A DNA stretch of 64,000 bases. Source: Hyaloraphidium curvatum SAG 235-1. Lineage: Eukaryota; Fungi; Monoblepharomycota. Below the pieces are notes generated by a model, which worked only from the letters and a program-made list of their open reading frames with translations, ran no database searches and was not told the origin of the DNA. The stretch is from contig JAIVFI010000026.1 of the NCBI GenBank assembly GCA_025558095.1, positions 62,001 through 126,000 on the forward strand, read 5' to 3'. This document shows positions 1-64,000 of the stretch, piece after piece (position 1 is the first letter of the stretch; each line of letters starts with the position of its first letter). Made by a program: the position numbers and the translations under genes.

Positions 1-867
1 CGGCGAATGGTGGCAGCCAAGCCCATCCCCGGCGGATCGGCCACCGGCTTGCGCATGGCTTTGCACGGCAGCCGGGCCATCCGCGTTCAACCGGGCTATT
101 CCGGACGCCGCTCTGGTCCCCGTGGCACGTTTTGTCCCACCAACAGCGCGGCTCCCCTCGCCCGCGGCCCGTCCCTAGGAGGTTTTTCCCGCCTTCGGGC
201 AACAACCCCCGGCCCCGCCCATCCCGGCTCGCCAACCCCCAGGGCCCACGCCATCCACGTCTCCGACCCCTCTCCCGCCCAACCGACCCCCCGACCTGCC
301 CCGCAGCCTCCCCTCCCCTCCCCGGCTGCCGCAGCCGCATTTGCCCGCCCTGGCTGCCGCGGCCACGCACTTCGCCACACCCCCCCCCCTTCCCACCCCC
401 CTCCCTCCCCTCCCCGCCCTCGCAATCATCGGCGGCAAGCTACGCACGCGCCCGGGCGGCCCGGCACGGGCCCGGATGCGTCCGCCGTGCGGGGGCGGCG
501 GTGCGCTGCCGCAGCATCCAGGGGGAGGTTGCCGCCGGAACCCGCCCGGCCGCGGTCCGCCTTGCCGCCCGGCTGGCTTGGCCTCCGATTACCCGGACGC
601 TGCCGGCCGTTCGCGAGAACCGCCCCGCGGGCGGCGGTGGGGTCAAGGCACGGTGGACCCTCGGTGTCCCTTGGTCCCCTCAGCTCCCTCCGCCACACGG
701 CACGTGAAATAACCGGGATATATTGCGGCCGCCCCCGCAGCGCCGCGAACGGATGACTAGATGCCCGGATGCCCAGACGACTAGAATGATATAGGACCCA
801 GTTGCTCCCCCATGCAGCCGCGCTGCACGCTCCCCCGGCCCCCACCCTGTCCCCCCCACGGGACCAC

Positions 868-3587
868 TCACGCGACGGTAAAGTACAGCGGGTACGCCCT
901 CCCCGCCTCCGAAAACTCGACGTCTGCGCACCCCGGGCGGCACACCGTTAGCTTCCCCCCTCACTGCGCCGCGCGACGCAAAAGGCACCCACAATCCTGC
1001 CACGCCACGTTCCCCTTGACGTCCCACGCCATGGCCACCAGCTCGTGGGCCCCCGGTGCCAGCTGCGCCGTGTCGAGCGCGAAGGAGCCGCCGTAGGTCA
1101 CGATGTTGCCCGGGAACATCACTTCGTGGACGACGGTGCCGTCCAGCGTCAGCTCGAAGCGGGCGAGGGGGACCGCGGAGCCCAGGGCGGTCACCGCGTT
1201 GCCCGGCCTGAGGCGGTACCGCACCTCCTGCATCCCCCTGGGCACCTGCGGCCCCGGCCGGAGGAGCAATTTGGGGAACAGCGGGTGCGTGGAGTCGACG
1301 GGCACGCACTCGCTCGTGAGATCGAGGGGGTTGGCCCGCTCGCACGGGACCTCGGTCGAGAAGTTGCCGACGGCGGTGATCTTCGCGAGGGGGCCCGCCG
1401 AGGTGGTGGTGGCGCGGGGGTGGAAGCTGGGGGGCAGGGCGGGGAACCACGTCGGTGCTGGATCGGGGGTTCGGTCAGCGGATGCACCGCGGCGGGGGGA
1501 GCGGAGGAGGTACCTCGCAGCTCGGCGTTGTCAGCGGGCGTCCCCGTCCTCGCGAAATCCAGCTCCAGGTGCGCGCCCGTGAGGAACCCGTCGTTGGCGA
1601 AGGAAAACCTGAACGTGTGGTTTCCCGGCGCCGCCAACGAAGCCGCGAGCGCCGCGTCCAGGTACAGCACAAAGTGGTTCGCCGGCGCCGACCTGTTCAT
1701 GGCGTCCGGGTACACGTTGGTGAAGTCCCTCCCAGCCCTCCAGAAGCTCCCGTTGAACACGGGGAGCACCGCCGTGCCGTCGACGAGGATGGTGTCGTTC
1801 TTGCTCCACGCGAGCGTGCCGTTGTCGGGCTGGAACCGGTACATGAACCTGCCCCCCCGCACCTGCCCCGGCGGCAGCGCGCCCGCCACCTGCACCGTGG
1901 CGACGCCGCCAAAGGACGAAAGCTGCTTCCACGAGGCATCGAGCTGCTCCCACGCGCGGAAGTTGCGCGTGACCGAATCCGGCGCGGGCCCGTCGAACCC
2001 GAAGTTGTCCCAGTGCACGGTGGTGAAGGGGGTGTTGTGCCGCGGGTTGCGCGAGCCGTTCTGGCGGAACGCCAGCCTGGCGCGCTCGAAGGGGAGGTCG
2101 AACCCAGAGGCCTCGAGGACGGTGCGCTCGTTGGCGGTGACGGAGATGGCGGTGCGCGAGATGGAGACGACGAAGCGGCGGCGGACGTTGATGGTCCTGC
2201 ACAGGTCCGAGGGGACGGTGCACAGGTTGGCGGTGTAGTTGACGGACGAGTCGCCGTAGGGCTGGAAGATGAGCTGCGCCGGGGAACGGGGGTGTCAGCG
2301 GGTCCGCGGGCGGGACGCGCGCGGGGCGGAGGGCGCACCAGGTTCTGCCGCATGTGGAGGAAGTACCGGGTGACGTTGCCCGAGGGGACGGAGTAGCCCA
2401 TGGTCTGGCGCATCTGGGCCTCGTTGTCGAAATACTCGTCCTTCTGGAAGTCGAGGAACCCTGTTGCGGGAGGCGGCGGTCAGCGGGAAGGCGGTACGGC
2501 GCACCCGGTGAGACGCACAGTAGTTGGACGACACGGGCCCGTCAAAGTCGAAAAACACCTTGCCGGTGCGCCCGGTAAAGTCGAACATGCCCCTCGGCCT
2601 CGCCGCGACGTGGCTGCCCTCGCACCAACCCCTCGCGAACCCGAGGTCCTTGACGAGGTTGTGCGCGTGGAACTGCGCGTTGATGAAGGTGGCCGATGCC
2701 GCGGGGTCGGCGCACCGGGAGTAGCTCGTCTGCCACTTGCCGGCGTCGAGGTCGCCCGGGCCGGTGTTGAAGTCGTCGAAGAAGCCCGTGGCCTGGGCAC
2801 GGATGGCGTCGACGCGGGCCGGGTTGGAGGAGAAGAAGACGGGGCCGGCGGGGAGGGAGAGGTTGCCGAAGAGGGTGCGGGAGGTGCCCACCGACTGCAC
2901 GGTGGCAAAGTACTGAACGCCCGGGGTAAGCGGCTGCACCTGGAAGTTGGAGTGGGGCCAGTAGGCGGTGACGTTTGCCGAGCCGTTTGCGGGGCCCCAG
3001 ACGATGCGGTAGTTGCGCTCGCCGCCGGTGGAGTTGTCGAAGATGAGCACGGCGGCGCGATCGTCGGCGACCACGGATAGGTTGAAGGGGGTGGGCGGGA
3101 GGGGAGTGACGCGGGGGATGGGCGAGACGGTGGTGCGGACGACCACGGGGCGGGTGGTGCGGATGGCGGGCAGCGTCGTCGTGCGGACCGGCGGCCGCGT
3201 GGTGGCGAGCACCTTGGCGGTGACTCGCTTGGACGTGGCCCGCTTCGAGGTCGACCGCCGCTTGCTCGTCGCGCGCCGCTTCTTTGTCGTCGAGCGGCGC
3301 CTCCGCGAGGTCGTCTTCCTGCGGCGCGTCGTCGAGCGGCGGCCGGTCATCTTGACGCCGAGCTGCCGCGGCTCGAGGGCGCCCGCGGCCGCCGCCGGAT
3401 CGCGCACGGCGGGCACGCGATCGGCCGCATCGATCGCATCGTCGATAATTGCCGGCGCGGCATCGCCCAGAACCGCCGGGAACGCCGTGGCCAGCAGCGC
3501 GAGGACGACCGCGGCGGCGAGCGCCGCGCAGACCGCAACCGCGCCGCGTGGCAGCCGCCCCCGCCCGCCCACGGCTGTACGCCGCAT
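868..3587 (-). CDS. Secreted/membrane-anchored protein with Arg/Thr-rich linker, FN3-like domain and C-terminal Ig-like domain (multi-exon)
   Basis: Hydrophobic N-terminus, RRSTT-rich tract, FN3-like segment (PFNLSVVADD...LTPGVQYFATVQSV) and an HWDNFGFDGP motif. Four GT..AG introns (e.g. 2461-2518) join ORFs 2295-3680, 1697-2413, 1191-2018 and 961-1305. Stop at 868-870. Confidence 0.65.
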
Positions 3588-4555
3588 TCTGGCGTGCGAT
3601 GCGGCTGGCATTGTCCGGGATCCGCTGTCTGGAATGGGGGTGGGCCGCATTTCTGCGGTCCCCTCGGCGGTCCAGGCCACCGCTAAGCCGAGCGGCGTCA
3701 GCGGAAACCCGCTCCGCCCCGTTCGCCGCAGAAATCCCCGGCGCGTCCCAAATCAGCAAATCCGGTGGCGGAGCTTGGAACGTCCCGGCCTCAGCGTTTC
3801 GCGTGGGGCAGCATAGGGTTTTGGAGATGGAGGCACAACCAGCGCGAGCCTCCCACCGCTGCTCCACTTCCACCTCTGGCGAACCCTGTTCCCTTGCCGT
3901 CGCGTCAGCCCCGCGGCAGCCGTCGGCGTCGCGGACGTGCGGCATCGACAGCGCCCCTGCGGCAGCCGTCGGCTGACCAATTCTCCCGCTCCAGTCAGGC
4001 CCTTGGACGTCACTCCGCCTCCCCAGCGTGAGGGTCCGATCGCACGCCGTCCGGGTGTGGCGCTGGTTTCCGTACCTTAAACGATTAGAAGAACTGTCCC
4101 AAACGCGAGCGTGGCTCGCGTAAAGGCCGGGCACTTCTGCGTCTCTGTTGGGCGAGCGGCGCATCTCGATCCCGCCCACGTCCGCTTCCCGAGTCCGTCG
4201 CCCTTTCACCCTCTACAGAAACAGCTGAAGGTCTGAAAATGCACGCACCCGGACCATGCGCCGGATGCTCTTCCGTCCGCAACGACGGCCGGGCCCCGCC
4301 CGGCCGAGCGAGGGGTGCAAACCGGGCCGGCCCGGCGGTCGAATCGCGGTCCCCATCCTCCGGAGCCGTAACATTGGACATTTCGGAGCCGTTCGCGGAC
4401 CCCTTGCGGGCCGTCGGCGCCGAATCGGTGGGAAAGGCGGGAGAACCGAATTGGGCATCCACGTTGGCTGACCAGGCGCCCACGCCGATTCGCATCATAT
4501 CGCGGATCGCGGAGCCGCAGAGCTCCCGGGTGCCAACAACGGCGCCCAAGATACC

Positions 4556-5317
4556 ATGGACGGCGTGCGGGACGAGCCCGGCGCGGGGACGGCCTCCGGC
4601 GCGCCCTGGGGCGCCGCAGCGCCGCCGGAACCGGCGGCGCCGCCCGACCTGTACCTCTTCGGCATCGACTCGCCGTACGCGGTGGATGCGTGGGAGTCGG
4701 CCAACCGCGCCGGGCTGCGCGTGCGGGGCGTGCGCAACATCGCCTCCGGCTCGGCCCCCGACGACGTGTTCCCGGACCCGCTGGACGTGTCGGACCCCGC
4801 CGACCCGGAGGATGGCCCTTCCAACTCGGATTCCCTCAAAGGCGCGCCGTTCGTGGTCCCGCTCGTGTCACCCCACCACCGCTCCCGCGCCGCCTCCCAC
4901 GCCGCCTCCCTCGGCCTGGTCCCGGGGCGCCTCGTCGACCCCACCGCCGCCGTCGCCGCCACCTCGCTCGCCGGCCCCGGGCTGTACGTCAACGCGCTGG
5001 CGGCCATCGGCGCCCGCGCCTCCTTGGGCGCGCACTGCGCCGTGAACCGCTCCGCCAGCGTGGGCCACCACGTCCGGGCGGGGGACTACGTGAGCTTCGG
5101 CCCCGGGTGCGTGGTCTGCGGCAGCGTCACCCTCGGCGACGGCGCGTTCGTGGGCGGGGGCGCGACGGTGCTCCCCCAGGTCCGGATAGGGCGGAACGCG
5201 GTGGTCGGGGCGGGGGCGGTGGTCACGACGGACGTGCCCGACAACGCGTTGGTGGTGGGGAACCCGGCGAGGGTTATGAGGGAGGTGAAAGGGTACGGGG
5301 ACCTGGGCGGCGTGTGA
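4556..5317 (+). CDS. Hexapeptide-repeat sugar acetyltransferase (PglD/NeuD family), intronless
   Basis: Left-handed beta-helix repeats: [56 protein letters not shown]. Confidence 0.85.
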
Positions 5318-5389
5318 CGATGGGCGGGGAGCACGGAGCGAAGGGGTGCCATCTCGAGCCGCCGCGCATCCCGAGCACCATGGCGATGC

Positions 5390-6799
5390 CTACCCTCCCC
5401 CCACCACCGTCCCGTTCCCGCACAACCAACCCAGTGCCCTCCCCGCATCCCTCAGCAGCACCCCCACATCCACCCCCAACGAGCACCCGAGCAGGCTCCT
5501 CCCGTCCCCGTGCGAGCACCACCAGCTCACCTGCGGCCCCGTCCTGCCGCACCTCTCCGCGCGGAACGCCTCGGGGCGGGGATGGCACCGGTAGCTTCTC
5601 GACCTGGAGTGCCCCGGCACGGGAATATGCTCCGTCGACAGCACGTACGGGGCGCCGATCCCTTCCCCGGAGGCGTGGGAGGTGTGTTCGCGCAGGAAGG
5701 AGGAGACTTCCACGATCGCGGCGTCGGCGCGGCCGTTGCGGAGGGGCAGGTAGCCGACGTTGCCGAGCTGCGAGCCGCGGGGGGTGACGAGGAGGCCGAA
5801 CGACGAGAAGGCGAGGGCCTGGTCGGGTACGGGGGTCGCGGGCGTGAAGGAGATGGTGGCGATGGGCCGGCGGGTGAGGTTGCCCAGGGCCGAGAGCACC
5901 TCGGCGAGGTTCACCATCGCGCGGTTGCCGTTGGCCGACGAGCCGGGATCCCGCACGTATACCGCCACCCGCGGATTAATGCAGCGGTCCTCCGGGGGCG
6001 GCGGCGGCTCATCCAGCCCGAGCAGCGCGAGCGCCTCCCTGCGCCATTCCGCCCAGGCCTCCGCCGAGGAAAAGTAGCGCCCGTACGTCGCGTCGAAAAA
6101 CAGCCGCTCGAAGCAGATCCACGGCGCGGAATACGCGCTGGCGTTCTCCGGCTTCTTCCGGTCCTCCATGTGGAACTCGGCCCGCCTCTCCGCCCACCCC
6201 GCCGCGAGCATCCCCTCCCTCTCCCACCCCGCGAACGCCGCATCCCCAGCCACCCTCCCCCACTCCCATCCCGAAGCAAGGGAGGGGCACTGGTGGAACG
6301 CCAGCCTGTCGAAGACGGGCACTGTGACCTTCCCCTCGCGGCGAACCTGCAGGAGCGCGGTTGCCCTCGAAGCCCGCATCAGGACGTGCGCGGGGTTCGT
6401 ATCCCCCCGCCGCTGCTGCCAGCAGTTTGTCAAATGTGTGGTTCCCCGGAGCAGCCTGCGGGCCGTGCCCGGGTCGGAGAACTCGGCGGGGAGCTTCCTG
6501 GTCCCCGCCGGGTAGCCCGTCCGCGCGTCCGGCCACCCCGTGTCGGCGACGTGGATCCCGTCCGCCCCGCCGCGCACGCACGCGTTGGTGAATTCCAAAA
6601 GAGCGTCGCCGGAGGGCATCCCCTGGCGGCGGTGGCGGCGCGAGGAGGCCAGGAACCCCGGGAGCGCGGAATTGGGGAGCAAGACGGCACCCGGTGAGGC
6701 ATCGGGTGGCGTAGACGAGGGTGGGGTGTCCGGGAGGAAAAGGAGGAAGAGAGGGAGGGCGGCCAGGAGGAGCGCATGGCGCGAAGGAGGGCGGAGCAT
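5390..6799 (-). CDS. Putative GT61/DUF563-like glycosyltransferase, type II membrane
   Basis: N-terminal TM segment (MLRPPSRHALLLAALPLFLLF) and GT61-like motifs NPAH, CFERL, R..N..EV, DQALAFSSFGLLVTPRGSQLGN. The 3' end is uncertain. Confidence 0.6.
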   Translation of the reverse strand: MLRPPSRHALLLAALPLFLLFLPDTPPSSTPPDASPGAVLLPNSALPGFLASSRRHRRQGMPSGDALLEFTNACVRGGADGIHVADTGWPDARTGYPAGTRKLPAEFSDPGTARRLLRGTTHLTNCWQQRRGDTNPAHVLMRASRATALLQVRREGKVTVPVFDRLAFHQCPSLASGWEWGRVAGDAAFAGWEREGMLAAGWAERRAEFHMEDRKKPENASAYSAPWICFERLFFDATYGRYFSSAEAWAEWRREALALLGLDEPPPPPEDRCINPRVAVYVRDPGSSANGNRAMVNLAEVLSALGNLTRRPIATISFTPATPVPDQALAFSSFGLLVTPRGSQLGNVGYLPLRNGRADAAIVEVSSFLREHTSHASGEGIGAPYVLSTEHIPVPGHSRSRSYRCHPRPEAFRAERCGRTGPQVSWWCSHGDGRSLLGCSLGVDVGVLLRDAGRALGWLCGNGTVVGGG

Positions 6800-7202
6800 G
6801 GCGCGCCCCGGGGTCTCCGAGGACGCGCTCCGAGGTTCCCCAGGCGTCAGAAACGCTCCGCAGCCTCCGGGGCGAGCCGGATCTGGTGCGGCGTTGGCCA
6901 ACAGGCAATCCTTTGAATGCGGGGGGACGGTTTCGGCCAAGCCCTCGTTTGGAAATTGGAGCTGTCCACGTAGTACCATGCGGATGACCTAGCTTAGCTT
7001 CTGAGCGAGATGGCTCCGTCCTGCTTTTGCGGCCGATGCGCATTGCACCGCAGGGCGAATCGAACGACTCGCGCTCGCTCGCTTCTAACACGTTGAGCGC
7101 GGCCTGTTGACCCCAGCCTGCACCAGCCGGAGACGGCATACATGCACGATGGTTGCTTTTGGTATCGCCACAACACGGTTGCATGCCACGCGCTCGAGTG
7201 AC

Positions 7203-7892
7203 TCACGCCCGCACCATAGCCATCTCCCCGGCCGCCCCCTCCCCCTCCGCCTCCTCGATCATCGCCTCCCTCCCCTCCCTGGCCATCCTCTCGCATTCGG
7301 CCTGGGCATAACCCCTCTCGTACTCCTCCGGCCCCCAGGTCTCGAAGACGTGCACGGAGGGGTGGAACCGCACCCGCCTCCGCCGGGCCGCGGGGCGGGC
7401 GTCGGGCCAGAAGCGTCCCAGGGGGAGAGATATCGATGCGTGGTGGGGGAAGGGGAGGGAGAGGGACGGGGAGGGGGAGTTGGGCGGGGCGAGGGGCGGG
7501 GAGGGCGGGGAGAACGGGCGGTTGGAGAAGGGGGTGACGTGCAGGGAGGACCCCGGGAAGCATTCCGGGGAGGCGGAGGAGTCGCACGTCGTGTCCGAGG
7601 GTGCGGGCGAACCCGGAATGTGGGGCGGCTGCTTCCGCGACGAGACGAAGCGCGAGAGCGCCAGCGCCGCACCGTCCTCGTCCCCCCGGAGCGTGGCGTC
7701 CGAGTCGACCGACGTGCGCTGCGCGTCGAACGGGTGCGGCCATTCGCGGGCCGCGGAAACGTCGACGGTGGCGCGGCGCGGGATGAGGGACTGCACGAAG
7801 GCGACGCCGCGGGGGTAGCACCCCGCGCACGGGTCGGAGCGGCGCCGCGGGAGGGGCCAGAGCGCAGGAACGGCGCCGTCCATCGGTTCCAT
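7203..7892 (-). CDS. Pro/Ser-rich protein with PP1-docking RVxF motif (Bni4/neurabin-like C-terminus)
   Basis: RRRRVRFHPSVHVFETWGPEEYERG matches the RVxF...ET(Y/W)..EEY(D/E)R module. Confidence 0.5.
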   Translation of the reverse strand: MEPMDGAVPALWPLPRRRSDPCAGCYPRGVAFVQSLIPRRATVDVSAAREWPHPFDAQRTSVDSDATLRGDEDGAALALSRFVSSRKQPPHIPGSPAPSDTTCDSSASPECFPGSSLHVTPFSNRPFSPPSPPLAPPNSPSPSLSLPFPHHASISLPLGRFWPDARPAARRRRVRFHPSVHVFETWGPEEYERGYAQAECERMAREGREAMIEEAEGEGAAGEMAMVRA

Positions 7893-8569
7893 TTCGCTAT
7901 ATGCGGTGTTTGCTGGTTGGTGCTGACTTTCGACATCCCGGGCGGGTTCGAGGGCCCGAGGCGAGTCAAAATTGTCCAGATGCGACGGCGGAGCCAGGGC
8001 CCTAGATGTTGCTCATCGGCCCGGGACCCCGCTCCCTGCCTTCCCCTGTGTCTCCAGCGCCATCGGTCGGTATCCAAAGGCTTCGGTAAGTTCGTGAGGT
8101 CCTGGTGGCGCACAGTCTGGGGTCGGCGTGCGAACCTCGGGAAACGGTCGGAGAAGCGGTGTGTCATCGGGTCCGGAGGTGCGGCGGGGGCCCCGAACCG
8201 CACGGCGGAACGGATCTCGCGAATGCCGGGCCCCCGCGCCATCCGGAAGTGTGAGGAGTCGAAGGATGACCACCGAATAGCCGGAACCGCCCGGGCCGGC
8301 AGGCCGCGGATGCAGGACGGCAGGGCACCGGGACTTCGCCGCGCGGATCCCTCGGAATGCGTCATCGCCCGGGACGGGCCAATCTGCACGGCGGCAAGTC
8401 CTCACTCTCCTATATCGGACGGCACCTCGCCGCGGCGGGGTGGCCGCGAGCGCCGCTCGCGTTAGTGGTCAGCTTCACCTTCGCCGGCAAATGTCCGAGG
8501 GGCATCCGACTCGCGTCGGCCACCCGCGACGAGCGCTGCATGACTCATCCCTCGCACACGCGGCCAACA

Positions 8570-10242
8570 TTACGCATCCGCAGCCCTACTCTCGTCCCCC
8601 GGCAGCTCGCACCACCTCCCCTTCCCCACGCCCTTGCACCCGCACGACGTCGTCCCCGCCGCCGCCGCCCTCCACCACCCCTCCTCCCTCCCCCTCCCCT
8701 TCCACCCCACCCAGACGGCAAACGTCGCCGCCCCCAGCGCCACGCTGGCCGCGCTCGCCGCCGCCAGCCCCCCGAACGCCTCGGGCGAGCTCCACACGGC
8801 CACGGCGACGTACTGCGCCATCTCCGCCGCCGCGCAGACGCTCCCGTGCACGCCGTTGATCCGCCCGCGGACGCCGGGGGCGACCATCTCCTGCATCAGC
8901 TGCGCCTCGATCGAGAGGTCCGCGGTCCAGAGGAAGAAGCGCGAAGCTGCGAGCAGGCCCAGGAAGGGGTACACCAGCGACGCGGGGGCGGCGCCGCCGG
9001 CGGCGTTGATCGGGAAGACCAGCGCGGCGGCGGGGATGAGCAGCGCCACCTCGCCCCACAGTCCGAGCAGCCCGGAATTGGGCAGGCCGATCCCCCGGAT
9101 CATCGGGGGCTCCGCGACGGTCGCCCCGATCCCGGCCACCACCCCCACCCCCCGCGCCGCCGCGACCGCCGCCGTCCCCACGCCCACGGATTCCAGGTAG
9201 GTGATCGTGATCCCTCCGAAGCTGAGCGACGTAAAGTACAGGAACGCCACGCTCAGCGACGGCAGCAGCACCGGATGCCTGGCGTACAGCGACCAGTCGT
9301 GCGCGAAGCGGCCGAACGAGTTGCGCACGTGCCGTGCGTGGTGCGAGGGGTCGAGGTACCAGTATGGCTGCGGCTCGCGCGGGGCCTTGGCGGGCTTGGG
9401 TTCCGCGAGGCCTGGGACGGCACGGTAGACGTTGCCGATGAGGCGGTACTCGAGCGGGTAGGAGAGGAGGTTCCAGACGATCAGCAGGAGGACAGTGAAG
9501 GGGAGGGGGAGCACCGAGACAAAGAGCGAGACGAGCAGGGGCGCCAGCACGTTGGAAAGCAGGTCGATCCGCCTCACCGACGCGTTCAGGCCCGCGAGCC
9601 GGTCCGGGTCCCCGCGGCTGGCCACGACGACCCAGTCCTTCTCGAGGCTGATGGCGTTGGCCATGTTTGACAGCTTGAGGAGGGCCGCGAAGAGGACGAC
9701 GAGGGCAAAGAGGGTGGCGGCGGCGGGGGAGACGGGGGCGCCGGCGTCGGAGGGCTGCACGCGGTACAGCCCATAGAGGAGGAGGTTGATCGCGATGATG
9801 CAGGCCTTTTGGCTGCTGATGGACGAGCGGATAGCTGCGGAAGAGGGGGTCAGCCCGACTCCGGGTTCGGGCGGACGCGCCGGCCGGACCCACCAAAGAG
9901 CCTCCCCGTTCTGTCGATCAGATTCCCCACCGTTTGACCTCCAATGATCGCCGCCCCGGTCGTCGCGAACCCCAGCACGGCGGCAAAGAACAGCGTCCCG
10001 CGGAAGATGCCGAGAAGGAGCACCACGGTGGCAAAGTCCTCCATGCGGGCGGACCACGAGGTGAGGAAGAAGGAGATGTAGAGGGAGAGGCGCCAGCGCT
10101 CGGCGGGGAGGAGGCGGGAGAGGAGGGATTGGGGGCCGGGAGAGGGGGCGGGCGCGTCCGGAGTTGCGTCCGCGGAGCCGACGCCGGCGCCGGGCGGGGC
10201 GGGCAAGGGCTCCAGTTCGACGGCCGTAGACTCTTCTGGCAT
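8570..10242 (-). CDS. Ferroportin (SLC40A1/FPN1 family) metal exporter
   Basis: LYISFFLTSWSARMEDFA, ISLEKDWVVV, LNASVRRIDL...LAP, SRFFLWTADL...QLMQE; multiple TM helices; intron near 9835-9897. Confidence 0.85.
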
Positions 10243-10855
10243 AATTGCTCCTTCCGAGGTCACCGACGTCCCCGCTGGGGCGGTTCCGTGGGCATGTCGA
10301 ATCGACTCGGAGTTGCAGCCGGCATCCCGCCGCTCGCCCAAGAACGCGACGCGTACCCGGTTCCCCCAGATTCACTTCAGATTGCAACAGGATCAAGAAT
10401 GTCAGAGTCAGGGGAGTTTCAGATACGGCCATATCTACCAGAAAGCACCAGTTCTCGTCAGACCACTGAAGTTAAGCTGGTATGAGCCACGTCAGTACTG
10501 TGGTGGGAGACCACACGGGAATACGTGGTGCTGTATCTTTTCCTCTTTTGCCGTCCCAACGACCGGGGTCTTTTGCAGAGATCCGAAGCGGTTGCCTTTT
10601 GCTCTGGATGTTCTCCGAGAGTGCTGCAAGGGGCGGAACGCGGTACAATAGAGAGGTTGGAACGGCGACCCTGCCCGAGCAACAGACGCCAACGAAGCAG
10701 CCAAGATTTCGACGAAAAAGATCACCGCGACATCTGCCAGGCAATTTTCATCCTTGATCCAGCGGAAGCCGTTTCGTGCTTCCCATGGTCCAACCGCGGG
10801 ACGTCCGGCCGCGGGACGCCTGCCCCGGACACGTGTCAGCCCATCGCCGGCAAAG

Positions 10856-11797
10856 ATGGCGGCGAGGGTGCGCCAGCGCCGCGCGCCGCAGACCGATGCA
10901 GCACGTTTGCAGCCGCCGGGTGCCGCGCAGCGCGATGCGGAGGGGCCTGAGGCGGCAGGAGGCGGGAACGGCGCGGCGGGCCTGTTCGCGCTTCCGGGGT
11001 GGCTCTTCGCGCACGTGCTGTCGCTGCTCCCCGCGCGGGCAATGCGGGGAGGCGATGGACGGCAGCCGAATACCGGTCCGGCGGTTCGGCCGGAGCGGGC
11101 ACGGGCGAGGGACGACGCCGACACCTCTTCCGAACCCGGCGACCCCGAACCCCGCGCGGACGACGACGCCTTCTCAACCGCCAGCACCGCCGTCTTCCCC
11201 CGCCTTTCCCACCCCTCCGGTACCACCGACCCCGGCCCCTCGTACTCCCTTCCCCCGGCCCCGGCCTCGCTCGCCGCGGGACTGGAAGACCGCCGCCGCG
11301 CGTTGCGGGAGAGGATGGAGCTCGAGATCGAGGACGTGCGGAGGAAGTTGCTCGAAGGCGCCGAGAAGCTGGTGCTGGGGCTGGAGGGGTGGTTCGCTTC
11401 CGCCGAGGCGGAGGAGGTGGCGGGCCACGTGAGGCGGATGCGGAGCGCGGTGGAGGCGCTCGAGACCGCGCACGGGGAGCTGGACGCGAAAAGGGCGAGG
11501 TTGGAGGGGGAGGTGCTGCCCGCGTTGGAGGGGAGGAAGGGGGAGCTGGAGCGAACCATCGCGGCCGCGGAGCGGAGGGCGGGGAGGAAGGCCAGGGCCG
11601 CGAGGGAACTGGACGCCGCGATCACGAGGATGAAGAGCGAGGCAGAGGTGCTGGTGAAGGAGGTCGGCGGGCTGGCGGGCCGCAAGAGGTTGTGGGACGC
11701 GTGCGTGGCCGCGGTCTGGGTCGTCGCGGTCCTGTGGGGTGTGATCGCGGCCGCGGTGGTGCTGGGCACGCTCTGGAGCAACGGATTTATCGGGTGA
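10856..11797 (+). CDS. Coiled-coil protein with C-terminal transmembrane anchor
   Basis: Long E/R/L heptad region followed by LWDACVAAVWVVAVLWGVIAAAVVLGTLW. Start uncertain. Confidence 0.55.
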   Translation: MAARVRQRRAPQTDAARLQPPGAAQRDAEGPEAAGGGNGAAGLFALPGWLFAHVLSLLPARAMRGGDGRQPNTGPAVRPERARARDDADTSSEPGDPEPRADDDAFSTASTAVFPRLSHPSGTTDPGPSYSLPPAPASLAAGLEDRRRALRERMELEIEDVRRKLLEGAEKLVLGLEGWFASAEAEEVAGHVRRMRSAVEALETAHGELDAKRARLEGEVLPALEGRKGELERTIAAAERRAGRKARAARELDAAITRMKSEAEVLVKEVGGLAGRKRLWDACVAAVWVVAVLWGVIAAAVVLGTLWSNGFIG

Positions 11798-12757
11798 TCC
11801 CACGACATCGAGGCTGACGGGCATGGACGCAGAGTTCATCGAATTTGACAAAGAGCGCTACATGCCGAAGGTCGCCAAAGGTCTCCGGGCCGAGCGCCTT
11901 GAAGAGCACGAGCTGGACGATGTGCTGTATGGAGCAGAACCTGGAGCCCGACCGGCCGAAGCCCTGCCCGGGCCTGCGGAGCAGCGGCCGCGCCCGATCG
12001 GGGCAAGTGAACCCACTCGATCGTGCAGAGGCAGAAGTAGCAGAACGAGCATCCCCGCGCGAAAGCCTCCCCGTACTCGGGCTCGCGCGTCCGGAGCATG
12101 TGCGCCATCGGGTCCTCGCCGGGCACGTACGTCGGCACGTCGACGAACCTGGTGGCAAAGTCAAAACGAGGATCAGATCTCTATCACAGACGCTGAGCGC
12201 CCCCCAACCCCGATACATCACGCCACGCCATATACATTGAAAAACGAGGATCCCGCGACCCGCGAAGTAGGCCGCGCACCGTTCTTCGTCCGGGACCCAG
12301 TCCGGCCAGGATTCCGGAGGCCCGGTCCCTGGGCGCGGCAGCGAACGATCCGCACCCTTGGCGTGCCAGCCGCAGTAGCGACGCGAGGGGGTGGAGTACG
12401 GCGGCAAGACGCGAGGGCAGCCGGGCTTTGCGCACTGCGGCAGGCACTCCATCCCGCAAGTCTCGCGCGCAAGGTCCCACAGGCATCGCCACCGGCACGC
12501 CACCGGCACGCCACCGCGTCCTTCTTCTTGGGCTCGAGCCTGGGGCAGCCCGCGTAGGCGCAGTCGGGAGACTCCCGCCAAGCCTGTTCGTTCTCGCGCC
12601 ACTTCATCAGGCCGGCCTGGTCCGGGGTCACAATCTCGTGCACCGGAATCTGGACCGCCACATCACCGCGCGACCGCGAGGGAACCGCCCGCGGCGGCGT
12701 CCCGGCGCTCCCCTGCCGCGGGTGTTCGTGGTGGCACCCTCCCGAACACGCCGACAT
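11787..12757 (-). CDS. Cys-rich hypothetical protein (spliced)
   Basis: Several CxxxxC/CxxH clusters across frames (CAYAGC, CAKPGC...YCGWH, CSFCYFC, FCSIQH) with intron-like gaps. Confidence 0.4.
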
Positions 12758-12904
12758 TGCGGCGGAGCGTGCGCACGCCCGTCTTCGGGACGTTCGATTT
12801 CGTTCGACGGCTTCCGGTCGAGTCCACCGGTCACGTGACTCCCCGTCACGCATCACCCCATGATTTTCCCCCCCAACTTTAGGTCTACACGATCCCGGGA
12901 GCGC

Positions 12905-14304
<1,400 letters not shown>

Positions 14305-14928
14305 TCAGGGATCAGTGGTCAGGGATGCGTCGAGCGGGGATGGCGAGTCAGGGCGGTTGGGGCGAGGACCCCGCGCGGGGTCCGGGGTGCCGCGGTGCCG
14401 GCCGCGCCGCGGAGGCGCCCCGCGCCGCCGCCGCGCGCCGCGGCATTGCACGGGCGGTTTGCGGCCGCGTCTGCCGCGGATTCGGCGCGCGGGCGGCCGC
14501 CGCGCCCTGTGGCGCCGGCGGGGCCCCGGGCGACAGACAACGGGAATCGCCCGTCCGCCGAGCGGCGGCCGCCGGGGGTGCGTTGACATCCGTCTCCTTG
14601 TCCAGAATGCCGCGGCGCGGCGGCGCATCGGTGTACTCACAAGGTGCAGCGGCGGCCCGGAGGAGTGAGGTCGAGTTGCAGGCGCACTCGGCTCAGGACC
14701 CCTTCCACCACACAGCGAACCTCCGTACGCTTCTAATGGCTTCAGCGGCCCCGCAACCGCGCAATAGGTCCGCTCCACTAATCTAAACGACACGTCTACC
14801 TTGCCTCCCAGGCCCCGATACAGAAGCTCCCTCCCGAGCAGCGAATACAGCAATCAATTACACACGACATAGCCCATCCGGGTATGAGCAGAGAGCGGCC
14901 GCCGGAACGATGCGGATCCGGGCATGAA

Positions 14929-17900
14929 TCAGAGCTTGGAGCTGCCGACCTTGGCGTGGAACGTCGGCCAGAAGATCTTGGACGCCGTGCAGACCTCGAC
15001 CGTGACCACCTGCCCGCTTTGTCAGATCGGATCGCCGCCCGCACCGCGCCCACCGCACCTTCTGCACCAGCTCCAGCGACACCATCTTGACCCTGAACGA
15101 CCTCGTCTCGAACGCCTTCGCGCTGGGCGAGCTCCTCTCCTCCTCGGCGTCGACCTTGCTCCACCCCTCCTTGCCGATGGGATCCACCACCGGCACCTTG
15201 CCCGCCCCGTCGCCCTCCACCGCCTCCACCAGCGCGCGGAGGTCGTGGATCGGGCGGCCGTCGACCTCGGTGAGGAACCACGCGGCGGAGATGCCGTCCC
15301 GCTGCGCCGGGGAACCCGAGTAGAGCAGGCTGGTGTAGACACCGCGGGGCACGAACTTGGTGTGGAACTGGATGGCGCGGTGCGGCATCTGGAACATGGC
15401 CCCGGCCCACTGGACCTGCGAACCCGGGGGAGCGTCAGCGGCAAGCCCATCCCGCCGCGCTCCGGGACACCCACCACCTCCGGGTTCGTCACCCCCGAGA
15501 GCAGCCTCGTCGGCACCGCCACATCCATCTCCTTCCCGTCCCTCAGCACGTGCAGCACCACGGCCCTGTTGCTCATCCCCGCCCTGTCCGAGACCACCTG
15601 CACCAGGTCGCGCATGTGCGCCACCAGCCGCCCGTTGATGGTCAGTATGAGGTCGCCCTCGCGGAGGGAGGCGTTCTCGGCGGGAAGACCGTCGGCGACG
15701 GGCCACGCGGGCACGCGGCGGATGGTGATGGCGCAGTACTTGGGCGAGAGGATCTCGTGCTGCCCGCCGTCGCCGGCGTTGGGCTCGTCGCCCGAGTCGT
15801 AGGCGTCGGCGCCGCCGCGGAGGTCGTCCACGGCGCGGTCGAGCTCCTCGAGGGTGCCGGCGTCGTCGAGGCTGGCGGTTGTCGGGCGGCGGGTGCGGTT
15901 GGCGATGATCCTCTGGATCCATTCCTGGTCGCCAACCAATCAGCCACCCATCACCACCGTCCGCCACACCGAAACACACATCCGAAAGCCCCAGATCCCT
16001 CGCCTTGTGCAGGTACGTCTCGGTCATCTCCACGTCCACCACCCTCAGGCACGGCAGCGGCACGTCCGCCGGCATCTCCCCCCCGTTGGCCCGGAGCATC
16101 CCCACCAGCCCCTCGAAGCACTCGCGGAGCAGCTCCCCGCTCGCGAGGCCCAGGCCGTTGTACGACGCCGAGCTCTCTGGGTAGAGCACCCACGCGCCGC
16201 GTGCGCGGCCGTGTGCGTCGACGATGAGGCCCTGCTCTTCGGTGGGGCGGTGAAGCGTCGTGGCTTCGTCGAGATCTGGCACCGCAACCCTTCAGCCTCG
16301 ATCCGCACGGAACAGCAGGCAACCCACTGATGGTTCGGTACTTGGGCGGGTTCATGTCGCTGTACAGGAAGAACCCCCTGCTCTTGACCTCGGTCTCGAG
16401 GCAGCGGATCGCGTGCGTGGTCACGTTGAGCGTGGCGAGGATCACCGAGTCGCCCGGGCGCATGGGGCCCATCGGGCTGAGCTCCACAGCCGCGGGCTCG
16501 GGGGAGATGCGGCCGCGGACCTGCGCGGTGTCGTAGCGGATGAAGGCGAAGTTCTGGGTGGGGCAGATCCAGAGGATCTGGTCGGAATGTGTTACGACCC
16601 ATGGCGGCGGGCAGAAGAGAGGGGACTTGCCTTTCCGTCGACGGTGAGGTTGTTGGCAAAGGTGCAGGAAACCCGACCGAGGGCGGTAGGAATCGTCGAG
16701 CGGTCGACTGAAAGCAAAGACATGAGCTCCGCGCCGACAGCCATTTCCGAACCAGAACTTACCCAGCACGATCCCGAGCTCCGCATCCATGACCACCCCG
16801 AACCCCTCGGCCCACTTGGTCGTCAGGCCGTCCATCCCGAACGGGCTCCTCCACTCGACCGTGCACATGCTCCGCTGGAGCTTGCCCGCCACGCGGCCGT
16901 ACGTGGAGCCCCTGACCGACGCCGGGAAGGGCATGTAGCGCGCCGGCCTCGCCGCCGGCAGGGCAGCGGGATCGGGCGAGGGAGGGCCGGAGGCGAGGGA
17001 GGGCACGGTGCGGTAGTCGAACACCCCTGTGGAGTCGTTGCGCTTGGCGATGCGGACCCGGGTCGACTTCTTGTCCAGGGTGATGACGCGCACGTTCTCG
17101 ACGTTCTTCTTGGCGAGCGAGTAGAAGCGCACGGGCACGCGCTTGACGTCGGGGAGCGACTGGATCACGCGGATGAAGCTCGGCATGTCGGGCGTCGGCG
17201 TGTTGTTGAGGGAGGTGATGATGGAGAAGTTGGGGACGCCCGCGAGGCCGAACATGGTTCCGGCGTCGGCGACTGTTGCCGGGAAAAGAACATCAGCTCC
17301 GCGGTGACGGCAAGCCGGCAAAGAACCCACCAAAGACGCTGCCCACGGGGTGCAAGTAGCCGCGAGCAAGCTGGAAACTCAGGCTGTGCACGATGGATCC
17401 CCCGATCTCGAGGTACTCGTCGGGGGTGATCGAGTGCAGGTCCTGGACGTCGACCTCGATGTGCACCAGCTTCTTGTTCCGGAAGACGGTGAAGACCACG
17501 GCCTGGTGGCCCTGGCCGAGCAGTTCCGCCTTGTCGTCCAGGATGGCCTCGAGCGCGACAAAATGGTTGACGAGCTCCCCGTCGATGCTGATGATGAGGT
17601 CGCCGGTCTGCAGCTTGCCGTCCGCAGGCCCGAGGGGGATGACGTGCCGCACGCTGAGGAGGCCGCTGAGCTCGTACGAGGAGCCGAGGCTGCGCATGTC
17701 CTCCTCGATGTCGCGGGGCAGGCCCATGCGGCGGCAATCGTCGTACGAGCGCTGGATGAATTCGACCTGGACGGTGCCGCGGGAAATGGGGAGGCCGCGA
17801 GAGAGGAGGTCGAGGGTGCGCACGGCGCGTTCGAGGGGAAGGAAGAAAGAAGAAGCGGCGTTCGTTGCCCCACCGGCTGAAGAGATGCCGAATGAGAGAC

Positions 17901-18763
17901 CCGCGATTGAAACCGAGCGGAGACACCAACCATTGATGGCGACGGCGTTGCCGGTCAGAGCCATGACGGGGCTGCCGCTGGAGCCACCCGACGTGTTGGA
18001 GCTCGCCTGGATGTAGAAGGTGTTGAAGTCTGGGAAGAGCACATGAGGGCGTTGAAGCACGACGGCTGGCTGGGCGAAACAATACCGTTGTAAGTGCCAG
18101 TGCCGTAGAATGCAGCGGGCCGATCAAGGCGAGCGATCGTTCCGGAAAGAATGGCGAGCTGAACGCACATGAGTTAGCTTGGGCCGCCGAATCCACGGGA
18201 GCAACGCCCTACCTTCTCTCCAGCATCAGCACCGGGCACGCGAATCGACAGGCCAATCTTTGCCTCTTCCGGTGCAAGTGAAATCGGGGAGAGCGCCATG
18301 TAGTGCACGTCCGCGGGGTTGAACGCCAGGAACCCATAGTCGTGGATGGGGTCGCGCCAGATAGGCCAGCAGCGCGCCTCCTCTCCGTTACGGAAGCCAA
18401 GCCGGCCGACCCAGGGGGCGTCGGTGACGACGTGCCGGTTGGTCATGACGATGCCGCGCGATTCGGAAAGGTGCACGATGAAGCCCGTGGCTGTGAATGA
18501 TCCGGGCGACCAAGTGTCCATGCTGCGCGGCGTGAGGAAGGAAATCGACACGATGGACTGGAAAAAGGAAGCAAGACGTCATTCACGGTGCCCAGCCCGG
18601 TACGTGCGTTTGCAATGACCTTGATCGACTTCTCCAGCACCGCCTTCCACCTTTCGTCTTCGACTGTGTCCTGGCTCTTCCGCTGAATCATTTTGGTGGT
18701 GCTCGCCTCGAGTTCTGCAACCCGCGACAGGCGCAGGGGCTGCTCCGAAGGCTGTATGTCCAT
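14929..18763 (-). CDS. NMA111: Nma111/Ynm3-type HtrA-like serine protease with PDZ domains (multi-exon)
   Basis: Catalytic triad motifs TNRHVV, RDPIHDYGF and GGSSGSPV; PDZ-like segments; a second degenerate protease domain. Confidence 0.85.
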
Positions 18764-19485
18764 GTTGGCGCCCGTGGAGAAAGGGGGAGGCCGCGGAACG
18801 CGCGCCGCGAGAGGAAGGGGTCGACAGGGTTGGAATGGCCTAGCACGCGGAAGCCAGCGAGCTGAAGCTGAGGAAGCGATGAAGGAGGAGCAGAGTGTCT
18901 TGCGTATGACGCGCTGGTAGGACGGATAGTGCCGGGCCAGAGGGGCAGAGGAATGGGGGGGAGAGAGGGATAAGTGAGCACATCGCCTCGCACGAACTTC
19001 CCCCAGGCAAACGCGGCCGCGAGCCAGAAAATGGTCGGCGTCGCCCCTTAAAACGAAAACTGGGCGGCGGCGGCCTCGCAAGCGCGTTCTAGGGCACATC
19101 GCGCGCCCGAGTCCCGCGTCCCGGAACCGAAAGCTGGAGACCCTCTCCTCCCACCTTGGCACGCCGCGGGCGTCGCCGTTACAGGCGCAACCGCGGATAA
19201 AGTGCGATTGAGTTGAAAGAAGGTGGAAACCGGAACGAACAGCCCGTGGGGAATCGTCGGCGGGAACCGATTCTGGAGGGATCCGACTTCCCATCACCCG
19301 CCTGCCTGTCGACTCGAACGCCGTCCCGCTGGAACGGAGACGACAAGGCGCCGAACAAAACTCGTAGTATTGTACTCTTAGATTGTATTCCATTCAACAG
19401 GTGAGGCCAGGAACACCGAACATCCCATTGTAAAGGAAGAGACGGTCACATAATCTTCAAAAGCCTCCTGCAGCACATCGGGCTA

Positions 19486-20163
19486 CTATTGAATGATCCT
19501 AGCTTTCGAGAAGCTGACGCGCTTCTTCTGCTTAGCCTTGACGGCGGCCTTCTGGTCCCGCGAGCTTTCCTTCCCTTCGGCAACTGGTGCATGTCCTTCC
19601 GATCGGCCGGGTTCAACGTCCTCCTGCCTGGAACTTCCAGCACCCCCTTGTCCGGTACGCCGCCGCTTCTTTCTTTCCTTGTCCCGAGACTTGAGTTTCT
19701 CCACCATCGACTTCACTGCCTGCTCCTTGCCGGCCCTTTTCCTTCGCTCCTTCTCGTCCTGCTCGTCCAGCCACGCTTTCTTCTGCTCGAGCTTCGACAG
19801 TTTCGACGAGAGAACGGTCGTTTGCCGCTCTGCAACAGTCTCGGCGAGGGCCAGGAGGGACTTGGTGTCCGTCACGAAGGTCTTCCCCTTCTTCCGCTTC
19901 GGAGGTTTCGAGGGTGCCATTGGCTTAACGTCCGTGTCCTCAGAGCTGTCCGAAGAGCCGCCATTGTCCTCAATGTCCGGTTGGAGAGCAGGCCGCTGCC
20001 CGGGTTGTCGGGGACCTCCTCCGGCACCGGAGCCGCCGCCGCCCTTTGGCCGACGGCGTCCTCCACTGTCCAGTCCACTGCGAGTGCCCTTCGCAACTCG
20101 CCCGATGCTTCTCTCGGCGAGTACCCTGCCAGGCGGCCCGGCACGGGGGTCCGGCTTGGCCAT
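19486..20163 (-). CDS. LOC1-like 60S ribosome assembly/export protein
   Basis: K/R/E-rich; KKGKTFVTDTKSLLALAETV...SKLSK resembles the fungal Loc1 core. Confidence 0.55.
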   Translation of the reverse strand: MAKPDPRAGPPGRVLAERSIGRVAKGTRSGLDSGGRRRPKGGGGSGAGGGPRQPGQRPALQPDIEDNGGSSDSSEDTDVKPMAPSKPPKRKKGKTFVTDTKSLLALAETVAERQTTVLSSKLSKLEQKKAWLDEQDEKERRKRAGKEQAVKSMVEKLKSRDKERKKRRRTGQGGAGSSRQEDVEPGRSEGHAPVAEGKESSRDQKAAVKAKQKKRVSFSKARIIQ

Positions 20164-20260
20164 TGTTTGCTTGTTCGGGAAGCGCGCCAGCTTGCATGCT
20201 TCTTACCGACGACTTTGGAGACCAATTCCGACGAGAGCAGGCTTGAAGACCGGTTGCGCG

Positions 20261-23200
20261 ATGGCGAACTCGTCCGCGAGCTCTGTCCATTCGCGGCCCT
20301 CCTCTCCGGACTCGTCGTTCTTCCGGATCGCGATGGCCGGGATGCTCCCGCTGCCGGCTTCCCGACCGGGCACGGCCCCTGAGGACGGCACGGAACCAGA
20401 TGCGCCCCGGAGGACATCTTCGAGGGGCCTCTACGGGTCGGGAAGTGCCCCGTTGGCCTCAATTGGAAGTCGTAGCGGCGTCTTTGAGGAGACCGCGGCT
20501 GTCCCCGCCGAAGAAGGTCAGGCAAATCGTTCGCGAGCTAGCCGGGGCTCGCTATCTTCAATGGCCCGACGGTCCCAGAGCATTCCTGAAGCTCTTGAAA
20601 AGGATGTATTTGACCCCGAAGACATACCGGGACTGCGTGACGGGCAGAAGCAGGGGTCACTGCGCGAAGAGGTCTCTCGCTCCCACGCTGCGCCCGGCCT
20701 GCCGAAAGAACACACCAGACCCTTGGCATACTCTCAGCCTTCTCTTGCACCTCCTTCTACAGCAAAGGATGTGGAAATGGTCTCGATTCACGGATCTTTG
20801 CCCTCGCTGCGTCGCCCATCTGCCGCGGCACCTGCTGCATCGGAGGTCGCCGGGGACGACTCGGATTCAGGACGGAATCTCAAAATCATCGCGGCCGACC
20901 AGAACGCTGGCACAGATGGCAGAGCTGCAGCGGCTAGCATCTCGACGTTCCCCTTGACTCATCCGCTTTCAACCCTTCTTTCTTCGGCCTACTGCTACGT
21001 TCCGGACGACATCGACGAGCCTGAGCTCTCCCGGGAAGAGTTGGAGAACCTGGTCAGGGACGTCATGGATCGCTACGGAGGGGATGTCAAAGCTGAAGAA
21101 CCAGAGGAAGCCAATCATGAACCTGAAGTTCGGGAAGTCGACCATCAGCAGGCCGCTGCCGAAACTCTGGAAGCAGCCAACAAAAGGGGGGAAGATCGCT
21201 GGACGTTGGAGCAGGTGGCAGGAATTCCACTTCCAGTATCGACGGAGGGTTCGATGGATTTGGGACGAGACTTGGCACGAACGGAAACTCGGAAGGAATC
21301 CAGCGATGCCGTCAGCCCACCCGTTGACCAGCAAGTAGTAGCGGGAGCATTTCCGGCCTCGGATGTGCAGCAGTCACTTGCACTATCGAGTCTGCAGTTA
21401 CCCCTCGAGGAAGCTGAGAAGCTCAGGCTGTCGAAGCTGGCCTTGTCAATGGAGCGAAACGGCGACCCTGATCCCCAGCTGCTTGACGCGACTTATGACG
21501 ATGCTCCCGTTCACTTCGTTGCATTGCCATCGGCTCGTGATTCAGCTCAAGTTGGAAACCGGCCGGTGACGGCGGACGATCCGGCAATCAACGCTTTCGA
21601 TCAGGCAATCAGAGCGGAGATTGAGCTCGGCTCGTCCGATTTCTGGGTCGGGCCTGCTCCGGCCCGTTCGCCATCTGGTGCGGGTAGCACGCCCGACGTG
21701 GCTAGCATGCGGCTTTCGACCGCGGAGCCAGCACTCGGATCCCCACCCCTTGGAGAAGCGAGTGCCAGCATAGGCTCGCTGCACTTCTCAACGGCGGAGC
21801 GGCTTGCCGTTACAAGTCCCTGCGAAAGGGTGCCGGCAGACGAGAGTCCTTCTGTGCACATGTCGGTGTTGGAAGGGATCGCTCTCTCGGATCCTCCGCC
21901 CGTTCCAACTGATGGGTATGTTGCGTCGTTCCGAATCGAGGTCGACGTAGACGGGGCGGAGGAGCTGAGCGTCCGCACCAGCAGACGCTCGCTTGGGATC
22001 GAATCTTCGTCACGAGTTTCCATTGCTCCGGGAGAGCCAGAGCTAGTAGCTTCGCCGCCGACAACATCCGGAACGCTGCAACCTTCCCCGGAAAAAATCA
22101 TTATCGAGGACCTCCCGCCGTTACCGCAGATCCCAGTTATTTCCCCGCTGGAGGCATTCCTTCGATCCGGAGACGAAGCTGCGGCCGAGGCCAGCACGGC
22201 AGCCGTAGCGGATCCACCGCCACAAGTCTCCATTCAGCGGCAATATGCGACCGTTCCCGACGTCGACGACGTGCTGGAAACAGATGACGTCGAGCCTCAA
22301 TGGCGCTTCGGATCGATGGAAGCGGTCTCGGCGCAGGCCCTCAACAACTCGTCAGATGACTATCCGGACGAGGCCCCGCTCGAGGTTCCTGGATCATCGG
22401 AGGTCCTCTTCTCCGTACCGCAGCCTGATGACAACGACGCTGAAGAAATGAGGAGGCGGTTGCTTGTGCGCCGACAGGAGGTGCAGAAGGCAAAGGTCGG
22501 CACTTTTGCGGACGAAGTCGAGAGCTTCGAGGCCGCAAGCAACCCGCACTTGGCGAGATTGACGACAAGCAGGCCCTCATCTGTCGATAGGCTTAATCAC
22601 GGAGCACCCCTGCAGAGCCCCGCCGCAGCCGTCGCAGCGAAGCGGGAAAGCGAACAGGAGAGGAGGCCAAAGTCGGTCGCCTTCTACGTCAGCTTCGACG
22701 ACGATTCCACTCTGGAAGCCAAGGAACCCTCCGAACCGCGGTCGTTGCTCCAATCCCGTGCAGGATTGCGTCCTCGGCCGTCAGCTTCCCGCGGTGGCTC
22801 AGATCGGGAGGCTCCCGAGGAACGCCACGCGATCGACGGCCGGATCGACGGCCGGGTCTCGAGACAGGGCTTCCGAGGAGGAAGGCAGCTCGACCGGCCG
22901 ATCGAGCCAGTCGATGAAGAAGCGCAGCCTATGCGAATCGCAAAGCAAAGCCAGCCCAAACGCCGCACGCCGGCTCCAAAGGCCACGAGCAGGAGTGCAG
23001 CGCCGCCGGCTCTTCCAATGGGTCAAGCCCCGGGATCGGACCTTCCTTCAGTCCTTTCCCTCGTCACGGCACTCACACTCCCGGCCACGTGTCTTCCACC
23101 GCCTCCGCATTTGCACACGTCGGATGCCGCGTCGGGGCCGCCTGGTCTGCGAGCCAAGGAGGAACGGGAACGCATGAGGAGATTGCGAAAGGTGTGCGAG

Positions 23201-24113
23201 GGAAGGAGGAAGGAGATGCAGCGTCTCGGGAGAGAAATCGAAGGGCTGCGGGAACGCAAGGACGAGTGCGAGGTGAGACGCGCTATATGCTCAACAGCGA
23301 TCTACGTTCACCCGTCCGAAACCAGCAATCCTTGGCTCGTACGACCACGACGCTGCTTGCCTTGATTCCACGGATCGTCGTCCTCCACCCGGTCCACTTG
23401 CCGCCAAACATGTCTCCGGCGGAGCTCATCGAACGCTACGAGCCTCCGACTTTGCCGACGACGCCGGCGCTCAAGGCTTTGACGGCCCAGTACCACACCT
23501 CCAAGCACCTGTACGATGAGCTGTTACTCGAGACCCTGCCGGAGCTCGAGAAAGCCATCGAGGAGGCTCGCGAGAAACTGACCGCCATGGAGCTCGAAAG
23601 CGGCGATTGGGAGGCAGCGGAGAGGTGGATCAAAGACAAGGAGGCAGAGATGGAGGAGCATGACCGGGAGAGGAGGGACAAAGAGAGGAAGACGTTGGCA
23701 GCGGCAACCGCCAAGGTCGCAACCCGAACGAAACTGCCAAGCGAGGAGACGGCAAAGAAGGGACGCGCGAGCTGGAGGGCCGAGCTCTTAAGACCATCGG
23801 AAGAAGCGGAGGAGGCGAGAAGGAGGGCGGTGCAGAGGCTGCGAATGCGGGCCAACGAAGACGTAAGGACGCCTTTCCGACGCCTGCGATCAGACGCTGA
23901 TGGAGGGTTCCCCAGGCCTCAACAACGCTGCGTGTTCCTCCGTCGACGCAGCTCAAGATAGCTTCCAATCTGCGAGCAGTGAGGCTGGCTGCGGCCGATG
24001 CCGTCGCAAAAGCACAGCCTCCGATCCAAGACATCTTTGAGCAGGACTACCGGAAGCGGCTCGGGGGCCTGCTCGACGCCGATGAAGGGGTGTATGGATC
24101 GTGGAAAGTTTGA
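20261..24113 (+). CDS. Large low-complexity S/P/E-rich protein with C-terminal coiled coil (spliced)
   Basis: Long open frame from MANSSASS; coiled-coil exons at 23150-23860; last exon ends YGSWKV* at 24111-24113. Confidence 0.6.
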
Positions 24114-24220
24114 ACGAGACTGCGAGCATCCTCTTGTAATGGCCGATATGCCAAGATACTCGTGCTCGTCCGCTCTTGTACCTCCTCGCACTCCGCCCGC
24201 GCGCTCCTCGTTGAAACCAA

Positions 24221-25054
24221 TCACCGGGGCCTGATGCCAACGAATCAGTGCGAAACATGGGCTGCCCTGGTCGCGCCCAGCTCACCTGCACATCTGCATC
24301 AGGCAAAGGCAGCACAGCATCTGGGCGCACAGGTTCCCGCCCTGCTGCTGCTGCTGCTGCTGCTGGGGAGGGTAGCTGGTGTTCTGCGGGTAGCCCGGCT
24401 GGTTGGGGTACTGCGGATAACCAGGTTGGTTTGGGTACTGGCCGCCGGGATATTGGCCGGGCGGATACTGCTGCGCGGGCGGAGGCGGGTAGTAGCCCCC
24501 GACTCCCGGCGCCGTCGACATGGGCTGCTGCTGCCCATATCCGGGGGCAGAGTAGGTCTGCTGCATCTGAGGAGTGCTGTACGACGGGGCCATATATGTT
24601 GCCGTTGCCCCAGCAGGGGCGGCACGCGTCGAAGCTGATCGCGAGGATGAGCGTTGTGCTCGGAGAGACCTGAGCAGACTACACGCACCAGCGGAGACAG
24701 TGCCATCGGCTGCCGGTGCCGCTGCCGGTGCAGACGGGGCGGTGTAGGCATCTACATCGTCAGGAGGATCACCGGAACAGGTTCAAGTAGACGACAACAG
24801 AACCGCGTCAGAATCCCTCTTCGCGCCGGCGGCCACCACTGCCTTCACCTGCGTAGGTCTTCGCAGTGTCGGCATCTGATACAGACAGGGTTCGATGGGC
24901 GGGAAAGGCCGATGTAGCGGGGAGCAGGGAGCGGAGCGACCGTCGCCGGGAATGGCCAGGCAAGTGGTCAGAGCCGGCACCTGCAGCTGAATCGTCGCGG
25001 CAGCTCACAGGCGCTTTGAGCAGCGGCCGCGGGCGTGGGCGCAGGCGTAGCCAT
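24221..25054 (-). CDS. CYSTM-family protein (P/Q/Y-rich with Cys-rich C-terminal membrane module)
   Basis: YPPGQYP repeats, poly-Q and CAQMLCCLCLMQMC. A consistent 5-exon model runs from MATPAPTP to MCRPR*. Confidence 0.7.
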
Positions 25055-25817
25055 CGTGTGACGGCGGGCGGATTCGAGGCGGAAGAAGAGAGGGGTCCTC
25101 AGGGTCGCGGCGAGCGGCCGGGTGCCGATGCGCACCGTTCCTCTTGCTCTCGTGGATAAAGCCAAAGGCAACAAATCATGCGGAATCAGAGCCAACTGAG
25201 CCTGGATCAAGCTAAATCGCTGGACAAATGGCGCTTTCAGTTCAACGCTGGACTTTGTTCGCCTTCACCGCCTCGGCTTTGCGATCGAGCGCCCGGTTTC
25301 ACGGTCGCACTGTCCGAGGATGAGACCTTGATTTTAGGTTCGTCTTTGCTCACTCATGTATCCAAAAGATCGGGATGGGGATTCGATCCGACGATTCGCG
25401 GCCGGTGACGGGCGCTGCCCTCCTCCACGGGATCGACAAGCTTGTTTGGCTGGGCGCCCTTGCTTACGCCGGCAACAAGGATGACATCAACGTCTTCCAC
25501 CGCAACAGGTGATTCTGGAATCTTGCACGAGGGGGGAGATAGGACGCAGGCTTCTTCTTTGCTGGCACGTCTTGGGATACTGTAGAGTTCCTCTGGCTAT
25601 CATTGGAACCAACAGCTCGAAAAGTCCCGAACAAGCATGATTCGGAGAGAGCAGATGTGAGGAGCCGGGCATAGTCGACGCGAGATTCGGGGACAGAGTC
25701 TGCACAGCACGACGCGCCACCACGGTTCGCCGAAGCCACATTCACCTCGCTCGAGGGCAGGACAACTCGTCCGTCAACGACGACCCGCTCTTCCAGCTCG
25801 GGTCCGCGCCGTCTGCC

Positions 25818-26948
25818 ATGGGCTCCTCCTCTTCGAAGCCCTCCGAGCCCGTCGTCCCGCCGGACGGGTCCCCACTCTTCCCGCTCCCCTTCCCGCCGAC
25901 GCGGAAGAACGACCCGCCGAAGTGGGGCTTCATCGACCGCCAAGGTCGCCTCCGAATCGCCCCGCAGTACGATGGCGACGCCGGCGAGTTCCGCAACGGG
26001 CTTGCCCGCGTCGCATGCCACCTCGCGCCCGTCACTGTGGAGGTCAGCGACGGGGGGCAGGTGGTCACCGAGACTTACGACACGCGACGATACGGTTACA
26101 TCGACAAGATGGGGAACCTCGTGATCCCGATGCAGTTTTCGGACGCGGGAGACTTCTCGGACGAGGAGGGCCTGGCCCGCGTGAAGGATCCGAAGTCCAA
26201 GCTGTGGGGCTTCGTCAACCGCGCGGGCAGGATTGCCATCCCCTGTTCCTTCTACGAGGTCGGCGACTTTTGCCGGGGGAGGGCGATGGTCCGCAAGCAC
26301 GAGCGGGGCAGGATCGGCTTTATCGACGGCTCGGGCGAGCTCGTGATCCCGTTCACCTTCAGCGGCCCTCACATGGCACGTTTCACGAAGGAGGGACTGT
26401 GCTGGGCACGCACCTGGGATCCCGAAACGGGCGAGGAGAAGGATGGTTTCATCGGGCTGGACGGGAGCTGGGCCATCCCACCGGAGTACGCTCTCTGCCA
26501 GAGCTTTGTCGAAGGCCTGGCCTGCGTGCGGCGCGAACTGAACCAGCCGTGGATTTTCATCGATACGACCGGCAAGGAGGTGATTGCCACGGGCGCGGAG
26601 GACTGCCACGCGTTTTCCGAGGGTCTGGCGGCGATCCAGACTGTCCATCCGAGCCAGGGCGAGAGCGAATGGAGGTACGTCGACAAGGCCGGCAATGTAC
26701 CGCACCCCGGGCTTGCGCACCTCAGGTACTTGCGCTGCGGAGTGTTCCGCGACGGCGTCGCTTGGGTCTGCGACAAACGGCGTCGCTGGGGATTGATTGA
26801 CCGGCAAGGGAAGGTCGTGTTGGAGCCGGGCAAGGTCGAAGGCGTGGGCAGATTCGAAGATGGGCTGGCGATGGTCGAGGACTTTGAGGGACGAGCGGGC
26901 TACATTGATACCAGGGGACAGTGGGTCCGAAGGCCCCCGGGGATGTAG
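25818..26948 (+). CDS. WG-repeat (KWG Leptospira-type) protein with N-myristoylation-like start, intronless
   Basis: Repeated (W/Y)G(F/Y)ID..G...I...F..GLA units; N-terminus MGSSSSK. Confidence 0.85.
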   Translation: MGSSSSKPSEPVVPPDGSPLFPLPFPPTRKNDPPKWGFIDRQGRLRIAPQYDGDAGEFRNGLARVACHLAPVTVEVSDGGQVVTETYDTRRYGYIDKMGNLVIPMQFSDAGDFSDEEGLARVKDPKSKLWGFVNRAGRIAIPCSFYEVGDFCRGRAMVRKHERGRIGFIDGSGELVIPFTFSGPHMARFTKEGLCWARTWDPETGEEKDGFIGLDGSWAIPPEYALCQSFVEGLACVRRELNQPWIFIDTTGKEVIATGAEDCHAFSEGLAAIQTVHPSQGESEWRYVDKAGNVPHPGLAHLRYLRCGVFRDGVAWVCDKRRRWGLIDRQGKVVLEPGKVEGVGRFEDGLAMVEDFEGRAGYIDTRGQWVRRPPGM

Positions 26949-26987
26949 ATCGGTATCTTTTGATCAAGAACGAAGATGACAGAGATT

Positions 26988-28170
26988 TCACAGCTTTCCC
27001 TGCACGGGCGAGATCCGGTAGAACTTGAGCGCATTGTCGCGGAACAGCTTCTTCCGATCCTCGTACGACAGCCCCATCCTCCTGAACACGATCATATTGG
27101 CCCGCACGATCTCCCCCACACCCCCATTGGCCTTGTCCACAGGAAAGTTGGACGCCCAGATGCACCGGTCCACGCCGAACGTGCGCACGGTGTGCTCGAT
27201 GAGCTTGCCGAAGGTGCCGTTGGCGATGGTCCATCGGTCTGCGCCACCGGGCAGCTTGTGGTAGCCGAGGCCCAGGTGCGCCATCAAGCCGGAGAGCTTG
27301 GCGAACACGAGCGGACATCTCGCAAGCTCCTCCATGCCCTTGCTCCACGCCGCGAACTTGGCAGGGTCGTCGGCTGCCGGCCAAGCGTAAACCATCAAAC
27401 GTTCCGAAACTCCATACATCAGAACTCACCAATGTCGAGAGGCCCACCGAAGTGGTCAAGCACCATCCTGACTTTGGGAAACTTGCGAGCCAGCGCCGCC
27501 GCGTACGACAGCTGGTGCGAGTATGACCACAGCTCCAGCGAGATATCGTACTTTTCAAACAGGGGCATGCACTTCAGGAACCTCGGATTCTCGAACACGT
27601 TGGCGTCGCGGTGCGAGTTGAAGAACTTTCCACTCGGGTCGTGCGTCGCCGAGTAGCGGAGCCCGCGGAACGCCGGCGAGGCCTTGAAGTGCTCCGCGAT
27701 GCAGGCTTCAAATTCCTTCTCCCCGCGCATGAGATTGATGTGCCCGACGATGGCACGGGCGACGACGCCACCCGACGGGACGGTCGCGTTTTCGTGGACC
27801 CAGAGGGTCTCGTTGGCCTGCTTGACCGGGCCGCCCTCGAGCCACCCGCATTCCAGATAGACTGGAAGAGGATCAGCGTCATGTGAGGATGTTCTTAAGC
27901 GACAGAACTAACCTGTGCACTCCAGCTTGACACCAGCGTCGCTGTAGTCCTTCAGGATGTCCGCGACCAGGTAATCGCGATTGTTGTGCTCCATGGAGCC
28001 GAAGTTCTAATAATCAAGTCATTGGACCGTGGCTTCGGGTTTCTTTCGATCCTCCCCACGTTCAATTGGCCTGTCTGCATTAGCTCCGTAAAGTTCGGTC
28101 TGCGAGGATCTTTCGCGACCCAGAGGTGGTGGTGCGCGTCCACGATCCCGTAGTCGTCCAGCTGGTCCAT
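26988..28170 (-). CDS. Amidohydrolase_2 family (lactonase-like) enzyme, spliced
   Basis: IVDAHHHLW, VLDHFGGP, AKLSGL, FGVDRCIWASNFPVD. Confidence 0.85.
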
Positions 28171-28302
28171 TGTCGAACTTTGCCAGCTGCGCTGGCGAGG
28201 AAACAGCGGGGGAATGAAGAGGCTTCGGCCCGAATCGGTTCCCGGAAGCGCGCGAATGTGTAATGAGGAGCTAGCAATCCCACCGTACACTTAGAAATCC
28301 CC

Positions 28303-31300
28303 CTACGCCCCAAGAATCAGCTCCTCATCTACATTCAAACCAAAAGCGACCGGCGCGGGGGCCGGAGCGTTGACAGCGGCGGCTTCGGTGCACAGCTGAA
28401 GCCAGTGTTGGAGTTGGGCCGCGACGCCAAGAGCCCAGGCCACCGCGATCCGTTCGCGGAAGCGCCGCACAAAACGAGAGTAAAGGCCATCGAGGTCCAC
28501 GGGCTGCCCATCGCGGCCGACGATCCCGGGATACTGGATGCGCCCCATCTCCGAGGAGAAGCGCGAGAAAGTGGCAGAGACAGCGCTGTACGAATCAAAA
28601 GCAAGCACGATCAGAGGGTAGAAGTTGGCGTTGAAGACGAAACGGGAGTAGTCCTTCCTGGCGGCCTCGACCCGCCGTTCGACTGCGTGGCCCGGGACCG
28701 AGAAGACCAGGCCCGTGTGCAAATGGGCCATAGAGGTGAGGGTCTTGATCTCGAGCAACCACCGTTTCCGGGTTTCGCGGTGCGTGATGAGAATGTCGCC
28801 AAGGCGGCCAGCATCCGCAGGCGTGGGCGGGGTGACAGTCTCGTAGCCATGCGCAAGGAGGTTTGGCGGCATGGGGTGCACGCGGAGGAGCGGGATGGAG
28901 CGAAGCGCCGCGCGGATGGCCGCGCAAATGTCGTCGTGACCAGGACTGAAGAGATCCCGGCCATAGCAGCCCGAGAACGCGTGCTCCCCCGTCAGCGACA
29001 TGGCCGATCGCTTGCAGCCCCGCCGGCAGGGCAAGGAAAGACCAGGGTAGTCGGCCTCGTGCAGGAGCGGGAGGCAAAGCCGGAAGCGTACAAGTAAGCG
29101 GAAAAAGTTGTTGCGAATGTGGTTGGCAAGCAGCGCGGGAGAGGCAGTCAGGAAAGCCGACAGGCCGTCCTGCGCCTGGACGAGCCGCTTGCGGCGCTCC
29201 AGACCAGCGGAAGTGTCGGGTTGCAAGGCAATCAGAGCCGCGAGGCGGCGCTGGTCCTCGAGACGCGTAAGGTCGCTCTGCAGGCCGTGCCAGACCGGCT
29301 GAGCGAAGAAACTGGCGTCCGCAGGGAGCGTACGGCGGGCGGGCGCGGCGCCCACCGGTTGCCCAGCACGCGCAGCCTCGGCGTACGCTGCGGCCGTGTC
29401 ATCCTCGACACGCTCAAAGGCGGGGCGGAGGGCCTCGATGACGGGAACCAGTTCCCGCACGTGCTCCACGCCCACACCCCGGGCCGAGGTTCGAAGACCA
29501 AGCATGGCGTCCAAGGGGCCCGCCGTGAGGTTGAGTGAAGACAGGTAAGCCGCCGAGGCCACCTTCTCCGATGACAGAAGCCCCATCCCCGAGTAGTGCA
29601 GACCCAAGAATACCTGCTCCCGCACAGTCCGACCCTCCACCGACAGCGGATCCAGATCCTCGGCCCGATCTCCCAGCAAGCGCAAGAAGGTGGTGAAAAG
29701 CGCGTTGTCAAGACGTCGAGCAAAGGGTTGGGTAACCGAGGGGGGGAGAATGCGGAGCCAAAACGAGAAGAGCTGGGTCACACAGAGACGGAGGAGGGAG
29801 TACAGGCCCTGGAGGGAGGGGATGTCGGCCGGCATGGCGTAGCCGAGCGCGGCGCGCTCGATGTCATCGAGAAGAGCGGCAATGGAGTCGATCTTGGCCG
29901 CGAGGAACGACTCCACGTAGGCAGGGGTGCCGACCGGGGCGCCTACCACCTTGAGGCCGCACGAGCGAGCGAAGTCAGGCGAGCCCGGGGCCGACGCCGT
30001 GGCATGCACCTCGGGGTCGGCCTCGTGAGGCGGGAAGCCAGCGACGCGGATGTTGTGGGCCGCACCGGCCGCGCGCACCCGCTCCAGCACGGCCGGGTTC
30101 GTCGAGAGCGAAAACAGGTAGCTCTTGTCCGGGCGGTGGGTCATGCCGAGGGAAGAAAGGCCGTCACGCACCTCTCCCAGGACGGCCATGACCGAGTCCA
30201 GCGGCCCGACCACGGTGAGGTCGTCGAGGTACCCAAGGATGAGGCAGTCGGGGTGCCCAGAGCGGATGGGCCGCAGCATGCGGCTCATGGCGCAGGAGAA
30301 GATGGCAGACGACAGCGGGTCGCCCTGGATGTTGCCCTCGTACATGGTGATCCGGAAAAGGAGCTCCGCCGAGCGCCGGTCGCGGAAGTAGGCGTGGGAA
30401 GGGCGCGAGTAAACGAGGTTGTAGTACGGGATAAGCTGAGGCACCTGGCGGACCACCTCGCGCGCGAAGAGGCGGCGCAGCGTATTGAAGGCGTTCCTAG
30501 AGTCGACCTTCATGACGACGTGGTCGGGGAAGGCCGCCAGCCACGCGTTCACCGCGTGGGCGGTCGCCTCCGCGCCCCCGTCCACCCCGTGACCCAGGTC
30601 CTCCTGCTGTTGGAGCTTCCTCAGAAGAGCCTTGTGCCGCACGGCCAGGTACGAGCCCGCGAGCCGCGTGATGCCCTCCATAATGCCAATCGGCCGGAGC
30701 CCCCCCTCCGGCTTGAGCAGAGGGACGAGGATTTGATCCGTGAGGAGCGGCCGGAGCATGGGGGTGTCGAGTCGGCCAGTGCACACGCCGTGCACCATGG
30801 CCGCCAGCGGGCGGAGCTTCCGCCGCGTCGCGTCGTTCTCGCAGTTGTGCACGATGAAAAGTTTGGCCATGCTGAAACCCGACATGCCGGCCCCCACGCC
30901 GTCCTTCTTCCGGCGCAACCGGGCCCAGATGTCCTCCAGGAAAGCCGCGTCCGTGTAGGCAGGGCAGGGCGCGGGCGCGTTGGGGGGCAGAGACAGCCGA
31001 CACAGCGGCTCTCCCTCCCGCGGCCCCGGGTACAGCTCCTCCAGTTCCGCCTGAAGCGTGGGCGTGAAGCCAGCCGGAACGGCCTCCCCCGAGAGGGCCG
31101 CGGACGCAGCACCAGGAGCGCCCTTCAAGGCGGCAAGCACGATGGACTTGAAGAGCTGGTAGTTGAGCGGCCGCAGCCCGTCCCGCCGCGCGCCCCGGTT
31201 GACCTGACGGGCGGCGAAGTAGTTCTGCTCGTACATGTAGTCCCCCGACATGACGTAGCCGCCAAATGCAAGGTAGGCGGTGAGAGTGCGGTGCAGGTCG

Positions 31301-32214
31301 GTTTCCGGTGCCGCCGGGTCCTCGTAGGCCCGTTGGAAAGACTCGCTGGCCCGGAAGGCGAGCGTGCTCCAGGTGGTGGTCCGGTAGCGGTGCTTCAGCG
31401 GCTCCGGCGGCGGCGCCCCCGCGCCCCCGCCCGGCGGCGGATCAGGCCCGGGACCCCCGGGTGGACCACCGTCGCCCGGGTCGCCCGGATCACCGCCGTT
31501 GCCGTGCCCGCCAGCCGCGGCGTTGCCGCCCGGCGCGCCGTCGCCGCCTGGGGGATCACCGCCGTCCGGGGCGGCACGCGCCGCCGCCGCCGCCGCCGCC
31601 AGCGCCGCCCGTTGCGCCTGGCCGTCCTGCGGGGCGTCGGCCGCAACCCGGGCGGCCGCAAGGGCCGCCATCAGCGCGGGCGCGGGTGGCGAAGCACGGG
31701 GAGATGCCGACGATGCCGCTGGTGACGCCGGTCCCTCCGCGCGTCCCGTGGCAGCCGCCCGCTCGGCACGCACGCGGTCGAGGAACTCGACGAGATCGGG
31801 TGGAAGCGAAGCTAAAGAGACGCCGAGTGGCGGGTTAGCTGCGTCCGGGTTGCACGAGGTGTGCTGTCCAGAAACACCGGCACCAGAGGCGTTTGCGGCG
31901 TAGGGACGCCGGCAACCCCCGCACCGCGCTAGCCCCATGGCGCGCAACGCATCGGCAGACAGGCGCTGCATCGCCAACCAGTGCTCCGGGCTCCGTGTGA
32001 CCCGAAGATGACCGTCCCGTTTGTTTTTGTTTGGAGTTGGCTGGAAGCGGCAACCATCAACCGGGCACGCATGGAGGCCGGGTTCAGCAGGCGCCTCCGC
32101 CATCGGCACATCGCCGTCGATGCAAGATTGGTGATGATGAGATAGAGCTCCGATGTTGGCGAAAGCTGCCGCGCAGCGGTGGCAGCTGTAAGGCAGGAGC
32201 GGCGTGCGGCTCAT
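28303..32214 (-). CDS. Zinc finger + reverse transcriptase + restriction-like endonuclease (1303 aa)
   Basis: N-terminal CxxC/H fingers; RT motifs LRPIGI, KVDSRNAFN, QGDPLS, YLDD; CCHC knuckle, GHD and GDI..LEIK; C-terminal RERIAVAW..G. Confidence 0.92.
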   Translation of the reverse strand: MSRTPLLPYSCHRCAAAFANIGALSHHHQSCIDGDVPMAEAPAEPGLHACPVDGCRFQPTPNKNKRDGHLRVTRSPEHWLAMQRLSADALRAMGLARCGGCRRPYAANASGAGVSGQHTSCNPDAANPPLGVSLASLPPDLVEFLDRVRAERAAATGRAEGPASPAASSASPRASPPAPALMAALAAARVAADAPQDGQAQRAALAAAAAAARAAPDGGDPPGGDGAPGGNAAAGGHGNGGDPGDPGDGGPPGGPGPDPPPGGGAGAPPPEPLKHRYRTTTWSTLAFRASESFQRAYEDPAAPETDLHRTLTAYLAFGGYVMSGDYMYEQNYFAARQVNRGARRDGLRPLNYQLFKSIVLAALKGAPGAASAALSGEAVPAGFTPTLQAELEELYPGPREGEPLCRLSLPPNAPAPCPAYTDAAFLEDIWARLRRKKDGVGAGMSGFSMAKLFIVHNCENDATRRKLRPLAAMVHGVCTGRLDTPMLRPLLTDQILVPLLKPEGGLRPIGIMEGITRLAGSYLAVRHKALLRKLQQQEDLGHGVDGGAEATAHAVNAWLAAFPDHVVMKVDSRNAFNTLRRLFAREVVRQVPQLIPYYNLVYSRPSHAYFRDRRSAELLFRITMYEGNIQGDPLSSAIFSCAMSRMLRPIRSGHPDCLILGYLDDLTVVGPLDSVMAVLGEVRDGLSSLGMTHRPDKSYLFSLSTNPAVLERVRAAGAAHNIRVAGFPPHEADPEVHATASAPGSPDFARSCGLKVVGAPVGTPAYVESFLAAKIDSIAALLDDIERAALGYAMPADIPSLQGLYSLLRLCVTQLFSFWLRILPPSVTQPFARRLDNALFTTFLRLLGDRAEDLDPLSVEGRTVREQVFLGLHYSGMGLLSSEKVASAAYLSSLNLTAGPLDAMLGLRTSARGVGVEHVRELVPVIEALRPAFERVEDDTAAAYAEAARAGQPVGAAPARRTLPADASFFAQPVWHGLQSDLTRLEDQRRLAALIALQPDTSAGLERRKRLVQAQDGLSAFLTASPALLANHIRNNFFRLLVRFRLCLPLLHEADYPGLSLPCRRGCKRSAMSLTGEHAFSGCYGRDLFSPGHDDICAAIRAALRSIPLLRVHPMPPNLLAHGYETVTPPTPADAGRLGDILITHRETRKRWLLEIKTLTSMAHLHTGLVFSVPGHAVERRVEAARKDYSRFVFNANFYPLIVLAFDSYSAVSATFSRFSSEMGRIQYPGIVGRDGQPVDLDGLYSRFVRRFRERIAVAWALGVAAQLQHWLQLCTEAAAVNAPAPAPVAFGLNVDEELILGA

Positions 32215-32686
32215 GGCGAATACGGTGGCGGCGGCGATGCCGGTGTCCCGCCGCCAGGATCAGCTACCGCGGACGGTGCCTTGTCCGACGAGATCTCCCA
32301 ATCGTCGAGCGCATGTGTCCGCATCCAAACCTCCTGTGACTCGGTCAGGTCGCCCCCCGCCCTGTGCCAGGCCGCAAGCGCCGACCACGCGTCACCGATA
32401 GCATCACGGCCGCCGTCATCGAGGAGCTCGGAACCTGGCCATTCGAGGTGCGCCGGCGAACCGGGCTCCGTGTGAGCATACCAAGGAGGCAAGGTGCGCG
32501 TCGGAGTGGATACTTCCGAGGAGCTCTGCCCCCCCCCGGCCGTTGGTGCCGGCGGCGTGCCGGGGGTTGTGCGGGGCGGCGCAGGCGGCAGCTGCAAGCT
32601 CGGCACGGCGGTTGCAGCTGGGGTTTCCCACGGAGGATGGCCTGGGTGCGCCGAGAGCATGGAAGCGGCCGAAGCCGGGGCATCAG
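32211..32686 (-). CDS. Truncated upstream ORF (putative ORF1) of the retroelement
   Basis: Open frame whose TGA overlaps the RT ATG (ATGA at 32211-32214); cut at the transposon TIR. Confidence 0.45.
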
Positions 32687-33105
32687 CCCTATGAGAAAGG
32701 AAATGGGACATTCCAGGGGAAATGAATGGGCTGGACATGGGCTGGACATGGGGTGAACATGGGGTCCGACATGGGCCGGACATGGGGCCCGACATGGGAA
32801 TTCCAGTGGTCCGAGGTCGGTCAACATGGGAATCTGAGATAGGGAACATGGGAATTTCCTTGGTGGGGGAAAGGACCAGGGCCCGAGAATGGGGCCCAAA
32901 ATGGGAAAGTCTTTGTGCATCGCATGGGATGCCTGTGTGCAACATGGGATCGTGGCATGGGAAGGCGGTATCCCACATGGGTTAAACATGGGAACCGCGG
33001 TGTGCGACATGGGAAAGCCTTTTCTGACATTGGTCTTGACATGGGAACAATGGTCGGCATCGGGCGCCGAAAACGTTTGCCCGGTCCTTTTATTTGGCCC
33101 CATGA
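32687..33105 (+). repeat. Left TIR plus subterminal (A)CATGGG array
   Basis: About 15 CATGGG copies, many spaced about 11 bp apart. Confidence 0.9.
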
Positions 33106-33202
33106 CTTTTGACACCCCGCCAGCACTCCCAATAGACATCTGCCAGACTACTGATCGTTCTCCGTTTCGCTTCCGTAATTCCTCTGCTAAGTATCCACTT
33201 GA

Positions 33203-33268
33203 TGTCTGCTTCAGATCCGTATGTTGTCTGCTTCAGATCCGCATGTCGTCTGCTTCAGATCCGCATGC
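33203..33268. repeat. Three tandem ~22-bp repeats (core GTCTGCTTCAGATCCGYATG)
   Basis: Directly visible in the sequence. Confidence 0.85.
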
Positions 33269-33354
33269 GATCCGCTGTCAATGCACCTTTGCTCGGGCAG
33301 TACGCGTCCAAGCCTACCTACCCATGCTCCCGCCGCACGTGCCTGTGGTTGTCC

Positions 33355-36300
33355 CTAGAGCCCCGAAAAGGTTCCATTGAACCGGTTCGAACGCTGCGGG
33401 AGACGCTCAGGAGGGTCTGGCTGGGAAAAGTAGTCGGTGATGCTGTTCTGCTGGCCTGTTGGAAGGTGGCAATCAGCGTCCAGTCGCGCGTAGCCAGCGT
33501 ACGCACTGTTTCCGCGTGAATCAGCGTTCTCCTTCCCGCGTCCTCCCTTGTCTGCCATCGACTTGCCTGCCGTCGACTTGACCGCCGGCTTCTTGTTCGC
33601 GGTGGAGCCGGTCTTCTTGGTATTGCGCGGCTTCTTGGTTGTAGCTTGGCCGGAAGGAGAGGGGAGGTTGTCAGCAACTTGACCAGCACCCGAGTTTGCA
33701 ACCTACCAGCGTCAACGGTAGCTCCACGACGGCGTACTCGTGGGCCATGTGACTCGCCCAAGTTTGCGCCGAGCACGGATTCGGAGTCTTCGGCAGAGGA
33801 TTCCTCGCTCTCGTCGGGCGAATCGTTGCTGCTGCTGTCCGAGCGCTCTAGAGAACGGAAGAGGCGCCATCAGTCAAGAACTTGCGATCGGCCGCAGACG
33901 CACGGGTAGCTGGTGATGGACCATCGACCGGGTCATCCGATGCGGCCTGAGATACCAATGCTCGCGGCGAGGAGCTGCGTGGAGGGCTCGGAGAAGGTCC
34001 CCCGCGAATCAGTCGAATGACGTCGTCGGTACTCCGCGGGCTGTTCGCCAGGACCCAAGGAAACAGCTTGATGATGAGCTGCGCGAGGGGTTGGATGGAA
34101 TCAAATGTCGACGACGACGACGCGCCCGATGCCACAGTCCCAGACAGAGAATCCAGCTTGCCGGATTTCGCCAGGTAAACGATTCTGCCGGCCGAAACCC
34201 GGAAATGGTTTACGTCGAGATCGTCTGCTTGCGTGGAACGCGGTGTCATTTATCGGGATTGGTGCGGTGGCGGCACCTACCTCCGTCGATGAAGTTCGAA
34301 ACGAACTCCTCGCGCGAGATGCCAGCGCAAGCCTCCCAGTACAATGGATCCTCCGTTGGCGGATGAGGCTTGGTTTTCGTAGTCTGGTAGACCTTGGCCG
34401 GCGCCACTTCAGCGGCGTCGACTTCGCGGATGTCTGAGTCGGGCTCGCGGGGCAGTGGTGGGGCGCCGGCTGCGGAGATCCCCGAACCAGACGCCACCTT
34501 CACCGGCTTCTGTGAGATCGGCTTCTGCGCGGGCAGCTTCTGCGGGAGGAGCGGGGGCTTGGCGGCTGCTGCGGGTTCCGGCGTGGCTGCTGGCTTTGGT
34601 GCGGCTGCGGTGGCCTTGGGCGCGGTTGCGGGCTTGGACGCGGCTGCTGCGGGCTTGGGCACTGCTGCAGTGGACTTGGGCGCGGCTACTGCGGGCTTGG
34701 GCACGGCTGCGGTGGACTTGGGGGCGCCTGCTGCGGGCTTGGGCACGGCTGCGGTGGACTTGGGGGCGCCTGCTGCGGGCTTGGGCACGGCTGCACTGGC
34801 CTCCCTGGACTTGGGTGCGGCTGCTGCGGGCTTGGGCACGGCTGCTGCTGCGGTGGACTCGGGCGCGGTTGCGTGCTTGCGCACGGGTGCGGGCTTGGCA
34901 ACGGCTGCGGGCTTGGCAACGGCTGCGGGCATGGCGACAGTTGCGGGCTGGGGTGCGGCTTTGGCTAATGACGAGCAATGAGAACGGACGGTGCGTGCCG
35001 ATCGCGTGCTCGCTGCAAGCAAAGACCCACATTTCTTCTTCTCGATCTTCTTGAGGCGCATCTGCTCGTCGCTGTCCAAGCGCGGGGGCGGGAAAGGCGT
35101 ATCCAAAGCCGACGGCTGTGGGTCGCCGTCCACAGCAGGATCCTGCTGCTGGTCCTTCTCCTGGTCCTTGACTGGGAAGCAATTGGTGAGAGGTGCACAC
35201 AGGCTCTGCGGTCACAGCGAAGTCACGCACTTGCCTTCGCCACGCCCCTGCGTTGCGTCGAGTAGATCACTGCCAGGATCCAGGCGTCCTCGTAGAATGC
35301 CAAATACGGGAAGCTCTTGATCATCTGCAGCGAGAACGATCGAATGATCAGTCCGCATCCATATGGCCAAGTCCGCCTGCACTGGGTTCACGTACGTTTC
35401 CGACGTAGGTCTGGAAGCGGTTCTTGTAGAGAACAACCTTCGGCCCCGCGCCGCTGATCTTCATGTGTTTCATTTGTGGAAGATTGCCGTCTTCGTCCCG
35501 CAAGTCATTGAAGAGGTTTCCGATTTCGTCCCGCGAAACCTGCTGCGGTGGCATCAGTCAGAAGACTGCGCAAAGACCGAGCAGCCTCCATCGCATAACG
35601 CACCATCACAGCCTTGATGTTGAAGACGAATGCTGCCTTCTCGTCCTCGTCGAGGCACGCGAAAAACATCCACGCTCCAATTGCAATCCATTGGTCCTTG
35701 CACGGCACATACCCAGTATCAGTGCCGTTCTCTCTGCCGTCTTTGGGCGCAGATCGCGTCTTGTACCGCGGCTTGGCGATGTAGCCCTTCAGCTCGGCCA
35801 AGTCGGGTGTCGGATGGAAAGCTGCAAAGATGTCTTGGATCATGACCAGCGTTTCCCCCTGCTTCTCCGTGTCCTCCTTTGCACTCGCTTTCCGGAGCGT
35901 GAAGAAGTCGGGCCAGATGATTCCCTCGGCGGTGACTGATACGGGGACAGCGACGTCAGCAGTTGTGACAGCGAAAACACGCGGGGTCTCACACTGCGGC
36001 TCCATGCTCGAGGGTGCGTCCTCCACCATTTGGGCGGTGACCACGGCCTGTCTAGCGAACGGATACATGGTTGCGGCGCCGCTGTAGCGCGGTGAGGTGA
36101 AGGGGAGCGGGTCTTGGGAGCCGGCCACGGAATCCGACTCAGAGGAGGGTTTCCCCAGGCTTTCTGAGGACTCGGCGCGATTCCGGTACTCCCAAACGTC
36201 CACAAGCTTGACCATAATATCGAGCGCTTGTTCGGATGCGTGCTGGCCCAGCAGAGCGAATACCTCGTCGAAGGCGGCAAGCGCAGCAGCATGCTGCCCC

Positions 36301-36725
36301 AAAGCGAAGAGCTCTTTGTTTGTGACGAGATCCTCGGTGGCAGAGAAGGCCGCAGGCCAGTCTTCTGAATCAAAAGCTGACTGCAGGAGCTGGATCTTGC
36401 CCACAAGCGGGTCTGCCGGCACCCGTGGGTCCTCCCGGACGAGGGCACCGCAGCACTCCGCGAGATCCGCGAGGACCGTCTGGAGCTCGCTATCAAGAGC
36501 CCGGAAGACCTCGCAAAACGGCAGTGCAAATGCGCTTTGACCACCGAGCGCGAGCTCCGAGCCTCGGGTGAGCTCTGCAAGCTTAGCGGCGTGTGCGGCC
36601 TGTTTGGTGCCCCCGAGACGGATTGCCTTGAGAAGCGCCAAGCAGGGCTGGATCAGCGGCGCATGGGCCGGCGCGCCGCTGACTGCCGACGGCGCGCCGG
36701 AGGACGGTGATCCAGCGGCGGTCAT
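33355..36725 (-). CDS. Transposon accessory protein (multi-exon) with Ala/Pro/Lys repeats and a C-terminal PIP-box
   Basis: A chain of same-strand ORFs separated by intron-like segments; terminal exon QQNSITDYFSQP...GL*. Confidence 0.55.
34600..34930 (-). repeat. Coding minisatellite, 42-bp unit (AAVPKPAAGAPKST)
   Basis: Tandem GCGGGCTTGGGCACGGCTGCGGTGGACTTGGG... units. Confidence 0.85.
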
Positions 36726-37099
36726 TCCGGGATATGGATGTGTGGTCGCGCGGACGGTTTGCGCGACTCACGCCAAAGCGCCGCGCGCCAATTCGCCGAA
36801 TTCGGGATCCGTAAGAGGAAGTGCGGGAGGTGAAAGGCGTCCTTTCCGGCCAATCAAGTATGTCTACGTTCATCTCGCTTTGGATAAACGATTCGGGGGC
36901 CAGGTCCGTTTGCTAGCTGCCACTGGTCCACTTTGCATCTGCTTTCAGTCCACATTAGTTCTGTTTCGGTCGGACAAAGGAAAGACCGTCTACTTGCCAT
37001 TGCACGGTACGAAAAGACACCTAATCATCCTCGTACAAGTTGATCGCACGCGCAAGCGATCGTCCCTCATTCCTCGTTGCTTTCCGTCGCCCGCGAAAG

Positions 37100-38110
37100 C
37101 TAACAATACTGAGCCCTTTGGCATTTACCACCCGGAACGCCGGCTCCTCGAGGTCGACTTCGAAGCCCGGGAATAGCCAGCTTGTCTCGGCGGTAATTGT
37201 GACCTGGGAAAGGGGTTAGGAAACTTGCCGGGTGAGGCACCAACGCGCTATGACGTACTCGGAAGCAGTGGGTCGCGAATGAATCGTTGAACACGTAGTC
37301 GAGCCCAACCTCTACCTGCACCGGGGTCGCGTCGGGCGGGCGCTCGCGGGTGTCGTACTTGGCGACGAATTCGTTCGCGAGATGTAGAAGTGCGCCAGGG
37401 TATGTGACCATCCCAATCAAAGCGACCTCGGTCTCGTTGATCTCGACGATCTGGAAGTATTCGCGTCAATGCGGAGGTCCGCCGGTGCAAAGCAGGAAAC
37501 CCATAACCTTTTCGATGGTCATATGGTGCGTCAGCACGAGGCGAAAGAAGACTCGCCCGTCCGTCTCCTCGATGTTCGGTAGCCGGACAACGACCTTGGA
37601 TGGCAACGGCGGGTCCACGGGCTTGTCGAACTTGTCGATGGTGTACACGACCTTGCTGCTCGCGTCCAGAGCAACGTGATCGGTGATGTCGAGCGCCGCC
37701 GTCAGGAGCTCCGCCTTCGGGCGCCAAGTTGTCAGTCAAGCGGGCCGGGTCGTGATGCGCGGCCCACGGAGACATGCCTGCGACGGCGTGACAGCCCTTA
37801 TAGCACCACTCAGGGACATCTTCTGTTCCTTGGTCAGTTTCTCAGCGCTCTCCTGATGCGCCACGCGACTGGTCAAGAACGCCAGATCGATAGCAAGTGT
37901 CCCAACCAACCCTTCCGGTGCGCTCGACAACGCCGAAGTTCACCCTCCACGACCGGAGAATGTCCCGTGAGCTGATCCCGTGTGCCGACAGGAGGTGGGC
38001 GTGGAACTGGCTGGTTCCACTGTACCGCGTCTGGCAGCCGACCACGAAGCAAACGTGCTCCTCGACCCCATCTCCATCCCCGACCCCGTCCCCGTTGCCC
38101 CCGTCCCCGT

Positions 38111-38145
<35 letters not shown>

Positions 38146-40282
38146 TCCTTGGCGTCGGGCTTGTCGGGCGTCGCCTTCTTCAAGGCGAAGAACCCGAGCG
38201 GCGATGCATTGATCTGCGGTTTGAGGAGGAGCCGGTACGGGATATCAAGCGACTGCACGTGGGTTTGCAGCTGGTCCGTCTACAACGGAGAACGTCTCCT
38301 GCATGAGCGGTCTTGCCAAAGCGTGCCGGAGGGACGAGGACTTACGGTCGGGTTGAGTTCGAGGAATCTCAAGTTCTTGCCCTTGGCCTTGTGCTTCTTG
38401 GATGCCGGCCCCGGAAAGGGCGCGTACTCGTCGTCTTGGTGTTCATCCTCGGACTGCTCGTGCGTCCGCTTGTCCTTGCCCTTGGCCTTGTCCTTCTTGG
38501 ACGCCGGCTCCGGATCGTGCGCGTGCTCGTCGCCTTGGGGCTTCGGGGCGCTGCCGGCAGACGACACATCTGTCCACCGGACGGTAAATGCTGTTAGATG
38601 CGTCCGTCCTCGGCGCCGTTCGAGGTAAGCCTACCCCGGACACGCGGCTTCTTGGCTTTAGTCTCAAAGGCCCGTCCCCTCCCCCGCCCTCCTTTGCCAC
38701 GGCCCCGCTTCCGCGGCTCTGCCACAGCAGGCCCGCGGAGCTCTTCATCCTCGTCCTCGGAGTCCCCCTCCGGCGGGGGGTCGGGGAGCTGCCCGTCGTC
38801 CTCCGGCGGCGGCTGCGGGGCGACGACCGGGGGCGTCGCGGCGCGCGCCTCGGAGTCCTCCTCCGGCGGGGGGCCGGGGAGCTGCCGGTCGTCATCCAAC
38901 AGCCGCTTCTTGTAGACCTTGATGTGCTGCAAGGAAACGGAGTCAGTGGCCGCCCGTGGCGGTGGACGCTGCCCAGAAAACCACCTCGAAGATGGCCTTC
39001 TGCTGGTCGTCGTCCACCCCCGAAACCACCGTCTCGCCCGACGCCAACTTGCTCACGACGTCTTGCAGCCAAGAGGCCATCTCGGCATCGTCCGTGAGCT
39101 CGAGGAGCTGGCAGCGGAGTCAATCATGGCCCCGCTCCGGTCCAAGGGTCCGTGCGTGGAACACCCACATCCTTGAAAAAGTCCATAACGATGGGGCGCA
39201 CCGGCCCGCCCGCACGGACCACCGGCGCCTTGAAATACCGCTGGCCCCCATACTTTCTGCTGACTATCTCGCGACTATCAGCGGCCTTGTATAGCAGGTC
39301 CAGCTCTTCGATGACTTTGCTGCTGCGCTCCTTCTTGTAGTTGTCGATGTGCTGCAAGGGAAGGTCATTGGCCGCCGCCGGAAGGCACCGCTTACTGAAG
39401 CCCACCTGCGAGATGGCTTTCGCCCTCCGTTCATCCAGACTGCCCAACCGGACTCGCTTGTGCTTGAACTCGGTCTTCATCCATGCCGCGTAAGCCTTGG
39501 TGTCGAAGTCTGTAGTGATTTCGGCGAGCTAGCAGCGAAATCAGTGGTGGCCTAGCTTCGTTGGGGAATCTCGGAGACACCCACGTAGTCGAACAGGCCA
39601 ACGATGTCCGGGTGCGGGCCGCCGCCGGCCGCTTCGGGAACGTCGCAGGGTTCAACTTCTTTGCTAGCGAGCTGCCTCGCCAGCGTCGCTTTTAAGAGGT
39701 CGAGCGCGTTCGCCGGTTCGTCCGCCGGGACGGCCTGATCCTTCGGGTCGTCCTGGCCGCCGGAGGGCTCCTCTGCCGGTCGTGACAAAGGCGTTAGACA
39801 GCGCGCGACGCCGTTGCTGCTGGGCGTGGCTAACCCTCTCTCTGCTTGCCCTTGCCCTTCGTCTTCTTGACCGCGTTGGCCGGCTCCGTCGGCTCGCGCG
39901 GCCCGCCTGACGGGTCCTCTGCCGGTCGTGACAAGGCGTTAGACGGCGCGCAACGCCGTTGTTGGCCGTGGCTTACCCTCCCGAGGATTGGACTTGGCCT
40001 TCTTCTGCTTGGGCGCGTTCGCCTTGACCGCGAGCGACGCGTTCGCATGCGGCTTGGACTTGGCTTTTCGACTGGGCGACGTGGGGGCCGGTTGGTCTGC
40101 GCACCCGTATAGACGCATGTTCAAAGACTGCAGTGGCAGCCGGAGGCGAGTCTCGCGCGCGTACCCGCTGCAGGAGAAGGCACCCGGGCACCCGGGGTGA
40201 CCACGTCCCGGACCCGCGGCCTCGGGCGCCGCTGCGGCGGCGTCGTTGCTTCCGGCGCGGGCGCGGCACCCTTGGGGGGCAT
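37100..40282 (-). CDS. Transposon cargo: multi-exon basic/acidic nuclear-type protein with a C2H2 zinc finger
   Basis: Probable start MPPKG; NLS-like tracts, (DG)n repeat and CFVVGCQTRYSGTSQFHAHLLSAH; many canonical introns. Both ends uncertain. Confidence 0.5.
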
Positions 40283-40437
40283 CGCGTCGAGCGCGAGCGG
40301 AGGAAGAAGCCGGTTGCGGGAAAGAAGCCGGTTGCGGGAAAGAAGCAGAATGGAAAGGGAACGAAAAGGGATGAGCAGCGAACGAACGACACATCAAATT
40401 CTTAAGGTCGGGTTCTCGAGACGTACCATCTGGGGCC

Positions 40438-41340
40438 ATGGCGAACTTCCGGTGGAACGAACCCTGGGATCGGGGACTAGGTGCCGACGAAAGGGGCGCA
40501 GTGACTGGATTCGTTTTCACGAAGGTAACCCGGGAGCCTGGGGTTTCGGAGCTCGTGCGGCCCCTCGAGCCCGAGACCTGGCTAGGCGACGAAGCCTACC
40601 AACGGTGGCTCGAGCGCAGGGCCCAGTACTTTCCCGGAGTGGTGTTTCTCGACGGGCAGTTGACCCGTTTTGCCGTCGACATCTCCGCGGGGAACCCCGG
40701 CAACGCTTACCAAGCGTGGCGGAAGGTGGGCGTCGAGGGATACGTCCGCCAGAACATGCGCGCGAAGGGATACGAGCACGGCGTCGGCCGCGAAGAGAAG
40801 CATGTGCGCAGCGAAACGCGCTTCGCCATTTCACGACGCTGCTGGATGTTCCTCGCGCCGCTCTTTGTCAAGGAAAGGTCCCATTGGATCTTTGTCGCGT
40901 CGATGGCCCACTTCTTCGACCCAACTGCCGGCACGGGACGAGTGGGCACCTTCACGTTCGCTTTGGATCTCCTCTCGCGGTCTGGTTCACGGGCAGGGGT
41001 ACTTCGGGATGCCAGAGGCGTCGAACAGGTGGTGCACTCGATCCTCCGCATCGAGGGCTACGAGGTGGCGAAGGAGGAATCGTACTTGGACATTGATTTG
41101 GACGTCGGCGACGCCAAGCAGCTCGACGGGTCTGCATGCATGGTGTTTGCTATGGCCCACGTCGAGCTGTTCGCATCGCTCACCTTGGAAGGAGGAGGGC
41201 CCCACACTTGGGGTCCGTGGAATGCAGCAATCGTTCAAAAGAGACTGGAGGCATGGTACAAAGGCGCTGGGATCAGGCAGAGCGAAGTTCCCAAGTACAG
41301 GCACCATTTGGTAAAGGACATAGTGTTGGACATCATCTGA
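40438..41340 (+). CDS. Ulp1-like (peptidase C48) SUMO/Ubl protease, transposon cargo
   Basis: WLGDE, FLAPLF..SHW (His), ALDLL (Asp) and QLDGSAC (Gln/Cys) in C48 order. Confidence 0.8.
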   Translation: MANFRWNEPWDRGLGADERGAVTGFVFTKVTREPGVSELVRPLEPETWLGDEAYQRWLERRAQYFPGVVFLDGQLTRFAVDISAGNPGNAYQAWRKVGVEGYVRQNMRAKGYEHGVGREEKHVRSETRFAISRRCWMFLAPLFVKERSHWIFVASMAHFFDPTAGTGRVGTFTFALDLLSRSGSRAGVLRDARGVEQVVHSILRIEGYEVAKEESYLDIDLDVGDAKQLDGSACMVFAMAHVELFASLTLEGGGPHTWGPWNAAIVQKRLEAWYKGAGIRQSEVPKYRHHLVKDIVLDII

Positions 41341-41687
41341 GGTAGGCTCCCCCTTGGCACCTCTGCAATCGTCTTGCTGATTCGCAGGAGGGTGTGCCCA
41401 ATCCGGGAGATGCTTTCGGTTGGCTACCATGGTCGTCCGGCTTCTGGTGGCAGCGTTTACCGAACCGATGCGGGGCAACGCGACGTGGAATCACAGCAGA
41501 TGGCGCCCAGAACACGTCCGACGAAACTTGTTGGGTAATCCTATTTGTACAGGGAGTATAACCAACAATGTAGCTTAGCTTGCTTTGCCTATGCCGATGG
41601 CCACCGTGCGTGGCTCGCCAACCTGTCCGTCGATGCGGGTGCTGCGCCCCAACGAGGGCTGGCGTGCCCGGCGCAGCGGGTTCCCTT

Positions 41688-42378
41688 TCAATCGAGGCTG
41701 CTTGCCGCAGAAGATGAGATCCGATCGATTCCATCGGAAGAGGGGAGGTACGGCGGGGCGCCGGTGCCAAAGGCTCTCGCGCCTCGTGTGGAGCGGCTTC
41801 CGCGCCCCCAACGCGCCTGCCGTTGATCGTCCCGCGTTCTTTTCGCCTCCTCCTTTGCCCTGCGAGCATCCAGCTCGCGGTGGAACGAGGGCGAGTTCCG
41901 CCACGGGGAGCCCACCTCTCCGGGGGAGGACGTGTCCAGTTCGTGGGTGTCTTCGTAGGCCGAATCACCCGGGGACGCGCCGGGTCCCGCGTCGTCGTCG
42001 ACCGCTGCCAGATCCAGCCATCGGCTCACCGTGGCCACCGCCCGGCCGCGTTGATCAGAGCGCCGCGGCCCGGCCGGTCCTGGAACTGCCGCTTTCGAGC
42101 CGCGGCTGCCGTTGCTTGCCGGTCGGGCGGCCTCCTTGGGGGCGTTGCCACCAAGCGCAGCAGACGTTCGGCGCAAGTCGGGAAAATTACGCCAGCTCAA
42201 GGTCCGTCTGCGTGTCGTCGGGAGCCGTCTCCTTTTTCCTGAGCCGCCGTTTCGACGGCGGTTCCGCGTCCTCTTCGTCGCCGGAACGCGCGCCCGCGGT
42301 CTTGCCAGCGGCTTCGCGGCGGAGCCGGCGACGCTCGGCCGGGCCGACCGCCGCCGGTGACGAGGTTTCGGATGACAT
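41688..42378 (-). CDS. Small charged hypothetical cargo ORF (frame-disrupted or spliced)
   Basis: Overlapping ORFs 42187-42480 and 41688-42200 with NLS-like and acidic tracts. Confidence 0.3.
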
Positions 42379-42612
42379 AGTTTTCCAGAGAACCAGAGTC
42401 TGTTTGGCGAGCCCCGCGAAGACGCGATCCGCTGCGATACCGTTTTGTGTCCGCATGGAGTCCGCTTTTGATCTGCTCACTATCTACTTGCCATCCGCTT
42501 TGCTTCCCAATCCCATAACCTACCAGTTTGAGGCTAGGTTTCACATTCTCGTCGGCCGGCGCTAGTTTTCTCGAGGCACACAATCCGACCCCTTTTCTGT
42601 GCGCTGATACCG

Positions 42613-45600
42613 ATGAGAAGCCGGTGCCCTTGTTCAGGCTGTCGTGGCACGCATGCCCATCTGAATAGAACCATCAAGAAACACGTGAACGAGAGAGGCG
42701 TGTGCCACGAGTGGGGCTCCCTCGCGGACGGGGATCCGGCCCTTGGTGATCTCCTGGCGACGCACTTCTCGGCGAAAGCGTGGTTTTCACGGAAACACTA
42801 TACCAACGATTCCGCCGAGCGAAGAGTCCTCACAGCCTCTACGTGGGGTGCATCTGCTGATGACTTTGCACCGTCGCCCCCCGGCGAGGTCGCCGACCCT
42901 TCTCCCATCCATGATCCGGCGCAAAAGGCTCCGGACGTGACCACGCCTGCGGGCCAGACAAACGAGACGGCTGGTTCCGACTTTGCGGATAGTGGATCCG
43001 AGACGTCTGCTTCGGACTCTGCCTTCGGATCTGCACATGAATCGGAATCCGACTCTGCACTGGAATCAGACTCAGACACGGAACCCGACGCGGAACTGAA
43101 CGATTTCCACGAGTCGGATTTCGCAGAATCGGACTACGGAAGCGATGATGAGGCCTTTCTTCAAGGAATTGAGGAATCCCAGGAGGACTGGAGGAAGGCA
43201 AACGAAGAGGAGCATCGGCGGCGGATGGAACACCGGAAAAGGGAGGAGGAAGCAGCGGCGGACAATGCCAAGGACTTTTTCTTCTCTTTCCAGGGCAGCG
43301 GTTCCATCCAGACGGCTCACCCGAGCTTCAAGTCCGACGAGCACGTAATACGATTTCTCACCGCGGAACGGCTTCACGTGGAATACAAAGGGACAGAAGA
43401 CCATTACACCGACTTCATGACCAACCTTCTCGGTGATGCATCGGTGTCCCGCTACATGGCCGGGGTGCGGCTTGCCGCACTCTCGGGGGGTTATGCTTAC
43501 GAGAGTGAGACCACTCTCTCTACCGTGCGTGATCGGCTCCTTATTGCGCTACCCACAGGACATCATGTTTGCCGCAACGGATGCGTACTTTTCCATGGCA
43601 TTGACAGCAGGAGTGGCATGGACTTGGCCAAGGCCGTTGCCTGCCCCATCTGCCAAGCTGCCCGATACCTCAGGCATCCTTCCGACCGCCGTGGAGACAC
43701 TGGTACAGCACACAAGTACGCTTTCTACTTCCCCATAATCCCCGTCCTGCGAGCCATGTTCGGCCACTTGGGCCGGGCTAAAGAACTCAAATGGTGGTAC
43801 GGCTATTTCACCGAGATGTTGGGGCGGTTGCAGCACGAGATCGAACAGCAGCAGGCTGCTGCCGAGCGAGAGCAGGAACATGCGCGTCAGGGGGGAAAAC
43901 AAGGGAAGGGAAAGCAGAAACTGCAGCCGCAGCCGCAGTCACAGCCGTCACAGCAGCGCCCAGCAGCAGGCCGTGTCGTTGGGGACGTATTTGACGGAAC
44001 GGAGTTCCAGCGACTGATCGACGAAGGATTCGCGAATGACGACTCTGGAAATCTCGATCCCCGCACCGTCTGGCTCGAGATCAGCGGTGATCCCGCCGAA
44101 ATGTTCAAGCAGTGAGTTCATCCTACCATCCAATCCGTGTGGATGGACTGATCCGACCACAATAACAGGGCGAAGAACACGTTCGAACCCGTGCTTGCCA
44201 AGATATCCAACCTCCCGCCCGGCATCCGAACTGTTGATGGTGGTCAGCACCTCTGCATGCTCCTCCCCGGTGGGATGAAGTGGGATCACGAGTCGGTCAT
44301 CCGCCCGCTGCGGGAGGAGCTGCAGCAGCTGGCAGAAGGTGTGCCCGGGGTCAAGGATGCGTCCGACGGGGTCACTTTTACTATGCGCGGCCACGCGTAC
44401 ATGGTGCAAGCAGATGCGCCGCACATCAAGAAGATGGCAGGGTCTCGGGGACACAACGCGACCGTATCTTGTATGTTCTGTGGATTGGTTGGGTACGGGC
44501 GGTGCCCGTGCCTTCACCTGCCGGACGTGGCAAACGTGAAGCTGAGTGAGGCCTACGGGAAGCGTGGAGGCCGGATCGACTACGACCCGGAGAACCTTCC
44601 GATGTACACTGTCGAGACGTATGCTTCGACGTACGCCCGACTTGAGGCTCCCAAAGCGGCAATTGACAAGATCCAGAAGGAAACGGGTGCGTGCACCGGC
44701 GGCGGCGAGATAAGCTCGCGTACCTGACTTGGCGCTCGCCTCCTGCTGCTGCTGGTACCGCAGGTATCATGCGTCGCTCCGTGTTCGACATTTGCTTCTC
44801 GAATCAGGGTCTCCCGGTCACGCGCACTGCGTTCGGCGCGATGCGGCTTCCGCACTGCCTCGCGTACGACCGGATGCACCAGGTTGCTGGCAACGTCCAA
44901 CGCCTTTACCAGAGAACACTGAAGCCGAAGATGGGGAAGAAAGAATGGAAAAAGTTCGCGAAGGAGATGGCCAAGAAGCACAAGATCAACGTCAAACCCA
45001 CCCACATCACGGATTCCTCGCACCACTGCCAAGGGATGACGACGCAGGAGTACAACACGGCCGTCAACTCCAGGGACACTCCATCCGCCAGATGCCGTCT
45101 GACACCTCGTCAGATCGAGGAGATGGACCATGATATCGTGGCTTCGGCGCTTCTCCTCCCAAGCTGTTTCGGGCGCGTTCCCCGCAGCTTGGTCCACGAG
45201 AATGGGTACAAGACGGAGGAGTGGTTCACCCTCTTGAAACTGTACTATGTTCCCCTCCTCCATGATCGCCTGCTCCCCGAGGACTTTGAGGGCATCGCGT
45301 GGCTTGTTCGAATTGGACAGCTCACGGCGAAGCACCGCGTGGATACCGGTCTTTTGCACGAGGCTTGCTTAAGATACGTTCTCTGGCGCGAGGGGTGGGT
45401 GCGTGATTCTCAGCATTTAGTATTACCAGTAACACGCACCCGCCGCCCCCACCTCGCTCTGCTGCTCAGGACGTGCTATGATCGATCCGAGGAGGTCATG
45501 GGTGACGTCTGCACGTACAATCTGCACACGTTCCTGCATTTTGCGGAGCGGGTCGATTGTAACGGGGCTCCGTGGGCAACGTCCCAATTCCAAACAGAGC

Positions 45601-46605
45601 GAAAGATCAACGTTTTGCAACAATTGGTCGACAACCGCCGGGCGCCCATAGCGGACATGGCCGGCAAAGTTCAGGGCCAAACTCGGCTTGAGCTGGTGAA
45701 GATGGACCCTCGAATGGAGACAGCCTTCGTCGACCAGCGAAAGCTCCAGCGGAAACAGTTCGGAAAGATCTACACCGGCACAGGCTTCGAATTGCGATGG
45801 CCGTACCGGGTACACCGGGAAGAAGAGGTTGGTTGGTTGCAATAACCGTTTTCTGGGGCACTAAGCATCCAAACAACGTCCCCGCACACGGCGGTAGGGC
45901 CTCAAAAAGGTTCAGATCAAAGCGCTCCTCCGATACTACCGAAAGGGTGGCACCTGGGGGGGGTATCTTGCCAAAGACGACATCTCCCGCGCCTTTCGCC
46001 AGTTTGCCAGGCTTGAACTACCGGGCAAGGCGACTTTTGGCTCGGTGATGTCTTCGGGGAAGCCCGCGAGACGGCTCCCTTTGGTGTCTCACCGGGTCCA
46101 GGCAATCAACCGGACACGGCGCCTCAACCACATGGCTGCGTTCGACGATCCGGATCATCCTGGAGTCGAACGTTTTGGTTTCGTGCATTACTACATCGTG
46201 CACGAAGTGCAGGGCGAGGAGCATGCCTTTGCGTGGATGTCGGTCATCAAGGCGGCCGGTTTCGACGCGGCGGCGGGGTGGGGAATCAAATACTTCCAGT
46301 TTCAGAGAGACGGCTCTCACATGGAACATATGTTAGTGCCTGTCACCTGCCTGGACCGCCTCGTCGGGCTTTTGAGGCGCTGGGTAGGTGACCCGACCGT
46401 GGCTTCGACCGCGTTGGAGCCCACCGACTGGGGTTCGGACCCGATGGCCAGGGAATGGCATTACATTCTCGACCTCAACTGGATGATTGATCCCCGGGAT
46501 TATGTGAGTCCAGAAGCTCGTGCAAGGGAGAAGGTTCTGGGTGCGGCGAGGAAACAAAAGACTAGGGAACTCAAAAAGCGGATCAAGAAGCCGGATTCGG
46601 TGTGA
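42613..46605 (+). CDS. CMC/EnSpm-type (Transposase_21-like) DDE transposase, spliced
   Basis: CRNGC..CPIC..RY, YFPIIP.L, DVFDG, ISGD, NLPP, ADAP..GHNA..C..C, DRMH, KTEEW, NLH..LH, QFQTER. Introns at about 44112, 44687, 45395 and 45828 restore the frame. Confidence 0.9.
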
Positions 46606-46819
46606 CGATGTGCTGCCGAACGCCTATGGCGGAATCTATATCGCAGCTACGTTGCTCCGCTATCCGTCTGACTGTAGTCCGTTTTGTCCTAGTTGTGTCT
46701 GTTTGCGATCTGCATGTAGTCCGCTTTCACTCCTAACCCTGTTTTCACTGATCGCCTCACTCCCTTGGAGCCCATCGACCAGCAGTGTAGGTCTCTTCGC
46801 CACCCAACAAAACGGTTCA

Positions 46820-48791
46820 ATGATTACTTCGGTGGACGGTGCCGGCGAAGAAGGCGGCGCGGCTGCGGCGCCCCCCCTTGGCCCAACGCGACAAACGAGT
46901 CAGGTCGACGAATTCGGCGAGGAAGCACACACAGGCAGCAGCGGCGACACGGCTGTCGCATCCCCGAAACCCTGCGGTATTGCACAGTCCCGCGCCGCCG
47001 GAACCAAGGAGGATCTCGTTAAAGTGCGGCCGATTCTCATCCCGTTCCATTCGAAAGTCTGACAACAATGTGCAACAGGCGCTGCTCTCGCTGGCCGTGT
47101 CGATGGGGCGCCGGCTGTCGGATGTCGCGCCGGACAATGGAGCCGTGCGTGGCCTCATCCGCGCTGTCTGCCAGGACGTTCCTCTGCCGACTGTGGCGGA
47201 TCTGGTCAGCGAGGTTCATCGGCGCGTGGCCAGCCTGCTCAAGACCTGCTCCGGCCATCTCCTGGTCTCGTTCGTCGCCGATGACGGTACGGCAATGGAC
47301 GTCAAAGACCCAACGTCTCTCAAGCTCGTGGTCGAGTTTTTGTCCGAGGATTGGAAGCTTTTTCAGGCTGTCGTTGGCGAGCGAATCGCTCGCAACGGGA
47401 GCGTTTCGTTCGACATGATCAAGAGCATGATTGTGGACGAGCCCCTGGCCAGGCACGTGGCGCTGCTTGAGAACGAAGTAGGACACGCGCCCTGCTGGGG
47501 CAACTCCCGCATTGTGTCACCGACAAACGACCCGCGTGCAGATCGTAACAATTACAATGGCGATCCCCCCTGGCTTCCTCAGTGGTCAGCAGACCCCACG
47601 CCTCGAGCATGACCGCTTCGAGCTTCTCGGCTACGGAATCAAGCCGTGGCTCTTCCGGGTGCGGGAGCTCGTCCGTAAAGCGCAAAAGGCCATGCCCTAC
47701 CCGACCTCCTCCCTACCGCCACCAGCGACTATGTTTCATCTCCGGTGCGTGAGGGCGCGCGGTATGCGTGCATGTCGATGCTTGCTGACTCGATTTTCGT
47801 TTCACCACTTGCTCGCCAAGGCAAGCGCTCGTCAACGCTTGGGAAGCTGTGCAAGATTACGATCTGCGGGACACTCCGAGGGACGACGGTCGACGCCTAC
47901 ATCAACGCGGGCTCATTGCAGCGGCACTGATTGACTTACGAGTCCTATTGCATGATGCCCAAGTGGATCTGATTGACCGGACCAAGAGTCGCGGCCTTGC
48001 AGACCTCCCAAAACTGCAGCTGGAGCAAGCTGCCGAGCTCCTAAGTACGGCAGACAAGGAACTCAAGTCTGCAATTGAATCGAACGAGCGTTATGTCCTC
48101 CTTTGTATGGGTGAGCTTCCAGCAGCGTTGTCGCGACTGGTCCATTCGAGGGCTCCTATTGATCTTGCGGTCCTGGGCAGTGCTTAACCCGAACATGAGG
48201 CTCACGTGGCTGTCCCGAAAGATTGCCGCCGTCCAAGACGCCTTAAAGCATGCCGTCATCCGGTCGCAACTGGAATCGTACAAGAAGACCGCCATGGAAA
48301 TGCTCATTTCAGCAGCAAGCGCGATCACAAACGACGCCGCTCCCGTCGCCACCGCGCGTCCGTACACCAAGCCGCGCGCTTCACTTAGGCATAACCATCT
48401 CCAAGATATCGAGGATTTCGCGGTACAGGCTCGTCGGCAGAACCACGGCAAGAGCGAGGCCGTGGTCTACATCAACGAGTCGGTCAGTGCCAACCGCGAG
48501 GAACTGATCGACATCCCCGGCTATTGGAAGGTAGGACGCGTAGTGTTTCGCCAGAGGGCAGCCTGGGAAGGCCGATTGACGCACCCTTTGTCACAGGAAA
48601 ACCGCGAGCGATTCCCGGAGCTCTACGGCATCGCGAGAGAGGTGTTCTCGTTCCCTTTGGAGGCCGGCCTTGATCATTACATAGCCCTCGACCAGTGGGT
48701 GGCAGGCGGTACATATGACGACGAGCAAGCACGGATGGGGCACCTTAGGTGCTGGCTGGGCATTACGGAGACCGGCGAAATGTTTTCTTAA
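46820..48791 (+). CDS. Divergent hAT-transposase-derived gene (cargo), spliced
   Basis: VSFVADDGT...VVEFLSEDWKL resembles the hAT S..D.WT...HFI..DWKL motif; IPGYWK-ENRERFPELYGIAREVFSFP resembles the hAT dimerisation domain. Confidence 0.65.
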
Positions 48792-48997
48792 CAATTCGTA
48801 CTTTGCGTCGCCCTCGCCTTCCGAATCGGTTCTTTGGAACCTCCACGGGTCTCTAAGAGACACCTCCAAAGGCACGTGCACAGAGAGGTGGTTAGTTTGG
48901 ACGCCGGCGACCTAACGCCAAGTAGATGTGATGCAGAGTTGATGCGGACAGAAAGCGGACTGCATGCGGAAGGCAAGCAGACTTTAGGAAGAAGAAC

Positions 48998-50131
48998 CTA
49001 TACATCGATCTTCTTCGCCTTCCCTAACAACCTCGCGGATGTTGCGCGAGTCGGCTGCTTGGGCCGGTGCCCCTTCAGAAAGCCGGAGATCACTCTTCGC
49101 GATTCCGCGTCGGACTCCGGAACCTCGCTCTCGCGGATCCAGATCCGCTTCGGTTTGCGGGTGCGCCGTCCACTGCGTGCCCATCCTTCGTACGCGCTCT
49201 GACGCGTGACGTTGAGCTCCAGGCCGAACCCGTCACCAGGGTCCCGGACTCGGTGTACCTTCACCACCGGTGTCGGCAACCTGCACGGCGTGGGCTTCTC
49301 GTCAAGTTTGTGTTCCAGCCGCGCGACCATGGAGTTCCCAATGAAACCGGGCGACGCATAGTTAAGCAGAACCTCGTCATGGTAGGAAATGTTGCGCGAG
49401 GCGACCACTCGGGCCCCCCAAAGGTTCTCCACCTTGACCGGCTTGCCCAAAAACACCGCATTGCGCTTCTGATGGTCCTGTGCATAATTGGCGAAGCGCA
49501 GGATGGAACCTCGATTGGCCCCGTCAACCGAAAATCCCAAAGCTTGAATGAAAAGAACATAGTCCCCGCATGAGCTCTTCGCACACGTGGTTCCTTTGTA
49601 GGTGCCCAGCACGTCGCCCTTGCGGAACGCGGTGCCTGCGGCAGACCGCCCACAAAGGGACCGCTGCAAGATCAGCTGCGCCTCGGCGGCACTAGTGCGC
49701 CACGTGGCCGTCGGTGAGCTGTCGAAGTGCGCCATTGGGCACAACGGACAGGCGACGTAAAGTCCGAATCCGATGCCTCCGGCTTCGTTGACAGCAGGCA
49801 ACGCAACCAGGCGGGGGTCGTCCGCAGGTCCCTGCAGCACAGCGCGCGGGTCCCGGCCACCAGGAGCGCGGGCGCAACGGGGCAATTGGTGGGCCGGAGA
49901 CGCTCGATGGCCATCCCAGGCCTCCGGCGTCTGCGTGTCCGTCGAAGCCCCATTTTCCGTGTCGCTGGCAGTCCCGTCGGCCGAGACCACGGGCGGCGAG
50001 ATGCCCCGTGCGACCACGCGGCGGGCGCGCTGCTGAAGGCGCTTCTTTTCCAGCACCTGGCGGCGCTCCTCGGCCCGCCGTGCCCGCAGCACTCGTGAGC
50101 GCTCAGTTGAACTGTTCAGCGTCTTTGCCAT
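48998..50131 (-). CDS. SET-domain protein (cargo)
   Basis: GFGLYV, FRKGDVLGTYKG, VDG..RGSILRFANY, VVASRNI...EVLLNY. Confidence 0.75.
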   Translation of the reverse strand: MAKTLNSSTERSRVLRARRAEERRQVLEKKRLQQRARRVVARGISPPVVSADGTASDTENGASTDTQTPEAWDGHRASPAHQLPRCARAPGGRDPRAVLQGPADDPRLVALPAVNEAGGIGFGLYVACPLCPMAHFDSSPTATWRTSAAEAQLILQRSLCGRSAAGTAFRKGDVLGTYKGTTCAKSSCGDYVLFIQALGFSVDGANRGSILRFANYAQDHQKRNAVFLGKPVKVENLWGARVVASRNISYHDEVLLNYASPGFIGNSMVARLEHKLDEKPTPCRLPTPVVKVHRVRDPGDGFGLELNVTRQSAYEGWARSGRRTRKPKRIWIRESEVPESDAESRRVISGFLKGHRPKQPTRATSARLLGKAKKIDV

Positions 50132-50459
50132 GGTCGCTGTTTCCCTGGGGCTCTGCATGGGCATGGGAGGTGTTTGTGTTTTTTCCAAAACTGCGCCGAC
50201 CCGTCCCGCACAGTTGTGAGTCCACTGAAGCCCATGATTACACTCTTTCATGTGTCGGCCAGATGTCGGAACGAATGGCGAGCTATCGTTTGTGTCACAC
50301 TATTGATCTGCATGACTTCCTGAGGGTTTCTGTTCGTTGTCGACCTTGTTGTCTGTATGCGATCCGGAAAGATTCTGTTTCGCGATCCGCACATGTTTGC
50401 TTTCTATCACAACTGCGCTTGGAAAACACTACGTTGCACCCAATCACATGCCGACAACT

Positions 50460-51536
50460 TCAAACAGTGCGATTCCGCAAACGCGCCGGAAGAGTCACCT
50501 GCCACCACTGAGTTTCGAGGTCACGCTGCTTCAAAGCTCGGTAGGATAGCGTCTTGACCGCGAACCCTAACACCTCCACGCGCTTGAGCTTCCGCAAAGA
50601 CATAATGCCAGGAAGCACGTGGCTGTCCGGAATCTCGTGCATGGGACTGCGGCATGACACGATTATTGTCTGGATCTCCACGTACTCCACGTTCCTGGGA
50701 AGCGTAAACCTCGCGTAGTTGTCAGACTCCATGGTCGGCAACGCGAGCGACCACACGTGTTTCTGCACCCGTAGTAGCTTCCGGCAGCCCGAGATCCCCG
50801 AAAGTGCGAGCCTCCGAAGCTCCGTCCCCGAATCGCCACAAGCGTTGCAGACCTGCTTGAAAACGCGCGGCCCGGCCTTCAGCGTCGTCAAGCGACGCGC
50901 CACTTCAGTGGGCATTTCACAAGCAAGCTCTCTCTCCGATGTTTGGAGACCCCACGACCCGAGACCGTGGAAGAGCGCCTTCTCAACGCATCCCAGAACC
51001 CCTTTCAGGACTTTAGCGCCCCCGGTTACGCCAATCTCCAGGTACGACAAGCGGGAGACAACCACTTCCAACATCCCGAGGGACGGAAGGAAGGCGAGGT
51101 CGACGTTGGTGAGGGTGAGCTGCCTTTGGTGCTCCGCGGGGTCGTGCCTTGTGAGGAGAAGGCGCAGCTCTCGCGCGCGAAATGAGGGATTAAGGCCGAT
51201 GGCGAGGCTGTGGAGGTGCGGCAGGGCTATCTTGAGGAACTGAAGCTCAGGGTGAAGGGCGGCGGGGTCGTTGCCAAAAGGAACTTGGGGATCCAGTGTC
51301 AAGTGCCTCGTGACCACATGAATAAGTTCCTCCGTGCCTTCGTGCACCACCGAATCGAAGTAGTCGGCAGCTGTGCGCGAGCTTGGGGGTCGGACGCTCC
51401 GCAAGGCCACGTCCAAAACCGCGGCGCGGATCTCCTTGCCCGTGCTCGCGAGCGCGACTCGCGCATTAGGGTCCAGGAAACGCGCGATTTCCTTCAGAAC
51501 CTCCGGTGGGCAGCTCCGAAGAGCGCGTCCCGACAT
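50460..51536 (-). CDS. F-box protein with degenerate LRR-like region (cargo)
   Basis: LRSCPPEVLKEIARFLD...LASTGKEIR. Confidence 0.65.
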   Translation of the reverse strand: MSGRALRSCPPEVLKEIARFLDPNARVALASTGKEIRAAVLDVALRSVRPPSSRTAADYFDSVVHEGTEELIHVVTRHLTLDPQVPFGNDPAALHPELQFLKIALPHLHSLAIGLNPSFRARELRLLLTRHDPAEHQRQLTLTNVDLAFLPSLGMLEVVVSRLSYLEIGVTGGAKVLKGVLGCVEKALFHGLGSWGLQTSERELACEMPTEVARRLTTLKAGPRVFKQVCNACGDSGTELRRLALSGISGCRKLLRVQKHVWSLALPTMESDNYARFTLPRNVEYVEIQTIIVSCRSPMHEIPDSHVLPGIMSLRKLKRVEVLGFAVKTLSYRALKQRDLETQWWQVTLPARLRNRTV

Positions 51537-51834
51537 GGTCACGGTGGGCAAGATCCGGGACCCGAGAAACGGTTCGGACCTCGGCTGATCGCCGCCTTGC
51601 GATCGGACGAGCGGATCCATGCAGACGGGCGAGGATGCCCGAGCGGATAGAAAACGGACTAAAAAGGGATATGAAACAGATTTCAAACGAGTTCAAAACG
51701 GATGTCAATGAGATGGCGAACGGATTGAATGCGCATCCATCTGAAGCCTGCGGCCCCTCTAGGATGGTAATGCCAGTGAGTGAACGTCATGAACAAGGCG
51801 ATACTCTTCGAGTTTGTGCACTGTCGCTCAGGGA

Positions 51835-52088
51835 TCCCATGAGGCGTCCCATGTCCAGCCCATGTCCTGTGCTTCCAAGCCCTAACCACCTGGGTCTGGA
51901 CGGCCTGGTACATACTATTCCCATGGCCAATCCCATTCTCCGGACTTAGGGGTTAGGCTCCCCATGGAATATTCCCATGCCAGCCCATGTGATTTCCCAT
52001 GTCCAAGCACTTTTCCCATGCAAGTCCCATGCGGGACGGGTTTTCCCATTTGTTTCCCAGGGCTTTCCCATGGAAATTTCTCATAGGG
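51835..52088 (-). repeat. Right subterminal CCCATG array plus TIR
   Basis: About 11 CCCATG copies, the reverse complement of the left array motif. Confidence 0.9.
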
Positions 52089-52911
52089 GAGGACTTTACC
52101 CGTCATCTTGCCGAGATCTCTGCGGAAGCGCAGATCGAGCTCGAGCACGCCCAAGAACTCCAAGTCAAGTACGCGAACCAGCACTGCCTCCCCGCGCCGG
52201 ACTTCAAGGTCGGCGACAAGGTGTGGCTCCTCCGCCGCAACGTCAAGACGACGCGGCCCTCGGACAAGCTCGACTTCAAGCGCCTCGGCCCGTTCCCGAT
52301 TGAGGCCGCGCTTAGCCCCGTCGTCTTCAAGCTCAACCTGCCGAAGCAGCTCAAGATTCACCCCGTCTTTCACGTCTCGATCCTCGAGCCCTACCACGCG
52401 GATCCGTCGCCCGATCGCAAGCAGCCTCCGCCGCCTCCTGTCGCGGTTGACAACGAACTCGAGTTCGAGGTCAAGGAGATCCTCGATTCCAAGTTGCACT
52501 ACAACAAGCTCTTCTACCTCGTCGACCGGCTCGGCTACGACGTCTCGGAGCGCTCGTGGGAACCTGCTGAGAACGTTTCCAACGCGCCCGACGCCGTGCG
52601 CGACTTCCACGCCAAGTACCCCGACAAGCCCGGACCTCAGACCACGCGGCGCGCTCGCGGACGAGCGCCGCAAAGGGGGAGATAATGTCAGGGACTGCGC
52701 CACCCTGGAAGGTTCTGAGGCTTTCCCAGACTCTTCCTGGCTCCGCCACACGCACCTACGCCTCACGCTTGCGCGAACCGGACTATATAAACCGATAGAT
52801 CTTTGCCTGTACAACCCGAACGTTCAGATAGAGTTACAAGCCCCCGTACTCCGTCTCCCCGTTCTCCCGATCCCGCAGGCCAGGACCGGCCTCCCACGGC
52901 CTCTCCTGACA
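52089..52911 (+). mobile_element. 3' remnant of a Ty3/gypsy chromovirus: integrase C-terminus, chromodomain, PPT and 3' LTR
   Basis: FKVGDKVWL..KLD..LGPF..IHPVFHVS, chromodomain FEVKEILDS..YLV..GY..SWEP, and polypurine tract at 52672-52685. Confidence 0.92.
52686..52911 (+). repeat. LTR (226 bp)
   Basis: Starts TGTCAGG immediately after the PPT, ends CCTGACA, and has an internal TATATAA. Confidence 0.8.
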
Positions 52912-53897
52912 TGCCGGCTCGGGGAAGGAGCGGGGCGTGGTCCGACCTTCAGAGGTTGCACCTCCTTCGCTCGGCTCTTTCCGTGATCAACAGCGGCAGC
53001 TGACTGAACGGAGGTGGTCGGGACCTGCGTCTGTCTCCCTTGGCACCGAGTGTCCGACTCGGGACGCTGACGGTCGTGGGAGGCCACAACACTGGCGAAG
53101 ATGGAACGCCGTCCACCTGTGCGGCCAACGAGCGGGAGCATAATGTCGTCTCTATTGTACCTATTCGTAGCGCATTTACCGCCTGTCGCGACCGCTCAGG
53201 CAGCACGGCCCCTCCCGCGGGTCCTGGTCCGCAGCGAGTCGTGCTTGGCACACCCCAACCGAGCAGCCGGTACTCCGACGCCCTGAGCTCAAAATTCCGT
53301 GTCGCGCGGTGCCTGCGTGGTTGCACCGCTCCGCTGGGTTCAAAGCAGCCGGATCCCCGCCGCGGCGAAGGTGGCGGTCCGCGGAGGAGTCCCGCGCGCA
53401 AAACGGCGTCCCCACCCCGGCAAGCCCCAGGAAACACGCGCCGTAGTCCAGCAAGGCGCTGGGACGCGCCGGGCGACGGATCTCCGGCCGGAGCGGGCAG
53501 CGCGACCGCGGTGCGGTCCAACCTGGTCGCCCCGCCGGCGCCGGGTCCCCAACCGTCTGCGGCCGTCCCGCCGCCACCAGTAGCCAGCAGCACATAGTGC
53601 GGCGAGCTGGTGAGCGGCGCGGAGCCAGGAGAGGGGAATTCGGGGTGCGTGATTTGGCGCTCGGCAGAGGCCTTCGAGTCGCCGGCCGGGTCGCCCGGTT
53701 CTCCCAGCCCCCGGCCCCGCGGGGTTCATCCGGGGGTGGTTGAGATACCACCAGGAGCTGCTGCTCAGAGCTCCATCCGGTGCCGATCCGGGGGTTTCCG
53801 GGGGATTCGCGGGGAATTGCGTGCAGGACGGGGGGGGGGGGCAGGAGGGCAGAGGTCTGCATAGGGATTATGCATAATCCCGGGCGTACCCACCATA

Positions 53898-54665
53898 GGG
53901 TGCCCCGCCGACGCTCCGTATCGCGTTGATGCCGGGCAGGACCCTCAGAGAAAGATGTCGGGAAGATCGGCACGGGAAGGGGCCGCTGGCGGGGAGGAGA
54001 TGGAGCGCGGGGCGGTGACCTGATTGAAGCCTCGTCTCGCTCTCTGAGGGTGCCGCGCCGACGCTCCGCATCGCGCTGATGCCGGGAAGGACCCTCAGAG
54101 GGGGTGGTCGGGAAGAGCGGCACAGGAAGGGACGCTGGCGGGGAGGTGATGGAGCGCCGGGCGGTGACCCGATCGAAGCCTCGTCTCGCTCTCTGAGGGT
54201 GCCAGGGCAACGCTTCGAATCGCCCTGATGCCGGGAAGGACTCTCAGAGGGGAAGGCGGCGAGAGGCGGCGGGGCAAGCCTGGAGGCCCCCAAGGCTGGC
54301 TGGAGGGGTTGCGGGGCACCCGCTCGCGAACGGAACGCAGCCTCGCCCGGGGCTCTGAGGGTTCCCCGCCGACTTTCCGTATCGTCCGGATGCCGCAAAG
54401 GACCCCCAGAGAGGGTGGTGGGGAAGAGCGGCACAGGAAGGCGATGCTGGCGGGGAGGAGATGGAGCGCCGGGTGGCGACCGGATCGACGCCTCGCACCG
54501 CGCTCTGAGGGTGCCCCGCCGACGCTCCGTATCGCGTTGATGCCGGGAAGGACCCTCAGAGAGAGAGTGGGGAAGATCGGCACGGGAAGGCGCCGCTGCC
54601 GGGGGAGGAGATGGAGCGTCGGGTGGCGACCGGATCGACGCCTCGCACCGCGCTCTGAGGGTGTC
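53898..54665. repeat. Tandem array of five ~150-bp units with internal inverted repeats
   Basis: Units start GGGT at about 53898, 54048, 54197, 54359 and 54509; arms CTCTGAGGGT...ACCCTCAGAG. Confidence 0.9.
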
Positions 54666-54702
54666 GGCCTGAACCCGCGGCTCTATCCCGCCGCCCCCCT
54701 AG

Positions 54703-55098
54703 TGGGCTCTCTGGCCCGCGTCACTTTGATCAACATATTCCTTTACCACCGACTCGTCGGCGGCTCCTCACCCTCCTCTCCCCTGGACCCCGTCACGTCC
54801 GGCCTCGCCGAGGACGTGCAGACCTCCTTCTCGGTCTTGGGTGCCCTGGCCGGGCGATTCCCACGCACCCCTGTCCCACCGCAGCTCGAGTTCGCCCGCC
54901 GGGTCGCAGCACGGGCTGGGGTCGCGGGCGCGGAGTTGGACGGGGCGCACGGCAGGGACGGGGTAGGCGAGCGGGCGTTCGAGGACGGGGCGGCGGCGCT
55001 GGGGAAGCTGTTGGAGGCGGCGTACGGCGCGCGGGCGGGCGGCGGGGGAGGACGTCGGGCTCCGGTCGCTCGCCGGGCCACGATAGTGCGGGGATAGT
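54703..55098 (+). pseudogene. Probable orphan 3' fragment of a host gene
   Basis: A protein-like frame (LARVTLINIFLYHRL...TIVRG*) begins abruptly after the repeat array and CTAG. Confidence 0.35.
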
Positions 55099-55193
55099 GA
55101 GCGGGGCTCAACGGGCGATCATGTGCGAGCGGCGGGGCGGGGGGGCGGGGCGGGGAAGATAGCAGTGTATGAAGAAATGATGCGTGTGAGTGA

Positions 55194-57398
55194 CTAGGCC
55201 GCCACCCGGCGGGCGAGCTCGACAATGACGTCCGCGGCCAGCCTGGCGTCGTCCAGCGTCGTCTTCCACGACGACACGCTCACGCGCATCGCCGTGGCGC
55301 CCCCCCACTGCGTGGCACCGCACCAGATCCGCCCGTCGGCCTGCACGGCGGCGATCAGCGCCTCGGTCGTCGGCCCGTCGACGTGGCGCACGAGGACCTG
55401 GTTGAGCACGACGTCGTTTAGCACCGTGAGCCCGGCAGCGCGGAGGCCCTGGCCGATCAAGGCGGCGGCATCACACGCGCGGGCCACCAGATCGGCGACG
55501 CCGCGGCGGCCGAGCGTGCGCAGCGCAGCCCACACCTCGACCTGGCGCGCTCGCTGCGACGACTGGGGGGTGTGGTGCATCGCCTCGAACGCGCCGTCGG
55601 CCGGGGGAAGGTAGCCGGCGGCGGCGGTGAATGTGCGGCGGAGGTCCGCGAGGTCGCGCACGAACGCGATGCCGCAGTCGTACGTGACGTTGAGCCACTT
55701 GTGCCCGTCCGTGGCCCACGAGTCGGCGCGGTCGAGGCCCTTCACGAGCGCGGCACGAGAAGGGTCGGCGAGCGCCCACAGGCCGAATGCGCCGTCCACG
55801 TGAAGCCACCCGCCCTTGGGCCGGGCCGCCAGCCAGTCCGCGATGGCGTCGAACGGGTCGAACGCGCCGGTGTTGACCTCGCCCGCCTGGGCGCACACGA
55901 GCACGGGCCCGGGTAGATCCGGCAGCAGCTCGGCGCGAAGGCGCCCCTGGTCGTCGGCGGGCACGACGTGCACCCGCCTCCTGCCGAGGCCGACGAGGCC
56001 GAGCGACTTGGCCAGCGTCGAGTGGGCCTTTTCGCACACCACCACGTCGAGGGGCGGGGCGCCGAACAGACCGTCGGCCTGCACGTCCCAGCCCATGCGG
56101 TAGAGGAGGGCGTCGCGGGCTGCGGCGAGGCAAGATGCATTGGCGACCGTGGCTCCGCTGACAAATGCGACGCCGGTCGAGGCGGGCAGTCGAAGCACGT
56201 CGACCAGCCAGCCGCGCACGACGTCGTGCAGCTCCGACGCCACCGGCGACATGGCCGGCAGCGCGGCGTTCTGGTCCCATGCGGCCGTCAGCCAGGCGGC
56301 GCCCAGTGCCGCGGGCAGCGTGGCGCCGTTGACGAATCCGAAGTAGCGCGCGCCGGTGGAGGCCATCGTTGCTGGGCTTCCGGCGGCGTGAAGCAGACGC
56401 AGCGTCTCCACCGCATCGGATCCGGCGTCGCCCAGCGCCTCCCGAAACAAGGCCAGGCCGGTCAAAGCCTCGGCGTCGGGCGCGGCACGTCGGGCATCGA
56501 TGGTGCCGGCGTATTCGAGGGCCGCCTCGGCAGCGACGCGCAGCAGGGCCTCGGAGTCACGGTCCGGCCGACGACAGGCCACGACGATGCGCGTGATTCC
56601 CCCGAGCCTGATCATCCCGCTCCCGCGATCGCGGTGGCCGGCGGCCTCCGTCACCAGCTCGCGCTCCCACGCGTCCTGCGCGTCCCTTGGCACCTCCGCG
56701 AGCAGCCTCCCCATGCCGAAATCCTTGCACCAGGCCACCAGCTCGGCGTCCGACGTCGCCTCCATAACCGGCACGTGGAGCTCTTCGCTGCGCTCGACGG
56801 CGAACCCGGCCGCCTGCAAGTCGCGGCGCAAACGCGCTTCGTCTGCGTAGAAAAACGTGCCCGGCGCGTTCATGTCTGGCTCCTGTACCGCAACGAACCG
56901 CGAGAGCACTCTCCGGGGCAGGGACCAGTACTCCACGAGCTCAGGCTGGCCCCAGACGGCGAGTACCAGCTTGGCCCCGGGCGCCATCGCCTTTCGTGCG
57001 GCTACAAGGGCGTCGACGGGCAGTTCCATGTACTGTAACCCCCATCGGCAGAGAACGGCTTGAAATGGCGCGCCGGGCGGCACCGCATCGTGATCCGCGA
57101 GACTTGACGCGCCGCCCTCGATCAGACGGAGGTTCCGCACGCCCTCCGCATCGGCCCGCTCGCGGGCCATGCGCAGCATCGCGGCGTCGGGATCGATCCC
57201 CACGACTTCGCCGCCCGGTGCGACGCGCTTGGCGGCGCGCACCGCGGGCTCTCCGCGGCCGGTGGCGAGGTCGAGCACCCGCATCCCGGGGCGCAGCCCG
57301 GCGAGCTCGAGCATGCGCTCGCTCAGGGGGGCGCTGAGGCGCGCTTCCGCGGCGTCGTAGCGGCGCCAGAGGGCCTCGAGGCCGGGCGGCGTGGCCAT
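55194..57398 (-). CDS. Fusion of a class I SAM methyltransferase and a group II PLP-dependent amino-acid decarboxylase (734 aa, intronless)
   Basis: N-terminal VLDLATGRGE..VVGID; C-terminal RYFGFVNG, WDQN, HVDGAFG and SWATDGHKWLNV (PLP lysine). Confidence 0.9.
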   Translation of the reverse strand: MATPPGLEALWRRYDAAEARLSAPLSERMLELAGLRPGMRVLDLATGRGEPAVRAAKRVAPGGEVVGIDPDAAMLRMARERADAEGVRNLRLIEGGASSLADHDAVPPGAPFQAVLCRWGLQYMELPVDALVAARKAMAPGAKLVLAVWGQPELVEYWSLPRRVLSRFVAVQEPDMNAPGTFFYADEARLRRDLQAAGFAVERSEELHVPVMEATSDAELVAWCKDFGMGRLLAEVPRDAQDAWERELVTEAAGHRDRGSGMIRLGGITRIVVACRRPDRDSEALLRVAAEAALEYAGTIDARRAAPDAEALTGLALFREALGDAGSDAVETLRLLHAAGSPATMASTGARYFGFVNGATLPAALGAAWLTAAWDQNAALPAMSPVASELHDVVRGWLVDVLRLPASTGVAFVSGATVANASCLAAARDALLYRMGWDVQADGLFGAPPLDVVVCEKAHSTLAKSLGLVGLGRRRVHVVPADDQGRLRAELLPDLPGPVLVCAQAGEVNTGAFDPFDAIADWLAARPKGGWLHVDGAFGLWALADPSRAALVKGLDRADSWATDGHKWLNVTYDCGIAFVRDLADLRRTFTAAAGYLPPADGAFEAMHHTPQSSQRARQVEVWAALRTLGRRGVADLVARACDAAALIGQGLRAAGLTVLNDVVLNQVLVRHVDGPTTEALIAAVQADGRIWCGATQWGGATAMRVSVSSWKTTLDDARLAADVIVELARRVAA

Positions 57399-57606
57399 GG
57401 GTGACCGCGTCCGGAGGGAGTCTCAAAACGCCGCGGTGGCGCGGTCGTGCTCATGGCTCGGCCGAAGGATGAAATGCGCGGCAGAGACGAGCTCAAATCA
57501 TCGAACAAGAAACCCGACAAAACGTGCGAAAGCTCGACTCTGTCCCATCCGTGCCGTTACGCCCGGTGACATGCCCTCGCTCCATCCCAACCCCGGTCCC
57601 TCTGCC

Positions 57607-58764
57607 TCACTTGCCGACGGTGATTCTGATCAGCCCCATCCTCCCTCCCCCCGGCCCGCCCAGCTCCACGATCTCGTCCCCGCACGCGTCCCACAGCCTC
57701 TCGGGCGGAACGAGGTACGTGCCAAAGTCCTGGTTGACGTCGGCGATCCCCACCAGGTCTTCGCCCTGGAGGTACGAGAGCACGGGCGACCAGTGCACCT
57801 TCATCCTGCCCGCCGCGCGCTCGGCGTCCGTGGCGGAAGGGTCGCCGAAGAAGAGCGGGTACCGGTGGAAGCACACGATGTGCCGGAAGCGCGGCGAAGA
57901 CATGCCGGTCCGGATCTCGGCGAGGAAAGCCTCCTTGTCCAGCTTGGTGAGGTCCTCGACGTTTGCGATGAGGGCCATGGGCACCTCGCGCTGCACGCGG
58001 CGGAGGAGGTCGAGCATGGTGGGCACCGAGACGTACCCCGGCACGGGCGGGTACGCGAGGATGCCGACGTGGAAGGGGTCGCCTGTGTTGACGGTGCCGG
58101 TGGCCATGAAGGAGATGGAGGCGAGGACCGAGTTGATGGTCGCGTAGCCGCAGTAGCCTTGACGGGCGGGAGGCATCAGCGAGGGCTTTGCGCGCGCTGG
58201 CGCGGCAAACCCACCCGAGATGGGCTGGTAGCAGATGTGCTGGAAGTACTTGGCCGGGATCTGCACCATCATCTGCTCGAGCAGCGCGGGCGCCTGGTAG
58301 GGCGGCTCCTCGCGCACGTCGGGGAAAGTCTTGAACTCGTTCGTCGTGCCGTTCCGCGTCCACGAGCGGATCTGCAGCCAGCGGCGGCCGACCAGGACGG
58401 CCGAGACGGCGGCCAGCGTGGTGGGCACCACCGCAAGGGCGCGGGCGGGGGTCAGGCGGTCCCGGAACAAGACGACGAGCGCGGTCTGCGCGCGAGTGGG
58501 GCAGCCCGAACACGAATGTCAGGCCACATCAAGGCTGCCCGGCAGGCGGATCCCCACCGAGATGACAGCCGTCGGCAGCCGCACGCCGCTCTCCTCGACG
58601 AACGTCCCGAGCATCGCCGCAATCAGCCGCAGCGCCTTTGCCGACAGCAGCGACGGCGGCATCGAGGTGACGGCGTCCCGCCGCGCATCGTCCTCGGAGT
58701 GCACGATGCGGATCGGGAAGCCGCGGCCCGACGACGGTATTGCGAGGGAAAACAGTGCCGCCAT
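57607..58764 (-). CDS. Phytochelatin-synthase-like papain-fold protein with an N-terminal hydrophobic extension
   Basis: Spliced QPISGYCG..INSVL (Cys), HWSPV (His), IADVN (Asp), LVP.ERLW.A; two introns. Confidence 0.75.
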
Positions 58765-58867
58765 CGCCGTCCCTCTCTCCGGGGCGGGCGGGCGATTGGG
58801 GGACGCAGTGCAAGTCCCTTGCCCCTAGCAATTTCCCTATCCGCTCTGCCAGGGAACCTCGAACACG

Positions 58868-60928
58868 ATGGCGGGCCATACGGCGGAGGACGGCGTGTCG
58901 CGGCCATTTCTGCACCTTCCGGACCTCGTGGTCGAACGCGTCTTGACTTTCCTGGAGGCCGGAGCCCGCCGGAGCGCCGTCCCGGCCCCCGACACGCGGC
59001 TCACCGCCGCCGACGAGCAGCGCGCCGCCAACCGCGCGCTGGCGAACGCCTCGCTCGTCTGCTCGCAGTGGGCGTCGCTGGCCCGCTCGGCGCTGTGGCG
59101 GACCCTCCGCCCCGTCTCCCTCCGTTCCTGGGAGGTCCAGGCGGTCATCCTAGGCGTCGACAGACAGATCCGGCGCACTGACCCGGCGCTGGGCGGCCGC
59201 GGCAAGCCCGGCGTTCTGGACGACGTGTGGAGGGCGGGCTACTCGCCCATCCCGCCGGCTTTCGTGCTCGACTTTTCTGCCGCGGAGAACATCTTCTGTC
59301 CCGAGATGCTCGAGAAGCTCGCCTCCTTCGGCTGGACGGACCACGGCACGCTCCGGGAAATCCACTTCCCGCAGTGGGACAGGCAGATCCGCATGCACGA
59401 CGCGGCGTTCACCGGACCGGGAGTCCTGGTCGACTTTTTCCGCGCCGTCCACCGGAGCGGCAGGGAAGCCGTCGCCGCGGCACCCACCGGGAACGAAGCC
59501 GCGCCGCGGACCCTGCCCTTTTCCAACCTCCGCGTCATCACCTTCCCCGTGGCATGGGAGTGGTCTGCCGACCTGCACGACATCGTATCGGACCGGTTGC
59601 TCGCCGTCGTCGGGGAGTTCTGCCCCCGCCTCGAGGAGGTGCGCGCCATGGGCGGCGACCGGGTGACGCCCGCGGGCGTGGCGGCCCTCGTCGACGGCTG
59701 CGGCCCCTCCCTGCGGATGCTCCGCATCTGGAAGTCCCCCGCGCAGACCGACGGTACCCTCTGCCACGTCGCCGAGCGCTGCCCCGCGCTTCGCGACTTT
59801 TCCGTCTCGTTCGCGCCCGCCGTCACCCCCGACGGCCTCGCCACCATCCTCGCCCTGCCGCACCTCGAGGCCCTCGACATGACCTGCTCCCGCGGAATCC
59901 TGTTCCGCCGCACCCTCGCCGACGCCTTTGCCCGCACCCAGGCCTACACCAAGCTGCGCCGTCTCGACCTGAGCATCGACTTTTGGGAGCTCGACGAGCT
60001 CGAAATGTCGTTCGACGGCCGCCCGGACCCCACCCTCGGCGACCCCTCGGACCTCGAGCGGGAGCTGCGGCCCCTCCTCTCCTCCCTCGGCCTCGACGCT
60101 TCGCAACCAACCCACCTCTCGGCCCCCCTCTCCGCCACTCCCGCATCGCACCAGGCCGCCCTCCTCAAGCTGCACACCTACGCGCACATCGCCCTCTTCT
60201 CCAGCCTCGAGGTGCTCGTCCTCTCGGGCCACTCGGCCCTGACGGACGCCCGGTGCCGCGCCTTGTTCGCCCCCCGCGGCGGGCTCCGCAGCCTCAGGCG
60301 CCTGGGCCTGGGCAGCTGCTCCCGCCTGACGGACGCCGGCATCGCGTGGATCGCCGAGCACGGCCCGCCGGCGCTGGAGCAGCTCGAGATGCTGCGGATG
60401 GGGGACGAGGTGACGGACGCGACGCTGGCCCGGATCGGGGAGCGGTGGGGAGCGACGCTCGAGGTGCTCGAGATCTCCGAGTGCCCCGGGTTCACCGCCG
60501 CCGGGCTGGATTCCCTCGCCAATCTGCTCAAGCCGGACTGCAAGCTCGGCACCGTGGCGCTGCCCTGTTCGCCCGCCTTCAGGGAGCGGTTCCGCAACCC
60601 GCGCGCCGGGCCCGGGGGCACCGTGTTCGGGTGGATCGACTGGGCGCTGGTCGAGTTCCCGGCGCTGGCGGGCTTGCCCGAGGAGGAGGGATGGGAGGAG
60701 GGGGACGCGGTGTGGTTGCAGGAGGAGGGTGTTGAAGACGAGGATGGGGGCGAGGGGGCGGAGGACGATGACGACGTCGTTTGGTTGGGGGCGGACGGCG
60801 CGCAGGACGGCGCGGGAGCGGGCGGGGGGTTGCAGTGGGCGCTGGTGGGCGCGGACTCGGATGCGGACGACGCGGACTGGGCGCCGGGCGTGGAAGAGGT
60901 CGATGGCGAGTGGGACGGGGAGGAGTAG
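58868..60928 (+). CDS. F-box/LRR (FBXL-like) protein with an acidic tail
   Basis: FLHLPDLVVERVL..SLVCSQW and cysteine-containing LRRs (LxxLxLxxCxxLTD). Confidence 0.85.
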   Translation: MAGHTAEDGVSRPFLHLPDLVVERVLTFLEAGARRSAVPAPDTRLTAADEQRAANRALANASLVCSQWASLARSALWRTLRPVSLRSWEVQAVILGVDRQIRRTDPALGGRGKPGVLDDVWRAGYSPIPPAFVLDFSAAENIFCPEMLEKLASFGWTDHGTLREIHFPQWDRQIRMHDAAFTGPGVLVDFFRAVHRSGREAVAAAPTGNEAAPRTLPFSNLRVITFPVAWEWSADLHDIVSDRLLAVVGEFCPRLEEVRAMGGDRVTPAGVAALVDGCGPSLRMLRIWKSPAQTDGTLCHVAERCPALRDFSVSFAPAVTPDGLATILALPHLEALDMTCSRGILFRRTLADAFARTQAYTKLRRLDLSIDFWELDELEMSFDGRPDPTLGDPSDLERELRPLLSSLGLDASQPTHLSAPLSATPASHQAALLKLHTYAHIALFSSLEVLVLSGHSALTDARCRALFAPRGGLRSLRRLGLGSCSRLTDAGIAWIAEHGPPALEQLEMLRMGDEVTDATLARIGERWGATLEVLEISECPGFTAAGLDSLANLLKPDCKLGTVALPCSPAFRERFRNPRAGPGGTVFGWIDWALVEFPALAGLPEEEGWEEGDAVWLQEEGVEDEDGGEGAEDDDDVVWLGADGAQDGAGAGGGLQWALVGADSDADDADWAPGVEEVDGEWDGEE

Positions 60929-61010
60929 CAGCACCGTGGCACATGCTGACCAAAAGTACACTGATCGTTTCACAAGCCAAGACCCCGATCACACTCCGCG
61001 CGCGCGATTG

Positions 61011-62015
61011 TCACTTTTCGTCCGAGGCGACGTCGACGACGACCCTGCCCCTCGCGTGCCCCCGGTAGACGGCCTCGTAGGCCTCCACCACGCGGTCGAA
61101 CCCGAAACGCTCCTGGATCACCGGCTTCAGCTTCCCGGCATCCACGATCCCCGCGACCGCCTCGAGGTCGGCGCGCGTGGCCCCAGAGGCCAGCGGGATC
61201 AGCTTCCGCCCCTCGGAATACAACGCCCCGCGGAGCGACATCGACAGCATGCGGGGAATGGGGCCCGTCCAGTCGCCGCCCTCGCCCAACGAGACGCCGA
61301 CGTAGCGGCCCCCCGGGCGGAGAGCGGCCGAGAGCTCCCCCACGGGCTTGTCCGCGGCGTTGTCCACGACCACGTCCCAGGTCGCCTTGCCGTCCGCCCA
61401 CGTCCCCGGCTCCACGATCTCGCCGGCCCCAAGCTTCCTCGCCATCTCCTTGGCATCCTCGCCCCTGCACGCGGCGCCGACGACGCATCCCCTGGCGACG
61501 GCCATCTGCACCGCGAGCCCGCCCACGGCCCCGGCGGCGCCGACGACCAGCACCCTCTCACCCTCTTTGGCGCCCGCGGCATCCAGAGCCTGCAGCGCGG
61601 TGCATCCGGCCACGGGCAGCGCCGCGGCATCGGCCAGGGGCAAGGACCGGGGCGCCCTGGCGAGCCTCTTTGACGGCACCAGCGCGTGCGTCGACGTGCC
61701 GCCGCCCTCGGCCTCGCCGAACACCGCGTCGCCGACCGCGAAGCCCTCGACGCCCGGGCCGACGGCCAGCACGGTGCCCGCTACGTCCCTTCCGACGAGC
61801 GGGTTCCACGGCCCCGTGATACCGAAGAACAGCCGGATCGCTTTCGGCGTGCCCTCCAGCAGGTGTTTGTCCCCGGAGGTCACGGTCGACGCCGCCACGC
61901 GCACCAGCACCTCGCCCTTGCCCGGCCCAGGCACGGGGAGCTTCCGCACGGTGAGCACCGATGGCGGGCCGTAGACGTCGCGGCCCCACGCCATGCGGGC
62001 GGCTTCGGCGGGCAT
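61011..62015 (-). CDS. NAD(P)-dependent MDR oxidoreductase (zinc-independent, QOR/RTN4IP1-like), intronless
   Basis: YGPP.VL, GRDVAG.V..VG, VLVVGAAGAVG..AVQ, GHARGRVV. Confidence 0.88.
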   Translation of the reverse strand: MPAEAARMAWGRDVYGPPSVLTVRKLPVPGPGKGEVLVRVAASTVTSGDKHLLEGTPKAIRLFFGITGPWNPLVGRDVAGTVLAVGPGVEGFAVGDAVFGEAEGGGTSTHALVPSKRLARAPRSLPLADAAALPVAGCTALQALDAAGAKEGERVLVVGAAGAVGGLAVQMAVARGCVVGAACRGEDAKEMARKLGAGEIVEPGTWADGKATWDVVVDNAADKPVGELSAALRPGGRYVGVSLGEGGDWTGPIPRMLSMSLRGALYSEGRKLIPLASGATRADLEAVAGIVDAGKLKPVIQERFGFDRVVEAYEAVYRGHARGRVVVDVASDEK

Positions 62016-63323
62016 CGGGTCGGTACGTGAGGGGCGGGCCGGTGTTGCGGAAGGGGAGCGGCGTGCGGGACGAGTTGCCGGAGCGCTAGGGCCGCGCGTC
62101 GGTCCGCCTTGTGTGACTGGTCGGAGCAGCGCTGCCGGCCGGTCCCGCTTTTGTCCGCGGGATTTGCTGGGCCGCTACGTGTCAGGGGAAACGCGCAAGT
62201 GGCACAGCATCGGCCACCATCCCCAGGCCGCACAGCCCGCAACCATCGCGCCCAATCGCGCCCGAGACTGGGGCTCCGATCGTCTGCAGCGTGCTCCTCG
62301 TATGATTGCGTGGATGAGGCGATCACACCGGGCAGTCGCTGCATGTGTCCTCAACTCCCTGTCCTCGGTCCAACTCCTCGACCTGCGCCCCGGCCTCCAT
62401 CCCCACCATCCCCATCCTGGCCATCGTAATTCCTCGGCATGGATGCTTCTCCGAGCTCCCTGCGCCGGACCAGGGCGCTTCCAGTTTCCGTCCACATTCA
62501 ACCCGATGCCTGGCACGCGCCGTCGATCTGGAAGGACTTGACAATGCCCGAGCTGATAAAGCGGCTGCCAGAGGTGGTGATGGCCCTTTTCCTGGCCAAG
62601 GTGCAGGCTCCGGCGGGGGTTACTTGGGGTGAGGCCGGGCTGCTGCTTGCGATGAAGCAAGTCGAATCCCTCGGTGTCGTCCCGGACACATAGAGCCAGA
62701 AGCTCGTGCCCTCGGCGTACTCCCTGCTGGCGTTCCCCGCAGTGTAGGTGTAATCGGTGCTCCCTGCGACGCGGAGGTCGGTGACCCGAGAGTGTCGAGC
62801 GCCGTGGTCCCGTCGCCGTCCCCGATCTGCACCGCCGCCATCGGGCTGTAAGCCCCGCCGAGCCTCATGACGATCGTCGAGATCGTGCATTTGGCGAATT
62901 CGGATTGTGTCCCGCCCGTTGGATTCGGTCGCGGTTGGGGAGGTGCAAGGCAGGCGGTCGATTGACGCTGGTGGCGGCGGGGGTGAGAAGCCGATGACAG
63001 GTCGGTCGGTTAGAGGCACAGTCCAACCTGGAATGACGGGATCGTCCGTCGCGAGCAAGACGGGAAGAAGGGAAAGGGGCAAGGGGATGGGCGGCGTCCG
63101 AGAAGCCCGGCCGTCCTCGGTCGGATGCTCCGGCAGGCCAGAGCCGCTCCCCAACGTCGCCTAAACGATGGTACGATTTGACGATGCATACCTGCCGAGC
63201 CCGGGTCGAGGGCGTAGTGTGTGTTGCGCGGCCCAACGAACGAAGGGGCAGGGACGCGGCGACGCGGACCGATTTGTTCCTGCCGCAGCCGCAGCCAGCC
63301 CGCCGCCCCGACGACCCTGCGCG

Positions 63324-64000
63324 ATGGCATCCCCCGCGGGCGAGGCGGACGACCCGCAGCTGTCGGCGGCGGGCGTGTCGGCGCTGCTGGCGGCGACCGA
63401 GGCGGCGGTGCCAGCGGGCTCGACGGCGCTCTCCGTGCCCGCGATGAAGGACGTCCTGAGCGTCCTCGGGCGGCTGCCGGGGGCCGCCCCGCCGCGGCCG
63501 GCCATCGACGCCCGCTTAGCCGCGCTCTACTCGGCCGACGTGCTCGTGGCCGGGCTGCTGTGGTTCGGCGCGCTCGGGCTGCTCGGCTCCGGCGCGTCGC
63601 CCCCGCCGCTGGGCGCGCTCCCCCTGGGCGAAGTCGCGGAGAAACTCGAGCGCAGGGTGGAGCGGCTGGTCGCAGGCGGCCTCGAGGCGTTCTGGGCACA
63701 GCACGGCGTCCCGCAACCCGGCGGGGACGGCGGGTCGCGCGGCGGCACCACCGCGGCCCCCGCAACACTCGCCCTGCTGTGGGCGCTGCTCGGCGTCTCG
63801 GCATTCGCCGACCTCGAGCTCTCGCGGCTGGCCGCCGCCCGCGCCGCGCTGGGCTCCATCATCGCCGTGCTCGCCGCCACCGGCGTGCCGCGGCACCGCA
63901 CGCCCGGCCCGGGCTACTCACTCGACGACCTGCTGCTGGCCGCCGTGCACATCGACGTGCTGTGGTCGGCCGCCGTGGCCGAGGCTTGGATGGCCATCGG
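63324..64000 (+). CDS. Hypothetical Ala/Leu-rich protein, runs off the window end
   Basis: Open frame from MASPAGEADD with host-like GC3 codon use. Confidence 0.55.
   Translation, partial: MASPAGEADDPQLSAAGVSALLAATEAAVPAGSTALSVPAMKDVLSVLGRLPGAAPPRPAIDARLAALYSADVLVAGLLWFGALGLLGSGASPPPLGALPLGEVAEKLERRVERLVAGGLEAFWAQHGVPQPGGDGGSRGGTTAAPATLALLWALLGVSAFADLELSRLAAARAALGSIIAVLAATGVPRHRTPGPGYSLDDLLLAAVHIDVLWSAAVAEAWMAI

Follow-up and report, generated by a model that had tools for sequence, protein, structure and literature searches.

A recently active 19.4-kb cut-and-paste DNA transposon with a highly divergent CACTA/EnSpm-group transposase in the fungus Hyaloraphidium curvatum

A stretch of 64,000 nucleotides from the chytrid-grade fungus Hyaloraphidium curvatum (referred to below as the window) contains, at positions 32687–52088, a 19.4-kb segment in which a transposase gene is accompanied by several other genes between inverted repeats. 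This raises the question of what kind of mobile element the segment is, and whether the accompanying genes act together on host chromatin, as a preliminary description of this DNA had proposed. The segment is a real cut-and-paste DNA transposon that was active very recently. We consider it likely that it is a single copy of a transposon that belongs to the CACTA/EnSpm–Mirage–Chapaev–Transib (CMCT) group, is very young, and appears to be autonomous. The element is densely coding, with nine ORFs of at least 300 residues against 0.165 expected from composition-matched shuffles, and at least six coding regions are present besides the transposase.

Both ends of the element carry the same perfect 12-bp terminal inverted repeat (TIR), CCCTATGAGAAA, on the forward strand at 32687–32698 and on the reverse strand at 52077–52088. 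The window contains two matches in all, against an expectation of 0.08, and the perfect TIRs starting with CCCTA noted in the preliminary description are confirmed. All copies of the element terminate in CCCTATG...CATAGGG. These CCC..GGG ends depart from the 5′-CA..TG-3′ termini that CMCT transposons have “in most cases” (CACTA or CAC..GTG in EnSpm). A related relic end on another contig, C19, starts with CCCTAAG; a second end was looked for near this relic and none was found, and an exact-match search of metagenome contigs with the left terminus gave no match.

Mirrored arrays of the hexamer CATGGG, also seen in the preliminary description, lie just inside the TIRs. The motif occurs 15 times in forward orientation in the first 400 bp and 11 times as its reverse complement in the last 400 bp, compared with five forward and three reverse-complement occurrences in the 18.6 kb of interior sequence (approximately 0.1 per 400 bp). 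The left array consists of 15 (A)CATGGG copies on the forward strand (32726–33046), with a core at 32726–32798 that is phased at 11–12 bp, and the right array consists of 11 CCCATG motifs on the reverse strand (51836–52072). The element thus has oriented subterminal arrays at both ends, as is characteristic of EnSpm/CACTA transposons.

Three copies of the element were found. They are 99.4–99.8% identical, have their ends at exactly the same base, and differ from one another in the right flank. One of them is cut at position 67 and carries a (TTAGG)n telomere cap there, showing that a chromosome end was formed within the transposon. The target-site duplication (TSD) was reconstructed across copies, no single assembled copy carrying both halves. 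The left flank of the window copy ends in CAG (32684–32686), the left half of the TSD, whereas the matching right half adjoins the copy on contig C24, whose right flank reads CAG followed by CGATCAAG. Where the interrupted retroelement is intact, its sequence runs ...CATCAG|CGATCAAG..., with a single CAG, and the C24 right flank is 99.8% identical to an intact retroelement copy over 1503 bp. The uninterrupted site that is rebuilt by joining the window left flank to the C24 right flank was seen in nine intact paralogues of this 25-copy retroelement. The reconstructed 3-bp CAG duplication agrees with the 2 to 5 bp (3 bp in EnSpm) of CMCT transposons. On the right side of the window copy, the element interrupts a gypsy/chromovirus integrase exactly at position 52089.

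These flanks bear on two alternative readings of the locus. Of the three copies, two are located at the ends of contigs or chromosomes, as would be expected if the segment were an immobile subtelomeric duplication whose inverted ends are fortuitous. This explanation is largely refuted, and we regard it as very improbable, given that all copies share the same terminal base and have three different right flanks, that a 3-bp duplication marks a site at which the paralogues examined have no insertion, and that the element contains an intact DDE transposase. It is, on the other hand, highly probable that the window copy is a chimera, which arose when two copies recombined ectopically or when long reads were wrongly joined in the assembly; in that case the window and C24 “copies” would in part be one physical element. 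The left flank of the window copy belongs to the retroelement and its right flank to the gypsy element, that is, to different target sites, and the missing right half of the retroelement site is the one found next to the C24 copy. Moreover, the window and C24 copies show no differences across 40186–50398 and six in the last 1.7 kb; the C24 contig terminates inside the element, with many 1-bp indels in its last 5 kb; and the assembly holds two left ends but three right ends. The same picture would, however, result from a genuine reciprocal exchange between copies, and the three distinct right flanks still imply at least three insertions. Between the copies, 10 synonymous and 20 nonsynonymous substitutions were counted, which does not point to selection; at a divergence of at most 0.25%, the copies are too recent for the substitution pattern or the shared gene content to be informative in this respect.

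The DDE transposase is predicted to consist of four exons encoding roughly 1,200 residues, colinear with proteins of the tnp2 family (tnp2/DUF4218), and was searched exon by exon. The product of exon 1 (42613–44111, forward strand, as are the others) has a Cys/His N-terminus resembling Transpos_assoc; it further contains a linker of acidic residues, a CxxC cluster, and, in SGDP, the first catalytic Asp. A GTGAGT donor follows at 44112. The second catalytic Asp, in QADAPH, and the C(2)C motif lie in exon 2 (44169–44688), which is colinear with P0013 and P0024. Exon 3 (44766–45842, 5′ splice boundary approximate) contains D-x-M-H, the H(3)H motif, and the catalytic Glu (QTER). Exon 4 (45898–46602, boundaries approximate) would encode the C-terminal domain and is colinear with residues 721–807 of P0024 (E = 9e-5 in a two-subject search). 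The reading across these exons is open in all three copies, which agrees with the earlier view of a spliced transposase with no obvious lesion, as judged from the predicted gene structure.

Members of the CMCT group are defined by a D, D, C(2)C, H(3)H, E motif set (PMC12730594). All of these motifs are present, as D in SGDP, D in QADAPH, C-x2-C in SCMFC, H-x3-H in LHTFLH, and E in QTER, and they align with the matches in the tnp2 family. The Glu of QTER lies 20 residues after the second His, and in an alignment of 20 relatives H287, H291, and G300 do not vary and E311 hardly varies. The transposase is nevertheless highly diverged within the CACTA/EnSpm group. The Pfam family Transposase_21 matches exon 2 at 22.9 bits (E = 5.6e-5), below the curated cut-off of 28.6, and Transpos_assoc at 18.2 to 18.5 bits, below its cut-off of 27.7. 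DUF4218 gave no direct Pfam match, whereas the aligned relatives carry both Transposase_21 (89 bits) and DUF4218. Among 1.84 billion representative proteins the best nonself match had E = 1.6e-6. Searches of the PDB with the single exons gave nothing or chance matches, and a 20-sequence transposase profile did not reach RAG1 or Transib.

The CACTA/CMC-like assignment in the preliminary description is borne out by the TIRs and subterminal arrays, by the 3-bp TSD, by a transposase of tnp2/DUF4218 type that has the CMCT motifs, and by the exact ends common to three differently flanked copies. The element resembles EnSpm/CACTA transposons, including fungal EnSpm (PMC12730594), in its short TIRs, oriented subterminal arrays, and TSD length, in its multiexon tnp2-type transposase with the D, D, C(2)C, H(3)H, E motifs and a putative DUF4218-like region, and in carrying extra genes beside the transposase. 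It differs from them in its CCCTA..TAGGG ends (CACTA or CAC..GTG in EnSpm), in the distance of its transposase from catalogued sequences, as quantified above, and in its monoblepharid host. Plavaka, a fungal CMCT family, shares the fungal host, a tnp2-like transposase, and a compatible TSD of 2 to 3 bp, and can also carry a gene for an epigenetic enzyme (TET/JBP). Its ends, however, are TGT..ACA (PlavakaA) or CATCA..TGATG (PlavakaB), which are absent here, and no TET/JBP gene was found in the element. The preliminary description had suggested an undescribed giant family. That the family is undescribed is plausible because the transposase has no near relative among the representative proteins and the termini are atypical, and no description of DNA transposons from Hyaloraphidium was found in the literature searched. 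“Giant,” on the other hand, is overstated, since 19.4 kb falls inside the size range of plant CACTA elements and there are only about three copies.

Two of the accessory ORFs can probably be assigned to enzyme families. The first, at 40438–41340 on the forward strand (300 residues; public model P0029), probably encodes a diverged cysteine protease of the Ulp1/C48 type, as judged from its motif signature and its neighbors in a language-model atlas. It contains SHW ... ALD ... Q-L-D-G-S-A-C, so that His, Asp, Gln, and Cys occur in order, with the same Gln-to-Cys spacing (+6) as in the C48 genes of the host. A regular expression (HW..D..Q-x-[ND]-G-x-x-C), composed after sight of this very sequence, matched only this ORF and true host C48 genes among 457,000 residues of six-frame ORFs, and matched in none of 100 shuffled sets. 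Among the atlas neighbors, 26 of 30 belong to the Peptidase_C48 hit set, with scores of 0.94 to 0.95. The ORF had no Pfam match at E ≤ 1; a six-frame genome search with PF02902 (E ≤ 10) returned host genes only among the matches listed, without this ORF; a three-sequence SENP8-like profile did not detect it; the PDB gave no match; and a homolog search returned the query itself only. Hence, the Ulp1-type protease named in the preliminary description is backed by a catalytic signature and C48-like neighbors but not by Pfam, PDB, or homolog matches.

The second, at 48998–50251 on the reverse strand (417 residues; 377 in public model P0030), probably encodes a diverged SET-type methyltransferase, an assignment drawn from Pfam, a host-derived HMM, and atlas neighbors. 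Its alignment to PF00856 extends over positions 8–104 of the 105 in the profile, at 12.6 bits (cut-off 22.4) and E = 0.2. A compact host-SET HMM found it with E = 0.0064 as the sole match among 636 window ORFs, and 27 of its 30 atlas neighbors are SET clusters (score 0.91). The segments RFANYAQ...RNA and EVLLNY align to the SET core motifs RF-x-NHSC-x-PN and ELxFDY, the NH of NHSC being replaced by NY (His to Tyr). A heterogeneous host-SET profile, which was uninformative, ranked the ORF only eighth. A six-frame genome search with PF00856 returned host genes only among the matches listed, the PDB gave nothing beyond chance matches, and a homolog search found the query alone. The earlier SET label is partly borne out by the compact HMM, the alignment over the full profile, and the SET-like neighbors, but its Pfam score stays far below the cut-off. 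Single-sequence AlphaFold models of the two ORFs had pLDDT values of 33 (Ulp1-like) and 30 (SET-like) and were unusable. PDB matches of the Ulp-like, SET-like, hATC-region, and transposase exon queries to a designed Kelch protein and to dihydroxyacetone kinase were rejected as chance matches.

The remaining coding regions are less clearly assigned. An Ala/Lys/Pro-rich repetitive ORF of about 320 residues (34246–35211, reverse strand) has no Pfam family and includes a 42-bp tandem repeat, of which the copy on contig C22 has one unit fewer than the window copy. A 406-residue ORF (35505–36725, reverse strand) shows a coding-like GC pattern by codon position and no family match. A coding-like exon run at 37103–39938 (reverse strand), probably one multiexon gene, has acidic and basic low-complexity tracts and, within 37845–38279, a C2H2-type finger (C-x4-C-x12-H-x4-H). 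The finger motif is present as described earlier, but its profile backing is weak (FOXP-CC, E = 0.026). At 50460–51536 (reverse strand), an ORF with a repeat-like C-terminus has a putative F-box-like N-terminus, as proposed in the preliminary description, but the match is weak, covering about 34 residues with E = 0.16 to 0.17 for the Pfam families F-box and F-box_4, its 12.3 bits falling below the cut-offs of 20.5 (PF00646) and 32 (PF15966). A PIP-box protein, also proposed earlier, was dropped, the evidence being a single short motif that occurs at chance frequency. Matches to the Pfam families TrAA12 and eIF3_subunit look like low-complexity artifacts and were set aside.

Downstream of the transposase, at 46988–48788 on the forward strand, lies either a separate gene or the 3′ part of the transposase transcript, which ends in a segment resembling the hAT dimerization domain. 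Its exons were taken from public model P0001, which fuses this segment to the transposase. Dimer_Tnp_hAT exceeds its cut-off of 21.4 bits (23.8–25.8 bits) in spliced P0001 only, over positions 4–45 of 84, and gives E = 0.14 in the unspliced ORF. Pfam identified no hAT catalytic core, and the hATC region had no PDB match beyond chance. Of the hAT-derived gene in the preliminary description, what is seen is a match to the first half of a dimerization profile in the spliced model, but not a hAT catalytic core.

The preliminary description had named copies without the cargo, or cargo genes that are single-copy and syntenic in relatives lacking the transposase, as observations that would speak against its reading. 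The outcome was in favor of the element: all copies carry the genes, and no host paralog was found for the four genes tested (transposase, Ulp-like, SET-like, and F-box-like), which for this reason look like resident genes of the element rather than fresh captures. A composite origin, in which the hAT dimerization-like gene and perhaps other ORFs are nonfunctional and carried passively, as leftovers of another transposon or captured pieces inside a CMCT element, would account for a Dimer_Tnp_hAT match 3′ of the transposase and would fit with the frequent capture of genes by plant CACTA elements (PMC13317346). We nonetheless think it improbable, as the searches found neither a catalytic domain of hAT nor an internal TIR nor a donor in the host, and since the long ORFs remain open in every copy. 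Somewhat less doubtful, yet still on the unlikely side, is that the element is a real CMCT transposon whose accessory ORFs serve transposition (a TnpA-like repeat binder, regulators) or unrelated roles, with the Ulp1, SET, and F-box labels over-reading short motifs and no chromatin or ubiquitin kit present. Such a reading draws on the accessory domains scoring below curated Pfam cut-offs, except for the hAT-like segment in spliced P0001, on homolog searches that returned only the Ulp-like and SET-like queries themselves, on the Ulp-like ORF being missed by the small C48 profile and the SET-like ORF being placed eighth by the heterogeneous one, and on the chance-level PIP box. It also draws on the fact that En/Spm transposition needs a second protein, which binds the repeats. 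Against it, two independent lines of evidence agree for the Ulp-like ORF and likewise for the SET-like ORF, and the alignments cover the catalytic motifs in both.

By analogy with En/Spm, the transposase, or a TnpA-like accessory DNA-binding protein, would bind the helically phased CATGGG repeats and pair the ends, upon which the DDE domain would cleave at the CCC termini and insert the element with a 3-bp stagger. As the most likely role of the accessory genes we put forward, only tentatively and on the strength of precedents, that they would modulate SUMO and the chromatin state of the host in the surroundings of the element; the anti-silencing or host-manipulation kit of the preliminary description is speculative. 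A stronger version, which we hold to be rather improbable, is that the element founds an undescribed CMCT lineage, with CCC termini and 11-bp-phased CATGGG repeats, whose deSUMOylase-like, SET-like, and F-box-like proteins would jointly reprogram the marks on its own copies (SUMO, histone methylation, and ubiquitin) as a multienzyme anti-silencing module. Under such a reading, alternative splicing in the manner of En/Spm might also yield a catalytic and a noncatalytic product from one transcript.

There are precedents for parts of this arrangement. CACTA-ULP elements are known from grapevine and rice (PMC2528002), and these, like KI-MULE/Kaonashi (PMC13317346), are DNA transposons with an Ulp1-like protease domain. 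In the plant elements, however, the domain is recognizable as a transduplicated host ULP1 and is picked up by conserved-domain detection, whereas the H. curvatum ORF stands alone, has no host paralog, and is missed by the Pfam C48 HMM. SET genes in HarbingerS and MuDR elements of Phytophthora and TET/JBP genes in fungal DNA transposons are cited in PMC12730594; these likewise are transposon-borne chromatin or epigenetic enzymes proposed to act against silencing, but either the transposase superfamily or the enzyme differs. VANC and KIU provide anti-silencing precedents (PMC13317346). A probable C48 protease together with a SET protein in one element was not found described in the literature searched.

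The element looks intact and recently mobile, and since its transposase is far removed from the CMCT families catalogued so far, it would widen the known diversity of the group. It was from this group of transposons that RAG1 arose. If the Ulp1-like and SET-like genes are active, they would be a fungal addition to the transposons that carry chromatin-modifying enzymes, such as those with VANC/KIU, HarbingerS SET, and fungal TET/JBP genes, and the element would give a compact setting in which to test how silencing is evaded by transposons.

The 19.4-kb element at 32687–52088 lies in the genome of Hyaloraphidium curvatum, a monoblepharid, chytrid-grade fungus (assembly of 31.9 Mb in 55 contigs; window at C26:62001–126000). 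As the preliminary description had it, the element is delimited by perfect terminal inverted repeats (TIRs) and mirrored subterminal arrays. The 12-bp sequence CCCTATGAGAAA occurs at both termini and nowhere else in the 64-kb window, where 0.08 matches would be expected by chance. The motif CATGGG is found 15 times in forward and never in reversed orientation in the first 400 bp, and 11 times reversed and never forward in the last 400 bp, compared with five forward and three reversed occurrences in the 18.6-kb interior. In the core of the left array, the repeats are phased at 11–12 bp, which is about one helical turn. The G+C content is approximately 60% within the element versus 70% in the flanking host genes, and the element contains nine ORFs of at least 300 aa, against 0.165 expected from composition-matched shuffles. 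Among the neighboring sequences, one host ORF (55197–57422, minus strand) seems to join a SAM-methyltransferase domain, at its N terminus, to a PLP-dependent decarboxylase domain. Upstream of the element, a stretch of ~61% G+C holds ORFs of 1290 aa (19493–23362, plus strand) and 499 aa (25467–26963, minus strand), neither of which matches a Pfam family; these may belong to further uncharacterized mobile elements.

The genome contains three copies of the element: the full-length window copy, a copy at C22:687045–706339 (99.44% identical, lacking the first 66 bp), and a copy at C24:665210–682029 (99.80% identical), whose contig ends at approximately element position 2579. The right ends of the three copies coincide to the base and continue into unrelated flanks, and because these flanks differ, at least three insertions are required. 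To its left, the window copy abuts a retroelement (28303–32686; 1303-aa ORF with an RVT_1 domain), so that the transposon sits within one copy of it. This retroelement occurs at about 25 other loci (e.g., L015–L024) with 99.6 to 100% identity and has therefore been active very recently. Across the insertion point, the sequence is ...CATCAG|CGATCAAG... in all nine intact retroelement copies that were examined, and the right flank of the C24 copy reads CAG, then CGATCAAG..., followed by the same retroelement at 99.8% identity over 1503 bp. Since the window left half and the C24 right half rebuild the intact retroelement site, the two flanks represent one insertion with a 3-bp target-site duplication (TSD), CAG.

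The right flank of the window copy (52089–52912) is the C terminus of a gypsy/chromovirus integrase (SH3_Tf2-1 plus chromodomain), cut exactly at 52089, from a family of about eight copies with 82 to 98% identity. With the retroelement on the left and this integrase on the right, the flanks of the window copy come from two different insertions. In agreement with this, the window and C24 copies are identical over 40186–50398 but differ at six sites in the last 1.7 kb. Either recombination between two copies or an assembler switching between copies produced the mixed flanks. One left end is absent from the assembly, and the C24 contig stops within the element amid noisy 1-bp indels. The many single-base indels at C24:677000–682029 (element positions ~35264–40186), relative to the other two copies, are of the kind usually seen where the end of a long-read contig is poorly polished; they result in apparent frameshifts in that copy. 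Synonymous and nonsynonymous differences between the copies number 10 and 20, respectively, with no new stop codons in the C22 copy; given the youth of the copies, selection would not yet be visible.

At position 67 of the C22 copy, within the CATGGG array, the element breaks off, and (CCTAA)n directly caps the break where the contig ends. Many contigs, C22 (706340–706474) among them, carry the complementary (TTAGG)n at their right end; the 5-mer TTAGG thus appears to be the telomere repeat of this genome, which makes the C22 copy the end of a chromosome. A telomeric 35-mer gave 653 matches; every one lay at a contig right end in a single orientation, and the left ends yielded no match in the opposite orientation. 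Preceded by CAG, a solitary, diverged left end at C19:1904–2100 reads CCCTAAGAAG... and then at least nine GACATGGG units at exact 11-bp intervals. Its identity is 76 to 85%, and no partner right end was found within 8 kb. This solo end indicates that an older relative of the family was once present in H. curvatum.

The transposase is encoded on the plus strand in four blocks that are colinear with tnp2-family proteins: 42613–44111, 44169–44688, ~44766–45842, and ~45898–46602, matching residues 141–200, 254–364, 472–628, and 721–807, respectively, of P0024, an 822-aa relative with Transposase_21 (89 bits) and DUF4218 domains. Searched separately, the exons gave only subthreshold Pfam matches (Transpos_assoc, E = 0.002–0.003; Transposase_21, E = 5.6e-5). 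The intron between exons 1 and 2 (44112–44168) has GTGAGT...CAG borders. Alignment with relatives shows that the protein has retained both Asp residues (first, SGDP; second, QADAPH), C-x2-C (SCMFC), D-x-M-H, H-x3-H (LHTFLH), and a Glu (QTER) 20 residues beyond the second His of H-x3-H; in a 20-sequence alignment, these two His and one Gly are invariant, and the Glu nearly so. Exon 3 yielded 21 matches at E ≤ 0.001 among 1.84 billion representative proteins, one being the organism's own model. The best nonself match (E = 1.6e-6) came from metagenome or run assemblies, and lower-ranked named matches came from the mucoromycete Calcarisporiella thermophila, the tick Ornithodoros turicata, and the powdery mildew Podosphaera aphanis. 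No other family members were found in the H. curvatum genome beyond the three copies, and the transposase is very isolated. The near-identical public model P0001 (KAI9015639.1; 44098–48788) starts inside exon 1, removes the H-x3-H and Glu region as a 604-bp intron (45399–46002), and continues into the hATC-like gene downstream, so that the transposase and this gene are fused; the model structure is either a prediction error or an En/Spm-like alternative product.

With these catalytic motifs, the TSD, subterminal repeats, and at least three insertions giving three copies, the proposed CACTA/CMC-like transposon holds up, and the element resembles EnSpm/CACTA elements in how it works, but its termini differ from the usual CA..TG. 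Because of this terminus, and because the placement follows motifs, TSD, and repeats, we file it as a putative divergent member of the CACTA/EnSpm–Mirage–Chapaev–Transib group, not as EnSpm or Plavaka proper.

The accessory genes fared unevenly against their initial labels. The Ulp1-like ORF (40438–41340, plus strand, 300 aa) had no Pfam, PDB, or homologue match; 26 of its 30 language-model neighbors are in the Peptidase_C48 set (scores 0.94–0.95). The pattern HW...D...Q-x-[ND]-G-x-x-C, which has canonical Gln–Cys spacing and was composed after inspecting this sequence, recovered only this ORF and genuine host C48 genes from 457,000 aa of six-frame ORFs, and nothing in 100 shuffled sets. A C48 fold is probable. 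The SET-like ORF (48998–50251, minus strand, 417 aa) matches Pfam SET at E = 0.2, but aligns over profile positions 8–104 of 105. When six compact host SET domains were combined into an HMM, this ORF was the sole match (E = 0.0064) among 636 window ORFs, with the alignment spanning NHSC-like and ELxFDY-like motifs, and 27 of 30 language-model neighbors are SET clusters. A SET fold is quite likely. Activity is in doubt, since NY stands in place of NH. A C2H2-type finger motif is seen in a run of several coding-like exons (37103–39938, minus strand). The F-box label (50460–51536, minus strand) has only a Pfam match at E = 0.17, and the supposed PIP box (QNSITDYF; ORF 33358–33702, minus strand) occurs at chance frequency. 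The gene labeled hAT-derived (46988–48788, plus strand) ends in a hAT dimerization-like segment that exceeds the Pfam cutoff in the spliced public model alone, where the match covers just the first half of the profile. The minus strand also encodes a 406-aa orphan ORF (35505–36725) and an Ala/Lys/Pro-rich repeat protein (34246–35211) that differs between copies by 42 bp; the tract is encoded by a 42-bp tandem repeat with a 21-bp subperiod (34562–34845), which is shorter by one unit in the C22 copy than in the window copy. Outside the three copies there are no paralogues of the transposase, Ulp-like, SET-like, and F-box-like genes, which are therefore not recent captures from H. curvatum.

Established for this element are its ends, the TSD, more than one insertion, and the intactness of the catalytic motifs. 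By analogy with En/Spm, an element protein would bind the phased CATGGG repeats, candidates being the Cys/His N terminus of the transposase, the C2H2 protein, and the hATC-like protein; this protein would synapse the ends, and the DDE domain would then excise and reinsert the element with a 3-bp stagger. In the literature searched, we found no description of these cargo types together within a single element, or in any fungus of an early-diverging lineage; precedents exist for each cargo type taken singly. Drawing on such precedents in other transposons, namely Ulp cargo in the plant elements CACTA-ULP and KI-MULE (PMC2528002, PMC13317346), SET genes carried by the Phytophthora families HarbingerS and MuDR, and fungal transposons that bear TET/JBP genes (both PMC12730594), we hypothesize that the Ulp-like, SET-like, and F-box-like proteins may counter host silencing.
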